NCBI GenBank assembly: GCA_018223415.1
Contig: JAGTTQ010000001.1
Coordinates: 2,557,498 to 2,621,497, forward strand
Direction: 5' to 3'
Source: Eubacteriaceae bacterium Marseille-Q4139
Lineage (GTDB): Bacteria > Bacillota > Clostridia > Lachnospirales > Lachnospiraceae
DNA: 64,000 bases
Shown: piece by piece, positions 1 through 64,000 of the stretch
Numbering within the stretch: position 1 is the first letter of the stretch
How the letters are laid out: each line of letters starts with the position of its first letter
The notes under the pieces: model-generated
Database searches by the model: none
What the model was told of the DNA's origin: nothing
What the model saw: only the letters and a program-made list of their open reading frames with translations
Position numbers and translations under genes: made by a program

Positions 1-48
1 GAGCATCCGGCCTTACGGCGCCGTCTGCGTGGACGGGTATATTAAGCC

Positions 49-1020
49 GTGAGGATGCAATTTTTAAGAGGCCTTTTCCTGGCGGCTGCCCTTTCGCTCT
101 GCCTTTCGGCATGTGAGCGGCCGGGAGAAGAAGAAACCATCCCCCTTGCCATCGGGGCTTCCGAAGAGGGGAGCCGCATGTACCGGACGGGAATGGCCGT
201 GGCAGACGCGGTGAATGGGACGATTGCCGGGGCCAGGGCGGCCGCAGAGGAGACGAAGGGCGACCCGCTCCAGATTTTGGGGCTTAAGGAACGAACCCTC
301 TCCATGGGGCTAGTCTCCGGAAAGACGGCCTACGACGCCTTTTACGGCCTTGGCGCTTACGAGGGCGCGCCCATGGAGGAATTACGGGCCATCGGCGCCG
401 TCGGCATGTATGTGTCGGTGTGGACGGCAGGCGAGGAGACGGGAATAGAGGCGGTTTCTGACCTTCCGGGGAAGTGCCTGGCTGTCGGGGACGAGGCGTC
501 CATGACGGCGGAGGCATCGGCCTGCCTGTTTTCTGTCCTGGGAATCGACGGGGAAAATACGGAGCTTTGGGCGGCCGGAATCGGAAAAGGGACGGCTGCG
601 GCGGCAGAGGGAAGCGCAGATGCGGCCCACGGCTTTGACCTGGCGCCCATGGCCGGGCAAGAGGCGGCCGTTGCGGACGGAACCGTTCGGATTTTGCCTT
701 ATGAGGCGGAAACCGTCCAGGAGCTTGTGGGAGCGTATCCATGGTACTGCGGCGCGCATCTTCCGGCCGGGACGTATGCGGGCCAGAAAGAGGACGTACA
801 GACCTTCGGTATGAAGGTTCTCTTATGCGTGCGCGCAGACATGGAAGATGAGCTGGCGTACCAGACGGCCATGGCGCTGGACATAAAGGGAGATGCCATT
901 GCGGCCGCGGAGCCCTGGCTTTGGGCGGCGGCCGATAAGGAGGCCCTGTGCAAGGAGCTTCCCATTCCGCTCCATGAGGGCGCGGAGGCATATTATCGGG
1001 AAACCGGATATTTAAAATAA
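49..1020 (+). CDS. TAXI-family TRAP transporter solute-binding lipoprotein (orphan; no DctQM permease nearby)
   Basis: N-terminal lipoprotein signal (LSLCLSAC); C-terminal PIPLHEGA..YY motif shared with the paralog at 55160-56185; overall TAXI / immunogenic-protein-like pattern. Confidence 0.7.
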   Translation: MRMQFLRGLFLAAALSLCLSACERPGEEETIPLAIGASEEGSRMYRTGMAVADAVNGTIAGARAAAEETKGDPLQILGLKERTLSMGLVSGKTAYDAFYGLGAYEGAPMEELRAIGAVGMYVSVWTAGEETGIEAVSDLPGKCLAVGDEASMTAEASACLFSVLGIDGENTELWAAGIGKGTAAAAEGSADAAHGFDLAPMAGQEAAVADGTVRILPYEAETVQELVGAYPWYCGAHLPAGTYAGQKEDVQTFGMKVLLCVRADMEDELAYQTAMALDIKGDAIAAAEPWLWAAADKEALCKELPIPLHEGAEAYYRETGYLK

Positions 1021-1044
1021 ATCATGTATTAGGAGGGGTTCGTT

Positions 1045-1989
1045 ATGTTGTACAAGCAGTTTATTGAGTTGTTTGACATCTTAGACAGCGCGGAGGCGTC
1101 CGGCGCCCAGGTGAAGGCGTATCTGGAGGGCATCCGTCCGGAGTGCAGAGTGGAGACGTATCCGCTTGAAGGGCCGAAGGGCCACACGGACATGGTGCGC
1201 GTCCTGATCCCAGGGAAAAACGGGAAGTCTTCCGGCGGCACGGCAGGTACCATCGGTATTTTAGGCCGTCTCGGCGGACTCGGCGCGAGACCGGAAAAGA
1301 TTGGCTTTGTGTCGGACGGCGACGGGGCCATCACGGCCCTTGCCATTGCGGCAAAGCTTCTCGATATGCAGAACAAAGGCGACTTCCTGGAGGGCGATGT
1401 GTTCATTTCCACCCATGTGTGCCCTGATGCGCCGACGACGCCCCACGAGCCGGTGCCGTTCATGAATTCGCCGGTGGAGACGTGGCAGGTGAATCAGGAA
1501 GAAGTGACGGATTCCCTGGATGCCGTCCTGGTGGTGGATACCACAAAAGGGAACCGGATCATCAACCACAGGGGCTTTGCCATTTCCCCGACGGTGAAGG
1601 AGGGCTATATTTTAAGGGTCAGCGAGGATCTTCTCGACGTCATGCAGTCGACCACGGGAAAGCTTCCCCATGTTTTTGCCCTGACCCAGCAGGACATCAC
1701 GCCATACGGCAACGGGCTTTACCACTTAAACAGCATCCTTCAGCCGGCGACGGCGACGAAAGCGCCGGTGGTAGGCGTGGCGATCACCACGGAGACGGCG
1801 GTGGCCGGCTGTGCGACGGGCGCCATCCATCTGGAGGATCTGGAGGACGCGGCCAGGTTCATGCTGGAGGCGGCAAAGGAATTTGGAAGAGGCGCATTAA
1901 AGTTCTACGACGAAGAGGAGTATGGACGGATCCAGGCGCTTTACGGCTCCATGGGACATTTCCAGACACTTGGAAAGAAAGCAGAATAA
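1045..1989 (+). CDS. conserved hypothetical protein (possibly DUF1177-like), 24 nt downstream of the TAXI gene
   Basis: clean 314-codon ORF with typical codon usage, RBS GGAGGGG 8 nt upstream; no motif I can assign with confidence. Confidence 0.5.
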   Translation: MLYKQFIELFDILDSAEASGAQVKAYLEGIRPECRVETYPLEGPKGHTDMVRVLIPGKNGKSSGGTAGTIGILGRLGGLGARPEKIGFVSDGDGAITALAIAAKLLDMQNKGDFLEGDVFISTHVCPDAPTTPHEPVPFMNSPVETWQVNQEEVTDSLDAVLVVDTTKGNRIINHRGFAISPTVKEGYILRVSEDLLDVMQSTTGKLPHVFALTQQDITPYGNGLYHLNSILQPATATKAPVVGVAITTETAVAGCATGAIHLEDLEDAARFMLEAAKEFGRGALKFYDEEEYGRIQALYGSMGHFQTLGKKAE

Positions 1990-2247
1990 GACAAAAGGTT
2001 CGCATATGGGCAGCAGACGGGACAATGTCTGCTGCCCTTTCCTGCGTGAGGGGCTGTGCCCTGGCCTGAGTGTGCACCAGATGCACAATTTTTTTGCGTA
2101 AAATGAGCTGTCTGACACAATTGTTTGATTTTTACGGATAACTGTAAATATTATACAAAAATGATGTAAAATGTCGAAAAACAATAAAAAAGACTGGTAA
2201 ACGCTGAAAAGTCTGTTAAAATCGTGTTGAAAGGAGGTACTTCAAAA

Positions 2248-3054
2248 ATGAATATGGACAAGTTTGAGCAGTATCTAAGGGGGACGAATCTCTCGGAGAA
2301 CACGATTGCTTCATACAGCTTTGCAGTGAAGCAGTATTATCGCCAGTACGATACGGTTACAAAAAGGAAGCTGCGGGAATACAAGGTTTGGCTCATCGAG
2401 AATTACAAGCCAAAAACTGTAAACCTGCGGCTTCGTGCATTGAACTGTTATCTGGAAAGTATTGGGAGAGATGAGTGGAAAATGCAGTTTGTGAAAGTAC
2501 AGCAGAAGGCGTTTCTGGAGAATGTCATCAGCGAAGCGGACTATGAATACTTCAAAACGTGTCTGTGGCAGGACGGAGAGCAGTTCTGGTATTTCGTTGT
2601 CCGTTTCATGGCGGCTACGGGCGTGCGGGTCAGCGAGCTGATACAGATCAAGGCGGAGCATGTGAATACAGGCTATGTGGATCTGTATTCCAAAGGGGGC
2701 AAGCTCCGAAGGATCTACATACCGCAGGCGCTGAGGGAGGAGGCCCTTGCCTGGCTGGAGGAGAAAGGCCAGACAAGCGGTTTCCTCTTTTTGAATAAGC
2801 AGGGCAAGCGGATTACCACCAGGGGGATTGCCGGGCAGTTAAAGGTTCTGGCACAGCGGTACGGCCTGGATACGGCCGTGATTTATCCCCACTCCTTTAG
2901 ACATCGGTTTGCAAAGAGTTTTCTGGAGCGGTTTAATGACATCGCGCTGCTCGCGGATCTCATGGGGCATGAGAGCATCGAGACGACGCGGATCTATCTG
3001 AGACGGACGAGTACGGAACAGCAGGCCATCGTTGACCATGTGGTGAGCTGGTAG
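2248..3054 (+). CDS. tyrosine site-specific recombinase (XerC/D / phage-integrase family), solitary
   Basis: C-terminal catalytic HSFRHRFA...LMGHESIETTRIYL (R-H-R-Y) motifs; RBS AAAGGAGG upstream of the ATG at 2248. Confidence 0.8.
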   Translation: MNMDKFEQYLRGTNLSENTIASYSFAVKQYYRQYDTVTKRKLREYKVWLIENYKPKTVNLRLRALNCYLESIGRDEWKMQFVKVQQKAFLENVISEADYEYFKTCLWQDGEQFWYFVVRFMAATGVRVSELIQIKAEHVNTGYVDLYSKGGKLRRIYIPQALREEALAWLEEKGQTSGFLFLNKQGKRITTRGIAGQLKVLAQRYGLDTAVIYPHSFRHRFAKSFLERFNDIALLADLMGHESIETTRIYLRRTSTEQQAIVDHVVSW

Positions 3055-3158
3055 AAAGTTTCCCGCCCCGCATGCGAAACTGTCTCCATGCAGGACGGGA
3101 ATTTCAGAACTTGTTAATAAAATTGAAAGAAATAACGAGCCGGGAGCCGGGGAAATAA

Positions 3159-3189
3159 TTTGACAGGGAGTACCATGATTTGATAAAAT
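3159..3189 (+). promoter_or_regulatory. putative sigmaA promoter for the NlpC/P60 gene
   Basis: TTGACA at 3159-3164, ~17-19 bp spacer, A/T-rich -10 (GATAAAAT). Confidence 0.4.
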
Positions 3190-3236
3190 AATTACTGATA
3201 CGCAAAGGAACAGAAATCATACGCCCCCGGCGGGCA

Positions 3237-5042
3237 ATGGAGACAGACAGTATGGCGGATGAAGAGAACGTAAAGGAAAAAAAGACAAAGGCTCAGCCCG
3301 AGGACAATATCGAAAGGCTGAAAAAGATAAAGAAGAAAAAAGAGCTCGGAAATTATCCCAAGTATCTGGCAGCGGCAGGAGCCGCTATTGTGGTGGTTTC
3401 GGCTGTGGCCGTGATCGGGACGCTAATCGGAAAAAGCGCCGGCGGGGCCGGGACAATAAAGGTAGAAACCGTGGCCGCGTCCCTTGAGACGACGGCGCCG
3501 GTGGAGACGGAGCCCTCAGAGCCACAGACCATCGTGCTGGAGACGACCCTTTCGGAGGAAGAGATCCAGGAGAAGGAGCAGGAGGCAGCCGTGAAGTCCG
3601 TCCTGGACGGATATGCCAATCTGGGTATCGCCGGCGTGTCCGGCTACCTGAATGTGCGGAAGACGCCGGAGGCCTTCGGCGAGGTGATCGGGAAGCTGCC
3701 GGCTGGCGGTGCATGTGAGATCATCGACACGTCGACGGAGGGCTGGTACAAAATTTCTTCCGGCGGCGTTACCGGCTATGTCAGCTCCCAGTATATTTAC
3801 ACGGGAGACCAGGCGAAGGAAAAGGCGGCCGAAGATGTGAAGGAGCGGGCCATCGTGGAGGTGGACAAGTTAAATGTCCGTTCGGAACCGAGCCAGGAGG
3901 CCGAAATCGTCGGCCAGGTTTTAAAAAACGAGCGGTACGAGATCCGCGGGGAAGAGGAAGGCTGGATCCAGATTGCGGACGGCTATATCTCCTCGGATTA
4001 CGTGGAAATCCGCTATGCCTTAAACGAAGCGCAGAAACAGGATATGAGGACGACCGTCTTCAATCTTTATGATAATCTCGGCGTGTCCAACGTGACGAAT
4101 TACCTGAATATCCGGAACAAGCCGAGCGAGTCGGACGGAAAGATTATCGGAAAGCTCCCGAGCAATGCAGGCTGCGATATTCTGGAGACTTCCGAGGACG
4201 GCTGGTACAAGATCCGTTCCGGGAAGATCACCGGGTACGTGAAGTCGGAGTACATCCTGACCGGCCAGGCCGCAAAGGACAAGGCTCTTGAGGTGGCAGA
4301 GCTGATGGCCATCGCCAACACCGACGGCGTCAACGTCCGTTCCGAACCGAATACGGAGTCCAGTATCTGGACGCAGATCTCCAATACCGAGAAGTTCCTG
4401 GTAGTGAGCCAGATGGACGGATGGGTGGAAATCGAGATCGATGACAGCAATGCATTTATCTCCTCGGATTACGTGGATGTGCAGTATGCGTTAAACGAGG
4501 CGATCCCCTATACGCCGGTGGTTGAGCAGACAAAGAGCACGGGCGGAAGCTCCGGTTCGTCGGGCAGCAAGGGCAGCTCTTCCTCAAGCGGCGGCAGCAG
4601 CTCCTCCGGCGGAAAGACGAGCGGCGGCTCTTCCTCCTCCGGACAGAGCGCAGGCTCCAGCGCAGGAAGCGTGTCCTCGACGCGTGCCCAGATTGCCAAC
4701 TATGCCGTACAGTTCGTGGGCAACCCGTATGTATGGGGCGGAACCAGCCTGACAAACGGTGCGGACTGCTCCGGATTTACCATGTCCGTCATGGCGCACT
4801 TTGGCATCTCCCTGCCGCATAACTCGGCGGCGCAGGCCAACTGCGGACGGAGTATCTCCTCCAGTGAGATGAGGCCGGGCGACCTGATCTTCTACGGCGG
4901 CAGCAGCGGTTCCATCAACCACGTTGCCCTCTATATCGGAAACGGGCAGGTATGCCACGCGTCCAGTGCGAAGACAGGAATTAAGATTTCCACATGGAAT
5001 TACAGAAGCCCAGTGAAGATCGTCAATGTGTTAGGTGACTAA
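3237..5042 (+). CDS. cell-wall endopeptidase: N-terminal TM anchor, four SH3b domains, Gly/Ser linker, C-terminal NlpC/P60 domain
   Basis: NlpC/P60 catalytic region YVWGG...DCSGF...HVALYIG; four ~60-aa SH3b repeats (LNVR..GWY/GWV); TM helix near residue 45. Confidence 0.88.
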   Translation: METDSMADEENVKEKKTKAQPEDNIERLKKIKKKKELGNYPKYLAAAGAAIVVVSAVAVIGTLIGKSAGGAGTIKVETVAASLETTAPVETEPSEPQTIVLETTLSEEEIQEKEQEAAVKSVLDGYANLGIAGVSGYLNVRKTPEAFGEVIGKLPAGGACEIIDTSTEGWYKISSGGVTGYVSSQYIYTGDQAKEKAAEDVKERAIVEVDKLNVRSEPSQEAEIVGQVLKNERYEIRGEEEGWIQIADGYISSDYVEIRYALNEAQKQDMRTTVFNLYDNLGVSNVTNYLNIRNKPSESDGKIIGKLPSNAGCDILETSEDGWYKIRSGKITGYVKSEYILTGQAAKDKALEVAELMAIANTDGVNVRSEPNTESSIWTQISNTEKFLVVSQMDGWVEIEIDDSNAFISSDYVDVQYALNEAIPYTPVVEQTKSTGGSSGSSGSKGSSSSSGGSSSSGGKTSGGSSSSGQSAGSSAGSVSSTRAQIANYAVQFVGNPYVWGGTSLTNGADCSGFTMSVMAHFGISLPHNSAAQANCGRSISSSEMRPGDLIFYGGSSGSINHVALYIGNGQVCHASSAKTGIKISTWNYRSPVKIVNVLGD

Positions 5043-5046
5043 AAAA

Positions 5047-5082
5047 GACAGGCTCTGCCGCTTCCGGCAGAGCCTGTTTGCA
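5047..5082. terminator. intrinsic terminator: 12-bp perfect stem (CAGGCTCTGCCG/CGGCAGAGCCTG), 4-nt loop, weak T tract
   Basis: hairpin read directly from the sequence, immediately after the stop at 5042. Confidence 0.5.
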
Positions 5083-5108
5083 CGTTTTGGCCGTTGTCCC
5101 ATATGATA
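5082..5108 (+). promoter_or_regulatory. sigmaK-type (mother-cell, late sporulation) promoter candidate: AC, 16 bp, CATATGATA
   Basis: matches the B. subtilis sigmaK consensus AC-N16/17-CATANNNTA; sits ~40 nt upstream of the Cys-rich ORF. Confidence 0.35.
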
Positions 5109-5148
5109 TAGTACAAACTTAATTTTGTATGAAAAAGGAGCAATCAGT

Positions 5149-5670
5149 ATGGGTATCTGCTGTCGTAATAATTGGTGTTTTAACAGATGTGGCTGCTGCC
5201 GGAACAATAACAATAATTCCTGCTGTACTTCTCTGGCGGATACGTCCGCTGCCTGCGGGAACGGGTGCGATCCCTGCGGTTCGGGAAACAGTGTTTCTCA
5301 GGCGTCGGGAAGCGGCTGCGGCTGCGGCTCTTCCCAGTCGGGCTGCGGTTCCTCAAGATGCGGCTGTAATTCCTCCCGGTGGAATTCCTGCTGGCCGAAC
5401 GGCTGCAATTCCTGCGGCACATGGGGAAACCGCTGCTGCCGGTGCGGGAACTGGGGCTGGGGCTGGAACTGGAATAACTGTTCCTGCGGGAATTCCTGGT
5501 GGAACACGGCGTACAACAGGGGCTTTCGGGCAGGAAGCAGTGCCGGCTACAACAGCGGTTACAGCGGCGGCTACAATGCCGGCTACGGTGTCGGCTATCA
5601 GGTTGGCTGTCAGAACTGCTCGGCCGCCGGAACTGCTGTCATCTCCGGAGGCTGCGGCACCTGCGGGTGA
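5149..5670 (+). CDS. 173-aa low-complexity Cys/Gly/Asn/Trp/Tyr-rich protein; putative spore coat or exosporium structural protein
   Basis: RBS AAAGGAG 8 nt upstream of the ATG; genome-typical codon usage; ~17% Cys (CC, CGC, CxC repeats), WGWGWNW stretch, C-terminal GYN/GYS repeats; terminator-like hairpin follows. Confidence 0.6.
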   Translation: MGICCRNNWCFNRCGCCRNNNNNSCCTSLADTSAACGNGCDPCGSGNSVSQASGSGCGCGSSQSGCGSSRCGCNSSRWNSCWPNGCNSCGTWGNRCCRCGNWGWGWNWNNCSCGNSWWNTAYNRGFRAGSSAGYNSGYSGGYNAGYGVGYQVGCQNCSAAGTAVISGGCGTCG

Positions 5671-5768
5671 TGAAGAAAAATCAGGCTGCGCTTAGGGAAA
5701 CGGCTTTTATAACAGCCGCGCCCGGCTCGGTGTGCGGGAGCGCGCTTGCAGATTTTTTAAAAAAGGGA

Positions 5769-5797
5769 TTGATTTTTGTCAGGAAATCGTGTATGGT
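5769..5797 (+). promoter_or_regulatory. sigmaA promoter for the pfl leader (TTGATT, 17 bp, TATGGT)
   Basis: hexamers and spacing read from the sequence. Confidence 0.5.
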
Positions 5798-5814
5798 ATG
5801 TAGCATAACGAGAA

Positions 5815-5889
5815 GGTTCCTGTGACTGACGGGAAGGTGGGCAAAAACCACCAGGGAGCAGGAATCCATAATATGCCGACCGTCTGGGC
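5815..5889 (+). ncRNA. ZTP (ZMP/ZTP-sensing, pfl-motif) riboswitch aptamer
   Basis: GUGACUGACGGG..GGUGGGCAAAAACCACCAGGGAGC..(linker)..CCGACCGUCUGGGCA matches the pfl consensus (UGACUGGCG / GGUGGGAAACCACCGGGGAGC / CCGNCCGCCUGGGCA); pseudoknot pair GACGG/CCGUC covaries; lies upstream of pflB. Confidence 0.8.
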
Positions 5890-5925
5890 AGTACCGCAAA
5901 CGCTGCGGTGCTGCCCTTCTTTTAT
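5885..5925 (+). terminator. riboswitch expression-platform terminator overlapping the ZTP P3 3' strand
   Basis: GGGCAGUACCGCA-AACG-CUGCGGUGCUGCCC followed by UUCUUUUAUU. Confidence 0.6.
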
Positions 5926-6019
5926 TGTCTGTGCGGCCGATGTCCCATTTTTGGCCGTCACGTTTTGGAAGGGCAGCAGGCAGAAGCGCGGTGCTTTTCA
6001 CTGAAAGGAGAACCATATC

Positions 6020-8248
6020 ATGAAAGCATGGGAAAACTTTAAGGCCGGCCATTGGATGGAGGCCATCGACGTCCGCGATTTTATCCAGAAAAACTATACG
6101 CCGTATGACGGCGGGGAGGAATTCCTCGCAGGCCCGACGGAGAGGACGAAAAAGGTGCTGGACACCTTTGAAGCCCTCTTAAAGAAAGAGCGGGAAAACG
6201 GCGGCGTTTTAAAGGCTGATACGAAAACCGTCATCACTCCGACGGCGTTCGGCCCCGGCTATCTGGACAGGGAACGCGACATCATCGTGGGCCTCCAGAC
6301 TGATGAGCCCTTAAAGAGAGCCTGCAATCCCTTCGGCGGCATGCGGATGGTGCGGGAGGCATGTGAAGAGTACGGATACCAGGTGGATGAAGAGCTGGAG
6401 ACCGAGTTCCGGTACCATAAGACCCACAACGACGGCGTTTTTTCTGTTTATACGCCGGAAATCCGGGCGGCAAGGAGCGCCGGGATGATTACGGGCCTTC
6501 CGGACGCCTACGGGCGCGGCCGGATCATCGGCGATTACAGGCGCGTGGCCCTTTACGGCATGGACCGGCTGATTGAGGAACGGGAAAAGGACCGTCTTGC
6601 CATTGGAAAACGGCGCATGAGCGAGGAGACGATCCGGCTTTTGGAGGAGCTTCACGATCAGATCGAGGCGTTAAAGTCGATGAAGGAGATGGCAGCCCTC
6701 TACGGCTATGACATTTCCGGGCCGGCAGAGACGGCCAAGGAGGCCGTGCAGTGGCTTTATTTCGGGTATCTTGCGGCCATCAAGGAGCAGAACGGCGCGG
6801 CCATGAGCCTGGGGCGCACCAGCACTTTCTTAGATATCTATTTTGAGCGGGATTTAAAGGCCGGCCGGCTCACGGAGGAGGAAGCCCAGGAGATCATGGA
6901 TGATTTCGTTTTAAAGCTCCGCCTTGCAAGGCACCTTCGGACGCCCCAGTACAACGAGCTGTTCGGCGGCGACCCCATGTGGATTACCGAAGCCATCGGC
7001 GGCGTCGGCGAGGACGGCCGCCACATGGTGACGAAGACCTCGTTCCGGATCCTGCATACGCTTTATAACTTAAAGCCGTCGGCAGAGCCGAATCTGACGG
7101 TGCTCTGGTCGGATAAGCTCCCGGAGAGTTGGAAGCAGTACGTGGCGAAGGTGTCCTGCGACACAGATTCCATCCAGTATGAAAACGACGATGTCATGCG
7201 GCCCCATTATGGCGACGACTACGCCATCGCCTGCTGCGTTTCCGCCATGCGGGTAGGGAAGGACATGCAGTTTTTCGGCGCCAGGGCGAACCTTGCAAAG
7301 CTGGTGCTCCTTTCCATCAACGGCGGACGTGATGAGAATAAAAACATCCAGGTGGGGCCTGAAATGCCTGTCTGGGAGGACGAATACCTGGACTATGACC
7401 GGCTCATGGAGCGGATGGATGTCTACCGGGACTGGCTGGCGGCCACTTACGCGGACACGATGAACATCATCCACTACATGCATGACAAATACGCATACGA
7501 AAAATGCCAGATGGCGCTCCATGACCCGGAGGTGAGACGGCTCATGGCCTTCGGCGTGGCCGGCATGAGCTGTATGGCGGATTCGCTTTCGGCCATAAAA
7601 TATGCGAAGGTGCGCTGTGTCAGGAACAAGGAGACGGGGCTTGTGACGGAGTTTGAGATCGAGGGCGAATATCCGGCCTTCGGAAACGATGATGACCGGG
7701 TGGATGCCATCGCCTGCGAGCAGATGAAGAAGTTCTATGAGTCCTTAAAGAAAAATGAGCTGTACCGCGGTGCTGTCCATACGCTGTCGGTACTGACGAT
7801 TACTTCCAATGTTATGTACGGGAAAAAGACCGGAAGCACGCCGGACGGAAGAAAGAAGGGCGAGCCGTTAGCGCCGGGCGCAAACCCCATGTCGGGGCGG
7901 GATCGGAGCGGCGCCCTTGCTTCCTTAAATTCGGTGGCAAAGCTGTCTTATGATACGTGCCGGGACGGGATCTCCAACACGTTCTCCATTGTGCCGGATG
8001 CTCTTGGGAAATCCGAAAAAGAGCGGCTTTCCAACCTGGTGCAGATTTTAGAAGGGTATTTCGGACAGGGCGCCCACCACTTAAATGTCAATGTGATGAA
8101 CCGGGAGACGCTTCTTGATGCCTATGAGAATCCCGACAAGTACCCGAACCTGACGATCCGCGTTTCGGGCTATGCCGTGAATTTTTATAAGCTTTCCAGG
8201 GAGCAGCAGCGGGAGGTCATCCGCAGAACCTTCCATACCGGCGTATAA
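6020..8248 (+). CDS. pflB: pyruvate formate-lyase (formate C-acetyltransferase), glycyl-radical enzyme
   Basis: N-terminal [44 protein letters not shown]-terminal glycyl-radical motif RVSGYAV. Confidence 0.97.
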
Positions 8249-8961
8249 TGGAAGCGGCGAAGGTTTGCGGGCGCGTCCACTCGGTGCAGAGCCTGGGGGC
8301 CGTGGACGGGCCGGGAATGAGAAGCGTCGTGTTCCTTCAGGGCTGCCCGCTCCGGTGCGCCTACTGCCATAATCCCGATACCTGGGAATTTTCGGAGGGC
8401 ACGAGGACGGAGGCCGGCGAGGTTTTTTCGCGGCTTCTGCGGTTTGCCCCATACTGGAAGCGGGGCGGCGGCGTGACCGTGTCCGGCGGGGAGCCGCTCT
8501 CCCAGCCGGAGTTTGTGAAGGCCCTGTTTTCCATGCTCCATGAACGCGGGATCCATACGGCCCTTGATACGTCGGGGGCCGGGGATCTTCTGGCGGCGCG
8601 TGAGGTTTTAAAGGAGACGGACCTTGTCCTGGCGGATGTGAAATTCCTGTCGGAGGGGGAGTATAAAAGCTTCTGCCATGGAAGCTTTGAAAAGACGAAG
8701 GCGTTTCTTTCGCTGACGGCGGAGCTTGGAATCCCTCTGTGGATCCGTCACGTGGCAGTGCCGGGGCTTACGGCAAACGAGGCATATCTTCGGGCTGTGA
8801 AAGAGTTTGCCGGCTCCCTGCCGAACCTTGAGCGGCTGGAGTTTCTTCCTTTCCATAATATGTGCGTGGAAAAGTATGAGCGCCTCGGGATTCCCTTCCC
8901 CTTAGCCGGGACAGAGCCCATGGAAGCGGCAGAGTGGCAGGCACTTTTGGAAAAAATTTAA
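8248..8961 (+). CDS. pflA: pyruvate formate-lyase activating enzyme (radical SAM)
   Basis: CPLRCAYCHNPDTW radical-SAM cluster motif; start overlaps the pflB stop (TAATG). Confidence 0.95.
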   Translation: MEAAKVCGRVHSVQSLGAVDGPGMRSVVFLQGCPLRCAYCHNPDTWEFSEGTRTEAGEVFSRLLRFAPYWKRGGGVTVSGGEPLSQPEFVKALFSMLHERGIHTALDTSGAGDLLAAREVLKETDLVLADVKFLSEGEYKSFCHGSFEKTKAFLSLTAELGIPLWIRHVAVPGLTANEAYLRAVKEFAGSLPNLERLEFLPFHNMCVEKYERLGIPFPLAGTEPMEAAEWQALLEKI

Positions 8962-9000
8962 TTTTCTGTTATATTTTACGGACAATCTCCATATATTGTA

Positions 9001-9204
9001 GTAACAGTTCAGCCATGCAGAACCATTTGGCAAAATGCTGCGTGGGAGCTTGCTCACTAAGCAGTATTTTGCTAAATGGTTCTATATGGTGAGCGCCCAA
9101 CATGAATAATTTGACGGCCAGAGTTTGCACCTTCTTGAACGGACGTTCAAGAAGTATTCCTCGCTTTGCTCGGTCAATTATGAATGGCATGGCTGAACTG
9201 TTGC
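9001..9204. repeat. MITE-like repeat element, copy A (~204 bp) with ~17-bp terminal inverted repeats
   Basis: GTAACAGTTCAGCCATGC ... GCATGGCTGAACTGTTGC; internal 24-bp perfect palindrome CTTCTTGAACGGACGTTCAAGAAG; ~85% identical over aligned segments to the inverted copy at 37374-37560. Confidence 0.7.
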
Positions 9205-9295
9205 ATATGTAAGCAAAAGGCAAAGCCTGCCCGCAAACGGGACGGCGGCCGACAGTAATTTCCGCGGGCAGCGGAAAAAGAAATGGGAGATGAAC

Positions 9296-9526
9296 ATGGC
9301 AAGAGGCGTAAGAAAGAGTCCGAAGGAAAAACTGACAGAAAAGCTGAACTCCGTGGAGGAGGCCATCGCCCAGTACAGTCAGTGCCTGGAACAGCTTAAA
9401 AATGAGAAAAAAGAGCTGGAGGCGGAGATGGAACAGCTCGAGATTGCGGAGCTCTCGGCGATGATGAAGGAGAAAAACCTTTCTGTGAACGAGCTGCGGA
9501 ACATGGTGGAACAGGCTGCGGTGTAA
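9296..9526 (+). CDS. small (77 aa) coiled-coil protein, hypothetical
   Basis: RBS GGGAGA 6 nt upstream; heptad-like, Glu/Lys-rich sequence; no family assigned. Confidence 0.45.
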   Translation: MARGVRKSPKEKLTEKLNSVEEAIAQYSQCLEQLKNEKKELEAEMEQLEIAELSAMMKEKNLSVNELRNMVEQAAV

Positions 9527-9601
9527 GGGAAATGTAAAGATTCTTCCGGTGTTTTTTGGAGGTGAGTGTGGTATAATGGCCGCATAGCGGACATTATACC
9601 T

Positions 9602-9659
9602 GCGCATACCGGTTTCCGCGTTCACCGCGGAAAGCCGGGCGCTAAAATCCGCCGGAGGC
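9602..9659 (+). ncRNA. conserved structured RNA motif, copy 1, in the 5' leader of amidase gene 9743
   Basis: GCGCAUACCGG-[UUUCCGCG UUCAC CGCGGAAA]-GCCGGGCGC..AAAUCCGCCGGAGGC; second copy at 24114-24171 has stem CUGCG/CGCAG (compensatory C>U / G>A); extended -10 promoter (TGgTATAAT) ~25 nt upstream. Confidence 0.4.
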
Positions 9660-9742
9660 ACCATGGCCGCATCAATCCAATCCAGACACCGGAAGAATTT
9701 TGCGGCCGGACTGCGGTATGACAGAAAAGGAAGGGAATACAT

Positions 9743-10825
9743 ATGAGGAAGCGGAACAATATAACCGGGCGAGTCCTGGGAGCCAGCCTTCTCCTGGCCG
9801 CCTGCTTTGTACAGACAGCCATGGCAGATACGGTTTACGTGGATGCCAGCAGCTTAAATTACAGGAGCGGCCCGTCCATGGAGAGCCCCGTTGTGGGAAA
9901 TCTTGCCCGCGGGACGAAGGTGGAGCGGGAGGTAAACGAAGGCGAGTGGAGCCGGATCCTGGTGGGAGAAAACAGCTTCTACGCGGCGAGCCGGTACCTT
10001 TCGGCAGAGGCACCGAAAAGCCTGGCGGCGGGAGTGTCCCAGACGCCGGCGGAGAGCCCTTACGTGGATGAAACCTGGGAGGCAGAGCTGAAAAGCGATG
10101 CGCCCTACGCGTCTTTTTCAAAAATCAACAGCGGGAAGGCCATTTATTACCATAACGGCAGCGAAAACAGGAAGGACAAAACGGTCTGTGTCAACGCCGG
10201 GCATGGCACAAAGGGCGGAAGCTCCGTAAAGACGCTGTGCCATCCGGACGGTTCTCCTAAAGTAACGGGAGGCACGACGGGAGCCGGCGCCACAACGGCC
10301 GTGGCCGTCTCTTCCGGCATGACTTTTTCAGACGGGACGCCGGAAAGCCAGGTGACGCTTGCCATGGCAAAGATTCTGCGGGACAAGCTTCTGGCAGAGG
10401 GCTATGATGTGCTGATGATCCGCGAGGGGGAGGACGTCCAGCTTGACAACGTGGCGCGGACCGTCCTTGCAAATGAGTACGCCGACTGCCACATCGCGCT
10501 CCACTGGGATTCCACCTCAAGCGACAAGGGCTGCTTTTATATGAGCGTGCCAAACAACAGCAGCTACCGTGCCATGGAGCCGGTCGCTTCCCACTGGCAG
10601 TCCCACAACCAGCTGGGGAACTGCCTGATCGAAGGCCTGCGCGGAGCCGGAAACAAAATCTTTTCCTCCGGCAGCATGGAAATGGATCTGACTCAGACGT
10701 CCTACTCCACCGTGCCAAGCGTGGACATTGAGCTTGGAGACAAGGCATCGGATCATTCGGAGGCTGTGCTCGGCCGCCTGGCAGACGGGCTTATCAGCGG
10801 AATCAACAGCTTTTTTGGATATTAG
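9743..10825 (+). CDS. secreted N-acetylmuramoyl-L-alanine amidase (Amidase_3 family) with N-terminal SH3b domain
   Basis: signal peptide; SH3b (YVDASSLNYRSGPS...GEWSRI); Amidase_3 signatures (VCVNAGHGTKGG..., MAKILRDKLLAEGYDVLMIRE, HIALHWDS). Confidence 0.85.
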   Translation: MRKRNNITGRVLGASLLLAACFVQTAMADTVYVDASSLNYRSGPSMESPVVGNLARGTKVEREVNEGEWSRILVGENSFYAASRYLSAEAPKSLAAGVSQTPAESPYVDETWEAELKSDAPYASFSKINSGKAIYYHNGSENRKDKTVCVNAGHGTKGGSSVKTLCHPDGSPKVTGGTTGAGATTAVAVSSGMTFSDGTPESQVTLAMAKILRDKLLAEGYDVLMIREGEDVQLDNVARTVLANEYADCHIALHWDSTSSDKGCFYMSVPNNSSYRAMEPVASHWQSHNQLGNCLIEGLRGAGNKIFSSGSMEMDLTQTSYSTVPSVDIELGDKASDHSEAVLGRLADGLISGINSFFGY

Positions 10826-10928
10826 GGAATTAGAAATGGAACATACGCCGGTTTTCCGGCACGAAAAAGGGCAGGCGATCTGTTTTCAGATTTCCTGCCC
10901 TTTCTCCATACCGGCCAGTGAAAGGCGC

Positions 10929-11369
10929 CTATTTCCAGTGCTTCAGCTTTGGAAGCAGTTCGGAAAAATAAGCCCTCGCCTGTTCCGGCGAAAAATTTTC
11001 ATTTGACATGTGGCCCGCAAGAAATTCCAGGAGCTCATCCATGTTTTGATACACGAACCGGCCGTCTGCATAACACCATTTGCAGTAGTCCTCATTAAAG
11101 CTTTTGTCGGGCTCGCGGCTGATTACTGCATCGTCGTCTAACGGCATGCCGCAGCACTGGCAGATGAGCTGTCTGGGGCTTCCAAGCAGGGTGTTGATGG
11201 AAACGTTAAAAGCAGAGGAAATCTGTTTCAGCGTTTCGATGTTCGGTGTGGCATCGCCGTTTTCCCAACGGGAAACCGCCTGACGCGTCACAGCCAGCTT
11301 CCCGGCCATCTCATCCTGTGTCAGGCCGTTTTGGGTACGGATTTTTTTCAGCACGTCTTTTGTGTCCAT
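10929..11369 (-). CDS. XRE-family HTH transcriptional regulator with C-terminal Cys4 zinc-ribbon-like domain
   Basis: HTH_3 motif (LTQDEMAGKLAVTRQAVSRWENG); C-terminal CQCCG...CKWC. Confidence 0.85.
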   Translation of the reverse strand: MDTKDVLKKIRTQNGLTQDEMAGKLAVTRQAVSRWENGDATPNIETLKQISSAFNVSINTLLGSPRQLICQCCGMPLDDDAVISREPDKSFNEDYCKWCYADGRFVYQNMDELLEFLAGHMSNENFSPEQARAYFSELLPKLKHWK

Positions 11370-11472
11370 ATCTCCGCCTCCTTTCCTTCACAGGCTTAGT
11401 ATAGCGGAGATTCCCTCCGGGAACAAGCAATGCTTCGTTGCTTTTTCTGAACAAGCCTGGCCGCCGGACAGA

Positions 11473-11751
11473 TCAAAGGCACGGGCTTTCTCCCCGCTCA
11501 CGGCAGGCCTTTCCAATATAAATTCCCCATTTGGCGGCGAGGAATAAAAAGGATACCAGGAACAGAAGCAGCGACAGGAAGAGGAAGGGACGCTTTGCCT
11601 TTTTGGGCAGGCAGATTCCCACCATGATTCCAAGGGAAATCAGGCAGAATTTCAACACCGCCATATCAGACACGCGAAGCTCCTTTATAAATCCGTCCGC
11701 GAACTCAAAAAGTGTTTGGCTCCTTTGTTTCCATTCTTTCATGTACTCCAT
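11473..11751 (-). CDS. small hydrophobic membrane protein, hypothetical
   Basis: strong RBS AAAGGAGG 6 nt upstream; two predicted TM segments; 40 nt downstream of gpmI on the same strand. Confidence 0.5.
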   Translation of the reverse strand: MEYMKEWKQRSQTLFEFADGFIKELRVSDMAVLKFCLISLGIMVGICLPKKAKRPFLFLSLLLFLVSFLFLAAKWGIYIGKACRERGESPCL

Positions 11752-11790
11752 AAAATTCCTCCTTTCCGTTTCCGGGTGTCGGGACTCAGG

Positions 11791-13332
11791 TTACTTTCTG
11801 ACGAGGAGGGACTTTCCGGTCATTTCTTTCGGCTGTTCCATGCCCATGAGCTCGATTAACGTCGGCGCGATGTCTGCCAGGCAGCCGCCTTCCCTCAGCC
11901 CGATGCCGTCGCCGGCATTGACAAGAATAAACGGAACCTGGTTGGTGGTGTGAGCCGTAAACGGATCGCCGGTTTCATAGTCGATAAGCTGTTCTGCATT
12001 TCCGTGATCGGCGCAGATGAACATGGCTCCATCCACATCGCAGACGGCCTCCACAGCTTTTCCGACGCAGGCATCCACCGCTTCGATGGCCCTGATGGCC
12101 GCCGCTTCCACGCCTGTGTGGCCGACCATGTCCGGGTTCGCAAAATTGATGATGATGACGTCATATTTTCCGGAGCGGATGGCTTCCACCAGCTTATCGC
12201 AGACCTCCGGTGCGCTCATTTCCGGCTGCATATCATAGGTAGGAACCTTCGGGGATTTCACGAGAATGCGGTCTTCGCCCGGGTTTGGCTCCTCTACGCC
12301 GCCGTTGAAGAAGAAGGTTACATGGGCGTATTTTTCGGTCTCGGCAATTCTTGCCTGGGTCTTTCCATGGGCAGCCAGGAATTCTCCAAAGGTATTCGTG
12401 ATGGTCTCTTTCCGGAAAGCCACCAGCTTATTTGGTATTGTCTCATCATAGTCGGTAAAGCATACATAGACGAGATCCAGTTTTTTGGGACGTGCAAAGC
12501 CCTGGAACGCATCGTCACAGAAGGCTCTCGTAATTTCCCTCGCGCGGTCGGGGCGGAAGTTGAAGAAAATGACGGAATCGCCGTCGCAGATGCGTCCGCG
12601 CGGCTGGCCGTTTTCCGTAATGACGCAGGGAACCACGAATTCATCCGTTTTTCCATCATCATAGGAAGCCTGGATTGCTGCCGGAGCCGATTCATTCTGA
12701 TTGCCCTCGCCGTCAGTCAGGGCACGGTAAGCCAGCTCGACGCGGTCCCAGCGGTTGTCCCGGTCCATGGCATAATAGCGTCCCATGACGGAGGCAACCT
12801 TGCCTACGCCAAGCTCGTTCATTTTTTCTTCAAGCTGCATAACAAAGTCTTTGCCGGAGGACGGAGGCGTATCGCGGCCGTCTAAGAAGCAGTGTACGAA
12901 TACTTTCTTCAGCCCGTTTCTCTTAGCAAGTTCCAAAAGGCCGAAAATATGGGTAATATGGCTGTGGACGCCGCCGTCGGAGACGAGGCCGAACAGATGC
13001 AGGGCAGAATCCTTCTTTTTGCAGTTTTCCACTGCGGCCAAAAACTCCGCATTCTCAAAAAAGTCGCCGTCTTCAATGGATTTCGTGATCCGTGTGAGCT
13101 CCTGGTACACGATGCGCCCGGCGCCCATGTTGAGATGGCCGACCTCGGAATTTCCCATCTGGCCGTCAGGAAGGCCTACGGCGAGGCCGCTGGCGTTTCC
13201 CCTTACAAAGGGGCATTCCTTCATAAGCCTGTCCATGACCGGCTTTTTCGCTTCATATACGGCATTTCCTTCCTGTTTTTCGTTGAGGCCGTATCCGTCA
13301 AGAATCATTAAAACAACAGGTCTTTTGCTCAT
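11791..13332 (-). CDS. gpmI: 2,3-bisphosphoglycerate-independent phosphoglycerate mutase
   Basis: [16 protein letters not shown]...[14 protein letters not shown] and metal-binding motifs throughout; start chosen at the ATG preceded by AAGGAGAG. Confidence 0.95.
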
Positions 13333-13438
13333 TGCTTTTCTCTCCTTTATGTGAGCCCGTGAAAGACACAGGCACAAAACCTTTTGAACGTCTATATTGT
13401 ATTATATTTAACAATATTTTACAACCATTTCGGAAAAG

Positions 13439-14206
13439 TTATTCGCGGCTTTTTTCGTATGCCGCTACCAGGAAGCGCCCGTTCCCGTGGGAATACTCGC
13501 AGGTGACGAGATAGAGGAGGCGGCTTCCGAATTTTGGAAGTGCATCTGCTTCCCAGAGGGAGAGGCGCCGGATTTCCTTTACTTTTTCACGAAATCGTTC
13601 TTCGTCAGAAAGGTCTTCATATAAAAAATCAGCCCCGTCCGCATCGCCCGGCAGATAGAAGGCGCCGAAAATTTCGTATTCGCCCGGCCCGCTTTCCGTG
13701 TCGAACCAGACGGTGCGGCAGCTTCGGAAAACTTCTTCTTTTTCATAGGAAAGAAGGTCGGCAAACATGGTGCCATCCTTCATATGGTGCCCGTAGACGA
13801 TCCATGGAAGGCTGCGGCTTTCCAGTGACGAGGCGGCGTCCAGATATGGGACACCGTGGCGGTTTTCGCGGCCGTCAAGCCCGCGGCGGAGGTAGTAATC
13901 CGGATCTTTTGGCGTCTGCATGACCGGATAGTCCACAGAAGTGCCGGGAATTTTGATCCAGGCGGCAAGAAAGGGGAAGTCTTCCATGGCGCCGGACGGA
14001 AAAAGACCGGGGCGGGAAATCCTTCCGCGGAAAACAGGCCCGGCGGACGCAGAGCGTTCCTCACAATATGAAAATTCTTCCTTTAATTTATCGAATTGTA
14101 AAGCGGAGCGTCTGGAATCGAGAAACTGATTCCAGAGAGCCAGGGCAGAACCTGCAAAGGCGAAGAGCAGGACCCCGGAAAAAATGCGAAAGAAAATTGG
14201 TTTCAT
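13439..14206 (-). CDS. srtB: class B sortase
   Basis: IPGTSVDYPVMQ and catalytic LVTC motif; N-terminal membrane anchor. Confidence 0.85.
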   Translation of the reverse strand: MKPIFFRIFSGVLLFAFAGSALALWNQFLDSRRSALQFDKLKEEFSYCEERSASAGPVFRGRISRPGLFPSGAMEDFPFLAAWIKIPGTSVDYPVMQTPKDPDYYLRRGLDGRENRHGVPYLDAASSLESRSLPWIVYGHHMKDGTMFADLLSYEKEEVFRSCRTVWFDTESGPGEYEIFGAFYLPGDADGADFLYEDLSDEERFREKVKEIRRLSLWEADALPKFGSRLLYLVTCEYSHGNGRFLVAAYEKSRE

Positions 14207-14318
14207 GAATGTATTGTACCACAGGATTTCCGAAATGCAATAGGAATGAAAAAAGTCGGAATAGAAAAATATTTTAAAAATACTTGCATTTTTTTGGAAA
14301 AGTGGTAAGATAATTTAC

Positions 14319-14391
14319 GGAGGCATAGCTCAGCTGGGAGAGCACCTGCATCACACGCAGGGGGTCGCAGGTTCGAGTCCTGTTGTCTCCA
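14319..14391 (+). tRNA. tRNA-Val (anticodon CAC)
   Basis: hand-folded cloverleaf: acceptor GGAGGCA/UGUCUCC, D stem GCUC/GAGC, anticodon stem CCUGC/GCAGG, loop AUCACAC, T loop UUCGAGU. Confidence 0.85.
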
Positions 14392-14394
14392 TGA

Positions 14395-14431
14395 GAGTCT
14401 CTGGATGTGAGTCCAGGGACTTTTTTTATTG
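14395..14431 (+). terminator. intrinsic terminator after tRNA-Val (10-bp stem, one mismatch, then T7)
   Basis: AGUCUCUGGA-ugugag-UCCAGGGACU followed by UUUUUUU. Confidence 0.6.
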
Positions 14432-14619
14432 CACATGCCCGGCAGGCGGCATCATGCCTGCATGAAATGGCATTTTCCCGGCAGCCCGGGCGGCTGCGGC
14501 GGAATGCAGGCGCCGGCCATTTGGCAGCCGGCCGGAGGTCAGGAAAATAATTTGGGGGAAATGACGCGCCGCCGGTTTGTCTTATGCATACCTTATTATT
14601 AGAAAATTGAAAGGAGTAT

Positions 14620-14907
14620 ATGACAATGAATTGTTGCAGCAATTCCGGCAGTGATGTGAGAAGAATGGTCATGCAGCCGGGGCTCTGCCGGCCGGCCGGA
14701 GGGCCGGGGCCAGTTGTGCCCGGCGGTTCGCCCGCAGGCCAGCAGGGGTCACAGATGCCTGGTTCTTACAGCCGTTTTCCGGTTGGAATGGGGTACGTCC
14801 CGATGCAGAATTGGGAAACACCGTATCCTCTGGCAACCGCTTTTTCCAGGGGGACAATTTTCCCGTCCCTTGATTATCCGTTTATGAGAGCGAGGTGCAG
14901 GGCATGA
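14620..14907 (+). CDS. cotJA: spore coat-associated protein CotJA
   Basis: conserved YVPMQ...LATAF..GTIFPSLDYPF signature; RBS AAAGGAG; CATACCTTA (CATA-type mother-cell -10 element) 28 nt upstream. Confidence 0.85.
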   Translation: MTMNCCSNSGSDVRRMVMQPGLCRPAGGPGPVVPGGSPAGQQGSQMPGSYSRFPVGMGYVPMQNWETPYPLATAFSRGTIFPSLDYPFMRARCRA

Positions 14908-15203
14908 TGGGCGGCATGAATCAGAACATGAATTCCGGGCAGTGCAGTGCGCCGCCGCTTACAAAAGCGCAGCTTATGAAGCAGATCAATGAAGCCAGCT
15001 TTGCGATGGACGACGTTCTCCTGTTCCTCGATACGCATCCGGATAATGCAGAGGCGCTCCAGTATTATAAGACGGTCACGGCCATGAGAAAAGACGCCAT
15101 GGATGCCTACCAGAGCCAGTTCGGGCCGCTGATGGTGGACAGTGTGACGGGCAGCACCTGGGACTGGGTGACAGAAAAATGGCCGTGGGAAGGAGGATGC
15201 TGA
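14895..15203 (+). CDS. cotJB: spore coat protein CotJB
   Basis: CotJB family (DDVLLFLDTHPDN...WDWV..WPWE); overlaps the cotJA end. Confidence 0.85.
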   Translation: MQGMMGGMNQNMNSGQCSAPPLTKAQLMKQINEASFAMDDVLLFLDTHPDNAEALQYYKTVTAMRKDAMDAYQSQFGPLMVDSVTGSTWDWVTEKWPWEGGC

Positions 15204-15204
15204 T

Positions 15205-15840
15205 ATGTGGAGATATGAAAAGCGGCTGCAGTATCCGGTAAATATTAAGGAGCCGAATGCGAAGATTGCGAAGTATATTATGAGCCAGTACGGCGGGCCC
15301 GACGGCGAGATCGGCGCCTCCATGCGCTACCTCTCCCAGCGCTACGCGATGCCCTACGGCGAGCAGAAGGCGGTGCTTACGGACATCGGAACCGAGGAGC
15401 TGGCGCACCTGGAAATCGTGGCAGCCATCGTCCATCAGCTTACTCGCAATTTATCCGCCGAGGAGCTGGATGCCCAGGGCTTCGGTGACTATTATATTGA
15501 CCATACGGTAGGAATCTGGCCGCAGGCGGCGGGCGGCGTTCCCTTTAACGCAAACCAGTTCCAGTCGAAGGGGGATCCCATCACGGATCTGTTTGAGGAT
15601 TTGGCGGCCGAGCAGAAAGCCCGCACGACATACGACAACATCCTGCGTGTCGTAAAAGATCCCGACGTCTGCGACCCGATCCGCTTCTTGAGGAAACGGG
15701 AAATCATCCATTTCCAGCGTTTCGGTGAAGCACTCCGCGGACTTCAGGACCGGCTTGACAGCAGGAATTTCTACGCGTTCAACCCGAGCTTCGACAAAGG
15801 GCCGGCAATGCAGCCGAGACAGGGAGGCTGCTGCCAGTAA
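15205..15840 (+). CDS. cotJC: spore coat protein CotJC (manganese-catalase family)
   Basis: Mn-catalase-like motifs (EIGASMRYLSQRY, EELAHLEIVAAIV). Confidence 0.9.
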   Translation: MWRYEKRLQYPVNIKEPNAKIAKYIMSQYGGPDGEIGASMRYLSQRYAMPYGEQKAVLTDIGTEELAHLEIVAAIVHQLTRNLSAEELDAQGFGDYYIDHTVGIWPQAAGGVPFNANQFQSKGDPITDLFEDLAAEQKARTTYDNILRVVKDPDVCDPIRFLRKREIIHFQRFGEALRGLQDRLDSRNFYAFNPSFDKGPAMQPRQGGCCQ

Positions 15841-15965
15841 AAATGGGCGGACAAAACCACAGCCGCAGGAAAAGACTTGCATTTTCCTGCGCCCTGTGGT
15901 ATTTTAAATGCATATCCGTTTTTCCCGTTCGGGACTTCAAAATCATATCGGATATTCTTGAATTT

Positions 15966-16310
15966 CTATTTCTTTTTATCAATATTTAAGTAGTATTCGG
16001 AAAGATCAAGTGCATGGGAAATTTCCTGGGGAGAATACTGGCGGCAGAGGGATTCAAACTTTTCCCGATTGATGTCAGGCAGCTCCATCACCTCGCCAAA
16101 CAGGAGATAATCTGTGGTAACATGGCAGCTTTTTGCAATTTGCGCGACGATATCCAGGCTGGCCGTCCTCTTCCCCTGCTCGATGAGTGCCAGATAGGAT
16201 GTAGAGATATGAATCATTTCAGCAAACACTTCCTGTGTTTTCTTCTGGGTGGCCCGCAGCCCTCGGATCCGCTTGCCCATAGCTTCCAAATTGACAGAAT
16301 GCATGTCCAT
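15966..16310 (-). CDS. XRE-family HTH transcriptional regulator
   Basis: HTH_3 motif (KTQEVFAEMIHISTSYLALIEQGKR). Confidence 0.8.
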   Translation of the reverse strand: MDMHSVNLEAMGKRIRGLRATQKKTQEVFAEMIHISTSYLALIEQGKRTASLDIVAQIAKSCHVTTDYLLFGEVMELPDINREKFESLCRQYSPQEISHALDLSEYYLNIDKKK

Positions 16311-16494
16311 AAATGAAAATCCTCTTGCGTTTCAACAGTAATGCTACAAATAAATCATAACATTTAGAATTCACAAAATAATTTCTTATAGAAATATTTT
16401 TATTTACTAAATGTAAAAATATACGGGGCATTTTTGAAAGAGAACAAGGTGAGGGGCAGCATAATATCAAATTTTACTATAAGAAAATATTTTA

Positions 16495-16523
16495 TTGACT
16501 AATAGAAAATATAAGACTATAAT
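16495..16523 (+). promoter_or_regulatory. strong sigmaA promoter (TTGACT, 17 bp, TATAAT) for the M28/opp operon, in an AT-rich divergent region
   Basis: read from the sequence; 254-bp AT-rich intergenic region in a GC-rich genome. Confidence 0.55.
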
Positions 16524-16564
16524 GAAGGTGCAGTTCTTCAAAAAAATGGAAAGGGGATGACAAC

Positions 16565-18301
16565 ATGGATGAAACGAAACAGTTTCAGGAATTTTCTGAA
16601 ACAATTTCACGAGCCCTGGATCTGGAGCGCATGATGGCAGATATTGAGGTGTTCAGCCATCTGAACCGCTATACAGGGTCGGAGGAAGGCGAACGGGCGG
16701 CGGAGTTTATTGCCGGCCGGATGGAAAGCCTTGGGATACCTGTTTCAAGGGAGACCTACCGGATTTACCGGAGCCTGCCGGGGAATGCTTCGGTCCGCGT
16801 GACGGGAGCGGCAGGAGAGAAAGCATACGCGCTGACGCCTTATGTTTACAGCGGGACTGCAAAAGGGCTGACTGCGGAGCTGGTTTACGACGAAAAAAGC
16901 GAAGGGCCGTGTACGCAGAAAGAAATGGCGGAGAGGCTTGCCGCATTTAAAGGGAAAATTGTCCTGACCCATGAATCCGGCTATTCCTTTGCGTGCGGGG
17001 CGAAGGCCGCGGGGGCGTTAGCCGTCCTTACGATCTGGCATGCAAACCTGGCCCATCACGGCACGCTGGGCGGCGTATGGGGAACGCCCGAGCCGGATGA
17101 CCTTTTTTACCGCTATCCGAGAATCCCGTTTGCGGAAATCTGCCATGACGGCGGGGAGGAACTGAAGGTATTGTGCCAAAACAGCAAAGAGCCTGTGACC
17201 GTATGCCTCGACGTGGAAATGGAGGACGGAATTTTGCCGTCGATGATGCCCGTTGCCAGGGTGGAAGGGAAAAGTGAAAAATTTGTCCTTGTATCGGGCC
17301 ATTACGATTCCTGGTATGAGGGCGTTACAGATAACGGGGTTGCCAACGCCGCGATGATGGAGATGGCGCGCGTCTTTAAAGAGAACCAGGAAAAGCTTGG
17401 GAGAACCGTGGTTTTCGCCTGGTGGTCAGGCCATTCCGACGGGCGCTATTCCGGCTCGGCCTGGTATTATGACAACCACTGGATGGAGCTTAAGAAAAAC
17501 TGTGTGGCGCACATCAACATGGATATCTGCGGCTGCAAGGGCTCAGATCTTGTGGGCTTCAACACCTCCATGTTAGAAGGCGCGGCGTTCGACCGGGAAT
17601 TCCTTCTGGAATTCAACGATGAAGAACCGATTGCGCCTGTCCCGATGGCGAGGTTTGCCGATCAGACCTTCTGGGGAGCCGATATCCCCTTTGCCATCAT
17701 GCCGAAATTCAGCAAAAAGAATCCGGGAAAGACGCCGTTTTTCTGGTGGCATTCGGTAGAGGACACCCTGGACAAGGTGGATCCGCAGATTGTTTTAAGG
17801 GACGCGAAGGTGGTTGCAAAGCTGTCGGCCATTTTTGCCAATATCCCAAGGCTGCCTGCGGACATGACGGGCTTTCTGGCGATCATGCGAAAACGGCTCA
17901 TGGTGTTAGAGGAGGAGCTTTCTGCGGAATTCTGCCTGAAACCGGTCTATCCGCATCTTGACCGGCTGGAGGGCGTTTTGAAGGAAGTAGAAGAGATCCT
18001 GGCCGAGAAGGAAGCGTGCAGGGAGGACACCGACGACGCTGTCATAAAGATTTCCGGCGAGCTGGTACGTCTTGTCTATACGGAAGCCAGCCCCTATCAT
18101 CAGGATCCGGCCGTGGAATACGGCTTGTTCCCGGCACTTTCCAGGGCGGCAGGGCTCACAGCAGACAACACGGAGGCGGCATACTATCTGGCTGTGCAGA
18201 CGAATTTTATCCGCCAGAGAAACCGCCTGGAGGGCCAGCTTTCGGCTGTGCTGGAAGTCTGCGAAAACCTGCTGTACCGCTGGAAAAACGGCGAGCTTTA
18301 A
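16565..18301 (+). CDS. M28-family metallopeptidase (aminopeptidase-like) with extra C-terminal helical domain
   Basis: zinc-ligand regions (SGHYDSWYEGVTDNGVANAAMMEMARVF; FAWWSGHSDGRYSGSAWY); directly upstream of the peptide ABC operon. Confidence 0.8.
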   Translation: MDETKQFQEFSETISRALDLERMMADIEVFSHLNRYTGSEEGERAAEFIAGRMESLGIPVSRETYRIYRSLPGNASVRVTGAAGEKAYALTPYVYSGTAKGLTAELVYDEKSEGPCTQKEMAERLAAFKGKIVLTHESGYSFACGAKAAGALAVLTIWHANLAHHGTLGGVWGTPEPDDLFYRYPRIPFAEICHDGGEELKVLCQNSKEPVTVCLDVEMEDGILPSMMPVARVEGKSEKFVLVSGHYDSWYEGVTDNGVANAAMMEMARVFKENQEKLGRTVVFAWWSGHSDGRYSGSAWYYDNHWMELKKNCVAHINMDICGCKGSDLVGFNTSMLEGAAFDREFLLEFNDEEPIAPVPMARFADQTFWGADIPFAIMPKFSKKNPGKTPFFWWHSVEDTLDKVDPQIVLRDAKVVAKLSAIFANIPRLPADMTGFLAIMRKRLMVLEEELSAEFCLKPVYPHLDRLEGVLKEVEEILAEKEACREDTDDAVIKISGELVRLVYTEASPYHQDPAVEYGLFPALSRAAGLTADNTEAAYYLAVQTNFIRQRNRLEGQLSAVLEVCENLLYRWKNGEL

Positions 18302-18346
18302 TACGGAAACGATACGACATAGACTTTTTCGGGAAAGGAGTCTTTT

Positions 18347-19300
18347 ATGCTTAGATACATATTGAAGAGGTTCCTTCTGGTGATCCCGGTGCTTTTAGGT
18401 GCTACGCTGTTAGTCTATACGATCATGGAGTTTACGCCGGGCGATCCGGCCAGGCTGATTCTCGGCGACGAGGCGTCGGATGAGGAGGTCATGGAGCTCC
18501 GTGAGGAGATGGGGTTAAACGATCCGTTTGCCGTCCGGTACGTCCGCTTTGTTGCGGACATGCTGCACGGGGATCTGGGGATCTCCTACCGGAACAATCT
18601 GGAGGTGTCGGAGCAGATTCTCCAGAGGCTTAAAAATACCATGATCCTGGCGGGAGCCGCGGTTTTCATTGCCGTTGTCATCGGCATCCCGGTGGGAATC
18701 ATCTCGGCAATCAAGCAATATACGATCTTCGACAATCTGGTTATGATGGTAACGCTGTTCCTTGCGGCATCGCCTGTTTTCTGGATGGGCCTGATGCTGG
18801 TGATCATCTTTGCGCTGAATCTGGGGATTTTCCCGGCGGCCGGCATGAAAAGCGGATTCCCGGATCTTTTAATCAGCCTGGTGCTGCCTGCTTTTACGTT
18901 GTCCAGCAACACCATGGCGACGATTGCGAGGACGACGCGCTCCTCCATGCTGGAGGTTGTACGCCAGGACTACATTGATACGGCCAGATCGAAGGGCTTA
19001 AAGGAATCGACCATTACCGTCCGGCACATGCTGAAAAACGCGCTGATTCCCATCGTTACGATGATCGGCTTGAGCTTCGGCGGCCTGCTCGGCGGATCCG
19101 TGGTTACGGAGTCCATTTTTGCATGGCCTGGCGTCGGGCGGTTCGTGGTGGAGTCCATCAACTTTAAGGACACGCCGTCCGTCCTGGCCTCCGTGGTGAT
19201 GCTGTCGGTCTTCTCCACCTTCGTCAACCTGTTCGTGGATCTTCTGTATGCGTTTGTGGATCCGCGGATCAAATCCCAGTATCAGGTAAAGAGGAGGTGA
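18347..19300 (+). CDS. peptide ABC transporter permease (OppB/DppB type)
   Basis: six-TM BPD_transp_1 permease with N-terminal MLRYILKRFLLVIP and EAA-like loop. Confidence 0.9.
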   Translation: MLRYILKRFLLVIPVLLGATLLVYTIMEFTPGDPARLILGDEASDEEVMELREEMGLNDPFAVRYVRFVADMLHGDLGISYRNNLEVSEQILQRLKNTMILAGAAVFIAVVIGIPVGIISAIKQYTIFDNLVMMVTLFLAASPVFWMGLMLVIIFALNLGIFPAAGMKSGFPDLLISLVLPAFTLSSNTMATIARTTRSSMLEVVRQDYIDTARSKGLKESTITVRHMLKNALIPIVTMIGLSFGGLLGGSVVTESIFAWPGVGRFVVESINFKDTPSVLASVVMLSVFSTFVNLFVDLLYAFVDPRIKSQYQVKRR

Positions 19301-19304
19301 GAGG

Positions 19305-20231
19305 ATGTTCCAGGTGATAAGGACAAGAAAGGCGGAAATTGACACGGCAGGCGCTGTGAGCCGGGACAGAACCCTGTTCCAGCAGGCATGGATCCAGTTT
19401 AAGTACAACCGGAGGGCCATGCTGGGCCTTGCCATCATCGGTCTTCTTCTCGCCATTGTGTTTGCAACCATGGTGATTGACCTGGTTACGGACAGCTCAG
19501 TTTACAACAATTACGTCGTGAAGCAGAATCTCTATCTGAAGCTTCAGGGGCCGAGCCTAGCACACCCGCTTGGCTGTGATGAATTCGGACGGGATATGCT
19601 GTTCCGCCTTTTATGGGGGACAAAGTATTCCCTTCTCTTGGGCTTCTGCGCCGTAACGCTTTCCCTCTTAATCGGAGGCCCCCTTGGGATGATTGCAGGC
19701 TTTTACGGCGGAAAAACAGACAATATCATCATGCGTATCATGGATGTTTTCATGGCATGCCCGTTCATTCTTCTGGCCATGGCGATTGTGGCGGCCCTCG
19801 GAGCCAGCACGGTCAATCTTCTGATTGCCCTTGGCGTTTCCGGCATGGCTTCCTTTTCCAGAATAACAAGGGCGGCTGTGATGTCCGTGAAGGACAAGGA
19901 ATTTGTGGAGGCGGCGCGGGCCGTCGGGGCCAATGACTTTGTGATTCTCATAAAGTACATTCTTCCCAACTCCATGGCGCCGATCCTGGTTCAGCTTACC
20001 TTAAGAATCGGTTCCTCCATTCTCAACGTGGCCGGCCTTTCCTACATCGGTCTTGGCGTCCAGCCGCCGCTTCCCGAGTGGGGCGCGATTCTGACGGCGG
20101 CCAAGGTCTATATGCGTGATGCATGGCATATTTCGGTTTTCCCTGGCCTCTGCCTGGTCATCACAGTCGTTGCATTCAACCTGTTTGGGGACGGGCTTCG
20201 TGACGCCCTGGATCCGAAACTGAAGCGATAG
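19305..20231 (+). CDS. peptide ABC transporter permease (OppC/DppC type)
   Basis: OppC-type topology and conserved C-terminal FNLFGDGLRDALDP. Confidence 0.9.
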   Translation: MFQVIRTRKAEIDTAGAVSRDRTLFQQAWIQFKYNRRAMLGLAIIGLLLAIVFATMVIDLVTDSSVYNNYVVKQNLYLKLQGPSLAHPLGCDEFGRDMLFRLLWGTKYSLLLGFCAVTLSLLIGGPLGMIAGFYGGKTDNIIMRIMDVFMACPFILLAMAIVAALGASTVNLLIALGVSGMASFSRITRAAVMSVKDKEFVEAARAVGANDFVILIKYILPNSMAPILVQLTLRIGSSILNVAGLSYIGLGVQPPLPEWGAILTAAKVYMRDAWHISVFPGLCLVITVVAFNLFGDGLRDALDPKLKR

Positions 20232-20246
20232 CGGGAGGAAAGGCAG

Positions 20247-21233
20247 ATGGGGAAATTACTTGAAATCAAAGACCTGAGAGTCCAGTATGAAACCGGCGAC
20301 GGCATTGTACAGGCGTTAAACGGCATCGACATCAGCCTGGAAGAGGGGATGACCCTGGGTCTTGTGGGTGAGACGGGAGCCGGGAAAACGACGCTTGCAA
20401 AAAGCATCATGCGGATCATCCCGCAGCCGCCCGGCCGGATCCTGTCGGGAGAAATCCTGTACGACGGAAACGATATCCTGAAAATGGATAAAAACGAGAT
20501 CCGGAAAATCCGCGGAGAGCACATCTCCATGATTTTCCAGGATCCGATGACTTCTTTAAATCCTGTCATGACGGTGGGCGAGCAGATCGCCGAGACGATT
20601 AAGACCCATGAAAAAATATCGTCTGCGGAAGCGACGAAGCGGGCATGCGAGATGCTGGAGCTGGTGGGCATCAAGGCAGACCGCGCCGGCGATTACCCGC
20701 ACCAGTTTTCCGGCGGGATGAAGCAGCGGGTGGTGATTGCGATTGCGCTGGCCTGCAACCCGAAGATCCTGATCGCCGATGAACCGACTACGGCACTGGA
20801 TGTGACAATCCAGGCGCAGGTTTTGGAAATGATGCAGAATTTAAAGCGGCAGTTCCATACGGCAACGATCTTAATCACACACGATCTTGGCGTTGTGGCG
20901 CAGACCTGCGAGAAGGCGGCGATCATCTACGCCGGCGAGGTGGTGGAGTACGGAACGGTCCATGAAGTGTTTAAGGATATGAGCCATCCGTACACCATCG
21001 GGCTTATGAATTCCATCCCGAAAATTCACGTGGATGAAAGGCGGCTGCACCCAATCGAAGGGCTGATGCCGGATCCCATGGCGCTGCCGCCGGGCTGCTG
21101 CTTCTGTGACAGGTGCCAGTTCGCCCTGAAGCGGTGCCGGACGGAAAAACCGCCGATGGAGCCGCTCGGGGGAGAGCATGCGGCAAGGTGCTTCCGGGCG
21201 AAGGAAAATCTGAGGGGAGGTAGCGCAACATGA
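20247..21233 (+). CDS. peptide ABC transporter ATP-binding protein (OppD/DppD type)
   Basis: Walker [10 protein letters not shown], signature FSGGMKQR, Walker [13 protein letters not shown]-terminal Cys-rich oligopeptide_C domain. Confidence 0.92.
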
Positions 21234-22210
21234 GCGAAGCGAAAGAACTGCTTCGGGTGGAACACCTGAAAAAATACTTTTCCACTCCCCGCGGAATGCT
21301 TCTGGCCGTGGACGACATTTCGTTTTCCTTAAAGGCTGGAGAAACCCTGGGCGTCGTCGGGGAATCCGGCTGCGGGAAGTCCACTCTGGGCCGCGCAATC
21401 CTGCGGCTTCATGAGCCGACGGACGGGAAAGTGATTTTTAACGGGGAGAATATCCTGGAATACGACAAGAAAAAGATGAAGCAGACGAGATCGGATATGC
21501 AGATCATTTTCCAGGATCCGTATTCATCCCTGAATCCCAGGATGACCGTGAGCCAGTCCATTGCGGCTCCGCTCATCATCCAGGGGATTTATCAGGCAAA
21601 GGAAAAGGATAAGATCCAGAAGCGGGTCGACGAGATGATGGAACTGGTGGGGCTTGCCAAGCGGTTTGCCAATTCCTATCCGCATGAGCTGGACGGCGGC
21701 CGGCGCCAGAGGATCGGCATTGCGAGGGCGCTGTCCCTGAACCCGAAATTCATCGTCTGCGATGAACCGGTATCGGCCCTTGATGTCTCGATTCAGGCAC
21801 AGGTACTGAACCTGATGCAGGATCTTCAGGAAAAGCTGGGGCTTACCTACCTGTTTATCACGCATAATTTAAGCGTTGTCAAGCATCTGTCCAACCGGAT
21901 CATGGTCATGTACCTGGGGCAGATGGTGGAGCTGGCAGAGCCGAAGGCCCTGTTTGCAAATCCGATGCATCCATATACGAAGGCCCTGCTTTCGGCGATC
22001 CCGACGCCGGACCCGGATCAGAAAATGGACTGCGTCGTGCTAAAAGGGGAGCTGACATCCCCGATCAATGTGCCGGAAGGCTGCCGGTTTGCGAAACGCT
22101 GTATTTATGCGAGGCCGGATTGTGAGACGAAAAAAGTAGAAATGCGTGAGGCGGAGCCCGGCCATTTTGTGGCCTGCCATCTCTGCGGAGAGCTGGGAAA
22201 GCGCGGATAA
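21230..22210 (+). CDS. peptide ABC transporter ATP-binding protein (OppF/DppF type)
   Basis: Walker [10 protein letters not shown], signature LDGGRRQR, Walker [13 protein letters not shown]. Confidence 0.92.
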
Positions 22211-22325
22211 AATCGTTTTCCATGCACTTCCGTTTGAGGCATCAGGGAAACGGCGATGGAATCAGCGTTTCCTCAGGCGGCACGTCTTTTGCACAATAGA
22301 ACCATGATAAAGGAGGAAAAACGGT

Positions 22326-23897
22326 ATGAAGAAAATGACGGCACTGATTTTAGCGGCAGCCATGGTATTCTCCCTGGCAGGATGTTCCCAGGAGAAATCC
22401 GATGCCGGCGGCACAGCCGATACGGCAGGGGCGCAGGCAGAGGCCTCCGGGGAGCGGAAGATTAAAGACGAAATCGTCTTTGCCCAGAGCTCTGACTTAA
22501 CGACCATGAACCCGTGTATCGGAACGCAGGAGAGAGCCTATTCCCTGACGAACCATATGTACGATACGCTTCTTTCGTATGACAGTGAGATGAATCTGGA
22601 AAACAGTCTGGCAGAGAGCTATGAATGGGTGGATGACCTGACCTTACAGCTAAACATCAGGGAGGGCGTCACGTTCCATAACGGCGATCCTTTGACCGCC
22701 GAGGACGTAATCTTCACTTTTAAGCAGAGGGCCGAGAGCGGCAACGCCTACAAAGAATATGTGGACGTGGACAACCTGGAGGCAAAGGACGACCACACGG
22801 TGATTATGCATTTCATGACGCCGCATCCGTCCTTTATCTACCAGCTTACGGACCCGGCCTGGGGCATCATGCCGAAGAATTATTTCGAGGAGGTCGGAGA
22901 AGAGGGCTTTGCGAAGGCGCCCATCGGAAGCGGCCCCTACAAGTTAAAGGAATATGTGACCGGCGATTACTATACGCTGGAACGGTTTGAGGATTACTGG
23001 GGCGGCCCGGCAAAGACGCAGTATCTGACGATGAAGATTGTTCCGGAGGCAGGCCAGAGGACGATCATGCTTGAGACAGGCGAGATCGACGTGGCTTATG
23101 AGGTTCCCTATGTGGATGCCGCCAAGATCATTGACAACGATGACCTCCAGTTCTTGTCGACGCCGTCCATGAAGATCGTTATGTTCTATCTGAACACCCA
23201 GTCGGCGACGCCGTTAAGCGACAAGCGCGTGCGCCAGGCCATTGAGTATGCCATTGACAAGGAAGCCATTGTGCAGGCAGTCTGCTACGGATACGGAACC
23301 GTTGCCTACGCGATTGTGCCGGAGAGCGTAACCGAGTATAAAGCAGTAAAGGAACCGCACGTCTACGATCTGGAAAAGGCCAAGGCCCTGATGGCGGAGG
23401 CCGGCTGTGCGGACGGCTTCTCCATGGAAATCTGGACAAGCTCGACGCAGACCAATACGGAGATCTGCCAGGTTATCCAGGAACAGCTTGCAGCCATCAA
23501 TATTGATGCGGAGATTCTTGTCCAGGATGCCAACACCATCGACGCGAGAATCGACGCAGGCGACGAGTACGGCATGTCCCTGCACTTCTATTCCTGCAAC
23601 AGCGGCCATGCAGAGTACACCTTATCCAACATCCTTCCGACCGGAATGACGAGGAACGATTCCAGATTCAGCAGTGCGGAATACGACGAGGCATACTACA
23701 AGTGGCTGGTGACGGTCGATGAGGCGGAACGCGATGAGCTTCTGACGACCATGTATGAGATCCAGAACGACGAGACTCCGGTGATCCCGCTTTACAACGA
23801 GGTGAAGATTTTAGGCGCCACGAAGAACCTGGAAGGGCTTGAGCTGAGCATGATCGGCGCGCATCAGTTCGAGAATGCCGTCGTTTATGTGGACTAA
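22326..23897 (+). CDS. ABC transporter substrate-binding lipoprotein, family 5 (peptide/nickel)
   Basis: lipobox LAGCSQ; SBP_bac_5-type sequence. Confidence 0.88.
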   Translation: MKKMTALILAAAMVFSLAGCSQEKSDAGGTADTAGAQAEASGERKIKDEIVFAQSSDLTTMNPCIGTQERAYSLTNHMYDTLLSYDSEMNLENSLAESYEWVDDLTLQLNIREGVTFHNGDPLTAEDVIFTFKQRAESGNAYKEYVDVDNLEAKDDHTVIMHFMTPHPSFIYQLTDPAWGIMPKNYFEEVGEEGFAKAPIGSGPYKLKEYVTGDYYTLERFEDYWGGPAKTQYLTMKIVPEAGQRTIMLETGEIDVAYEVPYVDAAKIIDNDDLQFLSTPSMKIVMFYLNTQSATPLSDKRVRQAIEYAIDKEAIVQAVCYGYGTVAYAIVPESVTEYKAVKEPHVYDLEKAKALMAEAGCADGFSMEIWTSSTQTNTEICQVIQEQLAAINIDAEILVQDANTIDARIDAGDEYGMSLHFYSCNSGHAEYTLSNILPTGMTRNDSRFSSAEYDEAYYKWLVTVDEAERDELLTTMYEIQNDETPVIPLYNEVKILGATKNLEGLELSMIGAHQFENAVVYVD

Positions 23898-23917
23898 AAA
23901 CAGAACATACAGACGAT

Positions 23918-23975
23918 AAATACCAAAAGGGGCATCTGGCCCGCACGAAAAGGGTGCGGGCCGGTGCCCCTTTGA
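23918..23975 (+). terminator. intrinsic terminator after the peptide ABC operon
   Basis: AAAGGGGCAUC..GGCCCGCAC-gaaaa-GGGUGCGGGCC..GGUGCCCCUUUG nested hairpin. Confidence 0.5.
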
Positions 23976-24084
23976 AGACGTTTTAAAAGGGAAGTCCGGC
24001 GTATGTCTGCGCCTGTGCCCTCCATGACAGAACTTCCCACCACAAATTTATAAAAATGTAAGGCAAATTTTGAGGATATATGGT

Positions 24085-24218
24085 AAAATGGACGCAAAGC
24101 GTTCATTTTACCGGCGCATACCGGATTCTGCGTTCACCGCAGAAGACCGGGCACTGAAATCCGCCGGAGGCTGTCCGGCCGCGAAGGGCGGGACAAAATG
24201 GACGCAAAGCGTTCATTT
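24085..24218 (+). repeat. two perfect 35-bp direct repeats (24085-24119 and 24184-24218) flanking copy 2 of the conserved RNA motif (24114-24171)
   Basis: AAAATGGACGCAAAGCGTTCATTTTACCGGCGCAT occurs twice, 99 bp apart; motif core GCGCAUACCGG-[AUUCUGCG UUCAC CGCAGAAG]-ACCGGGCAC..AAAUCCGCCGGAGGC between them. Confidence 0.6.
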
Positions 24219-24321
24219 TACCGGCGCATGCCGGAAAAGAGCCGGTGAGCCATTGATAACGATGCGGCGTTAAAGCCGCATAAAACGGATAACAAAGGAT
24301 TGGAACATAGGAGGGCGTTTC

Positions 24322-25026
24322 ATGGAACAGATTAACATTCTTGTGGTGGACGACGAAAAGGAAATTGCAGATCTGGTGGAAATTTATCTTGTCAGCGACG
24401 GATATAAAGTATTTAAGGCCAACAACGCCCAGGACGGGCTGGAGCTTTTGGAAAAAGAGGAGATCCATCTCGTGCTCCTCGATATCATGATGCCGGGAAT
24501 GGACGGCCTGGAGATGTGCCGGAAAATCCGCGAAACCAACAACATCCCGATCATCATGCTAAGCGCAAAATCCACGGATCTCGACAAAATCCTGGGCCTG
24601 GGAACGGGCGCGGACGACTACGTGGTAAAGCCGTTTAATCCGCTGGAGCTGACGGCCAGGGTCAAGTCACAGCTCAGACGCTACACACAGCTAAACCCCA
24701 ACAGCAACACGGGGCAGAATGTGAAGAACGAGATCGCAATCCGCGGCCTTACCATCAACAAGGACAATCACAGGGTAGTCGTTTACGGCGAAGAAATCAA
24801 GCTGACGCCGATTGAATTCGATATCCTGTACCTGCTCGCCTCCAATCCCGGACGTGTGTTCAGCACGGATGAGATCTTTGAAAAGGTGTGGAATGAAAAG
24901 GTCTACGAGGCCAACAATACCGTTATGGTACATATCCGCCGCCTCCGCGGAAAAATGAAGGAGGACACCCGCCAGAATAAGATCATCACAACGGTTTGGG
25001 GGGTAGGCTATAAAATTGAAAAATGA
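24322..25026 (+). CDS. OmpR-family two-component response regulator
   Basis: receiver domain (LVVDDE...D...LLDIMMPGMDG) plus winged-helix trans_reg_C. Confidence 0.92.
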   Translation: MEQINILVVDDEKEIADLVEIYLVSDGYKVFKANNAQDGLELLEKEEIHLVLLDIMMPGMDGLEMCRKIRETNNIPIIMLSAKSTDLDKILGLGTGADDYVVKPFNPLELTARVKSQLRRYTQLNPNSNTGQNVKNEIAIRGLTINKDNHRVVVYGEEIKLTPIEFDILYLLASNPGRVFSTDEIFEKVWNEKVYEANNTVMVHIRRLRGKMKEDTRQNKIITTVWGVGYKIEK

Positions 25027-26155
25027 TATGAGCAGAAGCTTCTATGCCCGGCTGATTTTAAATATTCTGTACAGTACGGTTATCGCATGCCTGGTGGAAG
25101 TCTTTCTGATAACCAATGTCAGCATGCTCGTGGACTATCTGGAAAAGACCGAGTATGCAGGCCTGTTTCTGGTACGCATTTTCCGCGTGCAGACTATCGC
25201 ATCAATTTTTTACGTGCTGGTGGGAATCGGAGTCTTTTCCGTGTCCTTTCTCCTGCTCCAGCGAAAGACGGTGCGGTACATCGGAAAGATTTCGGCGGCA
25301 ATCCGGAATATTTCCGAGGGCGATTTGAATACCCATGTGGAAATCCTTGGAGACGATGAATTTTCGGCCATGGCCGCCAACCTGAATAAGATGGAAGCCG
25401 ACATCCAGAATCTGATGGAGAAGGAGCGGGAAGCAGAACGGACAAAAAATGAGCTGATTACCAATGTGGCCCATGATCTCAGGACGCCTCTGACCTCGAT
25501 CATCGGCTATCTGGAGCTGCTGTCCAAAAGCGGCGACAGGCTTTCGCCGGAAATGCAGAAGAAATACATTGATATTGCCTATACGAAATCAAAACGCCTG
25601 GAGAAGCTCATTGAGGATCTGTTCGGTTTTACGAAGCTGAATTATGGTAAAATTTCCATGAATGTGGGGAAATTGGATATAGTAAAGCTGTTAAGCCAGC
25701 TCCTTGAAGAGTTTTACCCGAGCTTTGCAGACAAAGATCTGACCTATGAGCTGAAAAGCAATGTGCCGGCGCAGGTGATCACTGCCGACGGGAACCTTCT
25801 GGCCCGTCTGTTTGACAACCTGATTAACAATGCAATCAAATACGGGGCGGAGGGGAAAAAGATTCTCGTGAAAATCCATTCCGACGGGGAGATCGTGACG
25901 GTTTCCGTGACGAATTACGGCTATGTGATCCCGGCGGAAGAGCTGCCTCTTATTTTCAATAAATTTTACAGGGTGGAACAGTCCCGCTCCATCTATACAG
26001 GCGGAACCGGGCTTGGGCTTGCCATTGCGAAAAACATTGTGGACATGCACGGAGGCACGATTTCCGTGGCCAGCGATTTAAACGGGACGGTTTTTACGGT
26101 GAAACTGAAGGTAAATTTTGACATTCGGAGAGAAAATTTCGGGACAATAGGATGA
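25016..26155 (+). CDS. sensor histidine kinase (two TM segments, HAMP, HisKA, HATPase_c)
   Basis: H-box NVAHDLRTPLTSIIGY; N-box LINNAIKYG; G-boxes GGTGLGLAIAK. Confidence 0.9.
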   Translation: MKNDMSRSFYARLILNILYSTVIACLVEVFLITNVSMLVDYLEKTEYAGLFLVRIFRVQTIASIFYVLVGIGVFSVSFLLLQRKTVRYIGKISAAIRNISEGDLNTHVEILGDDEFSAMAANLNKMEADIQNLMEKEREAERTKNELITNVAHDLRTPLTSIIGYLELLSKSGDRLSPEMQKKYIDIAYTKSKRLEKLIEDLFGFTKLNYGKISMNVGKLDIVKLLSQLLEEFYPSFADKDLTYELKSNVPAQVITADGNLLARLFDNLINNAIKYGAEGKKILVKIHSDGEIVTVSVTNYGYVIPAEELPLIFNKFYRVEQSRSIYTGGTGLGLAIAKNIVDMHGGTISVASDLNGTVFTVKLKVNFDIRRENFGTIG

Positions 26156-28623
26156 GTAAAGGGAAGAAGATAACGATAAAAAAACGAATCATGTGTCTCC
26201 TCCTGGCTGTTTTGTGGATACTGGCTTTTGGAATCGTGAGCTATGGGGATACAGGAGCGGCAGATGACATTTATATGGAAGTGACGCCGGTTTACGGAAA
26301 TGTCGGGCGGATCGGGAGTCATGTGCCGGTTACGGTGGAGCTGTACTGCCAGTCGCCGGCGCCTTTTGAGGGAACCATAAGCTTCTGCACGCTGGAATCC
26401 ACGGAACAGCAGCAGGAATCGGAGGTTTTTGAATACAGGTATCCCGTATCCGCAGCACCGGGAGAGACGGTGATGCTTCCGTTTTATGTGCTTCTGGGTC
26501 AGAAGAGCGGCGAAATCCTTGTGCGCTTGGAAGACAAAAGCGGGGATATGCTGCGGGAGGAGATGCTGGAGTTTCAGATTCCCAAGGACACCGGAAATCT
26601 TTACATTGGCGCGCTGGACGATCAGGTGGAAGAAATCGGATATCTGAACCGGGTGAGTCTGAATTACGGGATGCTGCGGTCGGAACTGATTCCCCTCGAC
26701 GCGTCCACACTCCCGTCGGATGTGCGCGGTCTGGATCTGCTGGATGTGCTCATCATCAATAATTTTGACACGTCCTCCCTGTCAGAAAAGCAGCAGAAGG
26801 CCGTCTGGCAGTGGATGGAATCAGGCGGAATCCTGATCTTTGGAACGGGGGAGCGGGTGTCTGATACCCTCGGCCCGTTTACGGAAAAGCTGGTGGAAGT
26901 GCCCTATGAGGCGCCGAAGCCTGCCGTCTTAAACATGGGTGCCCAGTATGGTGAAAATTCGCAGGAGGATGCTGTGATCCGCGCCGTCTGTGCAGAGCTT
27001 TCTATCCCGGGCGGGGATGAGGTCATGGCGAGCGATGAGCTTCCGATTCTCACGACCGTGAAAAAGGGAAGCGGGAAGGCTGGGATTTTTTCGCTGGATC
27101 TCGGGGATCTTTCGGATTTTGCGGGAAGAAATCCAAATTATGCGGAAAATTTCTTTGTCACGGTTGTGGGAGAGAGCGAGCTCCAGAACCTGTATTTTTA
27201 CGGCGCCTATGGGTATGATATGGCATACTGGAATGCCCAGAGTCTTGTCAATACGGGGAGTCCTGACCGGCTTCCCAATATGGCGCTTTACGGGATCGTG
27301 ATTTTTGTCTATATTCTCGCGGCAGGGCCTGGACTCTACCTGTTTCTGCGGAAAAAGGGGCTGCGGAGATATTACGGGGTGTCACTGGTTGTGTTTTCGT
27401 TCCTGGCGTCTGCGTCGGTGTACCTGATCGGAGAAAAAACCAGGTTCCGCTCGGAATTTTTCACGTATGCGGCGATCCGGGATGTGTCGGAAGAGGAGAT
27501 CTATGAGACGGCTTACCTCAATGCCAGAACGCCGGACAGCCGCCCTTATACGGTCAGGCTGAAGCCGGAATATTCGGTGACGCCCGTCACAAGGTTGGCG
27601 AGATACGACGACGAGCCGCTTGGGACCATGCAGGGGAAAGAGACGGGAAACCTGACAATGGAATACGAGCCTGAGGAAACGAAAATTACCGTGCGGAAAT
27701 CCCAGGCATTTTCTCCGAAATTTTTCAAGCTGAAAAAGCGCTCGGAAAACGAAACGGGACAGGGCATCGGAGCAGAGCTTCTCTACTTTGACGGCAGGAT
27801 TTCCGGAACCGTAACAAACCATTTTTCGTTCCCGTTAAAAAATGCGGCGCTGATCCTCTACGGCCAGGCAGTCATGATCGGGGAGCTGGGGCCGGGAGAG
27901 ACAAAGGTGCTGGACGGCAGCGAGGTGCTCACGTATCCGGCTGACATGACCTACATTCTGGCAGACAAGCTGAGCGGGGGCGATGTCTATTTTGATGTGG
28001 ACATCAGCAACGAGGAATATCTGATGGCACAGGAGAGAACAAGCCTGTATTCTTTCTATCTCTCCAATTATTACGGTGGTTTTACTCCAGAGGCGCGGAT
28101 CGCGGCTTTTGGGCCGGACGAAGATGCCTTTGGGGCATTCCTGGCTGACGAAGACTCTGCTGATGGCATGACGCTCTATACGTGCACGGTGGATCTTGTC
28201 ACAGAACAGGACGGTCTTGTCTACCGCAGCGGCCTTATGAAAACGCCGAAGGTGACGACGGGAAGCGGGAACTATTATTCCAGCTATTCGACCATGTACG
28301 GAAGCGAGCAGGTGATTTTGGAATATTATCTGGGAAGCGATATCCGGGTGGAGAAGCTATCTTTTCTTCCGGTGTCCGAAGTGTTCCTGGAAAATCTGAA
28401 ATATTACTATTTGGAACAGTTTAAAGGGGAGGCTTATTTTTACAATTACAGCACGAAAAATTATGACCAGGTGGATCTGGAGCAGGTGGATTTCTCCTAT
28501 GAGGAATTGAAAGAATACCTTTCTCCGAGCAACAGCCTGACAGTAAAATACATCAACGGCGAGAGTGAGAACGGCGCCAACGCATCGCTTCCGCTTCTGA
28601 TGGTGACAGGGAGGGAACGCTGA
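26152..28623 (+). CDS. large membrane-anchored protein (823 aa), possible GldG-like ABC-exporter accessory component
   Basis: N-terminal TM, central TM pair (~res 380-425); region LDLLDVLIINNFDTSSL...WQWMESGGILIFGTG resembles the class-I glutamine-amidotransferase-like fold of ABC_transp_aux proteins; start overlaps the kinase stop and its stop overlaps the ABC ATPase start. Confidence 0.55.
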   Translation: MSKGKKITIKKRIMCLLLAVLWILAFGIVSYGDTGAADDIYMEVTPVYGNVGRIGSHVPVTVELYCQSPAPFEGTISFCTLESTEQQQESEVFEYRYPVSAAPGETVMLPFYVLLGQKSGEILVRLEDKSGDMLREEMLEFQIPKDTGNLYIGALDDQVEEIGYLNRVSLNYGMLRSELIPLDASTLPSDVRGLDLLDVLIINNFDTSSLSEKQQKAVWQWMESGGILIFGTGERVSDTLGPFTEKLVEVPYEAPKPAVLNMGAQYGENSQEDAVIRAVCAELSIPGGDEVMASDELPILTTVKKGSGKAGIFSLDLGDLSDFAGRNPNYAENFFVTVVGESELQNLYFYGAYGYDMAYWNAQSLVNTGSPDRLPNMALYGIVIFVYILAAGPGLYLFLRKKGLRRYYGVSLVVFSFLASASVYLIGEKTRFRSEFFTYAAIRDVSEEEIYETAYLNARTPDSRPYTVRLKPEYSVTPVTRLARYDDEPLGTMQGKETGNLTMEYEPEETKITVRKSQAFSPKFFKLKKRSENETGQGIGAELLYFDGRISGTVTNHFSFPLKNAALILYGQAVMIGELGPGETKVLDGSEVLTYPADMTYILADKLSGGDVYFDVDISNEEYLMAQERTSLYSFYLSNYYGGFTPEARIAAFGPDEDAFGAFLADEDSADGMTLYTCTVDLVTEQDGLVYRSGLMKTPKVTTGSGNYYSSYSTMYGSEQVILEYYLGSDIRVEKLSFLPVSEVFLENLKYYYLEQFKGEAYFYNYSTKNYDQVDLEQVDFSYEELKEYLSPSNSLTVKYINGESENGANASLPLLMVTGRER

Positions 28624-29573
28624 TGCTTAAGATCCGGGGACTGAAAAAGAAATTTAAAAACTTCCCGGCGTTGGACGGCCTTGACATGGACATTGAGGAA
28701 GGCGCCCTCTATGGTTTTGTGGGGCCGAACGGAGCCGGAAAGACGACGGCCATCAAGATTATTACAGGCCTTCTCCGGCCGGATGAAGGTACGGTGCAGA
28801 TTGCAGGAAAGGATGCCCTGCGGGCCGGCCGTGAGATCAATAAGGAATTCGGCTATGTGCCGGATGAGTTCGGCATGTATGACAACCTGCGGGTTGCAGA
28901 ATATATGGAATTTTTTGCAGCCTGCTATGGAATTACGGGGCTTGTGGCGAGAAAACGCTGCGGAGAGCTTTTAGAGCAGGTGAAGCTGGAGGAAAAAGCG
29001 GATTTCTATGTGGACAGCCTGTCCAGGGGAATGAAGCAGAGACTCTGCTTGGCGCGGGCCCTGATCCATGATCCGCGGCTTCTCGTCCTGGACGAGCCGA
29101 CCTCCGGCATGGACCCGCGGACCAGGATGGAGTTTAAAGAGCTTTTAAAGGAGCTCTGCGCCGAGGGGAAAACCATTTTAGTCAGCTCCCACATCCTGTC
29201 GGAGCTTTCGCAGATGTGCACGGATATCGGGATCATCGATGCGGGAAAAATTGTCTTAAGCGGGAACATGGCGGAAATCTTAAGAAAAGTCAACGCCTCC
29301 AACCCGCTTCTGATTTCCGTCTGCGGCGGGCAGGAGCAGGCCGTAAGGCTTCTCAGGCAGGATCCACGCGTCCAGACCATTTCCATCCGCGGCGAAGACA
29401 TTGTCGTCAGCTTTTCCGGCCAGAAGGAAGAGGAGGCGGAGCTTTTAAAGACGCTGGTGGACGGCGGGATTCCCGTGAGCGGCTTCTTGAGGGAGCACGG
29501 GGATCTGGAGACGATTTTCATGCAGCTTACCAATCATGACCTGGAGACGGAGGTGATCGCCGGTGAAGGATAA
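28623..29573 (+). CDS. ABC transporter ATP-binding protein (ABC-2 / CcmA-NatA type)
   Basis: Walker A GPNGAGKTT, signature LSRGMKQR, Walker B LVLDEPTSGMD. Confidence 0.92.
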   Translation: MLKIRGLKKKFKNFPALDGLDMDIEEGALYGFVGPNGAGKTTAIKIITGLLRPDEGTVQIAGKDALRAGREINKEFGYVPDEFGMYDNLRVAEYMEFFAACYGITGLVARKRCGELLEQVKLEEKADFYVDSLSRGMKQRLCLARALIHDPRLLVLDEPTSGMDPRTRMEFKELLKELCAEGKTILVSSHILSELSQMCTDIGIIDAGKIVLSGNMAEILRKVNASNPLLISVCGGQEQAVRLLRQDPRVQTISIRGEDIVVSFSGQKEEEAELLKTLVDGGIPVSGFLREHGDLETIFMQLTNHDLETEVIAGEG

Positions 29574-30462
29574 TCCTGTACTTTTGCGGGAACTGATTGT
29601 GCGGAGCAGAAGCTTCCGCTTCCCGCTCATTGTTTTCGTGTTCAACGGGATTCTTGCGGCTGCGGCCATGTTAAACATGTTTTCTGTTGTGGCCCAGATC
29701 CGGATTTCAGCCAATATCCAGTATGCCAGCTTTCTTAAACTGTACGTTTTTGTGGCGACGCTGGAATTTCTGCTTTTAATGTTTATCATGCCGGCGCTTA
29801 CGTCGGCCGGAATCAGCGGAGAGCGGGAGCGTCAGACGCTGGATCTGCTCTTTACGACGCAGATGACGTCCTGGCAGATTATCATGGGAAAGCTGATATC
29901 GGCATTCAGCCAGCTTCTTCTCCTTGTGGTATCCAGCTTCCCGGTGCTGCTTCTGACTTTCGTCTATGGAGGCGTAGATTTTGCGGATCTGGCCCTTCTT
30001 CTAGTGTGCTTTGTGACGGTTGCCATGTTCACGGGAGGCGTCGGGATTTTGTCGTCGTCCTTTATGAAGCGGTCGAATTTTTCCAATGTCTGCACGTATG
30101 GGATTCTTCTGACCGTCGTAGTCGGGACGTATATGCTCAACCAGTTTGCGCTCCATATGTCACAGCTAAAGATCAACGGGCTGACGCCGGAGCCAGGGGA
30201 GATGCTTCCGAAGGCGGATTCCGGCGCCGCCGTGTATCTGCTTTTGTTAAACCCGGTGGTGACGTTTTCTGAGATCATGGAGAATCAGGTGTCCGGCTCC
30301 GAAAGCATCCTGTCTCTGGGGCAGTTTCTCGGCTCCAGGCCGGAAAATCTCGTGACGGAGCACTGGACGCTTTTCAGCCTCGCCGTCCAGCTTGTGCTGG
30401 CTGCCATTTTTGTGAGTGCTGCCGTATATTTCCTGAATCCTGCAGGGAGAGACAAACGATAA
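29563..30462 (+). CDS. ABC-2 family transporter permease
   Basis: six predicted TM helices; overlaps the ATPase gene by 11 nt. Confidence 0.8.
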
Positions 30463-30475
30463 CGGAGGAAAAACA

Positions 30476-31312
30476 ATGTTTCAGATTGGATGCCATCTTT
30501 CCTGTGCAAAGGGCTTTGCGGCCATGGGAAAAGATGCCTTGAAAATACATGCGACGGCTTTCCAGTTTTTCACCAGGAACCCACGCGGCGGAAGCGCGAA
30601 GGCCATCGACGAAGACGATGTGGCGGCGTTCCTCAAAATAAAGGAGGAAGCCGGGATCGGGACGCTGGTGGCTCATGCGCCCTATACGCTGAATGCCTGT
30701 GCCGCGGAGGAGCGGATCCGGGAATTTGCGAGAAATACCATGGAGGATGACTTAAAGCGGATGGAATATCTGCCGGGGAACCTCTATAATTTCCATCCCG
30801 GAAGCCACGTAAAGCAGGGAATGGAGACAGGAATCCGCCTGATTGCGGATCAGTTAAACGGGCTTTTAAAGAAAGAACAGACGACGACGGTGCTCTTAGA
30901 AACCATGTGCGGAAAGGGCAGTGAAGTCGGCGGACGGTTCGAGGAGCTTAAGGAGATTTTAGACCGGGTGGAGCTTAAGGAAAAAATGGGCGTCTGCCTG
31001 GATACCTGCCATGTCTGGGACGGCGGGTACGATATTGTACATGACCTGGACGGCGTGCTTTCTGAGTTTGACCGGGTGGTGGGCCTTTCCAGGCTGAAGG
31101 CCATCCATTTAAACGACAGCCAGAACCCGCTCGGCGCCAGGAAAGACCGTCATGCGCGGATCGGGGAGGGACATATCGGGTTAGACGCCATGGTGAGGAT
31201 CATCAACCATCCGGCCCTGAAAGACCTGCCGTTCTGCCTCGAGACGCCCAACGAGCTGGACGGCTATGCGAGGGAGATTGCGCTTTTAAAATCAAAGCGT
31301 GTGGAACCGTAA
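30476..31312 (+). CDS. nfo: deoxyribonuclease IV (apurinic/apyrimidinic endonuclease IV)
   Basis: xylose-isomerase-like TIM barrel with Nfo signatures ([27 protein letters not shown]). Confidence 0.9.
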
Positions 31313-31345
31313 AAACAGAGAAAATTGTAAGGAGGTTTCCGGAAT

Positions 31346-32656
31346 ATGGGAATTATAAAAGCAGCAGTCAGATCCATTTCAGGCGGTCTGGCAGATCAGT
31401 GGCTCGAGGTGATTGAGGCCGGCGGAATGAGCGATTCTACCGTGTTTGCGCCCGGCGTCCTCACGAGAAGAGGAGAAAATGTGAAGGGGACAGCCGGAAC
31501 GGTGTCCAACGGCTCCATGATCCGGGTGTATCCGAACCAGTTTATGATGCTGGTGGACGGCGGAAAAGTCGTGGACTACACGGCTGAGGAGGGCTATTAT
31601 ACGGTGAACAATTCCTCCATGCCGTCGCTTTTTAACGGGGAATTCGGGGAAACCTTAAAGGAGTCCTTTAACCGGATCCGGTTCGGCGGCGAATCGCCCT
31701 TTGAGCAGAAGGTCTATTTTATCAACCTTCAGGAAATCAAGGGAATCAAGTTCGGCACCAGGACGCCGGTCAACTATTTTGACAATTTTTACAACGCAGA
31801 GCTGTTTCTCAGGGCCCACGGCACGTATTCCATCAAAATTACGGATCCGCTCCGTTTTTATGCGGAGGTGATTCCGAAGAACCGCGAATATGTCAACGTG
31901 GAGGACATCAACGAGCAGTATTTAAGCGAATTTTTGGAGGCCTTCCAGACGGCCATCAACCAGATGTCTGCCGACGGGACGCGGATTTCCTTCGTGACGT
32001 CCAGAGGGCGCGAGCTTGGAAAATACATGGCAAATGTGCTGGATGAGGACTGGCGGAAGATGCGCGGAATGGAGATTCAGTCGGTGGGAATTGCAAGCAT
32101 TTCCTACGACGAGGAGTCCCAGGAGCTCATCAACTTGAGAAACCGCGGCGCCATGTTAAGCGACGCCTCCATCCGGGAGGGCTATGTGCAGGGCCGGATC
32201 GCAGAGGGAATCGGCGAGGCAGGCTCCAATGCAGGCGGCGCCATGGCCGGCTTCATGGGGATCGGCATGGGAATGCAGACCGGCGGAGGCTTCATGGGGG
32301 CGGCATCGGCGGCCAATATGCAGCAGATGCAGATGGAGAACCAGAGAAGAATGGCCGGAAACGGAATGGGCGCCGGCGCCATGGGGACACAGGCCGGAAA
32401 CGGAATGGGCGCTGGCGCCATGGGAACGCAGGCCGGAGCTGGCATGGCAAATCCGGCGGCGGGAATGGCCGGCATGCAAAGCCCTGGTGCCGGAGCGGCC
32501 GGGACGTGGACGTGTTCCTGCGGGACGATCAACAGCGGGAAATTCTGTTCGGAATGCGGAAGCCCGAGACCGGCGGTGTCGGGGACATGGACGTGCTCCT
32601 GCGGAACTGTGAACAGCGGAAAATTCTGCTCGGAGTGCGGGAAGCCAAGACCATAA
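31346..32656 (+). CDS. SPFH/Band-7-domain protein (COG4260-like) with Gly/Met/Ala-rich linker and two C-terminal zinc ribbons
   Basis: N-terminal SPFH-like domain; tandem zinc ribbons TWTCSCGT(I/V)NSGKFCSECG x2; internal 39-bp tandem duplication (GNGMGAGAMGTQA x2). Confidence 0.8.
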   Translation: MGIIKAAVRSISGGLADQWLEVIEAGGMSDSTVFAPGVLTRRGENVKGTAGTVSNGSMIRVYPNQFMMLVDGGKVVDYTAEEGYYTVNNSSMPSLFNGEFGETLKESFNRIRFGGESPFEQKVYFINLQEIKGIKFGTRTPVNYFDNFYNAELFLRAHGTYSIKITDPLRFYAEVIPKNREYVNVEDINEQYLSEFLEAFQTAINQMSADGTRISFVTSRGRELGKYMANVLDEDWRKMRGMEIQSVGIASISYDEESQELINLRNRGAMLSDASIREGYVQGRIAEGIGEAGSNAGGAMAGFMGIGMGMQTGGGFMGAASAANMQQMQMENQRRMAGNGMGAGAMGTQAGNGMGAGAMGTQAGAGMANPAAGMAGMQSPGAGAAGTWTCSCGTINSGKFCSECGSPRPAVSGTWTCSCGTVNSGKFCSECGKPRP

Positions 32657-32676
32657 TCCCGTAAGAGGAGGAGCCT

Positions 32677-33705
32677 ATGGCACTTGTAAACTATAAATGT
32701 CCCAACTGCGGCGGAGGCCTGAAATTTGATCCGGCCACCCAGTCCTTTGAGTGCGAATACTGCCTCTCCTCGTTCACAGAGCAGGAGATGGAGGAGCTGG
32801 CGAAAAAGGCGGAGGAGAAGGCAGGAGCTTCGCCGGCGGTTGTCTGTACCTGCCCCAACTGCGGCGCAGAGCTGGTGGCGGAGGAGACGACGGCCGCGGC
32901 CTTCTGTTATTACTGCCACAGCCCGGTCATCGTTTCAGGCCGGCTTTCCGGGGAATTCCTGCCGGATTATGTGATCCCCTTTGCGCTGGACCGGAAGCGG
33001 GCGCTGGAAATTTTTTCCGGCTGGATTGGGAAGAAGAAATTCCTTCCGCGGGCCTTTTTTTCGGAAAGCCAGATCGAGAAATTTACAGGCGTCTATTTCC
33101 CGTATCTGATGTATAGCTGCCAGGCAGAAGGGAAGATGACGGCGGAGGCGGAAAAGCTGCGGAGCTGGACGGCCGGAAACATCCGCTATACGGAGCATAA
33201 AAAATACCAGGTGGAGCGGGCCGGGGAGCTGGACGTGAAAAACATGGCCAGGAATGCCCTCTCCAGAGCCGACCATGAGCTGGTGGAAGGCGTCCTGCCC
33301 TTTGACATGGAGAAGCTGGAACCGTTCCGCATGGAATACTTATCCGGCTTCCAGGCGGAAAAGCGCGACATGGACAGCCATACATATACAAACGAGGTGG
33401 AGGCGGAGGTGCGCGCCTACGCGGAGGAGAACCTGCGGGGGAGCATGGGCGGCTATGATTCAGTGCGGGTAAAGGATCAGAGCGTTGAGATCCGGAACGC
33501 TTCATGGAAATATGCCCTCCTTCCTGTGTGGGTCATGACATACCGCGACCGGAAAAAGGATAAGCTTTACTATTTTGCAATGAATGGACAGACGGGGAAA
33601 ATAAACGGCGAGCTCCCTGTGGATAAAGGAAAGCTGGCGGCGCTGTTCGGCGCTGTGTTTGTGCCTGTCTTCCTGTTTCTTTTGGCAGGGGGGTGGCTGA
33701 TTTGA
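32677..33705 (+). CDS. zinc-ribbon protein with two N-terminal CxxC-N-CxxC ribbons and a C-terminal TM anchor, hypothetical
   Basis: YKCPNCGG..FECEYC and CTCPNCGA..FCYYC; C-terminal hydrophobic LAALFGAVFVPVFLFLLAGGWLI; RBS AGGAGGAG. Confidence 0.75.
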   Translation: MALVNYKCPNCGGGLKFDPATQSFECEYCLSSFTEQEMEELAKKAEEKAGASPAVVCTCPNCGAELVAEETTAAAFCYYCHSPVIVSGRLSGEFLPDYVIPFALDRKRALEIFSGWIGKKKFLPRAFFSESQIEKFTGVYFPYLMYSCQAEGKMTAEAEKLRSWTAGNIRYTEHKKYQVERAGELDVKNMARNALSRADHELVEGVLPFDMEKLEPFRMEYLSGFQAEKRDMDSHTYTNEVEAEVRAYAEENLRGSMGGYDSVRVKDQSVEIRNASWKYALLPVWVMTYRDRKKDKLYYFAMNGQTGKINGELPVDKGKLAALFGAVFVPVFLFLLAGGWLI

Positions 33706-34613
33706 GAAAATGGAGAAAAGGGATCGCGGCCTGCCTTTTTTCGGCCGTTCTGATTCTTCCTGCCGGGCCTGCGCTTGCAAGGGTTTCGCTGGCCGGAGCT
33801 GAGAGCACCTATGACAGGGTCTATGACATGGCGGGGATTTTTTCCGACGAGGAGGAAGCAGCTCTTTCTGCGGCCATCGAAAGCCAGCGGACGGATATGG
33901 ACATGGATCTGGCCATTGTGACGGCCGGCGACGCCATGGGCTACGGCGGTCAGGAATTTGCCGACTATTTTTATGATGACAACGGGCTGGGAGAGGGCTC
34001 GGACAAAAGCGGTGTCCTGCTTCTTTTGGATATGGACAACCGTGAGATTGCCGTGTCCACCTCGGGAAAGATGATCCGATATCTCACGGATGTGCGGGTG
34101 GAGACCATCCTGGACGACGTGTATGAAAGGATGGTGGACGAAGAGTATTATGAGGCGGCCTCCGTGTTCCTTTCGGATGTGGAAGTCTGCTATGAAAACG
34201 GGATTGCAGGCGATCAGTTCACCTACGACCAGGAGACTGGCAGGGTGAGCGTTTACCGCCGGATTACCGTGTTTGAGTTCCTGACGGCGCTTCTTCTGGC
34301 GGCTGTCTGCGGGGGCGCGGCCGTGCTGTCCGTGTCCAAGAGTTATAAAAAGGGCAGGAAAGACGACCGCATGGCGGCCAATTTCCGGCTGTCTTACCGG
34401 AAGGACAGCGCGTTCCGGCTTGGCTCCGGCCTTGGCGAGGTGCTCCTTGGAAGCTATATTACCCAGCAGGTGATCCGCTCGGCCCAGAACCGCGGCGGCG
34501 GGCCCGGCGGGCGATCCGGCGGCTTCTCCGGGAGAGGTCTTTCCGGCGGCGGACGTTCTACGGTTCACAGGACGGGCGGCCGCATCCATGGCGGCGGGAG
34601 CCGGAAATTTTAG
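33693..34613 (+). CDS. TPM-domain (YgcG / TLP18.3 / Psb32-like) membrane protein with cytoplasmic Gly-rich tail
   Basis: signal/TM, then TPM-like domain (YDMAGIFSDEEEAALSAAIE...LAIVT...GVLLLLDMDNREIAVSTSG), TM, GGGPGGRSGGFSGRGLSGGGRS tail; overlaps the upstream gene by 13 nt. Confidence 0.75.
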   Translation: MADLRKWRKGIAACLFSAVLILPAGPALARVSLAGAESTYDRVYDMAGIFSDEEEAALSAAIESQRTDMDMDLAIVTAGDAMGYGGQEFADYFYDDNGLGEGSDKSGVLLLLDMDNREIAVSTSGKMIRYLTDVRVETILDDVYERMVDEEYYEAASVFLSDVEVCYENGIAGDQFTYDQETGRVSVYRRITVFEFLTALLLAAVCGGAAVLSVSKSYKKGRKDDRMAANFRLSYRKDSAFRLGSGLGEVLLGSYITQQVIRSAQNRGGGPGGRSGGFSGRGLSGGGRSTVHRTGGRIHGGGSRKF

Positions 34614-34643
34614 GGCGCGGAAACGAAGAGAGGGATATCAGAG

Positions 34644-35558
34644 ATGAAAATAGAAAAGATCGGAATTATTGGAAAGGGAGCCCTGGGCGTGATGTACGGG
34701 AAATGGCTGGCCGGCCGTCTGGGAAACAGCCAGGTGTTTTTCCTGGCAGATGAGGCGCGGGCAGAGGCATACCGGGCGTCGGAGACATACTCAAACGGAG
34801 AGCCCTGCGGTTTCCAGTACCGGACGCCGGCAGAGGCGGAGCCGGTGGATCTGATTATTTTTGCCGTGAAGTTCCTTGGGATGGAGGCGGCTATTGAAAC
34901 GGCGCGGCCGTTTGTCGGGGAGAAGACGGTTCTCCTTTCCGTGTTAAACGGCGTATTGAGCGAGCAGATGCTGGAAAAGGAGTTCGGCGCCGGGCACGTG
35001 GTTTACTGCTGCGTTCAGGGCATGGATGCCGGGAAAGACGGGAATGCGGTGACGTACCGGAACATGGGATATATTTCCGTGGGAAATCCGGACGGGAGCA
35101 GGGATGAGAAGCTTGCGGCCGTGACAGAGCTGTTTGACAGAACCGGGCTTTCCTATGAGGTTCCGGCGGACATCAGACGGCAGATGTGGAGCAAGCTGAT
35201 GCTCAATGACGGCGTTAATCAGGTGACGGCCATTTACAAGGCGCCGTACCGGCTTGTGCAGAAGGAAGGCGAGGCCAGAACCATGATGGTGGAGGCCATG
35301 CGCGAGGTGATGCGGACGGCTGCTTTCGAGGAGGTGGAGCTGACGGAGGCGGACATCGCTTCGTGGCTTGACCTTCTGGATCATCTGGATCCCGACGGGC
35401 GGACGTCCATGTGCCAGGATATCATGGCCGGCCGCAGGACAGAAAAGGAGCTGTTTTCGGGAACGATCCGGCGTCTGGCGGCGGAGCACGGGATTTCGGT
35501 GCCGGTCAATGATTTTTTATATGAGAAGCTGCAGGAGCTTGAGGAAGGGATGAAATAG
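34644..35558 (+). CDS. panE: 2-dehydropantoate 2-reductase (ketopantoate reductase, ApbA/PanE family)
   Basis: N-terminal Rossmann motif IGIIGKGALG; ApbA-family length and C-terminal domain. Confidence 0.8.
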   Translation: MKIEKIGIIGKGALGVMYGKWLAGRLGNSQVFFLADEARAEAYRASETYSNGEPCGFQYRTPAEAEPVDLIIFAVKFLGMEAAIETARPFVGEKTVLLSVLNGVLSEQMLEKEFGAGHVVYCCVQGMDAGKDGNAVTYRNMGYISVGNPDGSRDEKLAAVTELFDRTGLSYEVPADIRRQMWSKLMLNDGVNQVTAIYKAPYRLVQKEGEARTMMVEAMREVMRTAAFEEVELTEADIASWLDLLDHLDPDGRTSMCQDIMAGRRTEKELFSGTIRRLAAEHGISVPVNDFLYEKLQELEEGMK

Positions 35559-35562
35559 CAGC

Positions 35563-35973
35563 ATGAAGATTATGGTGATAGACGGCCAGGGCGGCAAGAT
35601 GGGGAAAAGCATCGTCGAGCAGATGAAAAAGGCGTTTCCCCAGGATGAGATCCTGGCCATAGGGACGAACAGCACCGCGACGGCGGCCATGTTAAAGGCA
35701 GGAGCCGACGAGGGCGCGACAGGGGAGAATCCGGCGATTGTGGGAAGCGGGACAGCGGACGTGATCGTAGGGCCCCTGGGCATCGTGATTGCCGATTCCC
35801 TTCTCGGGGAGATCACGCCGGCCATGGCGGCGGCCATCGGGAGAAGCCGTGCAAAGAAGGTGCTGCTCCCGGTAAACCGCTGCCAGCATTTTGTTGTGGG
35901 CCTTAAGGAGCTGCCGCTCGGGGAGTACGTGCGGCTGGCCGTGGAAGAGGTGGCCAGACTCCGGGACGAGTAG
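35563..35973 (+). CDS. conserved hypothetical protein (DUF3842-like)
   Basis: 136-aa ORF 4 nt after panE, same strand; MKIMVIDGQGG..IGTNSTATAAMLKAGAD pattern. Confidence 0.5.
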   Translation: MKIMVIDGQGGKMGKSIVEQMKKAFPQDEILAIGTNSTATAAMLKAGADEGATGENPAIVGSGTADVIVGPLGIVIADSLLGEITPAMAAAIGRSRAKKVLLPVNRCQHFVVGLKELPLGEYVRLAVEEVARLRDE

Positions 35974-36104
35974 GGGCTATGAGGGCAGGAAGCCGGGGAA
36001 AAGGGGCAGCGGAGACGCAGGCCGGGACAGATACGGGCCCGGGAAAAGCCGACCTTGGAAGGCAGATCCAGTATGGGCGGCTGCCCCGGGGAGCCCGGGA
36101 AATC

Positions 36105-37241
36105 CTAAGATTCCGGCACGGGGACGGCGGGATCTTTTAATCCGTAGACCCGCTCCCATTCCTTCGTGCCTTCTACCTTATAGACCCGGCTTTTGTTCAT
36201 CTGAAGGAATTTTATCAGTTCATAGCAGTCGATCCAGATTTCGCCGTTTCCCTCTTTCTGGGATTCGTCAAAAATAAGCTGGAGGCCGAAGTGCAGGTGG
36301 GGCGTGGAAATGTTGTTGGTGTTTTCCGTCGCACTGTATCCGGTGCGCCCGAGATAGCCGATGACGTCCCCGGCTGTGACGGTGCTGCCGATTTCAAGGT
36401 CGCTTTGGTAGGGATAATTTTTCCTGAGATGGGCGTAATAGTAATACCGCTTTTTGTCAAAGCTCCGGATGCCGATGCGCCAGCCGCCGTACTGGTTCCA
36501 GCCCAGGGCTTCGACGGTTCCCGACTCCACGGCGATGACAGGCGTGCCCACCTGCCCCATCATGTCATGGCCCAGGTGCTTTCTGGTGTAGCCGTAGGAA
36601 CGGGAAGTGCCGAAATCGTCGTAGTCGCTGTACGGGAAATCCCTGGCAATGGGAGAGAAAGCCTTGAGGCCGTATTTTGTGACCCAGGTCTTTTCCTGGG
36701 CAGTCTGAGAGCCGTCATCACCGGCTGCCGGCGATGTCTCGGCCGCAGGATTTTGGGCAGAGGCGTCGATTTCCTCGTCGAAGTATCCGACCATGCCGCC
36801 TAAAACGGCGGTGTAGGCTTCCTTATAATAGGCATAATAAGGAAGGTCTGCGGCCAGCTCTTCCATGGAAGCGCCGGATTTCAGCTTTTCGGCCAGAGAA
36901 TTTAAGTCTGCATCAGAGAAGCGGGAAAAATCCCCGCCGTATTTGGCTGCGAGCCAGGCAAGAAGATCGATCCAGTTTAGATGGATGTCTGCCTGGCATG
37001 TTTCCACGTCCAGTCGGAAGGCTTTTTTTAAGACGTCGGCGGGAACGGTAAAGTCCACCCAGCGGATGTAGTCAGCTTCTCCTGTTTCGCCGCTTTCGCT
37101 TTCGGAGTCCTCCCGGGCCAGAAAATAGTCCTCGGAGGCAGCCTCCCGGCTCTTGATGCAGAGGGAGCCGGTGAGAAGAAAGAGGATGAAAAGCTGGACG
37201 GCTATGATGACAGTGGATTTTGGGATGTTCGATGGATTCAT
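36105..37241 (-). CDS. M23-family (LytM-type) peptidoglycan endopeptidase, membrane-anchored
   Basis: C-terminal M23 motifs (HLGHDM....HLHF); N-terminal TM; start set at MNPSN after RBS GGAGAG. Confidence 0.85.
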   Translation of the reverse strand: MNPSNIPKSTVIIAVQLFILFLLTGSLCIKSREAASEDYFLAREDSESESGETGEADYIRWVDFTVPADVLKKAFRLDVETCQADIHLNWIDLLAWLAAKYGGDFSRFSDADLNSLAEKLKSGASMEELAADLPYYAYYKEAYTAVLGGMVGYFDEEIDASAQNPAAETSPAAGDDGSQTAQEKTWVTKYGLKAFSPIARDFPYSDYDDFGTSRSYGYTRKHLGHDMMGQVGTPVIAVESGTVEALGWNQYGGWRIGIRSFDKKRYYYYAHLRKNYPYQSDLEIGSTVTAGDVIGYLGRTGYSATENTNNISTPHLHFGLQLIFDESQKEGNGEIWIDCYELIKFLQMNKSRVYKVEGTKEWERVYGLKDPAVPVPES

Positions 37242-37373
37242 AGCATACACTCTCCTGGACGTATCCGGATTTTTGCGGAGACGAAAGGACGTCCCGCAGG
37301 AATACTTTTTTCTGAAAATTATATGCGGACATGCCGGGGAATATGACCCGGCAGGGCAGTTATGAGATGAAAT

Positions 37374-37560
37374 GCAACAGTTCAGCCATACCATTCATAA
37401 TTTGACGGATTTTATTGTATAGACCAATGAAAAATGATATTGGCCGTCAAATGATTCATGTCGGGCGTCCGCCCTATATCCACATATGACAAAATGCTGC
37501 TCTGTGAGCAAGCTCCCACGCAGCATTTTGCCATATGTGTCTGCATGGCTGAACTGTTAC
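37374..37560. repeat. MITE-like repeat element, copy B (~187 bp), inverted relative to copy A
   Basis: its reverse complement aligns with 9001-9204, including the TIRs and the GCAAAATGCTGCGTGGGAGCTTGCTCAC block; the internal palindrome arms carry compensating changes (GGGCG-ga-CGCCC). Confidence 0.7.
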
Positions 37561-37587
37561 GATCAAATGGTTTGGAGGAAAAGAAAT

Positions 37588-38112
37588 ATGAAAAAACTGG
37601 AAGAGTATGTAATCAGCATACCGGACTTTCCCGAGGAGGGAATCATTTTCCGGGACGTGACATCCATCCTTCAGGAGGCAGACGGGCTTCATCTGGCCGT
37701 GGATAAGCTCCTTGGAATGGTGGAGGGCACGGAGTTTGACCTGGTGGTCGGGCCGGAGTCGAGAGGCTTTATTTTCGGCGTGCCGGTGGCCTACATGCTC
37801 CATAAGGGCTTCATCCCGGTTCGGAAGGCGGGGAAGCTGCCGCGGGAAACGGTGTCCGCCGAGTATGACCTGGAATACGGGACATCGAAAATCGAGATCC
37901 ATAAGGATGCCATCCGGCCTGGCCAGAAGGTTGTCATTGTCGATGATTTGATCGCCACAGGCGGGACGACAGAAGCCATCATAAAGCTGGTGGAGTCCCT
38001 GGGCGGAGAAGTGGTTAAAATCTGCTTCGTCATGGAGCTTGCCGGCCTTAAGGGACGGGAGAAGCTGGCCGGTTATCAGGTGGAATCGGCCATCGTCTAT
38101 GAGGGAAAATAA
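37588..38112 (+). CDS. apt: adenine phosphoribosyltransferase
   Basis: PRPP-binding motif VVIVDDLIATGGT; RBS GGAGGAAAAG. Confidence 0.93.
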   Translation: MKKLEEYVISIPDFPEEGIIFRDVTSILQEADGLHLAVDKLLGMVEGTEFDLVVGPESRGFIFGVPVAYMLHKGFIPVRKAGKLPRETVSAEYDLEYGTSKIEIHKDAIRPGQKVVIVDDLIATGGTTEAIIKLVESLGGEVVKICFVMELAGLKGREKLAGYQVESAIVYEGK

Positions 38113-38288
38113 GACGGACGCCGGGAAGAGGAGACATGTACCGGGAACCGCCGTCTGAACGAAAAACAGGCCGGCAGCCGCAGAAAAGGAAATATTTCTG
38201 CGCTGCCGGCCGATTTTGTCAGAAGTCCCAATCAAAAAACCGAAATTTTCCACTTTACAAAGAACATACGTTCGGTTATAATAGAGAC

Positions 38289-39548
38289 ATGAAACGAGTT
38301 GTCTTTCATGTGGATGTAAACAGCGCGTTCCTTTCCTGGGAGGCGGTGTACCGCTTAAAGCATCTTGGCGGCACACTGGATCTCCGGACAATTCCGTCGG
38401 CGGTGGGAGGCGATATGGCAAAGCGCCGCGGAATTATTCTCGCCAAATCCCTTCCGGCCAAAAAGTACGGCGTCCGGACAGGAGAAACCGTGGTGGAAGC
38501 GAAGAAAAAATGCCCGGAGCTTATGCTGGTTGCGCCTCATTACGGCCTTTATGAACGGTCGTCGGCCGCGCTGATAAAAATTTTAAAGGAATATTCGCCC
38601 CAGGTGGAGCAGTTCAGTGTGGACGAGGCTTTTCTGGATATGACGGGAATGGAGCGGCTGTTCGGGGAACCGAGGGAGGCGGCCGCGGCCTTAAAGGACA
38701 GGATCCGGGAGGAGCTGGGATTTACCGTGAATATCGGAGTGTCCTCCAATAAGCTTTTGGCGAAAATGGCTTCGGATTTTGAAAAGCCGGATAAGGTGCA
38801 CACGCTGTTTCCAGAGGAAATCCAGGAAAAAATGTGGCATCTTCCCGTAAGGGAGCTGTTCCTGGTGGGTTCGGCGACGGAGCGGAAGCTAAACCATCTC
38901 GGGATCGAAACCATCGGGGAGTTAGCCTGTACCGATGTGCGGATTCTAAAGGCCCATCTGAAAAAGCACGGCGAGGTGATCTGGGCCTTTGCCAACGGCC
39001 GCGATGCCGGGCTTGTGGAGGCGGAGCCGCCGGAGAACAAGGGCTATGGGAACAGCACGACCATTGCCTTCGATGTGACGGACCGGGAGACGGCCAGGCG
39101 CGTCCTGCTTTCTCTGGCGGAAACGGTGGCGGCCAGGTTAAGGAAGCACGGGAAAAAGGCGGAGCTTGTCTCGGTGAGCATTAAGGACAGCGGCCTTCAT
39201 ACGGTTTCCCACCAGACGGTGCTTCCTGCGGCCAGCGATATTACCATGGAGATTTATACGGCGGCCTGCCGCCTGTTTGACGAGCTCTGGGACGGCGCGC
39301 CTATCCGGCACCTCGGGATCCATACGGGGCGCCTGGGAGAAGGCGAGGCCAGACAGCTCAATATTTTTGACGGTACGGACTATGAGAAGTTGGAAAAGCT
39401 GGACGCAGCCCTCGACAATATCCGGAAGCGCCACGGGCAGGATGCGGTGATGCGGGCTTCTTTTCTTAAGTCCTCCCTCGACCATATGGCCGGCGGGATC
39501 ACCAGGGAAAGGCGCACGGTGGATTATACAAAGGAGAAAATTCAGTAG
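38289..39548 (+). CDS. dinB: DNA polymerase IV (Y-family translesion polymerase)
   Basis: VVFHVDVNSAFLS...DEAFLDMTG...KLLAKMASD motifs. Confidence 0.9.
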   Translation: MKRVVFHVDVNSAFLSWEAVYRLKHLGGTLDLRTIPSAVGGDMAKRRGIILAKSLPAKKYGVRTGETVVEAKKKCPELMLVAPHYGLYERSSAALIKILKEYSPQVEQFSVDEAFLDMTGMERLFGEPREAAAALKDRIREELGFTVNIGVSSNKLLAKMASDFEKPDKVHTLFPEEIQEKMWHLPVRELFLVGSATERKLNHLGIETIGELACTDVRILKAHLKKHGEVIWAFANGRDAGLVEAEPPENKGYGNSTTIAFDVTDRETARRVLLSLAETVAARLRKHGKKAELVSVSIKDSGLHTVSHQTVLPAASDITMEIYTAACRLFDELWDGAPIRHLGIHTGRLGEGEARQLNIFDGTDYEKLEKLDAALDNIRKRHGQDAVMRASFLKSSLDHMAGGITRERRTVDYTKEKIQ

Positions 39549-39583
39549 AAGGAGGAAATACGGAAAAAAGGAGCTGACGGAAT

Positions 39584-39916
39584 ATGGCATTTGGAATCGG
39601 TGGAAGAGAGAGCCGGGTATTTGAGGGCTTCGAGTCGAAGGAAGGCAGGAGAAGACAGCGGGAGGTGGCATGTGAATGCTGGTTCACGAGCCGCGGCGAG
39701 ACACTGCCTCTGGCGGTAAAGTTTCCGAACGAAGACGGGGAGCTTATCATGGTGCGGGATCTTCAGGTGGACTGGGCGGAGAAAAAGTATTACTGCGGCG
39801 TGCCGGCGGTGGAGTACCAGTGCCGCATGACGCTTGGCGGCCGCAGGCGGCCGGTGAGGCTGATCTTTTACCTGGAAGAATGCCGTTGGGTGATGGAGAC
39901 AGAAGAGGGCCTGTGA
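39584..39916 (+). CDS. hypothetical protein (110 aa)
   Basis: RBS AAGGAG 8 nt upstream; no recognisable motif. Confidence 0.4.
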   Translation: MAFGIGGRESRVFEGFESKEGRRRQREVACECWFTSRGETLPLAVKFPNEDGELIMVRDLQVDWAEKKYYCGVPAVEYQCRMTLGGRRRPVRLIFYLEECRWVMETEEGL

Positions 39917-39943
39917 GGAAACGGGCCGGAAAGGCAGAAGAAC

Positions 39944-40174
39944 ATGAGAGAAATTGTATTTAAAATGGAACGTCCGGGCCTCGTGACGGTGGGCCAGGAG
40001 GTAGAGGTCAGCGAGTCGGTGACGCCGGTGAACGTCAACTACATGATTGAGCCGGCCGTAGCCATGTCGGGACTTTTTAAGTTCACGGAGCGGTTAAAGA
40101 GCCGGAAGGGGATCGTGAAGGAGATTGTGGAGAACGAGCGCGGCTACTACGTGACCGTGGAATTTGACGAATAG
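39944..40174 (+). CDS. hypothetical small protein (76 aa)
   Basis: ORF with weak RBS between 39584 and sbcD; no recognisable motif. Confidence 0.35.
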   Translation: MREIVFKMERPGLVTVGQEVEVSESVTPVNVNYMIEPAVAMSGLFKFTERLKSRKGIVKEIVENERGYYVTVEFDE

Positions 40175-40190
40175 GAAAAGGGAGATGTAA

Positions 40191-41363
40191 ATGAAGCTGT
40201 TTCATTTATCGGATTTGCATATCGGAAAACAGCTCCATGGATTCAGCCTGATCGAAGATCAGACGTATATCCTTGGACGGATTTTAAAAGAGGCGGAGCA
40301 GAGGAAGCCGGACGTGATCGTGATTGCCGGGGATGTCTACGACAAGTCGGTGCCGTCTGCGGAGGCCGTTGAGGTATTTGACGGCTTCCTCACGTCCCTT
40401 GCCGCCATGGAGCAGGGGCTGGAGGTGTTTATCGTCAGCGGGAACCATGATTCCCAGGAGCGGCTGGCCTTTGGGAGCCGTCTGTTCGAGAAAAACAGGA
40501 TATTTATTGCAGGCATGGCGCCGGGAAAGGAAAATCCCAGGGTGCAGAAGCTGGTACGAAAGGATAAGGAGGGAGAGGTGAATTTTTATCTTCTTCCTTT
40601 TTTGCGCCCTTCCTTCATCCGTGAAATCGAAGGGATGGAGCAGGTAAAGACATACGATGAGGCCGTACGGGCCGTGATCGCGCAGATGGAGCCGGATTTT
40701 TCCGCGCGGAACGTCCTCGTCTGCCATCAGTTTTTTACATGGAACGGAAAAAGCCCGGAGCGGTCGGATTCCGAGACCGTCTCCGTCGGCGGCCAGGACA
40801 ACGTGGAGGTCTCGGCTGTGGAGACGTTTGACTATGTGGCGGCCGGCCATATTCACCGTCCACAGTCCGTCGGGGGAGACCATGTCCGCTACTGCGGCTC
40901 GCCGTTAAAATATTCGGTTTCGGAGGCGGGACAGGAGAAAGGGATTCTGGAAGTGACGCTCGGGAAGAAAGGCGACGTGACGGTGGAAAAAATTCCTCTG
41001 GTGCCTCTCAGGGATGTGAGGAAAATCAGGGGAAAGCTCTCGGAGCTGATTTCCGAAGAGACGCTCTCGGCAGCAGATCCCAAAGATTTTGTCAGTGCCG
41101 TCCTGACGGATGAGGAGGAGCTTTACGAGCCGGGACGCGTGCTTTCAAGGCATTATCCGAACCTTTTGGAGTGGACGGTGGAAAACAGCAGGACGCGGCG
41201 GGAATTTTCTGAAGAAGAGCTGCCGGCGGAAAAAAAGAGCCTTCCGGAGCTTTTTGAGGAATTTTACATACAGATGCAGGGCGCAGAAATGAAGGAAAAC
41301 CAGAGGAAAGCCATGGAAGAAATTTTCCTGAGACTGGAGGCAGGAGGGGAGGAGGAAGCATGA
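40191..41363 (+). CDS. sbcD: exonuclease SbcD (Mre11-type nuclease)
   Basis: calcineurin-like phosphoesterase motifs (HLSDLHIG, GDVYD, GNHD). Confidence 0.92.
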   Translation: MKLFHLSDLHIGKQLHGFSLIEDQTYILGRILKEAEQRKPDVIVIAGDVYDKSVPSAEAVEVFDGFLTSLAAMEQGLEVFIVSGNHDSQERLAFGSRLFEKNRIFIAGMAPGKENPRVQKLVRKDKEGEVNFYLLPFLRPSFIREIEGMEQVKTYDEAVRAVIAQMEPDFSARNVLVCHQFFTWNGKSPERSDSETVSVGGQDNVEVSAVETFDYVAAGHIHRPQSVGGDHVRYCGSPLKYSVSEAGQEKGILEVTLGKKGDVTVEKIPLVPLRDVRKIRGKLSELISEETLSAADPKDFVSAVLTDEEELYEPGRVLSRHYPNLLEWTVENSRTRREFSEEELPAEKKSLPELFEEFYIQMQGAEMKENQRKAMEEIFLRLEAGGEEEA

Positions 41364-44300
41364 AACCGATTTGTCTGACAATGTGTGCCTTCGGCTCCTA
41401 TGGCGGAAAGACGGTCATTGATTTTACGAAGGCCGGCCGGGGCGTTTTCCTGATTACCGGGGATACCGGGGCGGGGAAGACGACGATTTTTGACGGGATT
41501 ACCTTCGCCCTTTACGGGGAGACAAGCGGAGGAAAACGGGACGGCAGGATGATGCGGAGCCAGTATGCCGGGTCTGAAGACGAGACCTATGTGGAGTTTA
41601 CATTTTCCTATCGCGGAGAGATCTACACGGTTTTCAGGAGCCCGGAATACATGAGAGAGAAGAAGCGGGGAAGCGGCCTTGTGAAGGCGGCGGCCAGGGT
41701 GGAGCTGACGCTTCCAGACGGGACGGCTTTCCGGGGGAAGAACCGGGAGACGGATAAAAAAATCTGTGAGATCATGGGAATCGACAGGGAGCAGTTTACG
41801 CAGATTTCCATGATTGCCCAGGGAGATTTCCTGCGGCTCCTTCATGCCAGCTCTGAAAACAGGAAGAAGATTTTTTCCACAATTTTCCACACCGGGCCCT
41901 GCCGGGACGCTGAAGAGGAGCTGAACAAAAAGAGAAAGCAGTTAAAGGATCAGATTCAGGCGGGCGAGGAACGGCTGAGGGCCCATGTCCGGTCGATCCG
42001 ACTTACGGAGGAAGCGGGAAGCGAAGACGAAGCCCGGCTGGAGAAGCTTTGCCGGGAAGAGGTTTTGCCTCCGGGAGAGGCGTCAGAATTTTTATCTGAG
42101 CTTCTTTGTAAGGAACAGGGACAGCTTCGGACGGCCGACCGGGAGTTAGCGGAGCTGGATGATAGCCTCCAGAAGGCGTTGGAGGAAAACGGAAGGCTTT
42201 TAAAGGCAGCGGAACAGGCCCGCCAGTACGAAGAGAAAAAGGCAGAGCTTAGGAGGGAAGAAGAAAAAGAGGCGCATTACACGGCATGGAAGGCCAGATA
42301 TGAGGAAGCCGCGAAGGCATATGGGATGAGGCCCTATGAGAGCCGGTATCTGGAGGCGGAGCGGCAGACGGCGGCTGCCGAAAGAAGCAGGGAGGCCGCT
42401 GAGAAGGCGCTTTCGGAGGCCGAAGCCGGATTTTCGGAGGCAAAACAGGTACTGCTTGCCGCCGAAGAAGAGTTTGGAAGAAAAGAGCCGCTATACAGGA
42501 CGGAGCTTTTAAAGCTGGAGCAGGAGGAAAAGGACTGGAGACGGAAGGCAGAGCTGGAAACGGAGGCGGCAGAGCGGAGAGCGCAGTCGGAAGAGGAAGC
42601 AAAACGTGGGCTCGCGTTAAAGGAAAGGAAGGAGAAGCTGGAATCGGCCATCGGCGAGTGCGAGAGAAAGATACAGGCCTTTTCAGAGGCGGCTCCCATT
42701 CTTGCGGAGCTTGAGCATTCCTTAAAGGAGCTGGCCGCATTTGAGGAAACGGCAGCCAGGCTGAAAGAAGAGCGGAAGGCGCTGGAAACGAGAAAGATAC
42801 GTCTGGAAGCCATGAAGCGGGAGCAGGAAAAACGGATACAGGCCTTTTCGGAGGCAGAGCGGCTGTACCAGGAGCTTCAGGAGCAGTTTTTCCGGGAACA
42901 GGCCGGGATCCTTGCCCGCGACAGGTTAAAAGACGGCTTCCCCTGCCCGGTCTGCGGAGCCGTCAGCCACCCGGCCCCGGCGGCCCTGGCAGAGAGCGCG
43001 CCCACGGAAGAAGAAGTGAAGCGTGCATCCGCAAAGCGGGAGGAGAAAAGGGGACTCTGTGAAGCGCTGGGGACGGAGATTACGAAGGAAATGACGGGAA
43101 TCTCCGAAAAGGAGCGCCAGCTCTGCGAGGAAGAAAAACGGCTTCCGGAGAATATGGCGGAGAAAAAGGAGACGATGGAGCGCCGGCGGGCAGAGCTTCT
43201 GCTCCTGAAGAAAGAGGGAACGGACGCGGCTGAGACCGGAAAGTCCCTGGGAGAAGAGCTGGAAAGAACGAAAAAGAGCATGCAGGACTGCCGTCTTTCC
43301 GAGGAGCTGGAAAAAGCAGCGGTTTTGAAGCTGGAGGAAGAAATAGGGAAGCTGGAAAAGCAGCTTTTCTTCCGCTCGAAAGAGGCGCTGCTTACGGAAA
43401 AAGAACGGCTGGAGCAGGAGCTTCGCCGGAAGAAGGCAGAGACGGAAGCGGCCAGGCAGAAGGAAAAACAGGCCGCGGAGACGGCTTCCTCCGCCAGACA
43501 GGCGTGCCGTTCGGCAGAAGAGCACCTGATTTTAAGGAAAAGAGAGCAGGAAGAGGCAGGAAGCACATGGAACCAGGTCTGGAAGGACAGCGGCTTTACA
43601 AGAGAGCAGTACACGGCATCCCTGGCATGGAGAGAGACAGAGGAGGCCAGGGAGGCGGGAGCGCAGACGGAGGAATATTTCCGCAGGTTGGCAGAGCTTA
43701 AGGCGGCCGTTAAGACGCTGGAGACCGGTCTTTTGGAGGCCTCGGAGGAAAGGGCCGGGGAGCTCCGGGAAGAGATCCGGAAGCTTCGGGAGAAGAAGGG
43801 ATCCCTGGAGAAAAAGCGGGACGGGATTTCCGCTGCCGTCCAAAACCACGAAAGCATCCTTTTGCAGATGGAGACAGAGGAACGGGAGAGCGGCGGGCTC
43901 ATCGAGGCCTTCCTTTTATACGACGGCCTCTGGCAGACAGCCAGCGGGAACCTGAAAGGAAAGGTAAAGATTGACTTTGAGACATATGTCCAGAGACAGT
44001 ATTTTGAGAAAATCCTGACGGCGGCCAACCGGAGATTTCTGAAGCTGTCCGACGGAAAACTGAAATTAAAATGCAGACAGCTTGAGGACATGGGCGGCCA
44101 GGGGCATTCCGGCCTGGAGCTGAATGTCTACGTGATGGCGACGGGAAAGGAGCGGGATGTGAAAACCCTGTCCGGCGGCGAGTCGTTCCTTGCGTCCCTG
44201 TCCCTGGCGCTGGGACTTTCCGACGTGGTGCAGAGCCAGGCGGGCGCCGTGAGAATGGAAGCCATGTTTGTGGACGAGGGCTTCGGCGCTCTGGACGACG

Positions 44301-44464
44301 AGACGCGGGAACTGGCTGTCCGCGTGCTTCACGACCTGGCAGGCGATGAGCGCATGGTCGGCATCATCTCCCATGTGAACGAACTGAAGGCGCAGATCGG
44401 AAAGAAACTCATCGTCACGAAGGGCGAACAGGGGAGCCGGGCCGCCTGGTCTATTGAGGACTGA
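41360..44464 (+). CDS. sbcC: exonuclease SbcC (Rad50-type SMC ATPase)
   Basis: Walker A GDTGAGKTT; long coiled coils with central CPVCG zinc hook; C-terminal signature/Walker B (LSGGESF, FVDEGFGALD). Confidence 0.92.
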   Translation: MKPICLTMCAFGSYGGKTVIDFTKAGRGVFLITGDTGAGKTTIFDGITFALYGETSGGKRDGRMMRSQYAGSEDETYVEFTFSYRGEIYTVFRSPEYMREKKRGSGLVKAAARVELTLPDGTAFRGKNRETDKKICEIMGIDREQFTQISMIAQGDFLRLLHASSENRKKIFSTIFHTGPCRDAEEELNKKRKQLKDQIQAGEERLRAHVRSIRLTEEAGSEDEARLEKLCREEVLPPGEASEFLSELLCKEQGQLRTADRELAELDDSLQKALEENGRLLKAAEQARQYEEKKAELRREEEKEAHYTAWKARYEEAAKAYGMRPYESRYLEAERQTAAAERSREAAEKALSEAEAGFSEAKQVLLAAEEEFGRKEPLYRTELLKLEQEEKDWRRKAELETEAAERRAQSEEEAKRGLALKERKEKLESAIGECERKIQAFSEAAPILAELEHSLKELAAFEETAARLKEERKALETRKIRLEAMKREQEKRIQAFSEAERLYQELQEQFFREQAGILARDRLKDGFPCPVCGAVSHPAPAALAESAPTEEEVKRASAKREEKRGLCEALGTEITKEMTGISEKERQLCEEEKRLPENMAEKKETMERRRAELLLLKKEGTDAAETGKSLGEELERTKKSMQDCRLSEELEKAAVLKLEEEIGKLEKQLFFRSKEALLTEKERLEQELRRKKAETEAARQKEKQAAETASSARQACRSAEEHLILRKREQEEAGSTWNQVWKDSGFTREQYTASLAWRETEEAREAGAQTEEYFRRLAELKAAVKTLETGLLEASEERAGELREEIRKLREKKGSLEKKRDGISAAVQNHESILLQMETEERESGGLIEAFLLYDGLWQTASGNLKGKVKIDFETYVQRQYFEKILTAANRRFLKLSDGKLKLKCRQLEDMGGQGHSGLELNVYVMATGKERDVKTLSGGESFLASLSLALGLSDVVQSQAGAVRMEAMFVDEGFGALDDETRELAVRVLHDLAGDERMVGIISHVNELKAQIGKKLIVTKGEQGSRAAWSIED

Positions 44465-44549
44465 GAAAGGCGTGGTTTCCAGGGGGCTGTGGAAGACATC
44501 CCGTACCCCAGGCCTCTCGAGGACTTAGAAAGACATCCTGCCGAAAGCC

Positions 44550-46067
44550 TCAGGATTCGCTTCCGGCAGGACGGTGAAAGAAAAGCAGCATGAGCCCGTA
44601 GCAGGTACAGACAATCAGGATGCGGAGGCAGGTGCCGAAAAATTCGGGAAGGCCGGAGGCAAAGAGAAACGAATCAGGAAAAATGCGGTAAATCCCTAGA
44701 GCCACGGCCAGGCAGAACACAGGCTTCACGATGACTTCCCAGGCGTTGGCGGAAAAGCCGACGGCTTCTCTTAAGGCCAGGATATGTAAGAGCGCCAGAA
44801 GGAGCTCACTTGCCAGCATCCCCCACAGGTATGCCAGGATGCCGATTTTCGGGATTCCGATTACGATGAAGCAGAGCCTGAAAAGCAGGGCGGCCAGATG
44901 ATGAAGGAAGGTTGTGGTTGTCTTCCCGAGGCCGTTTAAGATGCTTCCCATGGTGGTGGAAAGGTAGAGGAACGGACAGAGCCAGGCAAGGATTGTGATG
45001 AAGCTTCCTGCTTCCTCATTTTTAAAGACCTGGACGCCGAGGCTGTCCCCGAAGATGGTGAAAATGCCGACGCAGAGGATGCCCATGTAGAGGCTGTACC
45101 GGAAGGACATGGCGATGCGCCTGGTGATTTCGCGGCTGTCGCCGCCTGCCTGTGCCCTGGCAACAGAAGGAAGCAGGACGACGGCCAGGGAATTGACGAT
45201 GGCCGAGGGAAACATGATAAAGGACATGGCCATGCCGTTTAGGACGCCGAGCGTGCTGACCGCCTGGGACTGGCTTAAGCCGAAGGCAGCCAGCCGGTTG
45301 GGGATCAGGATGGATTCGGCGCTCCTTAAAAGATTCATGACGAGCCGGTTTGCCATGAGCGGCAGGGCCAGCGCCATGAGAGGAATGGCGATGGAAGCCA
45401 TGGAGGGGGCGTGGGGATCCGGCCGGGTATCGCCATCCTTTTCCAGTAAAAGAAAGGTCAGGAGCGTGAACAGGGCAGAACCGGCTTCGCCGATAAGAAG
45501 GCCGGCGGCCGCCAGGGAGACGGTGATTTCGATGCCCTTTTCCCGGCAGATGTCAGCGAGAAGGAAGACGGCAAACATCCGGATTCCCTGCTCGGCTAAC
45601 TGGGAGAAGGCCGGGATCTGCACTTTTTCTTTTCCATAATAATATCCGCAGATACAGGAGTGGAGGGCAGAACAGGGGATTGCCAGTGCAAAAGCAGGAA
45701 GCAAAGGAGCGCAGCGCGGTTCCATGAGCACATGGACGGCGAGGAAGCCGGAAAAACGCCAGATCAGTGCCGCCAGGAAAATCGCCATGGAGAAAGAGAT
45801 GGCAAAGCCGGTGAAAAGCGTCTTTTTGGCCCTGGAAGGACATGCGGCCGTGAAGCGGGAGATGGCCGTCTGGAGGGAACCGGCGCATAGAGAGAGGCAG
45901 ATCCCGTAAACGGGAAACATCATCTGATAAATCCCGAGCCCCTCGGCGCCGATGGCGCGGGAGAGGAAAATTTTATAGAAAAATCCGAGGATCCTGGAGA
46001 GAAAGCCTGCGGCGGTAAGAAGGACTGCGCCGGCGATCAGGGTATGCTTCTTAAAAAAATCAGTCAT
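44550..46067 (-). CDS. spoVB: SpoVB-type polysaccharide/lipid-II flippase (MOP superfamily), stage V sporulation protein B-like
   Basis: ~14-TM protein with SpoVB/MurJ-like N-terminus (FLSRILGFFYKIFLSRAIGAEGLGIYQM). Confidence 0.75.
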   Translation of the reverse strand: MTDFFKKHTLIAGAVLLTAAGFLSRILGFFYKIFLSRAIGAEGLGIYQMMFPVYGICLSLCAGSLQTAISRFTAACPSRAKKTLFTGFAISFSMAIFLAALIWRFSGFLAVHVLMEPRCAPLLPAFALAIPCSALHSCICGYYYGKEKVQIPAFSQLAEQGIRMFAVFLLADICREKGIEITVSLAAAGLLIGEAGSALFTLLTFLLLEKDGDTRPDPHAPSMASIAIPLMALALPLMANRLVMNLLRSAESILIPNRLAAFGLSQSQAVSTLGVLNGMAMSFIMFPSAIVNSLAVVLLPSVARAQAGGDSREITRRIAMSFRYSLYMGILCVGIFTIFGDSLGVQVFKNEEAGSFITILAWLCPFLYLSTTMGSILNGLGKTTTTFLHHLAALLFRLCFIVIGIPKIGILAYLWGMLASELLLALLHILALREAVGFSANAWEVIVKPVFCLAVALGIYRIFPDSFLFASGLPEFFGTCLRILIVCTCYGLMLLFFHRPAGSES

Positions 46068-46355
46068 GCGGCCTCCCGGGAAAGGAAATTGCTACATTGT
46101 ATGCAAAAAAAAGAGCGGATTATTCGGAACGGAAGGAAAATCCCGGGGCTGGCATCAGGAAAAACCGGTCAAGGCGCGGAATACGCCAGATACTGATAAT
46201 GATTCCTGATATTATTATATTTTTCTTAATTCTCAGGATTCCTGTTGAAATCCCCCCGGAATATTATTATAATGTAGAATAGTTTCCCGGAAACGGGGGA
46301 CGGTAAATCAATAGTAGATGAGGCTTTTAACCTGTATTTACGGAAAGGCGGATTT

Positions 46356-47555
46356 ATGAAGAAAGTAATTTATCTTGACAACGCGGCCACGACGAAGGTG
46401 CGTCCCGAGGTCGTGGAGGCGATGCTCCCGTTTTATACGGAGAATTACGGAAATCCATCTTCGGTGTATTCTTTTTCCACACCGTGCAAAGAGGCAATGG
46501 CCCACAGCAGAGAAGTAATCGCAAATGCTCTTGGAGCAAACGCCAATGAAATTTATTTTACGAACGGCGGCACCGAGTCCGACAACTGGGCGCTTACGGC
46601 CGCGGCCGAGGCGTATGCTTCCAAGGGAAAACACATCATTACGACACAGATTGAACATCACGCGGTTCTGCACACAGGCCAGTATCTCGAAAAGAGAGGA
46701 TTTGAGGTCACGTATCTTCCGGTGGATGAGTACGGCCTTGTGGATCCGGAGGAGCTTAAAAAAGCCATCCGTCCCGATACGATCCTGATCTCCGTGATGT
46801 TTGCAAATAATGAGATCGGCACCATCGAGCCGATTAAGGAAATCGGTGCAATCGCAAAAGAACATGGAATCCTGTTCCACACCGACGCCGTCCAGGCCTT
46901 CGGACATGAGCGCATTGATGTGGACGAGTGCAATATTGATATGTTAAGCGCCAGCGCCCATAAGTTAAACGGCCCCAAGGGCGTCGGCATCCTCTATATC
47001 CGGAAGGGCGTAAAAATCCGCTCCTTTATCCACGGCGGTGCCCAGGAAAGAAAGCGCCGCGCCGGCACGGAGAATGTGCCCGGGATCGTCGGCATGGGAA
47101 AGGCCGTGGAAATTGCCATGGAACACATGGAGGAGAACCGGAAGAAAGAGACGGAGTTAAGGGATTACCTGATCCGCCGCGTGATGGAGGAAGTGCCCTA
47201 CACGAGGCTTAACGGCCACCCGGCCAGACGTCTCTCCAACAATGCAAACTTTGCGTTCCAGTTTATCGAGGGAGAGTCCCTGCTTATCATGCTGGATATG
47301 GACGGGATCTGCGGTTCCAGCGGTTCCGCATGTACGTCCGGCTCCCTGGATCCGTCCCATGTGCTGCTTGCCATCGGGCTGCCCCATGAAATTGCCCATG
47401 GTTCCCTGCGCCTGACCTTAAGCGAGGAGACGACGAAGGAGGACATTGACTACACGGTGGAAAGCGTCAAGCGGATCGTGGAGCGCCTCCGTTCCATGTC
47501 CCCGCTCTATGAGGACTTCGTAAAGAGCAGGGAAAAACAGGACACGAAAGGCTAA
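46356..47555 (+). CDS. nifS: cysteine desulfurase (NifS/IscS type)
   Basis: IYLDNAATT..., PLP-lysine region SASAHKLNGPKG, catalytic SSGSACTS. Confidence 0.95.
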   Translation: MKKVIYLDNAATTKVRPEVVEAMLPFYTENYGNPSSVYSFSTPCKEAMAHSREVIANALGANANEIYFTNGGTESDNWALTAAAEAYASKGKHIITTQIEHHAVLHTGQYLEKRGFEVTYLPVDEYGLVDPEELKKAIRPDTILISVMFANNEIGTIEPIKEIGAIAKEHGILFHTDAVQAFGHERIDVDECNIDMLSASAHKLNGPKGVGILYIRKGVKIRSFIHGGAQERKRRAGTENVPGIVGMGKAVEIAMEHMEENRKKETELRDYLIRRVMEEVPYTRLNGHPARRLSNNANFAFQFIEGESLLIMLDMDGICGSSGSACTSGSLDPSHVLLAIGLPHEIAHGSLRLTLSEETTKEDIDYTVESVKRIVERLRSMSPLYEDFVKSREKQDTKG

Positions 47556-47617
47556 CTGCCGCAGAAGAGACCGGAAACAGACGACAGAGGGAAAGAAAAA
47601 GAACAGGAGATCAATCT

Positions 47618-48058
47618 ATGTATTCAGAAAAAGTAATGGACCACTTTCAGAACCCGAGAAACGTGGGTGAAATAGAGGACGCCAGCGGCGTCGGAACCGT
47701 CGGAAATGCAAAATGCGGGGACATCATGCGGATTTATCTCGATATCGACGATGAGACCCATATCATCCGTGACTGCAAATTCAAGACCTTTGGCTGCGGC
47801 GCGGCTGTGGCCACCAGCAGCATGGCGACGGAGCTTGTAAAGGGAAAGACCATCGAGGAGGCCATGCAGGTGACGAACAAGGCCGTCATGGAGGCCTTAG
47901 ACGGGCTTCCGCCGGTGAAGGTACACTGCTCCCTGCTTGCGGAGGAGGCGATCCACGCGGCACTCTGGGATTATGCCGAAAAGCACGGTATCCAGATCGA
48001 AGGCCTCGAGAAACCGAAATCCGACATCAGCGAGCACGATGAGGACGAGGAATATTAA
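47618..48058 (+). CDS. iscU: Fe-S cluster assembly scaffold protein (NifU/IscU N-domain type)
   Basis: [12 protein letters not shown], cluster-ligand Cys residues (GNAKCGD...GCGAA...HCS). Confidence 0.93.
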
Positions 48059-48060
48059 GA

Positions 48061-49137
48061 ATGAAGAAAAAAGTAGTGGTAGGCATGTCAGGCGGCGTCG
48101 ATTCTTCGGTCGCCGCCTGCCTGCTTAAGGAACAGGGATACGATGTCATTGGCGTCACCATGCAGATCTGGCAGGAGGAGAACCCGGAAGACATGGAAGA
48201 AAACGGCGGATGCTGCGGCTTAAGCGCCGTGGAGGACGCGAGAAAAGTGGCGTGGAAATTGAAAATCCCCTATTACGTGATGAATTTCCGGAGGGAATTC
48301 AAGGAAAACGTCATGGACTATTTTGTGAACGAGTATCTCCATGGCCGGACGCCGAACCCCTGCATTGCATGCAACCGGTACGTGAAATGGGACGCCCTCC
48401 TTACCAGGAGCCTGGAGCTTGGGGCGGACTACATCGCCACGGGCCATTATGCCCGCATCGAGCGGCTGGAAAACGGCAGGTACACGATCCGCAATTCGGT
48501 GACGGCGGCGAAGGATCAGACGTACGCCCTCTATAACCTGACCCAGGAGCAGCTCTCCCACACGCTGATGCCGGTGGGAGATTACACGAAGGACGAAATC
48601 CGCGCCATTGCGGCTGAAAATGGCCTGGACGTGGCCGGGAAAAAGGACAGTATGGAAATCTGCTTCATCCCGGACAACGACTATGCGGGATTTATTGAAA
48701 AAAATGAGGAAAATGTCCCCGGCGCCGGGAATTTTGTGGATCGGGACGGGAATGTTCTGGGCCACCATAAAGGGATCACCCATTACACGGTGGGACAGAG
48801 GAAGGGGCTAAACCTTGCCATGGGACATCCTGTATTTGTGACGGAGATCCGGCCGGAGACCAACGAGGTTGTGATCGGGGATGCCGATGAGGTATTTTCC
48901 GACAGGCTGACCTGCCAAAACCTAAACTGGATGTCCATCGAGGGCCTTGGCGGCCGGGAGATGGAAGTGACGGCAAAGATCCGGTACAGCCATAAGGGCG
49001 CGCCATGTATCATAAGAGAGCTGGAAAACGGAATCGTGGAATGCCGGTTCGAGACGCCCCAGAGGGCCATCACGCCGGGACAGGCTGTCGTTTTCTATGA
49101 AAAGGATTATATTGTGGGAGGTGGCACGATCCGATGA
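48061..49137 (+). CDS. mnmA: tRNA-specific 2-thiouridylase
   Basis: PP-loop SGGVDSSV; conserved NPCIACN and GHYAR motifs. Confidence 0.95.
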
Positions 49138-50546
49138 GAAAACGTGACGGAACCCCCGCAAAGGTTCTTCTGGCGGTGTCTCTTGCCTGTCTTTTGGCTG
49201 TCCTCGGCGGATGCAGCGCCGGAAAATATGAAGCTGTGAGCCTGGAGGCGCTGGAATCCGGATTGGAGAGTACCAGTGTTAACGGAGAAGCGGAGGCGCC
49301 GGGGGAAGAGGCCGGAAGTGAGAGCGGGGAGACCATGCGCGTCCTGACGATGGATGAAAACGGGAACCTTAAGTTTGCCGACGGTGCCTCCGATGCGGAG
49401 ACATCTGCGGACGGGGAGGCTTCCGCAGATGGAGAGAGTGAAGCGGTGGCCGGTGTCACGTTTACGAAGACGGAGGACGTGGTGGCGCTGACGGCTGAGG
49501 TCGTCAATGTGCGCGAGGAACCGCGGGAGGACGCCAGGATCCTGGTTCAGTTAAAGGCTGGGAGCACGCTCAACCGTACCGGCATTTCCGACGAATGGTG
49601 CCAGGTTCTCTATAACGGCAGAACAGCCTATGTGGCGGCTGCTTTCACGGAGGTCTATGAGGAGCCGGAGACGTCGGATACGGGCAGTGAAGAGGCAGAG
49701 CCGGCAGCGGCTTCCGGCGCGGCCGCCCAGGCAGAGTCCGGCGGCAGTGAGGGCATGTCGGCTGACGGAGGTGGAGTGCCGGAGGGGAATGCAGATGGAA
49801 CGTCTGGGAATCCGGCGGCCGGGGAAGCCGAAGCGGCCGGAAACCCGGCAGGCGGCGATGGACAGACCGGCTTAGACGGCCGGCCGGCCGAGACGAGAGC
49901 GCCGGAAGTCCCCTTTAACGGACATACTATCGCCATCGACGCAGGCCACCAGGCCAAGGCCAATGCAGAGAAGGAGCCCATCGGCCCCGGCTCCGAGACC
50001 ATGAAGGCCAAGATGCCGGCAGGCGCCACAGGCACAGAGAGCGGCGTCAAAGAATGCGAACTGACGCTTGCGGTGGCAAAAAAGCTGGAGCAGGCGTTAG
50101 AAAATAAAGGCTACCATGTGGTGATGATCCGGGAAAGCAACGACGTAAACTTAAGCAGCGCCGAGCGTTCCCAGATTGCGAACCAGAGCGAAGCGGAGAT
50201 TTTGGTGAGGCTCCATGCCAATTCCATGGAAAATTCCGGGGTCAGCGGGACGCTTGCCATGTGCATGACCGACCAGAACCCCTATAACGCCGGTCTGCAC
50301 GGACAGAGCTACACGCTGTCCAAGCTGATTGTGGATCAGATCTGCGGCCAGACCGGTTCCAGGAACCGCGGCGTCCAGGAGGTAGACAATTTAAGCGACA
50401 TCAACTGGAGCGAGATCCCGGTTTCTGTCGTGGAAATGGGATTTTTAAGCTGCCCGGAGGAGGACAGGCTTCTCCAGGATGAGGCGTATCAGGATAAAAT
50501 TGCCGCAGGGATCAGCGCGGCCATTGACTCCTACTTTGCAGGATAA
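49134..50546 (+). CDS. N-acetylmuramoyl-L-alanine amidase (Amidase_3) lipoprotein with SH3b-like domain and acidic low-complexity linker
   Basis: lipobox LGGCSAG; Amidase_3 motifs ([24 protein letters not shown]). Confidence 0.85.
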
Positions 50547-50644
50547 GAGAAAAAGTTAAAAAAATTTCATTTTCCTACTACACAAATTTCAAATTTCATG
50601 TATAATAGTAATTGCCCGCGCAAAACCAGCCCGGGCAATTAAAT

Positions 50645-50735
50645 GGAGATATAGCGAAGAGGTCGTAACGCGGCGCACTCGAAATGCGTTTGTCGGCTAA
50701 TACCCGGCACGAGGGTTCGAATCCCCCTATCTCCG
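50645..50735 (+). tRNA. tRNA-Ser (anticodon CGA), class II with long variable arm
   Basis: 91 nt; acceptor GGAGAUA/UAUCUCC, 3-bp D stem, anticodon stem GCGCA/UGCGU with loop CUCGAAA, 5-bp variable-arm stem, T loop UUCGAAU, discriminator G. Confidence 0.8.
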
Positions 50736-51034
50736 TTTTAGATGATTTCTCATCAAAAAAGCCTGTAAAACCGTTGTTTTATGGGCTTTTTTCTTTTCTC
50801 ACAAATTCTCATGGGTTCTTTAGGATGCAGATTCAAGTGATTGCAGGAAAGAAAAAGATCCCCAATTATTGTGTTCCGTATTGTGCTTTGGCAGAAAGAG
50901 CCCTATTCTCCTGCTGCGGCTCTCCGGCCGAAAATTGGGTCATGGAGACTTGCTGTTCCGTGTTGATATTCTTTGGACGGTACGGTAGAATAAGAGCGAA
51001 GGAAGCAAATTATTACATAGAATGGAGTGAGAAC

Positions 51035-51286
51035 ATGACGGAAGAAGCAAAAATAATTCTGGACGAGCTAGAGACAATGAAAAGAGATATCCGTGAAATG
51101 TATTTGACCATAGAAAATGAGACGAACAGAAAGATAAAGATGATAGCAGAGGGACATTTGGATTTAAGCAGGAAACCGGATGATGCATCAGGAACAGAAA
51201 ATGAAAAGGAAATGCTTTTATTGAAAGTAAACCGTCTGGAGAGTGAACTTGAAAAGCTGAAAGCCAGAATTGAAGAAATAGCATAG
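51035..51286 (+). CDS. small (83 aa) coiled-coil protein in a low-GC islet downstream of tRNA-Ser, hypothetical
   Basis: RBS GGAGTGAG 6 nt upstream; local GC well below the genome average. Confidence 0.4.
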   Translation: MTEEAKIILDELETMKRDIREMYLTIENETNRKIKMIAEGHLDLSRKPDDASGTENEKEMLLLKVNRLESELEKLKARIEEIA

Positions 51287-51488
51287 ATATGGAATTAAGA
51301 AGGTGTCGCAAAATTATCTGATTAGATGATGGGGCGATACCTTCTTCACTGGAAACCCCTCTTTACTGTGTTCCGCGCCTATGATATACTGTGTTCCAGC
51401 GTGAGAGGAGGTTCCCTTTATCTCCGTTTCAGAGCCTCTTGGAGATCAAGAGGATATTTTTTTGCGTTCGACTGCAAAGGAGGAAACC

Positions 51489-52829
51489 ATGGAAAACACA
51501 CAGAATCTTACGGAAGGAAACATTTTAGGCTCCCTCGTCCGCTTTGCCGTCCCGGTGCTTTTGAGCCTGTTCTTGCAGGCGCTGTACGGCGGCGTGGATC
51601 TTCTCGTGGTGGGGCAGTTTGCCAGCACGGCCGATGTGTCCGGAGTGGCGACAGGGAGCATGCTGCTCCAGACCATGACGATGATCGTCACAGGACTCGC
51701 CATGGGAATCACCGTGGTAGTGGGAGAGCGGATCGGGAGACGTGAGCCGGTGCAGGCCGGCCGCGCCATCGGAAGTGGCATCTGCCTGTTCGGCGTTTGT
51801 GCCGTTTTTCTGACGGCAGTGATGGCCGGCGGAGCGGAAACCCTTTCCGTGCTCATGCATGCGCCCGAGGAGGCGCTTTCCCAGACGGCCGCTTATGTGC
51901 GGATCTGCGGCGCCGGTTCTGTTTTCATTGTCGCTTACAACGTGCTGGGAGCTGTTTTCCGCGGAATCGGCGACTCTAAAACGCCGCTTTTTACGGTGGC
52001 TGTGGCGTGTGTCATCAACATTGCAGGCGATCTTCTGCTGGTGGCCGGTTTCCACATGGGAGCCGCGGGCGCTGCTCTGGCGACGGTGGCGGCCCAGGCC
52101 ATCAGTGTGCTCCTCTCCTTTGGACTCATCCGGAAAAAGACGCTGCCCTTTGTATTTTCCAGGGAATTCATCCGCTTTGACAGGCGGTATGTGGTTCTGG
52201 AACTGAAGGTCGGCATCCCGGTGGCGCTCCAGGAGTTTTTGGTGGGCATTTCCTTCCTGGTGATCCAGATGATCGTGAACTCCTTCGGCGTTGTCTTCTC
52301 GGCAGGCGTCGGCGTGGGCGAGAAGGTGTGCAGCTTTATCATGCTGGTGCCGTCGGCCTACATGCAGTCCATGTCAGCCTTTGTGGCTCAGAACATGGGC
52401 GCCAGGAATCCGGGGCGGGCGAAACGGGCTCTTGGCTGCGGGATTGCAACCTCCCTGGCCGCCGGTGTCGTCATGGGATATCTTTCATTCTTCCACGGAG
52501 ACATGCTGGCGTCCATCTTCTCAAAGGATTCCGCAGTTATAGAAGCCGCCCACAGCTATTTAAAGGCCTATGCCATCGACTGTCTCCTGACGCCGTTTCT
52601 GTTCTGTTTTACCGGATATTATAACGGCCGGGAAAAGACCATGTTTGTCATGGCGCAGGGAATCATTGGGGCATTTCTCGTGCGAATCCCTGTGGTTTAT
52701 CTGATCAGCAGGATCCCCGGTGCAAGCCTGTTCCAGATTGGCCTTGGGACACCGGCATCCTCCCTCGTCCAGATTACGCTCTGCTTTATCATGTTCTTCC
52801 TGTTAGAAAAGCGGGAAAAGACCTGTTAA
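51489..52829 (+). CDS. MATE-family multidrug efflux transporter
   Basis: 12 TM helices with MatE-type repeats (N-terminal ILGSLVRFAVPVLLSLFLQALYGGVDLLVVGQ); RBS AAAGGAGG. The line labels around 51460-51490 disagreed with the ORF track by 1 nt, so the start is +/-1. Confidence 0.85.
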   Translation: MENTQNLTEGNILGSLVRFAVPVLLSLFLQALYGGVDLLVVGQFASTADVSGVATGSMLLQTMTMIVTGLAMGITVVVGERIGRREPVQAGRAIGSGICLFGVCAVFLTAVMAGGAETLSVLMHAPEEALSQTAAYVRICGAGSVFIVAYNVLGAVFRGIGDSKTPLFTVAVACVINIAGDLLLVAGFHMGAAGAALATVAAQAISVLLSFGLIRKKTLPFVFSREFIRFDRRYVVLELKVGIPVALQEFLVGISFLVIQMIVNSFGVVFSAGVGVGEKVCSFIMLVPSAYMQSMSAFVAQNMGARNPGRAKRALGCGIATSLAAGVVMGYLSFFHGDMLASIFSKDSAVIEAAHSYLKAYAIDCLLTPFLFCFTGYYNGREKTMFVMAQGIIGAFLVRIPVVYLISRIPGASLFQIGLGTPASSLVQITLCFIMFFLLEKREKTC

Positions 52830-52969
52830 GGACATGCCGGAACCGGCGTTTCTTCAAAGTCTTACAATACCTTTAATTTTTGTGAAACATATGGCTAGAA
52901 AGCGAATTTTGCTGTATATTGTAGAAAGAGACGTTTGACAGAAGGTTCATGGACAAAACAGGAGGTTCT

Positions 52970-53707
52970 ATGGGGAAGGAAGAAGAGGAGCGCCAGCTTC
53001 GCAGGGAATTAAGGCGGATTGAGAGGAAAAAGCAGGAGCGGTTCCGGCAGCTTCTGCTGGTTGGGATGTTCGGCATTGCGGCGCTGATCGCGGCGGCGGC
53101 CGTCCTTGTGTTTTTAAAAGGAATTTTCTGGAAGGAGCCTGTGGATCCCCATGAGGTGCCGGTGCCGGAATGGGTGACGGAAAATCTTCTGACGCCGAAT
53201 CCTTATTCCCGGCCGGAAAAGCCCCTGGAGAATGTCCGCGGGATTGTGGTTCACTACGTGGCGAACCCATGCAGTACGGCGAGGGAGAACAGGAACTATT
53301 TTGAGAGCTTGAAGGATCAGACGGGAGAAAATGCCACTTCGGTCAGCAGTCATTTTGTCATCGGCCTGGAAGGCGAGGTGGTTCAGTGCGTGCCGTTATA
53401 TGAGGTGGCTTACGCCTCCAATAACCGAAACAGCGACACGATTTCCATCGAGTGCTGCCACCCGGATGAGACGGGGAAATTTTATGACAGTACATACAAG
53501 AGCCTGGTGGATCTGACGGCCTATCTCTGCACGGCGTTTGAGCTGGAGCCGGAGTCGGTGATCCGCCATTATGACGTGACAGGGAAAATCTGCCCCAAGT
53601 ATTTCGTGGATCACCCGGATGAATGGGAAAAGTTCCATGAGGACGTGGGAACGGCCATGAAGGAGAAGTCCTTTGAAAAGAGGGAAGTGAAAGGGGCAGG
53701 AAAATAG
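52970..53707 (+). CDS. N-acetylmuramoyl-L-alanine amidase, Amidase_2 (PGRP/CwlA-like), membrane-anchored
   Basis: Amidase_2 Zn-binding motifs (VVHYVANP...SSHFVI...CHPD...KICPKYF); N-terminal TM. Confidence 0.85.
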   Translation: MGKEEEERQLRRELRRIERKKQERFRQLLLVGMFGIAALIAAAAVLVFLKGIFWKEPVDPHEVPVPEWVTENLLTPNPYSRPEKPLENVRGIVVHYVANPCSTARENRNYFESLKDQTGENATSVSSHFVIGLEGEVVQCVPLYEVAYASNNRNSDTISIECCHPDETGKFYDSTYKSLVDLTAYLCTAFELEPESVIRHYDVTGKICPKYFVDHPDEWEKFHEDVGTAMKEKSFEKREVKGAGK

Positions 53708-53749
53708 ATAATTTGCAGAGTCCCGGATCATATTGAAAGGAGAAACACG

Positions 53750-54229
53750 TTGGCAAAGGTGATATTGCTATGCGGGAAGATCTGCTGCGGTAAGAGTTCC
53801 TATGCCGGCCGCATCCGGAAAGAGAATTGCGCGGCAGTTCTGTCTGTTGATGAAATTATGCTTGCAGTCTTTGGACAGGATGCAGGTGAAAAGCATGATG
53901 CATACGCAGCGTCCCTGAAAAAATATCTTTTTGCAAAATCAGTGGAGCTGGCGGAAGCCGGAATCAGTGCAATAATGGATCTTGGGCTCTGGACGAGAGA
54001 GGAAAGAAGAGAGGCACGGGACTTTTATCATTCCCGGAACATTGTGTGCGAAATACATTATCTGGATATATCAGATGCAGAGTGGAAAAAGCGTATAGAA
54101 AAAAGAAACAAGGAAGTGTCTGAAAAGAAGATTTCAGCCTATTATGTGGATGCAGGACTTGTGAAAAAGGTTCAGGAACTGTTTGAGAAGCCAGATAAGG
54201 CGGAAATAGACGTATGGGTGAAATGCTGA
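53750..54229 (+). CDS. P-loop NTPase / small kinase-like protein (AAA_33-like), TTG start
   Basis: Walker A GKICCGKSS close to the N-terminus; RBS GAAAGGAGA. Confidence 0.6.
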   Translation: MAKVILLCGKICCGKSSYAGRIRKENCAAVLSVDEIMLAVFGQDAGEKHDAYAASLKKYLFAKSVELAEAGISAIMDLGLWTREERREARDFYHSRNIVCEIHYLDISDAEWKKRIEKRNKEVSEKKISAYYVDAGLVKKVQELFEKPDKAEIDVWVKC

Positions 54230-54324
54230 AAAAGATTTTTCAAAGTACAGGAGGATATCCCCAAATCATGAAACGATTTCAGGGATACCCTCCTGTTTCA
54301 TTCTGCACGTTCACAGGATGCTTA

Positions 54325-55131
54325 TTACACCTTCAAAAACCACGGCTTCCTCTCCCTGAACACCGTATAATACCGGAATCCGCAGGCGGAGAGCAGCTCG
54401 GCAGTCTCCTTAAAATATCCGCCCACCTCTTCCGGCCGGTGAGCATCGGAGCCGACGGTCAGGATTTCGCCGCCCAGCTCCCGGTAGCGGCGGAGAATTT
54501 CCTCGTAAGGGTGAGGATGACCGAGGCCGTATTTAAAGCCGGAGGTGTTGCACTCGATCCCTTTTCCACGTTCGATCAGGGCCTTTAAGATATTGTCGAT
54601 GATGTCCATGTAGTCGGCCGGCCGGTAGTTTTTGTTCTTTTCCGGGCCATAGCGGATCACGCAGTCCAGATGGCCGAGGCAGTCAAAGGCGAAGTCCAGG
54701 GCGCGGATACGCGCCAGGGTGGACTCAAAATAGCGGAAATAGGATTCATACTCCGTCCGCCCGTCATAATAGCGGCGGTCAAAAATATCGAAACCGTCGA
54801 CGAAATGGCTGGAGCCGATGAGATAATCCAGAGAAAGGGTGGGAACAAGCTCCCTTAAATAATCGGCCGTGCGGAGCTGGAGCCCAAGCTCGATGCCGCA
54901 GCGCACCGTAAGCTTCCCTTCAAACTGTTTTTTCAGCTCGGCGATCCCGGAAAGATAGGCCGGGATGTCGAGATTAAAATCAATGTGAGTCATGTGGCCC
55001 GTCCCGTAATCGTGGTGATCGGTGATGCACAGCTCTTCCATTCCAAGATTTAAGGCTGCCTGGGCCTGTCCGGCCGGCAGTGCCTTGGAATCGCCGGAAA
55101 ACGAGGTATGGACATGGTAGTCAGAAAACAT
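54325..55131 (-). CDS. PHP-family histidinol-phosphatase-like hydrolase
   Basis: N-terminal DYHVHTSFSGDS and PHP-domain metal-ligand pattern. Confidence 0.75.
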   Translation of the reverse strand: MFSDYHVHTSFSGDSKALPAGQAQAALNLGMEELCITDHHDYGTGHMTHIDFNLDIPAYLSGIAELKKQFEGKLTVRCGIELGLQLRTADYLRELVPTLSLDYLIGSSHFVDGFDIFDRRYYDGRTEYESYFRYFESTLARIRALDFAFDCLGHLDCVIRYGPEKNKNYRPADYMDIIDNILKALIERGKGIECNTSGFKYGLGHPHPYEEILRRYRELGGEILTVGSDAHRPEEVGGYFKETAELLSACGFRYYTVFRERKPWFLKV

Positions 55132-55159
55132 GGCAGATCCTCCTTAAAGCCTCAGTAAA

Positions 55160-56185
55160 TTACGGGACATCTCCCGCATCGCCGTCCCAGATGAGCCCCT
55201 GCTCCAGATAAAACCGCTTGGCGCCGGGATGGAGCGGGATCGGCAGGGCGGAACAGAGGAAGCCGTTCCGGTCCAGGGACGAAAAGGCGCCGTGGGCCTC
55301 TTTTAATTCCGGAATCCCCGAATAGAGGATGGAAGTCAGCTCATGGACGAGCTCCTCGCTCATGTCAGCGTTCACACAGAGCAGGCATTTGATGCCGAAG
55401 GTGGCGACATCCTCGTCCTGCCCTTCGTAGGTTCCGGCCGGGATGACATCGCGGTAGTAGAAGGAATTGGAGGAAAGGATTTCTTCCAGCTCCTCGTCCG
55501 TATATTTTAATACCGTACATGGTACCTCCGCCGCCAGCTCTGCCATCCCGTTGACAGGGATGCCGGCAAACCCATGGACGGCATCAAGCGTGCCGTTTTT
55601 TACATCTTCAGAGCCGGAACCAAGGCCGCAGTTTAAAAGCTCAGAGTTCTGGCCGGTAATTCCGACAGTATCCAAAACGATTTTGGCGGAAAGCTCCGTG
55701 GTGGAATCCTGGGGGCCGATGCCGATCCGTTTCCCACGAAGGTCATGCACCCAGGCAAGATCCGACGAGGACAGGGAAATCCAGTTGGAAAGGCTCGGAT
55801 ATACAGCCGCCACGACACGCAGGTTTTCAGCCGGCGCGCCGGAAAACTCCCCCTCGCCGTGTGCGGCCGCGTAGGCCGTATCGCCGCTTACGAGCCCCAG
55901 GTCGATGGTGCGGTTCTCCAGGGCCCTCACGTTGTCGGCGGAGCCGTGGGAGGCGCTCAAATTCACTTTGATCTGGCTGTCTGTGCCGCCGATGAGATCA
56001 GCGATGGCCTTTCCGACCGGGTACATGGTTCCGCCGCTGTCGGCCGTCCCGATGGTGAGGACACGGAGTTCTCCGGAATTTTTCTCCGGCGGGCCGTTTT
56101 GCCCGGAGGAAACGGCAGAACAGGCGCCTGAAAACAGGCAGGCCAGAGTCAGAAGAAGTACAGCAGTTCCTTTATATTTTTTCAT
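55160..56185 (-). CDS. TAXI-family TRAP transporter solute-binding lipoprotein (paralog of 49-1020)
   Basis: lipobox LTLACLFSGCS; shared blocks with the first TAXI gene (GTIGTADSGGTMYP..., IPLHPGAKRFY). Confidence 0.75.
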   Translation of the reverse strand: MKKYKGTAVLLLTLACLFSGACSAVSSGQNGPPEKNSGELRVLTIGTADSGGTMYPVGKAIADLIGGTDSQIKVNLSASHGSADNVRALENRTIDLGLVSGDTAYAAAHGEGEFSGAPAENLRVVAAVYPSLSNWISLSSSDLAWVHDLRGKRIGIGPQDSTTELSAKIVLDTVGITGQNSELLNCGLGSGSEDVKNGTLDAVHGFAGIPVNGMAELAAEVPCTVLKYTDEELEEILSSNSFYYRDVIPAGTYEGQDEDVATFGIKCLLCVNADMSEELVHELTSILYSGIPELKEAHGAFSSLDRNGFLCSALPIPLHPGAKRFYLEQGLIWDGDAGDVP

Positions 56186-56344
56186 GATGTCCCATCCCGT
56201 ATGTGGTTTTCGTATTATCAGATCGTTATAACTATAACACAAAACAGTGCTGTCCTTCAACTGGAAACATGCATAAAAAAAATCCGCCGGCTCTTGGGGG
56301 AAAACCGGCGGATATGTAAAGGATAAGGGGGTATTTGACTGTTT

Positions 56345-57595
56345 TTAAGCTCTGAACAATCCTCCGAACAGGGAAAGGAAGATCGGATTGTAAATATCGT
56401 CGATGATAACGGCGAAGGATGGATACAGAACCCATGCAATCGTGTGCCATCCGTACTGATCCATCAGGGCTTTCTCGTTTGCTACGGCGTTGGAACCGGA
56501 ACCGCAGCCCCAACCGATGTTGCCGGCGGTCATAACGGCTGCGCCGTAATCGCGTCCGAACATGTTGAAGGATACGAAAATACCGAAGATGGCAATGAAG
56601 ATTGCCTGTGCCAGAAGGATGATTCCCATCTGACCTGCCAGCGGTGCAAGGGCAACGAAGTCTGTGGTCATAAGGACAAGTGCCAGGTAAAGCTCCAGGA
56701 ACATGTGCTCGATGGCTTCTACTTCCGGAACATAGAATTTAATTCCGGCAGCTTCCATGACGTTGCGGGCGATGGCGCCGGCGAACAGACAGCCGATGAA
56801 TTTCGGCATCTCGATCATCGGGATGTTGTCAAGCAGGCAGTAGATCGGCATGCCGAGTGCTGCGATTAAAAGGGTCATGGCGAACATCATGATCATGTTG
56901 GTGTTGTTTAACTCGATGACCTTTCCGGTTGCCTGTGCTTCCGGTTTGTCGTTGGGATCAGACTTTAAACCGTGCTTTGCGATCAGGAAAGCAGCAACCG
57001 GGCCGCCGATTAAGGAACCCATGACGTTTCCGAGAGTACCTGCGGCAACGCCGACGCTTGTGGCATTGGCTGCGCCCCATTCCTCAAAGATCGGGCCGAA
57101 GGCAGAAGCCGTTCCGACGCCGCCGGACATGGAAGCGGAGGAACACTGGAGAGCCAGAAGCGGGTTCATGCCGATCACCTGGGCGATGGCGATACCGAGG
57201 ATGTTCTGGCAGGTAATCAGGATACATGCCGCAAGGGCGATCATGACGCAGAGCTTGCCGCCTGCATGGCGCAGCATCTTGGCACTGAAGCCGAAGCCGA
57301 CGCAGAGGAAGAAGATATTCTGTGTCAGGTCTTTCATCAGGGTGGCATCAAAGGTAATGCTTAAGGTGCCGGAAGCCTTGATGATGGAAATAATAATGGA
57401 AAAAATGATACCGGAAACAACGGGAGCCGGGATTGCGTATTTGCGCAGGGCTGCGGAACGGGCGACAATGGCGCGGCCGCAGAAAATAACGATGGCTGCA
57501 AACCCCAGCGTACAGAGATACTCGAACTTGAATGATGCGATGGCACCATCTGCGGCAGGAGTAAATGTACCGAAATAGCTGATGATATTCTCCAT
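56345..57595 (-). CDS. sodium-coupled secondary transporter, probably GltS-type glutamate:Na+ symporter (ESS family)
   Basis: ~400 aa, 10-12 TM; two-fold repeat with reentrant-loop-like Gly-rich segments (SSASMSGGVGTASAFGP; GNIGWGCGSGSNAVANE); family call is by recall. Confidence 0.5.
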   Translation of the reverse strand: MENIISYFGTFTPAADGAIASFKFEYLCTLGFAAIVIFCGRAIVARSAALRKYAIPAPVVSGIIFSIIISIIKASGTLSITFDATLMKDLTQNIFFLCVGFGFSAKMLRHAGGKLCVMIALAACILITCQNILGIAIAQVIGMNPLLALQCSSASMSGGVGTASAFGPIFEEWGAANATSVGVAAGTLGNVMGSLIGGPVAAFLIAKHGLKSDPNDKPEAQATGKVIELNNTNMIMMFAMTLLIAALGMPIYCLLDNIPMIEMPKFIGCLFAGAIARNVMEAAGIKFYVPEVEAIEHMFLELYLALVLMTTDFVALAPLAGQMGIILLAQAIFIAIFGIFVSFNMFGRDYGAAVMTAGNIGWGCGSGSNAVANEKALMDQYGWHTIAWVLYPSFAVIIDDIYNPIFLSLFGGLFRA

Positions 57596-57794
57596 AGAAA
57601 CATCCTCCAATCTTTTTTGGGATCAACAATCCCTTTGCCGCAGCCGGAGAAGGAAGATCCCGGGCGTCATGGCCTGCGGCGTGAGATTGTTAAAAAACTA
57701 TGAAAAAAGCATAAAATAAATCTCGGAGGATGTCAATTTTAGTAAGTAATGACGGGTTTTTGTAACTTTAGTAAAAAGAATGGAGAAAAGAGCG

Positions 57795-58481
57795 TCAGCC
57801 CTCGCCGTACCGGTAGCGGATCGAGGGACGGCCGCCGGTGTTGTAGTCGATGATGCTGATGATTTCGCCGGTGTCTACCATATAGTTGACGTAGCGGCGG
57901 ATGGTGATCCGGGACAGGTGGATCTGTTCGGCGATCTGCTCGCTTGTAAAATAGGAGTCCCGGTGTTCCTTTAAAAAGCTCTGGATCAGGGCCAGGGTCG
58001 ATTCGTTTAAGCCCTTTGCGAGGCGCGCAGGCGCATTCTGGGCGCCGGCAGGATGGGCCAGGAGCTGGTCAATGGAATCCTGGTTTAAGTGCGCCTGTTT
58101 CTTTTCCAGATATTCCATGGTGTCGGAAAACTTGTCGAGGGCCGCCTTGAATCTGGAAAATTCAAAGGGCTTTACGAGATAGTCGATGACGCCGCGGCTG
58201 ATAAGGGAGCGGACGATGTCCGTGTCGTTGGCGGAAGTCACCATGATGATGGACGGGGCCTGTCCCATGCCGTGAAGGCGGTCGATGAACTCAGCGCCGT
58301 TCATGAGCGGCGTGTAATAGTCCAGGATGATCAGGTCAGCCGTGTGCTTTTTCAAATATTCCAGGGCTTCCGTGCCGTTTTTAAAGACCTTGTCGACGCG
58401 GAACGACGGACAGACCTCCGTGTACTGGCGGTTGATGGCGGCCACCATCGGGTCGTCCTCGATGATTATGACGTGATACAT
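57795..58481 (-). CDS. CitB/DcuR-family two-component response regulator
   Basis: receiver domain plus C-terminal DcuR/CitB-type HTH (SEQIAEQIHLSRITIRRY). Confidence 0.85.
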   Translation of the reverse strand: MYHVIIIEDDPMVAAINRQYTEVCPSFRVDKVFKNGTEALEYLKKHTADLIILDYYTPLMNGAEFIDRLHGMGQAPSIIMVTSANDTDIVRSLISRGVIDYLVKPFEFSRFKAALDKFSDTMEYLEKKQAHLNQDSIDQLLAHPAGAQNAPARLAKGLNESTLALIQSFLKEHRDSYFTSEQIAEQIHLSRITIRRYVNYMVDTGEIISIIDYNTGGRPSIRYRYGEG

Positions 58482-60082
58482 GAATCGTTCTCCTTCCTGA
58501 CGAATGTGAGGGTGAAGAAGGTGCCTTCGCCTTCTTCGGTGTCAATGGAGATTTCCCCGCCGTATTCCTCAATGATCTGATGGATCAGGAACAGGCCGGT
58601 GCCGCGCCCGGCGCCTTTGGAGGAAACGCCTTTTTCATAGATATGTTCAAGAAGCTCCGGCGGGATGCCGCGCCCCGTGTCCTCGCAGGTGATGATGCTG
58701 CACCCGGGGCTTATGTAGACGCCGAGGGTGATTTCGCGCACCTCTTTCTGGCAGGCGGAAAGCTCTTCGATGGCATTTTCTAAGAGGTTTCCCAGGATTG
58801 TGATGTAGGAATTGACAGGCATCAGCAGATCCTTTTCGGCGCAGCGGCTGTCATGGCTTACAGAAAGCAGGATCCCAAGCTCCGCCGCATGCATCATCTT
58901 CCCGATGACGAGGGCGCAGATATTGGATTCCCTGAGACAGTCGGCCGTCTGGCGGACAGCCTGGCTGGAAACCAGGTTGCTGTTTACAATGAAGGAAATG
59001 GCTTTTTCTGTCTCACCGGTCTGGAGATAGCCGAGAATCACATGGAGCTTATTGAGAAATTCATGGTTGAAGGCCCGCAGGGTGTCCAGCATGCTCTTTG
59101 CCCCGGAAAGCTCGTCGGACAGGGCTTCCATCTCCGTCCTGTCGTTTAAAATCATGAGGCTTCCCTGGATGTTGCCCGAGTTTTCAATGGGGATTTCGCT
59201 GACAAAGAGCGGGTGCCCGTAGAGTGTATGAGGCATGTGGTAGGAAGCCTCGCCGGTGCGGAGGACAGAGCCGGCCGCCGCAGCCGGGAAAAGCTCGGTA
59301 ATCAGCCGCCCGCGGAGCCTGGTATTTTCCGGGAAAATCCGCCTTGCCGCATGGTTCGCAAAAAGGATTTTTCCCTCCCGGTCCGCGGCAATCAGGCCTT
59401 CCTCCAGGGTATTTAAGACGTCGCTCTGCTTTAAGTACAAATCGAGAAGCTCTTCCGGCTGATGGCCCATGAGCGAGGACTGGAGGAGCCGGACGATACC
59501 ATGGGACAAAAGGACGCTGACCGGGATCATGGCGCAGAGAATCAGCGCGTAGGGGAGAAGCAGCATCCTGGCCTGTTCTGAGATATAGGAAGTAAAGACG
59601 GAGGCGATGACGAAGCCCACGATAGTACCGTCCTGGTCGGTGACGGCATGGAAGGCCCGGCGCTGTGTGCCCCGGGTGCCGAAGCCTGTGGTAATGTAGG
59701 GCTCGCTTCCGGCCAGAATGTCATCCTGTTCGCCCTCCACGTAGGTTTCACCGCTTTCCTGCCGGTTCGTATGGTAAAAACGAAGGCCGTTGGCATCGTA
59801 GACGGCTAACACGTTGATGTCGGGGAAATACTGATGGATGGCGTCCAGCTCCCGGATGGCCGCCGGATAGGGATAGCCGTCCTTTAACATGGCCGTCACC
59901 TGTTCCATGGAGGCCACGTACGCAGCGATGCTGCTGATGTTTTTGTCAAGCTCACGCTTCTGACGCGTCAGTGCAAAGGTCAGGGTCACGCCGAGGGAAA
60001 GGGTGAGGAGCGATAGGGAGATGGAGAGAAAGCCGAAAAAAATCTGTTTTTCAAGGGAAAGGCTTCGGATTTTCTGAAGCAT
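58466..60082 (-). CDS. CitA/DcuS-family sensor histidine kinase
   Basis: two TM helices flanking a periplasmic sensor domain, cytoplasmic PAS, SpoIIE-like H-box region, HATPase_c; overlaps the regulator gene; start set at MLQKIRS after RBS GGAGGTG. Confidence 0.85.
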   Translation of the reverse strand: MLQKIRSLSLEKQIFFGFLSISLSLLTLSLGVTLTFALTRQKRELDKNISSIAAYVASMEQVTAMLKDGYPYPAAIRELDAIHQYFPDINVLAVYDANGLRFYHTNRQESGETYVEGEQDDILAGSEPYITTGFGTRGTQRRAFHAVTDQDGTIVGFVIASVFTSYISEQARMLLLPYALILCAMIPVSVLLSHGIVRLLQSSLMGHQPEELLDLYLKQSDVLNTLEEGLIAADREGKILFANHAARRIFPENTRLRGRLITELFPAAAAGSVLRTGEASYHMPHTLYGHPLFVSEIPIENSGNIQGSLMILNDRTEMEALSDELSGAKSMLDTLRAFNHEFLNKLHVILGYLQTGETEKAISFIVNSNLVSSQAVRQTADCLRESNICALVIGKMMHAAELGILLSVSHDSRCAEKDLLMPVNSYITILGNLLENAIEELSACQKEVREITLGVYISPGCSIITCEDTGRGIPPELLEHIYEKGVSSKGAGRGTGLFLIHQIIEEYGGEISIDTEEGEGTFFTLTFVRKENDSCITS

Positions 60083-60369
60083 GGCGCACCTCCGGGAAGT
60101 TTCGTTTTCATCTTCATCAGTATAATGAAAAATGAAGGAAGTTGCAACCGGGAAATCGGAAAGCCAGCCGTCCCGGTGAATAGAAAACGGACTTTCGGCG
60201 CATATTTTTCCATGTCGGGGGCCAGGGGGCGGAAAAACATCGGAAAAACAGGAAAAACCGCGGTCACTTTGTAAAAAAGGACTTGCTATTTCCGGAAATA
60301 TTAGGTACAATAAAACGTAGGTTGATTATAATTTAACAATCACATATATTTTTTAGGAGGAATGAAAGA

Positions 60370-61386
60370 ATGGCAGTTAAGGTAGCAATTAACGGTTTCG
60401 GACGTATCGGACGTCTCGCTTTCAGACAGATGTTCCAGGCAGAGGGCTATGAGGTAGTGGCAATCAACGACCTTACCAATCCGGCCATGTTAGCCCATCT
60501 TTTAAAGTATGACTCTTCCCAGGGCAGATACGCTCTTGCAGATACCGTATCCGCAGGTGAGGATTCCATCACCGTAAACGGACAGACCATCAAGATCTAC
60601 GCAGAGGCAGACGCTTCCAAGCTTCCGTGGGGCGAGATCGGCGTAGACGTTGTTTTAGAGTGTACAGGCTTCTATACCTCCAAGACAAAGGCTGAGGCTC
60701 ACATCAAAGCCGGCGCCAAGAAGGTTGTTATTTCCGCTCCGGCAGGAAATGACCTTCCGACTATCGTATTCAGCGTAAATGAGAACACCCTGACAAAAGA
60801 GGACACCATCATTTCCGCTGCTTCCTGTACGACAAACTGCCTGGCTCCGATGGCAAAGGCATTAAATGACTATGCCCCGATCCAGTCCGGCATCATGTCC
60901 ACGATCCACGCTTACACCGGCGACCAGATGGTTTTAGACGGCCCGCACAGAAAAGGCGACTTCAGACGTGCCCGCGCTGCCGCTGTCAATATCGTTCCCA
61001 ACTCCACAGGCGCTGCCAAGGCTATCGGCCTTGTTATTCCGGAGTTAAACGGCAAGTTAATCGGCTCCGCACAGCGTGTTCCGGTTCCGACCGGCTCCAC
61101 CACGATCCTTGTTGCCGTTGTTAAGGGCAAGGACGTTACGAAGGAAGGCATCAACGCCGCTATGAAGGCAGCCGCTTCCGCTTCCTTTGGCTACAATGAG
61201 GAAGAGATCGTTTCCTCCGACGTCATCGGAATGACCTACGGCTCCTTATTCGATGCAACCCAGACCATGGTTTCCAAGGTTGACGAGGACACCTATCAGG
61301 TACAGGTTGTTTCCTGGTACGACAACGAGAACTCCTACACAAGCCAGATGGTACGCACCATCAAATACTTTGCAGAGTTAGGTTAA
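60370..61386 (+). CDS. gap: glyceraldehyde-3-phosphate dehydrogenase
   Basis: INGFGRIGR, active site [10 protein letters not shown]. Confidence 0.97.
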
Positions 61387-61397
61387 TGGCTCATAGT

Positions 61398-61435
61398 AAG
61401 AGGCCGGTCATGGATGGCCGGCCTCTTTTGCAATA
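61398..61435 (+). terminator. intrinsic terminator after gap
   Basis: AGAGGCCGG-ucauggaug-GCCGGCCUCUUUUG. Confidence 0.6.
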
Positions 61436-61459
61436 TTTTTTAAAAGGAGATATGGATCC

Positions 61460-62665
61460 ATGTTAAATAAGAAATCCGTTGACGATATCAATGTAAAGGG
61501 AAAACGCGTGCTGGTGCGCTGCGACTTCAACGTACCGTTAAAGGAGGGAAAGATCACCGACGAGAACCGTCTCGTGGCTGCCCTTCCGACCATTAAAAAA
61601 TTAGTAAACGACGGCGGAAAGATCATCCTCTGCTCCCACCTTGGAAAGCCGAAGGGAGAGCCGAAGCCGGAGCTTTCCCTGGCGCCTGTTGCAAAGAGGC
61701 TTTCCGAGCTTCTCGGCCAGGAAGTGAAGTTTGCGGCTGACAACGAGGTAGTCGGCCCCAACGCGAAGGCAGCCGTTGAGGCTATGAAGGACGGCGACGT
61801 GATCCTTCTTGAGAACACCCGCTACCGCGCCGAGGAGACGAAGAACGGCGAGGCCTTCAGCAAAGACCTGGCTTCCCTCTGCGACGTATTTGTAAACGAT
61901 GCCTTCGGTACGGCACACCGTGCCCACTGCTCCAACGTAGGCGTGACCCAGTTCGTAGACACCTCCGTTGTGGGCTACTTAATGCAGAAAGAAATCGACT
62001 TCCTCGGAAACGCCGTGGAGAACCCGGTCCGCCCGTTCGTTGCCATCTTAGGCGGCGCAAAGGTAGCCGATAAGTTAAACGTCATTTCCAACCTGCTGGA
62101 AAAATGCGACACTTTAATCATCGGCGGCGGCATGGCCTACACCTTCTTAAAGGCACAGGGCAAGGAAGTCGGAACCTCCCTGGTGGACGAAACCAAGCTT
62201 GACTACTGCAAGGAAATGATTGCAAAGGCAGAGAGCCTCGGAAAGAAGCTGCTTCTTCCGGTGGACACGGCCGTTGTTGCCGAGTTCCCGAACCCCATCG
62301 ACGCTCCTGTCGATGCGAAGTACGTTTCCGTTGACGCCATGCCGGCAGACATGATGGGCGTTGATATCGGGCCGGAAACATGCGCCCTTTATGTGGATGC
62401 CGTGAAGAACGCGAAGACGGTCGTCTGGAACGGGCCTATGGGTATCTTCGAGAACCCGACGTTAGCAGCCGGCACCATCGCCGTTGCAAAGGCTCTCGCT
62501 GAGACGGATGCCACGACGGTTATCGGCGGCGGTGACTCCGCAGCAGCCGTGAACCAGCTTGGCTTCGGCGACAAGATGACGCATATTTCCACCGGCGGCG
62601 GCGCTTCCCTTGAGTTCTTAGAGGGCAAGGAGCTTCCGGGCGTGGCAGCAGCCAACGACAAATAG
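61460..62665 (+). CDS. pgk: phosphoglycerate kinase
   Basis: [10 protein letters not shown] and full-length PGK pattern. Confidence 0.97.
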
Positions 62666-62687
62666 ATTGTAAAGAGGGGTAAGGAAC

Positions 62688-63440
62688 ATGGCAAGAAGGA
62701 AAATCATTGCAGGAAACTGGAAAATGAACATGACGCCGAGCGAGGCCGTGGCTCTGGCTGAGACCTTAAAGCCGCTTGTGGCGACAGAAGAGGCCGACGT
62801 AGTCTTCTGCGTGCCGGCCATCGACATCATTCCGGTGGCAGAGGCTGTAAAGGGCACCAACATCGCCGTTGGCGCGGAGAACATGTATTTTGAGGAAAAG
62901 GGCGCTTATACGGGCGAAATTTCCCCGAACATGCTGACAGATGCCGGCGTAAAATATGTGATCCTTGGCCATTCCGAGAGACGTGAGTATTTCGCGGAGA
63001 CTGACGAGACGGTCAACAAGAAGGTTTTAAAGGCCTTCGAGCACGGCCTGATCCCGATCATCTGCTGCGGCGAGACTCTGACCCAGAGGGAACAGGGCAT
63101 CACCATCGACTGGGTGCGCAAGCAGGTGAAGATTGCCTTCCAGAACGTGACGGCAGACCAGGCAAAGCAGGCGGTCATCGCCTACGAGCCGATCTGGGCC
63201 ATCGGAACAGGAAAGACTGCCACGACGGCGCAGGCAGAGGAAGTCTGCGGCGCCATCCGTGCCTGCATCGGCGAGATCTACGATGAAGCCACGAAGGAAG
63301 CCATCCGCATCCAGTACGGCGGCTCCGTAAACGCAGGCAATGCGGCCGAACTGTTCGCTGAGCCGGACATCGACGGCGGCCTTGTGGGCGGCGCGTCCTT
63401 AAAGGCTGAGTTCGGAAATATCGTCAATTATAATAAGTAA
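62688..63440 (+). CDS. tpiA: triosephosphate isomerase
   Basis: IIAGNWKMN, active site [11 protein letters not shown]. Confidence 0.97.
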
Positions 63441-63456
63441 GAACAGGTTCAGAGGA

Positions 63457-63494
63457 AAGACGCCCTGCGGCCATGGCCCCGGGCGTCTTTTTAG
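63457..63494 (+). terminator. intrinsic terminator after tpiA
   Basis: AAGACGCCC-ugcggccauggcc-CCGGGCGUCUUUUU. Confidence 0.6.
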
Positions 63495-63510
63495 ACGGAG
63501 GAGAGGTTTT

Positions 63511-63933
63511 ATGGAGTATCAAAGATTTGGAAATACGATGTTCGTGCGGATTGACCGGGGAGAGGAAATTTTAGAGGAAATGAAAAAGGCGGCCGAGGCG
63601 GAACATGTGAAGCTGGCGACGGTGAGCGCCCTGGGCGCTTTAAGCTCCATGGCTGTCGGCGTCTATGACGTGGAGAAAAAGCAGTATTTCGGGAACGAGT
63701 TTTCCGGGGCCCTTGAGATTGTGTCCTTAACAGGCACCATCACCACCATGAACGGCGAATATTACAGCCACATCCATCTGGCGGCCGCAGACGATAAGGG
63801 GAACGTGTTCGGCGGCCACATGAACAAGGGGATTGTGAGCGCCACCTGCGAGATGGTGATTACGGTCATTGACGGCACCGTGGAGAGGGAAAAGGACGAT
63901 GTGACCGGGCTTAATCTTTTTAAATTTTTGTAG
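63511..63933 (+). CDS. PPC-domain (DUF296) protein
   Basis: 140-aa protein with a DUF296/PPC-like pattern. Confidence 0.6.
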   Translation: MEYQRFGNTMFVRIDRGEEILEEMKKAAEAEHVKLATVSALGALSSMAVGVYDVEKKQYFGNEFSGALEIVSLTGTITTMNGEYYSHIHLAAADDKGNVFGGHMNKGIVSATCEMVITVIDGTVEREKDDVTGLNLFKFL

Positions 63934-64000
63934 TCGGCCAGGCTTCTTGACAAGGGGGCATCTTTACGCTATAATACGTTGAATGTATCATAAGGGGCAG

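What the first reader, a model, noticed from the sequence alone, without database searches (positions are those of the whole stretch)
5082..5700. Extremely Cys/Gly/Asn/Trp/Tyr-rich 173-aa protein behind a sigmaK-type promoter: candidate new spore coat or exosporium component
The ORF at 5149-5670 has a good RBS and genome-typical codon usage, yet encodes a protein with ~17% Cys. The Cys residues sit in CC, CGC and CxC clusters, with a WGWGWNW stretch and a C-terminal GYN/GYS repeat tail. The alternative Ala-rich frame (5129-5695) lacks an RBS. A promoter candidate 40 nt upstream matches the sigmaK consensus (AC, 16 bp, CATATGATA). Cys-rich and Tyr-rich proteins that crosslink through disulfides or dityrosine are typical spore coat and exosporium components, for example CdeC in C. 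difficile and CotG/CotB-like proteins. The window also carries cotJABC, spoVB and several spore-cortex-type hydrolases. I do not recognise the sequence, so it may be an undescribed structural protein. The underlying DNA is short-period repetitive (GGCTGCGG, AATTCCTGCGG units), which also makes it prone to length variation.
Basis: partly seen in the sequence, partly recalled or inferred. Interest (0 to 1): 0.75.

Follow-up and report, generated by a model that had tools for sequence, protein, structure and literature searches.

The report
Cysteine-rich late-sporulation protein, unannotated family
This is a real gene for a very cysteine-rich, repetitive small protein found in many gut Lachnospiraceae. 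It always sits behind the same late-sporulation (sigma-K-type) promoter that elsewhere drives the cotJ spore-coat operon, so it is probably an undescribed building block of the spore surface, but nobody has shown this experimentally.

Summary
ORF 5149-5670 (+) encodes a 173-aa protein with G 20%, C 16.2%, N 14.5%, S 14.5% and W 5.8%, and no E, H or K. It has no signal peptide. An AGGAG RBS lies 8 nt upstream of the ATG, and GCAC-N16-CATATGATA lies 40 nt upstream.

Comparative data show the gene is real and read in the Cys frame. I recovered about 60 related loci from Lachnospiraceae genomes and gut metagenomes (Alitiscatomonas, Copromonas, Hungatella). In close pairs pN/pS is 0.06-0.21, and the RBS and start codon are conserved. 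Synonymous codon use fits the Cys frame and not the Ala frame.

The promoter block (GCAC-N16/17-CATAnnATA-wAGTAyAAAC) is almost invariant, although the proteins are only 33-60% identical. In four metagenome loci the same block drives cotJA-cotJB-cotJC. Most family members outside the window's clade lie within 0.3-3.4 kb of cotJABC.

No Pfam, NCBIfam or PDB family matches. Only the GYxxGY (GX3) block gives sub-threshold Yae1/FliH hits, and AlphaFold gives no fold. Deposited members are named "hypothetical protein".

Best reading: a late mother-cell, disulfide-crosslinking spore coat or exosporium protein. That makes it a new sequence family of a known functional kind. Localisation and sigK dependence are inferred, not shown.

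The parts
5048..5077 (.). GC-rich 13-bp hairpin directly after the upstream SH3/NlpC-P60 gene (3237-5042). It separates that gene from the promoter.
   Evidence: Terminator-like site. The L001 variant keeps the stem and has the loop inverted.
5080..5083 (+). -35 element GCAC (sigma-K type 'AC' at 5082-5083).
   Evidence: (G/T)CAC or ACAC is conserved in 12 loci found independently of the promoter. Sigma-K -35 = AC versus sigma-E = ATA (PMC3789822).
5100..5108 (+). -10 element CATATGATA (sigma-K/sigma-E type CATAnnnTA), 16 nt after the AC.
   Evidence: It is invariant or CATA(T/G)(G/A)ATA in all loci. The spacer is 16-17 nt.
5109..5118 (+). Conserved box TAGTACAAAC immediately downstream of the -10 element. 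It is the predicted start-site region and a possible regulator site.
   Evidence: wAGTAyArAC is conserved in all loci. It is also present in the cotJ promoters of L030, L034, L038 and L041.
5136..5140 (+). Ribosome-binding site AGGAG, 8 nt before the ATG.
   Evidence: an AGGAG 6-9 nt upstream of the Cys-frame ATG is present in every orthologous locus.
5149..5670 (+). CDS for the 173-aa Cys/Gly/Asn/Ser/Trp-rich protein (stop codon included).
   Evidence: (pN/pS 0.06-0.21 in close pairs).
5149..5220 (+). N-terminal family motif M-x-(x)-C-C-R-N-N-x-C followed by Cys clusters and a poly-Asn run (aa 1-24).
   Evidence: Alignments. Family members start MGICCRNN, MSSCRNNC, MCCCNNRCN or MACNRNNWC.
5312..5329 (+). 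GCGGCT x3 microrepeat (encodes GCGCG). It is the site of the 8-bp deletion and frameshift in the metagenome variant L001.
5452..5472 (+). WGWGWNW stretch (CTGGGG microrepeat).
5503..5616 (+). GX3 block (aa 119-156, NTAYNRGFRAGSSAGYNSGYSGGYNAGYGVGYQVGCQN). This is the only segment conserved across the whole family, and AlphaFold models it as a helix-turn-helix.
   Evidence: sub-threshold Yae1_N and FliH hits; the invariant G-Y-x-x-G columns.
5605..5667 (+). C-terminal tail: the GCQNCS motif, an Ala/Gly/Thr linker, and the terminal GGCGTCG Cys pair.
   Evidence: GC(Q/R)NCS is conserved in the window-type clade.
5733..5760 (+). Weak terminator-like hairpin plus T-run after the CDS. The next unit (ZTP riboswitch and pflB) starts downstream.
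   Evidence: Folding is not better than shuffles (z = -0.74), so support is weak.

Best explanation
Positions 5080-5670 form a monocistronic late-sporulation gene. RNA polymerase carrying the mother-cell sigma factor, most likely sigma-K, would recognise GCAC-N16-CATATGATA and start transcription near 5114-5117. The mRNA is translated from the AGGAG/ATG at 5136/5149 into a 17.7-kDa protein without a leader peptide. It would therefore be made in the mother-cell cytoplasm and laid directly onto the developing spore.

The protein has three parts. The first is a conserved N-terminal CC-R-N-N motif. The second is a hypervariable arm of Cys/Gly/Asn(/Trp) microrepeats. The third is a conserved GX3 ('GYxxGYxx') segment, which probably forms a glycine-zipper helical hairpin that drives self-association, followed by a short Cys-bearing tail.

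I propose that it polymerises in the outer spore layers (coat or exosporium) and becomes locked by intermolecular disulfides. In Lachnospiraceae it would fill the role that unrelated Cys-rich proteins (CotY/ExsY, CdeC/CdeM, CsxA) play elsewhere.

Shown: the gene is real, the reading frame is correct, the family exists, the promoter footprint is conserved and shared with cotJ, family members lie near cotJ, and repeat length varies between strains. Inferred: which sigma factor acts, when the gene is expressed, where the protein goes, and how it assembles and crosslinks.
For: Coding and frame:
- The Cys frame is the only frame open from start to stop in all 12 loci found by synteny or protein search. 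Each has an AGGAG RBS.
- Substitutions are in excess at third codon positions, and pN/pS is 0.06-0.21 in close pairs.
- In L001, three of four clustered codon changes are synonymous in this frame.
- Synonymous codon usage and GC3 match window genes for the Cys frame and not for the Ala frame.

Promoter:
- The consensus tGCAC..TTTt.......tCc CATATgATA tAGTACAAACcT holds across 8 representative species whose proteins are 33-60% identical.
- It matches sigma-K (-35 AC, -10 CATA..TA) rather than sigma-E (-35 ATA), as stated in PMC3789822.

Regulon link:
- Scanning metagenomes with the promoter pattern returned 52 loci. About 46 carry a Cys-rich family ORF 21-28 nt downstream, and 4 carry cotJA-cotJB-cotJC.
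- A relaxed scan (AC-N16/17-CATAnnnTA plus an RBS) of all fetched DNA found only 26 distinct family ORFs, 3 cotJA genes, one wrong-frame call inside a family gene (L063) and one intragenic hit.
- The cotJ-like operons, CD1067 (cdeC) and CD1581 (cdeM) belong to the sigK regulon in C. difficile.

Neighbourhood:
- Outside the window's clade the gene lies 0.3-3.4 kb from cotJABC, either divergent or co-oriented. In the window cotJABC is 9 kb away.

Protein properties:
- There is no hydrophobic segment (max KD19 0.76).
- Cys is 11-22% in every complete member, and up to 34% in truncated contig-end fragments.
- AlphaFold models the GX3 block as the only helical element.

Precedent:
- Disulfide-stabilised self-assembly of Cys-rich proteins is a general principle of spore envelopes (bioRxiv 10.64898/2026.09.03.749163).
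- CdeC and CdeM are absent from Lachnospiraceae (PMC6101409), so that role is unfilled there.
Against: - There are no expression, proteomic or localisation data for any family member, and I found no paper mentioning the deposited accessions.
- Sigma-E and sigma-K -10 elements are nearly the same. The assignment rests on a 2-4-nt -35 element.
- The AlphaFold model is uninformative (pLDDT 33.7), so self-assembly through the GX3 block is conjecture.
- The GX3 motif is widespread in unrelated proteins, including phage ones.
- Related species L010-L015 lack the gene at the syntenic position.
- The flanking hydrolases are not demonstrably sporulation genes.
- A dense set of CC, CxC and CxxC motifs also fits metal binding.
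- Two of about 60 loci carry frameshifts (L001, L042), so the gene may be dispensable in some strains, or those assemblies may contain errors.
Confidence: 0.55

Rival explanations
1. It is a sporulation-expressed metal-thiolate protein, similar to a metallothionein or a metal or Fe-S store. It would load or buffer Zn, Cu, Mn or Fe in the mother cell or coat, possibly in connection with the CotJC Mn-catalase, and would not be a crosslinked structural element.
For: Cys is 16% and arranged as CC, CxC and CxxC. The gene recurs next to cotJABC, whose CotJC is a Mn-catalase. The GX3 motif is shared with Yae1/Lto1, which are Fe-S delivery adaptors (weak Pfam hit; the Yae1 function is from my own knowledge).
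Against: Aromatic residues are abundant (W 5.8%, plus Y and F), which is atypical for metallothioneins (my own knowledge). The number and spacing of Cys residues vary greatly between orthologues, which argues against a defined metal cluster. His is absent from the window protein.
Confidence: 0.15
2. It is a mother-cell sporulation protein that is not a bulk structural component. It could be a morphogenetic adaptor, or a modulator of the flanking SH3-domain peptidoglycan hydrolases (NlpC/P60 and Amidase_3) during cortex remodelling or mother-cell lysis.
For: The order NlpC/P60, Cys-rich gene, SH3/Amidase_3 is conserved in the window-type clade.
Against: The hydrolase neighbourhood is lost in the Hungatella-type and other clades, where the gene sits by cotJ or nrdD instead. 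The protein has no signal peptide, whereas the upstream NlpC/P60 hydrolase has an N-terminal hydrophobic segment that suggests export (read from the translation; not tested with a predictor). Hypervariable low-complexity arms are unusual for a specific enzyme regulator.
Confidence: 0.1
3. It is expressed in vegetative cells from a sigma-A or other promoter and acts outside sporulation, for example as a stress or redox buffer. On this view the CATA-type motif is a coincidence or a regulator site.
For: The sigma-K motif alone is not enriched in the window, and there are no expression data.
Against: The whole -35/spacer/-10 block is conserved with fixed geometry in about 60 loci and is shared only with cotJ operons. 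The only sigma-70-like site in the region lies inside the CDS.
Confidence: 0.07
4. It is the precursor of a ribosomally synthesised, Cys-modified peptide (ranthipeptide/SCIFF-like or a bacteriocin) matured by a neighbouring radical-SAM enzyme.
For: It is Cys-rich and small. A radical-SAM gene lies 2.6 kb downstream in the window (8248-8961).
Against: That radical-SAM gene follows pflB directly (6020-8248) behind a ZTP/pfl riboswitch, which makes it the PFL activase. pflBA is absent from the other syntenic loci. No maturase, protease or exporter is conserved next to the family. At 84-255 aa with hypervariable repeats, family members do not look like RiPP precursors.
Confidence: 0.03
5. It is not a gene in this frame. 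Either the Ala-rich ORF 5129-5695 or an antisense ORF is the real product, or the region is non-coding repeat DNA.
For: The Ala-rich ORF is longer (188 aa). Several orthologues are missing from a 15-billion-protein collection as exact sequences. One metagenome variant is frameshifted.
Against: Shadow ORFs are not conserved in frame or extent across loci. The Ala frame has GC3 of 0.38 and atypical codon usage. pN/pS is far below 1 in the Cys frame. The RBS and ATG are conserved. Rfam finds no RNA here.
Confidence: 0.02

Closest known systems
CdeC / CdeM, cysteine-rich exosporium morphogenetic proteins of Clostridioides difficile
   Same: Both are Cys-rich and lack a leader peptide. CD1067 and CD1581 belong to the sigK regulon (PMC3789822; the gene-name equivalence is from my own knowledge). 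They are proposed to crosslink through disulfides and have a lineage-restricted distribution.
   Different: There is no detectable sequence similarity. CdeC is 405 aa with 9% Cys (PMC6101409), against 84-255 aa with 11-22% Cys here. CdeC and CdeM are reported absent from Lachnospiraceae. They have neither the GX3 block nor Asn/Gly microrepeats.
CotY / CotZ / ExsY (Bacillus crust and exosporium basal layer) and CsxA / CsxC (Clostridium sporogenes SPOCS-domain proteins)
   Same: These are Cys-rich spore-envelope proteins that self-assemble and are stabilised by cooperative disulfides (bioRxiv 10.64898/2026.09.03.749163).
   Different: Those proteins have defined folds that form 2D or 3D crystals. 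The present protein is low-complexity with no confident fold (pLDDT 33.7) and matches no Pfam spore-coat family even at E <= 10.
GX3 / glycine-repeat segments of Yae1-Lto1 (Pfam Yae1_N, PF09811) and FliH/YscL
   Same: Glycine recurs every four residues over about 30-40 residues, and the segment is modelled as helical. Weak hits: Yae1_N 15.5 bits; FliH models E = 2e-4 to 5e-3. Several relatives carry precomputed PF09811 hits.
   Different: All scores are far below the curated cutoffs (27.5 bits for Yae1_N; 180-293 bits for FliH). The rest of the protein is unrelated. The same motif also occurs in many unrelated proteins, including phage-like ones, so it is a motif resemblance and not homology.
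Mammalian keratin-associated proteins (high-sulfur and high-glycine/tyrosine KAPs); an analogy from my own knowledge
   Same: Small low-complexity proteins that combine Cys-rich repeats with Gly-Tyr repeats. They harden a proteinaceous material through disulfides and show repeat-number polymorphism.
   Different: They are eukaryotic and evolutionarily unrelated. This is an analogy of material design only and was not tested here.
Bacterial and eukaryotic metallothioneins
   Same: High Cys content with CC, CxC and CxxC spacing, small size and low complexity.
   Different: This protein has abundant Trp, Tyr and Phe and poorly conserved Cys positions. There was no hit to any metallothionein family.

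Membership tests
Sigma-K (late mother-cell) regulon | Promoter with -35 'AC', a 16-17-nt spacer and -10 'CATA---TA', placed correctly upstream of the gene | tested here: met
   AC 5082-5083, 16-nt spacer, CATATGATA 5100-5108, ending 40 nt before the ATG. The block is conserved in about 60 loci. Consensus taken from PMC3789822.
Sigma-K (late mother-cell) regulon | Transcription depends on sigK and occurs late in sporulation | not testable with these tools
   No expression data are available. The only indirect evidence is the identical promoter block in front of cotJABC in L030, L034, L038 and L041.
Spore coat / exosporium structural proteins (functional class) | Physical presence in the coat or exosporium fraction of mature spores | not testable with these tools
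   No proteomic data. No paper mentions the deposited accessions.
Spore coat / exosporium structural proteins (functional class) | Made in the mother cell without a secretion signal | tested here: met
   No hydrophobic N-terminal or internal segment (max Kyte-Doolittle 19-residue window 0.76).
CotY/CotZ/ExsY, CotJA/B, CotF, CotH and other Pfam spore-coat families | Significant match to the family HMM | tested here: not met
   Pfam-A at E <= 10 returned only Yae1_N at 15.5 bits. NCBIfam returned only sub-threshold FliH hits.
CdeC / CdeM | Sequence homology to the C. difficile proteins | tested here: not met
   phmmer against 1.84 billion representatives and 5.8 billion clusters gave no full-length relatives outside the new family. 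CdeC and CdeM are reported absent from Lachnospiraceae (PMC6101409). I did not run a direct pairwise comparison with CdeC or CdeM.
Yae1_N (PF09811) / FliH glycine-repeat proteins | Score above the curated gathering threshold | tested here: not met
   15.5 bits against a 27.5-bit cutoff. FliH models scored 16-21 bits against 180-293-bit cutoffs.
Metallothionein | Cys-rich with conserved Cys spacing and essentially no aromatic residues | tested here: not met
   W 5.8%, Y 3.5%, F 1.2%. The Cys pattern is not conserved between orthologues. The defining features come from my own knowledge.
RiPP precursor (SCIFF / ranthipeptide-like) | Conserved adjacency to a maturase (radical SAM) and an exporter or protease | tested here: not met
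   The only radical-SAM gene nearby is the one next to pflB, and it is absent from the other syntenic loci.

The most novel reading that the evidence does not exclude
This hidden, hypervariable family may be the principal disulfide-crosslinked matrix of the spore surface in abundant gut Lachnospiraceae, replacing CotY/ExsY, CdeC and CsxA. Slippage-prone microrepeats (GCGGCT, poly-AAC/AAT, 12-nt GY units) would then produce strain-level length variants, and occasionally frameshifted (off) variants, of a spore-surface protein. That would diversify spore surfaces under host-immune or phage pressure. The whole set would be co-regulated with cotJ through a conserved extended sigma-K promoter that carries an additional regulator box (wAGTAyAAAC).
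Probability: 0.2. Interest if true: 0.72.

Novelty: new variant of a known kind. Interest (0 to 1): 0.55.

Why it matters
Spore formation drives transmission of many dominant gut commensals, yet the composition of Lachnospiraceae spore coats is essentially unknown. The characterised Cys-rich envelope proteins of C. difficile are reported absent from this family (PMC6101409).

This work provides three usable things:
- a conserved, easily recognised promoter-plus-gene module
- cultured carriers (Alitiscatomonas aceti; a Hungatella isolate)
- a concrete candidate and promoter signature for studying spore-surface assembly in these organisms

It also exposes a blind spot in routine analysis. The family has no Pfam or NCBIfam model. 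Low-complexity masking defeats standard tblastn. Most exact sequences I looked up are missing from a 15-billion-protein collection, so gene callers may often skip or miscall them. The lack of Lys and the dense Cys would also hide the protein from standard tryptic proteomics.

Tried and rejected
- Pfam, NCBIfam, PHROGs and PDB sequence searches gave nothing beyond sub-threshold hits to the GX3 block.
- Single-sequence and profile searches of the 5.8-billion-protein index, and phmmer against 1.84 billion representatives, mostly returned unrelated proteins with GYxxGY repeats. The word index and bias filters cope poorly with this composition.
- The search for related loci with the Cys-rich protein found nothing in genome contigs, although L002 carries an orthologue. 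My own tblastn run with -seg no was needed to see it, so low-complexity masking in the confirmation step is the likely cause.
- AlphaFold2 with a shallow alignment gave pLDDT 33.7 and no usable model. I therefore ran no fold search.
- The downstream terminator is not supported by folding statistics (z = -0.74).
- The sigma-K motif is not enriched in the window, so I dropped the within-window statistical argument in favour of phylogenetic footprinting.
- The box after the -10 element resembles the B. subtilis SpoIIID consensus WWRRACAR-Y, which I recall from memory. It has one mismatch. I could not verify the consensus in the papers I read, so it stays a lead.
- RiPP, metallothionein, secreted-protein and alternative-frame readings were considered and found weak (see the rival explanations).
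- Exact look-up of shadow ORFs, to prove mis-annotation, was not pursued.
Full report
**What is at the coordinates**

Positions 5149-5670 (+) encode a 173-aa protein, MGICCRNNWCFNRCGCC...GGCGTCG. Four residues make up 65% of it: G 20.2%, C 16.2% (28 Cys), N 14.5% and S 14.5%. Trp is 5.8%, Tyr 3.5%, and there is no Glu, His or Lys. The pI is 8.4.

Cys occurs as CC (4 times), CxC (5) and CxxC (6). WGWGWNW is at aa 102-108, and a G[YF]xx repeat runs through aa 125-150. No 19-residue window is hydrophobic enough for a signal peptide or a membrane segment (maximum 0.76).

This is the most Cys-rich of the 484 ORFs of at least 40 aa in the window, more than 5 sd above the mean. The DNA contains the microrepeats GCGGCT x3, CTGGGG x2.7 and a 12-nt unit x4.8. 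An AGGAG lies 8 nt before the ATG. AC-N16-CATATGATA occupies 5082-5108.

**Is it a gene, and in which frame?**

The upstream SH3/NlpC-P60 protein (3237-5042) retrieved 16 loci from Lachnospiraceae genomes, including Alitiscatomonas aceti, Copromonas MAGs and Clostridium fessum. A tblastn run without low-complexity masking showed a Cys-rich ORF directly downstream of that gene in nine of them: L002-L009 and L016. Profile searches added L018 and L019.

In every one of these loci the Cys-rich frame is open from an ATG preceded by AGGAG. The overlapping shadow ORFs differ in frame and extent from locus to locus.

Close pairs show a strong excess of third-position changes. L005 versus L006 has 8, 4 and 41 differences at codon positions 1, 2 and 3. 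pN/pS is 0.06-0.21 in close pairs and 0.48 for the more distant window-L002 pair.

In the window, the Cys frame has genome-typical synonymous codon usage (score 0.16; window genes 0.25 +/- 0.06) and GC3 of 0.71 (genes 0.69). The Ala-rich frame scores -0.47 with GC3 of 0.38.

A 98%-identical metagenome contig (L001) differs by an in-frame 9-bp deletion and a patch in which three of four changed codons are synonymous in the Cys frame. It also has an 8-bp deletion inside the GCGGCT x3 repeat that shifts the frame. I conclude that the Cys-rich frame is translated. I put the probability that this is wrong at about 2%.

**The promoter**

I aligned the 110 nt upstream of the ATG in the 12 loci that were found without using the promoter. 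The flanks cannot be aligned, but one block is almost invariant: tGCAC..TTTt.......tCc CATATgATA tAGTACAAACcT. The spacer is 16-17 nt, and the -10 element ends 32-40 nt before the ATG. The proteins behind it are only 33-60% identical.

Saujet et al. [quoted passage not shown] They give CATATAAT plus AC as a sigma-K promoter. The block here is of the sigma-K type.

Within the window the bare motif occurs no more often than chance predicts (2 found, 2.6 expected). The evidence is therefore the phylogenetic footprint, not the match itself.

**Link to a bona fide coat operon**

I scanned the metagenome collection with GCAC-N15-17-CATANRATAWAGTAYARAC and obtained 52 loci.
- In about 46 loci a Cys-rich family ORF begins 21-28 nt downstream.
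- In four loci (L030, L034, L038, L041) the same block, including the AGTACAGAC box, precedes cotJA-cotJB-cotJC.
- One locus was unclear.

Outside the window's clade, family genes lie 0.3-3.4 kb from cotJABC. Some are divergent (L019, L065, L021, L040, L063). Others are co-oriented behind nrdD (for example L053). In the window cotJABC is 9 kb downstream. In C. difficile the cotJ-like operons, CD1067 and CD1581 all fall in the sigK regulon.

**The family**

Members are 84-255 aa long. Complete members have 11-22% Cys; truncated contig-end fragments reach 34%. They share four elements:
- an N-terminal M-x-C-C-(R/N)-N-N-x-C motif
- a hypervariable arm of Cys/Gly/Asn repeats, such as CGCRNNSCW, CCCGSGNGSGNN or poly-N
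- a [YF]RxG[YF]xAG[YF]NxGYxxG[YF] core, the only block conserved throughout
- a short Cys-bearing tail

Near-identical loci differ by in-frame repeat changes: poly-N runs of 8, 9 or 10; 212 versus 219 aa; 115 versus 124 aa. Two loci (L001, L042) are frameshifted.

Deposited members are named only 'hypothetical' or 'uncharacterised'. Examples are WP_147335907.1 / A0A174ISC5 (labelled Hungatella hathewayi, seen on 716 contigs), MCI8453685.1, and Hungatella sp. MAG proteins. Sixteen of the 19 orthologue and family sequences I looked up, and the window's own ORF, are not in a 15-billion-protein collection as exact sequences.

No Pfam, NCBIfam, PHROG or PDB family matches. Only the GX3 block gives sub-threshold Yae1_N and FliH hits, and the same motif occurs in many unrelated proteins. 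AlphaFold2 gives pLDDT 33.7, with a helix-turn-helix over aa 116-158 as the main element. No paper mentions the deposited accessions.

**Mechanism proposed**

Shown:
- The unit appears to be monocistronic. A hairpin at 5048-5077 lies between it and the upstream gene. The ZTP riboswitch and pflB follow as a separate unit.
- It carries a conserved sigma-K-type promoter shared with cotJ.
- The product has no leader peptide.

Inferred:
- The gene is transcribed late in the mother cell.
- The protein is deposited on the forespore surface.
- It self-associates through the glycine-zipper-like GX3 helices.
- It is fixed by intermolecular disulfides from its Cys-rich arms.

This would follow the convergent strategy of Cys-rich, disulfide-stabilised self-assembly described for CotY/ExsY, CsxA/CsxC and CdeC. 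It would supply that function in a family that lacks CdeC and CdeM.

I give about 0.95 to 'real gene in this frame', about 0.75 to 'mother-cell sporulation gene', and about 0.55 to the full structural-protein statement.

**Rivals**

- Metal-binding, metallothionein-like protein: 0.15. It fits the Cys spacing and the cotJC neighbourhood. The abundant aromatic residues and unconserved Cys positions argue against it.
- Non-structural sporulation role tied to the flanking hydrolases: 0.10. That synteny is confined to one clade.
- Vegetative expression: 0.07.
- RiPP precursor: 0.03. The only radical-SAM gene nearby is the pflB partner, and it is absent from the other loci.
- Wrong frame or non-coding: 0.02.

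**Novelty and verdict**

This is a new sequence family, with its own architecture and a dedicated extended promoter, inside a known functional category: Cys-rich late-sporulation spore-envelope proteins. It is not categorically new, and its function is unproven.

It would interest spore biologists and microbiome researchers. It gives a concrete handle on Lachnospiraceae spore surfaces, and it shows how low-complexity genes escape annotation.

Interest: 0.55.

Noticed in passing
window 5812-5896 (riboswitch), 5886-5916 (terminator hairpin), 6020-8248 pflB, 8248-8961 pflA: A ZMP/ZTP (pfl-motif) riboswitch (62.3 bits) with an intrinsic-terminator expression platform sits upstream of pyruvate formate-lyase and its radical-SAM activase. 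In the window, L002 and L058 this pflBA unit is inserted between the Cys-rich gene and the SH3/Amidase_3 gene. In the other species those two genes are adjacent.
   Followed up: partly
L030, L034, L038, L041 (e.g. L041 3118-3080, minus strand): In these metagenome loci the cotJA-cotJB-cotJC operon carries the same extended promoter (GCAC-N16-CATATGATA-AAGTACAGAC) as the Cys-rich family. The wAGTAyArAC box just after the -10 element is conserved in both gene sets. It may be a regulator site and loosely resembles the SpoIIID consensus as I recall it from memory.
   Followed up: partly
window 14620-14907 (cotJA); L053 6234-7421: CotJA N-termini are themselves short, variable Cys-containing low-complexity segments. 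The window has MTMNCCSNSG, which resembles the family's M-x-CC-x-N-N start. L041 has MQNYKGCGN..CECGS. In L053 the cotJA ORF as listed (395 aa, from the first in-frame TTG) carries roughly 300 residues of PEMPMGRG-type repeats ahead of the CotJA domain.
   Followed up: no
L001 (aligned to window 5312-5329) and L042: Two metagenome variants of family genes are frameshifted inside microrepeats: an 8-bp deletion in GCGGCT x3 in L001, and a shift after GCGNN in L042. These could be assembly errors, pseudogenes or slippage-based on/off variation.
   Followed up: partly
window 5048-5077 versus L001: The hairpin after the NlpC/P60 gene keeps its stem in L001, but the four central loop bases are reverse-complemented (CTTC versus GAAG). 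This is a small hairpin-loop inversion between strains.
   Followed up: no
window 2224-3054: A tyrosine recombinase ('phage integrase' family) lies between DUF1177 and the NlpC/P60 gene. It is conserved at the same position in related loci at 84-92% identity (L020, L023, L029, L058, L067). It therefore looks like a resident Xer-like gene and not a sign of a mobile element.
   Followed up: no
P0002, P0003, P0028 and others; phrog_4785: Long arrays of the 4-residue G[YF]xx (GX3) repeat occur in many unrelated large proteins. Some look like phage structural proteins, and the motif also appears in an uncharacterised PHROG. This motif produces misleading hits for any query that contains it.
   Followed up: no
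L002-L009 and metagenome loci L020-L071: Sixteen of the 19 orthologue and family sequences looked up, and the window's own ORF, are absent as exact sequences from a 15-billion-protein collection, although their contigs are public. In addition, the search for related loci with the Cys-rich protein found nothing in genome contigs although L002 carries an orthologue, probably because of low-complexity masking. The family may be under-called by standard pipelines; I did not test this directly.
   Followed up: partly
L063 102-1556: A large serine recombinase gene lies next to cotJC in this locus. This recalls the recombinases of sporulation-excised elements. I did not examine it further.
   Followed up: no

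What the first reader, a model, noticed from the sequence alone, without database searches (positions are those of the whole stretch)
31346..34613. Tightly linked SPFH / double zinc-ribbon / TPM(YgcG) membrane gene trio
Three consecutive, overlapping or closely spaced genes are involved. The first is a cytoplasmic SPFH (Band-7, COG4260-type) protein with a Gly/Met-rich linker and two C-terminal zinc ribbons. The second has two N-terminal CxxC..CxxC zinc ribbons, an unknown central domain and a C-terminal TM tail anchor. The third is a TPM/YgcG-domain protein with an extracytoplasmic TPM domain, a TM helix and a cytoplasmic Gly-rich tail. Gaps are 20 nt and a 13-nt overlap, implying co-translation. 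SPFH proteins scaffold membrane microdomains, and TPM proteins have been linked to membrane-stress and phosphatase modules. I do not know this specific three-gene combination as a characterised system. The trio sits at the tail of a long co-directional run (two-component system, GldG-like protein, ABC-2 exporter, nfo) and may be an envelope-stress or membrane-repair module.
Basis: partly seen in the sequence, partly recalled or inferred. Interest (0 to 1): 0.6.

Follow-up and report, generated by a model that had tools for sequence, protein, structure and literature searches.

The report
PspA-less, reordered SamGHI/YdjGHI membrane-stress trio
The three genes are real and form a conserved unit, but they are not an unknown system: they are a reordered relative of the Bacillus subtilis YdjGHI/SamGHI membrane-stress module, which here and in many gut Clostridia lacks its usual PspA partner gene.

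Summary
Three co-directional genes (31346-32656, 32677-33705, 33693/33702-34613) encode a soluble SPFH protein with two C-terminal zinc ribbons, a tail-anchored double-zinc-ribbon protein, and a TPM membrane protein. The novelty claim is wrong. All three are homologues of B. subtilis-group YdjI, YdjG and YdjH (renamed SamI, SamG and SamH), a studied sigma-W membrane-stress module. Support: BLASTP E=8e-65 over the full length of the zinc-ribbon protein; hhalign probability 99.5 % (SPFH) and 99.9 % (TPM).

Two defining features of the Bacillus operon are absent. The gene order is I-G-H rather than G-H-I. No pspA was found in the 64-kb window or in about 1 Mb of related loci, whereas every Bacillus-type locus examined has pspA directly upstream.

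The trio keeps its order in 28 dereplicated lineages and in six more distant contexts whose flanks are unrelated, so it is an autonomous module. In the window's own clade it is fused to a conserved block: a VanRS-like two-component system, an 823-aa membrane protein and an ABC-2 exporter.

The most likely function is that a SamG/SamH-like membrane complex recruits, and is restrained by, the SPFH protein in envelope-stress sensing, without a PspA encoded next to it. I rate it a new variant of a known kind, of moderate interest.

The parts
31346..32656 (+). Gene A: soluble SPFH protein, homologue of YdjI/SamI (436 aa). SPFH (Band_7_1) domain at residues 53-263, Gly/Ala/Met-rich linker at about 286-385, two C-terminal CxC...CxxC zinc ribbons.
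   Evidence: ORF. Pfam PF13421 E=4e-21. No TM segment; Cys motifs and linker composition. BLASTP to B. stercoris YdjI E=4e-14. hhalign family vs family probability 99.5 %, E=2.6e-23. AAGGAGG lies 8 nt upstream of the ATG.
32353..32437 (+). 39-nt tandem repeat (2.2 copies) inside the Gly/Met-rich linker of A, encoding AGNGMGAGAMGTQ twice.
   Evidence: TRF score 149, 93 % matches; protein sequence.
32501..32652 (+). 81-nt tandem duplication (1.9 copies) that encodes the two zinc ribbons of A.
   Evidence: TRF score 218, 83 % matches. At least two ribbons in nearly all window-type homologues. Bacillus YdjI has one CPNC...CPNC ribbon.
32677..33705 (+). Gene B: tail-anchored protein, homologue of YdjG/SamG (342 aa). 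Two N-terminal CxxC...CxxC zinc ribbons, a central alpha+beta (PepSY/NTF2-like) domain at about 100-311, a conserved FAxNGQTGK motif and a C-terminal TM helix at 320-338.
33693..34613 (+). Gene C: bitopic TPM protein, homologue of YdjH/SamH. The start is GTG 33693 (306 aa) or, more likely, TTG 33702 (303 aa, TTGA overlap with the stop codon of B). Signal/TM segment, extracytoplasmic TPM domain, TM helix, cytoplasmic basic and Gly/Arg/Ser-rich tail.
   Evidence: ORF. Junction sequence. Public gene call of 303 aa. Pfam PF04536 E=4e-23. Topology. BLASTP to YdjH E=3e-13. hhalign probability 99.9 %, E=2.2e-37 over the full length.
24322..26155 (+). Clade-specific partner: OmpR-family response regulator (24322-25026) and HAMP-HisKA histidine kinase (25016-26155). 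They are VanR/VanS-like but score below the family cut-offs. The kinase has two TM segments separated by a loop of only about 23 aa.
   Evidence: Pfam and NCBIfam. TM segments. Conserved upstream of the trio in the lineages with enough flank. Absent in six more distant contexts.
26152..30462 (+). Clade-specific partner: 823-aa three-TM membrane protein with no family assignment (26152-28623), DrrA/GldA-like ABC ATPase (28623-29573) and GldF-like ABC-2 permease (29563-30462).
   Evidence: Weak DUF4350 hits in 9 of 17 homologues. Weak GH42 GATase1-like PDB hits. Conserved directly upstream of the trio in 21 of 21 lineages of this clade that have enough flank.
30476..31312 (+). Endonuclease IV-like gene (AP_endonuc_2) between the ABC-2 permease gene and gene A. 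It is an optional insert, not a core part of the module.
   Evidence: Pfam E=1e-53. Present in 10 and absent in 11 of the 21 lineages where the junction can be judged.

Best explanation
The trio is a divergent subfamily of the YdjGHI/SamGHI membrane-stress module of Firmicutes, with permuted gene order and no pspA encoded beside it.

Shown here:
- Each of the three proteins is homologous over its domain architecture to YdjI, YdjG and YdjH.
- The three genes form an autonomous, strongly conserved, tightly packed unit. The ZnR and TPM genes usually overlap by 4 nt.
- No pspA lies nearby, in contrast to every Bacillus-type locus examined.

Inferred from the B. subtilis experiments:
- B is tail-anchored, with its zinc ribbons and PepSY/NTF2-like domain in the cytoplasm.
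- C has its TPM domain outside the cell, one TM helix and a Gly/Arg-rich tail inside.
- B and C form a membrane-integral complex that senses envelope or membrane perturbation.
- That complex recruits the soluble SPFH protein A to the membrane. There A oligomerises and acts as a scaffold and as a brake on signalling by the B/C complex.

Because PspA is not co-encoded, I take the core job of the module to be this PspA-independent sensing and scaffolding role.

In the window's clade the trio is probably co-transcribed with, and controlled by, a VanRS-like two-component system and an ABC-2 exporter. Intergenic gaps there are 0-56 nt. That would make the trio part of one envelope-stress or antimicrobial-response operon.
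For: Homology:
- B vs YdjG: 32 % identity end to end, E=8e-65.
- C vs YdjH: E=3e-13; hhalign probability 99.9 %, E=2.2e-37, covering signal peptide, TPM domain, TM helix and tail.
- A vs YdjI: E=4e-14; hhalign probability 99.5 %, E=2.6e-23.
- Each Bacillus protein hits exactly one ORF in the window.

Synteny: SPFH upstream in 26 of 26 lineages, TPM downstream in 25 of 25, plus six distant contexts with unrelated flanks.

PspA: an HMM built from four diverse PspAs finds every Bacillus-type locus at about 1e-122 to 1e-130. It finds nothing at E<=1 in 1.03 Mb of window-type sequence. Precomputed Pfam labels show no PspA_IM30 within 8-10 kb in the window-type loci.

Mechanism in Bacillus: YdjG and YdjH are needed for membrane foci of YdjI, and two-hybrid assays show G-H, H-I and I-PspA interactions. 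SamI restrains SamGH signalling, and PspA is dispensable for that phenotype.

Tight packing with the upstream genes.
Against: - No experiment exists for this subfamily. Identity to the Bacillus proteins is only 23-32 %, so the interactions may not carry over.
- Absence of pspA was tested only within 64 kb of the window and 8-10 kb around relatives. A pspA elsewhere in the genome could not be checked.
- The TPM and Band_7_1 families are large, so orthology of A and C, as opposed to paralogy, rests mainly on linkage to the clear YdjG homologue.
- Co-transcription with the two-component/ABC genes is inferred from spacing alone. The promoter and terminator scans were uninformative: 11 vs 6.5+-2.4 and 16 vs 13.3+-3.7 expected.
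Confidence: 0.7

Rival explanations
1. The trio does the same job as in Bacillus. It is a membrane anchor that recruits the ESCRT-III-like PspA for membrane repair, with pspA simply encoded elsewhere in the genome.
For: In B. subtilis, PspA foci depend on YdjI, YdjG and YdjH. Ravi et al. propose that abbreviated band-7 operons and pspA-less operons use PspA encoded elsewhere. Pairing of SPFH with ESCRT-III is ancient.
Against: The window-type clade has lost, or never had, cis-linkage to pspA in every one of about 34 lineages. The Bacillus-type clade keeps it in every locus examined, including clostridial members. Such a clean split suggests a functional difference. In Bacillus, SamGHI also has PspA-independent roles.
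Confidence: 0.3
2. In the window's clade the trio is an accessory sensing or regulatory unit of the adjacent VanRS-like two-component system and ABC-2 exporter. The B/C complex, restrained by A, would feed a signal to the loop-less histidine kinase, as LiaF does for LiaS or BceAB for BceS.
For: The RR-HK-p823-ABC-ABC2 block lies directly upstream of the trio in 21 of 21 lineages of this clade with enough flank. Those lineages range from 46 to 99 % identity to B, and gaps are 0-56 nt. The kinase has only about 23 aa between its two TM helices. The 2026 preprint models SamGH as a sensor held in check by SamI and compares it to LiaF/LiaS.
Against: Six of six more distant window-type trios lack the block and sit in unrelated contexts, so the trio does not need it. 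The linkage could be inherited synteny within one family. An unrelated gene (nfo) is inserted between the block and the trio in about half of the lineages.
Confidence: 0.2
3. The module is chiefly enzymatic. The extracytoplasmic TPM domain of C would act as a phosphatase or nucleotidase on an envelope substrate, with A and B as regulators.
For: [quoted passage not shown] C's TPM domain matches Pfam at E=4e-23 and PDB BA41 (5anp) at E=2e-5.
Against: Ravi et al. describe the phosphatase assignment as contested, with a rival role in assembly or repair of membrane complexes. No substrate or activity is known for YdjH. I did not test conservation of catalytic residues.
Confidence: 0.07
4. The trio is an anti-phage defence system or a mobile-element cargo.
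For: The trio appears in many unrelated genomic contexts.
Against: There are no significant PADLOC hits; the best is E=0.015 over 33 residues. No relative was found in 2.9 million viral contigs. No integrase or other mobility genes flank it in the window clade, and the neighbours are housekeeping genes. GC content of 0.53-0.60 is similar to the rest of the window.
Confidence: 0.03

Closest known systems
B. subtilis pspA-ydjGHI (= pspA-samGHI) operon (Scholz et al. 2021, PMC8581546; Baur et al. 2026 preprint, 10.64898/2026.02.06.704340)
   Same: The same three protein families with the same architectures: a soluble Band_7_1 SPFH protein with a low-complexity linker and C-terminal zinc ribbon; a double-ZnR, PepSY/NTF2-like, tail-anchored protein; and a signal-TPM-TM-Gly-rich-tail protein. 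All three genes are adjacent and co-directional, and the ZnR and TPM genes overlap by 4 nt.
   Different: - Gene order is I-G-H, not G-H-I.
- No pspA lies upstream or anywhere within reach.
- Identity is only 23-32 %.
- The SPFH protein is about 100 aa longer, with a longer Gly/Ala/Met linker and two or three zinc ribbons instead of one.
- The Bacillus sigma-W promoter context is replaced by a VanRS-like two-component/ABC-2 block in this clade, or by assorted contexts elsewhere.
Bacillus-type YdjGHI in Clostridia-class organisms (Epulopiscium MAG, Sporanaerobacter, Tissierellales)
   Same: The same class of organisms carries the same three families.
   Different: Those copies are 67-70 % identical to Bacillus YdjG and keep the pspA-G-H-I order. 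The window type is therefore a separate subfamily, not just the clostridial version of the operon.
E. coli PspABC / B. subtilis LiaIH-LiaFSR envelope-stress systems
   Same: The logic may be the same: a membrane sensor held in check by a peripheral regulatory subunit and linked to envelope stress (analogy drawn). In the window clade there is also adjacency to a two-component system.
   Different: There is no sequence homology to PspB/C or LiaF/I, as stated in the preprint. There is no PspA/LiaH in the locus.
SPFH-NfeD pairs (QmcA-YbbJ), HflK/C-FtsH and flotillin operons (FloT-YuaF/YqiJ)
   Same: An SPFH-family scaffold is encoded next to dedicated membrane partner proteins.
   Different: The SPFH protein here has no membrane anchor of its own and belongs to the Band_7_1 subfamily. 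Its partners are ZnR/PepSY-like and TPM proteins. No NfeD, FtsH or YuaF-type partner appears among the neighbours.

Membership tests
YdjGHI/SamGHI module | YdjG-type protein: two N-terminal zinc ribbons, a YpeB-related/NTF2-like central domain and a C-terminal TM segment | tested here: met
YdjGHI/SamGHI module | YdjH-type protein: N-terminal signal/TM segment, TPM domain, TM helix, low-complexity cytoplasmic tail | tested here: met
   PF04536 E=4e-23. Topology. BLASTP E=3e-13. hhalign probability 99.9 %, E=2.2e-37 over the full length.
YdjGHI/SamGHI module | YdjI-type protein: soluble Band_7_1 SPFH domain, low-complexity linker, C-terminal zinc ribbon | tested here: met
   PF13421 E=4e-21. No TM segment, Gly/Ala/Met linker, Cys motifs. 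BLASTP E=4e-14. hhalign probability 99.5 %, E=2.6e-23.
YdjGHI/SamGHI module | The three genes are adjacent, co-directional and conserved as a unit | tested here: met
   SPFH upstream in 26 of 26 lineages and TPM downstream in 25 of 25. Six further distant contexts. ZnR/TPM NTGA overlap in 19 of 28 representatives.
YdjGHI/SamGHI module | Gene order ydjG-ydjH-ydjI | tested here: not met
   The order here and in all window-type loci is SPFH(I)-ZnR(G)-TPM(H). Bacillus-type loci are G-H-I.
YdjGHI/SamGHI module | pspA (PspA_IM30) encoded directly upstream in the same operon | tested here: not met
   No hit in the window (phmmer, E<=10). No hit in 1.03 Mb of window-type loci plus the window (HMM, E<=1). 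Positive controls score 1e-122 to 1e-130. Pfam labels show none.
YdjGHI/SamGHI module | G-H, H-I and I-PspA protein interactions; G/H-dependent membrane foci of the SPFH protein; induction by envelope or alkaline stress (sigma-W in Bacillus) | not testable with these tools
   Known only from B. subtilis experiments. Testing needs two-hybrid assays, microscopy and transcriptomics in a Lachnospiraceae host or a heterologous one.
Classical Psp system (PspA with PspB/PspC/PspF) | A PspA_IM30 protein in the locus | tested here: not met
   The preprint also states that SamGH has no homology to PspBC.
VanRS vancomycin-resistance two-component system (upstream partner) | Scores at or above the NCBIfam VanR/VanS cut-offs | tested here: not met
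   VanR model 323 bits against a cut-off of 350. VanS model 299 bits against a cut-off of 400. The pair is VanRS-like only. No van ligase genes appear among the neighbours.
GldAFG-type ABC-2 exporter (upstream partner) | GldG/DUF4350-type accessory protein alongside GldA-like ATPase and GldF-like permease | tested here: inconclusive
   ATPase 224 bits to GldA (cut-off 403). Permease 27 bits to GldF (cut-off 289). The 823-aa window protein has no Pfam hit, but 9 of 17 homologues hit DUF4350 weakly, best E=3.6e-4. Weak GATase1-like PDB hits at E=0.03.
Known anti-phage defence systems (PADLOC-DB) | A significant match to any defence-system protein model | tested here: not met
   The best hits are E=0.015-0.047 over short stretches. 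No relatives in viral contigs.
SPFH-NfeD operon | An NfeD-domain gene adjacent to the SPFH gene | tested here: not met
   The neighbours are nfo and the ZnR protein. No NfeD family appears in the Pfam results for the neighbours.

The most novel reading that the evidence does not exclude
The window-type trio is a PspA-independent SamGHI-class membrane-stress sensor. That would imply that SamGHI, not PspA, is the ancestral core of the module.

In a large clade of gut Lachnospiraceae the trio has been wired into a single operon with a histidine kinase that has almost no extracellular loop, an ABC-2 exporter and an uncharacterised 823-aa membrane protein. The SPFH-braked B/C complex would then act as the stimulus-perceiving accessory of the two-component system. 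This would be a new way for SPFH scaffolds to gate bacterial signal transduction and antimicrobial-response export.
Probability: 0.15. Interest if true: 0.65.

Novelty: new variant of a known kind. Interest (0 to 1): 0.38.

Why it matters
The Bacillus work leaves one question open: is YdjGHI/SamGHI mainly a PspA anchor, or a stress sensor and scaffold in its own right? This finding bears on that question.

A large natural subfamily keeps all three proteins tightly linked but never carries pspA next to them. The YdjG family as a whole has 6,685 representatives at 50 % clustering, 1,354 of them at E<=1e-30. The subfamily is abundant in human-gut Clostridia. This is comparative evidence for a PspA-independent core function, and it gives a natural system in which to test that.

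The clade-specific fusion with a two-component system and an ABC-2 exporter suggests concrete experiments on envelope-stress and antimicrobial responses of gut commensals.

It also corrects annotation. Public records name these proteins only as 'TFIIB-type zinc ribbon-containing protein' and 'SPFH domain-containing protein'.

Tried and rejected
- PADLOC scan of the three proteins: nothing significant. The defence reading was rejected.
- Viral-contig scan with the YdjG alignment: no relatives.
- Promoter and terminator consensus scans: counts close to the shuffled expectation, so they do not define the transcription unit.
- PDB sequence searches. The B profile hits only generic zinc ribbons. 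A has no solved relative. C hits only TPM domains of unknown function.
- afdb50 fold search: the library was unavailable.
- My third homology search used a profile of mid-distance representatives to reach clades intermediate between the window type and the Bacillus type. It returned mostly the same Lachnospiraceae-like clade. Contexts of members that are 33-40 % identical to B therefore remain unsampled.
- Literature search for DUF4350/ABC-2/two-component: nothing relevant.
- Rfam: no RNA element near the trio.
- I considered that the two-component/ABC linkage was a universal feature of the subfamily. I rejected this after six of six more distant contexts lacked it.
- I considered that the window protein was simply the clostridial orthologue of Bacillus YdjG. 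I rejected this because clostridial members of the Bacillus type exist at 67-70 % identity and carry pspA.


Full report
**1. Observation**

- A: 31346-32656, 436 aa
- B: 32677-33705, 342 aa
- C: 33693-34613, 306 aa from a GTG start

Pfam confirms the domains. A carries Band_7_1 (PF13421, E=4e-21, residues 53-263). B shows only zinc-ribbon matches at its N-terminus. C carries TPM_phosphatase (PF04536, E=4e-23, residues 43-163).

- A has no TM segment. Its linker is rich in Gly/Ala/Met (71 of 110 residues). It has two CxC...CxxC ribbons.
- B has two CxxC...CxxC ribbons and a single C-terminal TM at 320-338.
- C has an N-terminal signal-like hydrophobic segment, a TM at 196-214 and a Gly/Arg/Ser-rich tail.

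Shine-Dalgarno-like motifs precede A and B.

The only correction concerns the B/C junction. Besides the GTG at 33693, which gives a 13-nt overlap, there is a TTG at 33702 that forms a TTGA overlap with the stop codon of B. Public gene calls use the 303-aa version. The exact 306-aa sequence is absent from the protein collection, while A and B are present as MBR9954360/61 of 'Eubacteriaceae bacterium Marseille-Q4139'.

**2. Identity**

The combination recalled the B. subtilis pspA-ydjGHI operon, and I tested that rather than assuming it. A published ydjG primer (PMC8581546) served as an exact-match probe against one genome per species. It retrieved four B. subtilis-group loci. Locus L002 (B. stercoris) carries pspA, ydjG, ydjH and ydjI in that order, with a 4-nt ydjG/ydjH overlap.

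Pairwise BLASTP results:

| Window protein | Bacillus protein | Result |
|---|---|---|
| B | YdjG | 32 % identity over 334 of 342 residues, E=8e-65 |
| C | YdjH | E=3e-13 |
| A | YdjI | E=4e-14 |

Searched against all ORFs of the window, each Bacillus protein hits exactly one ORF, and PspA hits none.

Profile-profile comparison of window-type against Bacillus-type families strengthens the two weaker links.
- SPFH proteins: probability 99.5 %, E=2.6e-23.
- TPM proteins: probability 99.9 %, E=2.2e-37, aligned from the signal peptide through the cytoplasmic tail.

The architectures also match the published descriptions. [quoted passage not shown] They describe YdjH as TPM plus a low-complexity segment, and the SPFH protein as band-7 plus a C-terminal ZnR (PMC11237479).

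**3. What differs from the known system**

Two defining features of the Bacillus operon are not met. The order is I-G-H instead of G-H-I, and there is no pspA.

I collected 85 related loci from contig look-ups and a metagenome scan. I dereplicated them at 90 % identity of the B homologue into 28 lineages, which are 46-99 % identical to the window B.
- The SPFH gene is directly upstream in 26 of 26 lineages with enough flank.
- The TPM gene is directly downstream in 25 of 25.

An HMM built from four diverse PspAs recovers every Bacillus-type locus at 1e-122 to 1e-130. It finds nothing, even at E<=1, in 1.03 Mb of window-type sequence including the whole window.

This is not simply 'the clostridial version' of the operon. 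A search with Bacillus YdjG finds members 67-70 % identical in Epulopiscium, Tissierellales and Sporanaerobacter. Their loci read PspA_IM30 - ZnR - TPM - Band_7_1, with unrelated flanks.

The window type is therefore a separate subfamily of a large family: 6,685 representatives at 50 % clustering, 1,354 of them at E<=1e-30.

Window-type SPFH proteins are about 100 aa longer than YdjI and nearly always carry two or three C-terminal ribbons. In the window, the second ribbon is an 81-nt tandem duplication.

**4. Context**

In the window's clade the trio is the tail of a conserved block:
- an OmpR-type response regulator;
- a HAMP-HisKA kinase (both VanR/VanS-like but below the NCBIfam cut-offs);
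- an 823-aa three-TM protein without any family;
- a DrrA/GldA-like ABC ATPase;
- a GldF-like ABC-2 permease.

All 21 lineages with enough upstream sequence have this block. The nfo gene lying between the permease gene and gene A is present in 10 of them and absent in 11. Gaps are 0-56 nt, so co-transcription is likely but unproven. The consensus promoter and terminator scan is uninformative.

Six more distant window-type members, 43-49 % identical to B, keep the order SPFH-ZnR-TPM. In one of them the TPM gene is cut by the contig end. Their flanks are entirely different and the block is missing. One has a 585-nt upstream gap, which suggests its own promoter.

The trio is therefore an autonomous module, and the two-component/ABC linkage is specific to one clade.

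The 823-aa protein is only weakly DUF4350/GATase1-like.

**5. Mechanism**

Shown here: homology, architecture, topology, tight conserved linkage and lack of pspA beside the trio.

Inferred from B. subtilis:
- YdjG and YdjH are membrane proteins required for membrane foci of soluble YdjI. Two-hybrid assays give G-H, H-I and I-PspA contacts (PMC8581546).
- A 2026 preprint models SamGH as a membrane stress sensor restrained by SamI, with PspA dispensable for that phenotype.

I therefore propose that B and C form a membrane complex. The TPM domain would sit outside the cell, with the zinc ribbons, the PepSY-like domain and the Gly/Arg tail inside. The complex would recruit the SPFH protein A, which scaffolds and damps signalling.

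The consistent absence of pspA in this subfamily points to a PspA-independent core role. However, a pspA elsewhere in the genome could not be excluded with the tools available.

Rival readings are given separately with their confidences:
- a PspA anchor, with pspA encoded elsewhere in the genome;
- an accessory sensor of the adjacent two-component system;
- an enzymatic TPM module;
- an anti-phage defence system. PADLOC and the viral contigs were negative.

**6. Novelty and verdict**

The papers I read discuss PspA-free contexts only for PspC, Toastrack and flotillin operons, not for the ydj-type trio. I did not examine their web resources.

The finding is thus neither an unknown system nor a plain new member. 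It is a permuted, PspA-less variant of a known module. It is widespread in gut Clostridia and carries a clade-specific fusion to a two-component/ABC-2 operon.

Interest is moderate. A specialist would not be greatly surprised. The variant does, however, make the question of whether SamGHI is a PspA anchor or an autonomous sensor directly testable.

Noticed in passing
window 26152-28623 (+): An 823-aa protein with three TM segments (13-31, 374-392, 409-427) and no Pfam or NCBIfam family. It always lies between the VanS-like kinase gene and the ABC ATPase gene in this clade. Nine of 17 homologues hit DUF4350 weakly, and a profile search gives weak GATase1-like (GH42 beta-galactosidase) PDB hits. 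It is an uncharacterised conserved partner of an ABC-2 exporter.
   Followed up: partly
window 30476-31312 (+): An endonuclease IV-like gene (AP_endonuc_2) sits inside an otherwise envelope-related operon, between the ABC-2 permease gene and the SPFH gene. It is present in 10 and absent in 11 of the related lineages that can be judged. A DNA-repair gene is an odd passenger in this operon.
   Followed up: partly
window 25016-26155 (+): The VanS-like histidine kinase has two TM helices (9-27, 51-69) separated by only about 23 residues. It thus resembles intramembrane-sensing kinases, which usually depend on accessory membrane proteins to perceive the stimulus.
   Followed up: no
window 32353-32437 and 32501-32652 (+): There are two in-frame tandem repeats inside the SPFH gene. 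A 39-nt unit (2.2 copies) lies in the Gly/Met linker, and an 81-nt unit (1.9 copies, 83 % matches) encodes the two zinc ribbons. Linker length and ribbon number (one to three) vary among homologues.
   Followed up: partly
window 34644-35973 (+): A PanE/ApbA-like reductase gene and a DUF3842 gene follow the trio after 30 nt and 4 nt, with no recognisable terminator. They are present downstream in only some lineages, so they are probably not part of the module.
   Followed up: partly
window 5812-5896 (+); 14319-14391 (+); 50645-50735 (+): A ZMP/ZTP riboswitch (62 bits, gathering score 39) and two tRNA genes were found in the whole-window Rfam scan. They are unrelated to the trio.
   Followed up: no
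L095 6107-6853 and 10400-12287: In one distant locus a 248-aa gene with weak Tim44-like and Zn_ribbon_3 hits lies directly upstream of the SPFH gene. Two classical Band_7 genes lie just downstream on the opposite strand. This may be a local cluster of SPFH systems.
   Followed up: no
window 40191-44464 (+); L101 13103-17381: SbcD and SbcC genes lie a few kb downstream of the trio in the window and also in a distant locus whose other flanks differ. This may be coincidence or residual synteny.
   Followed up: no
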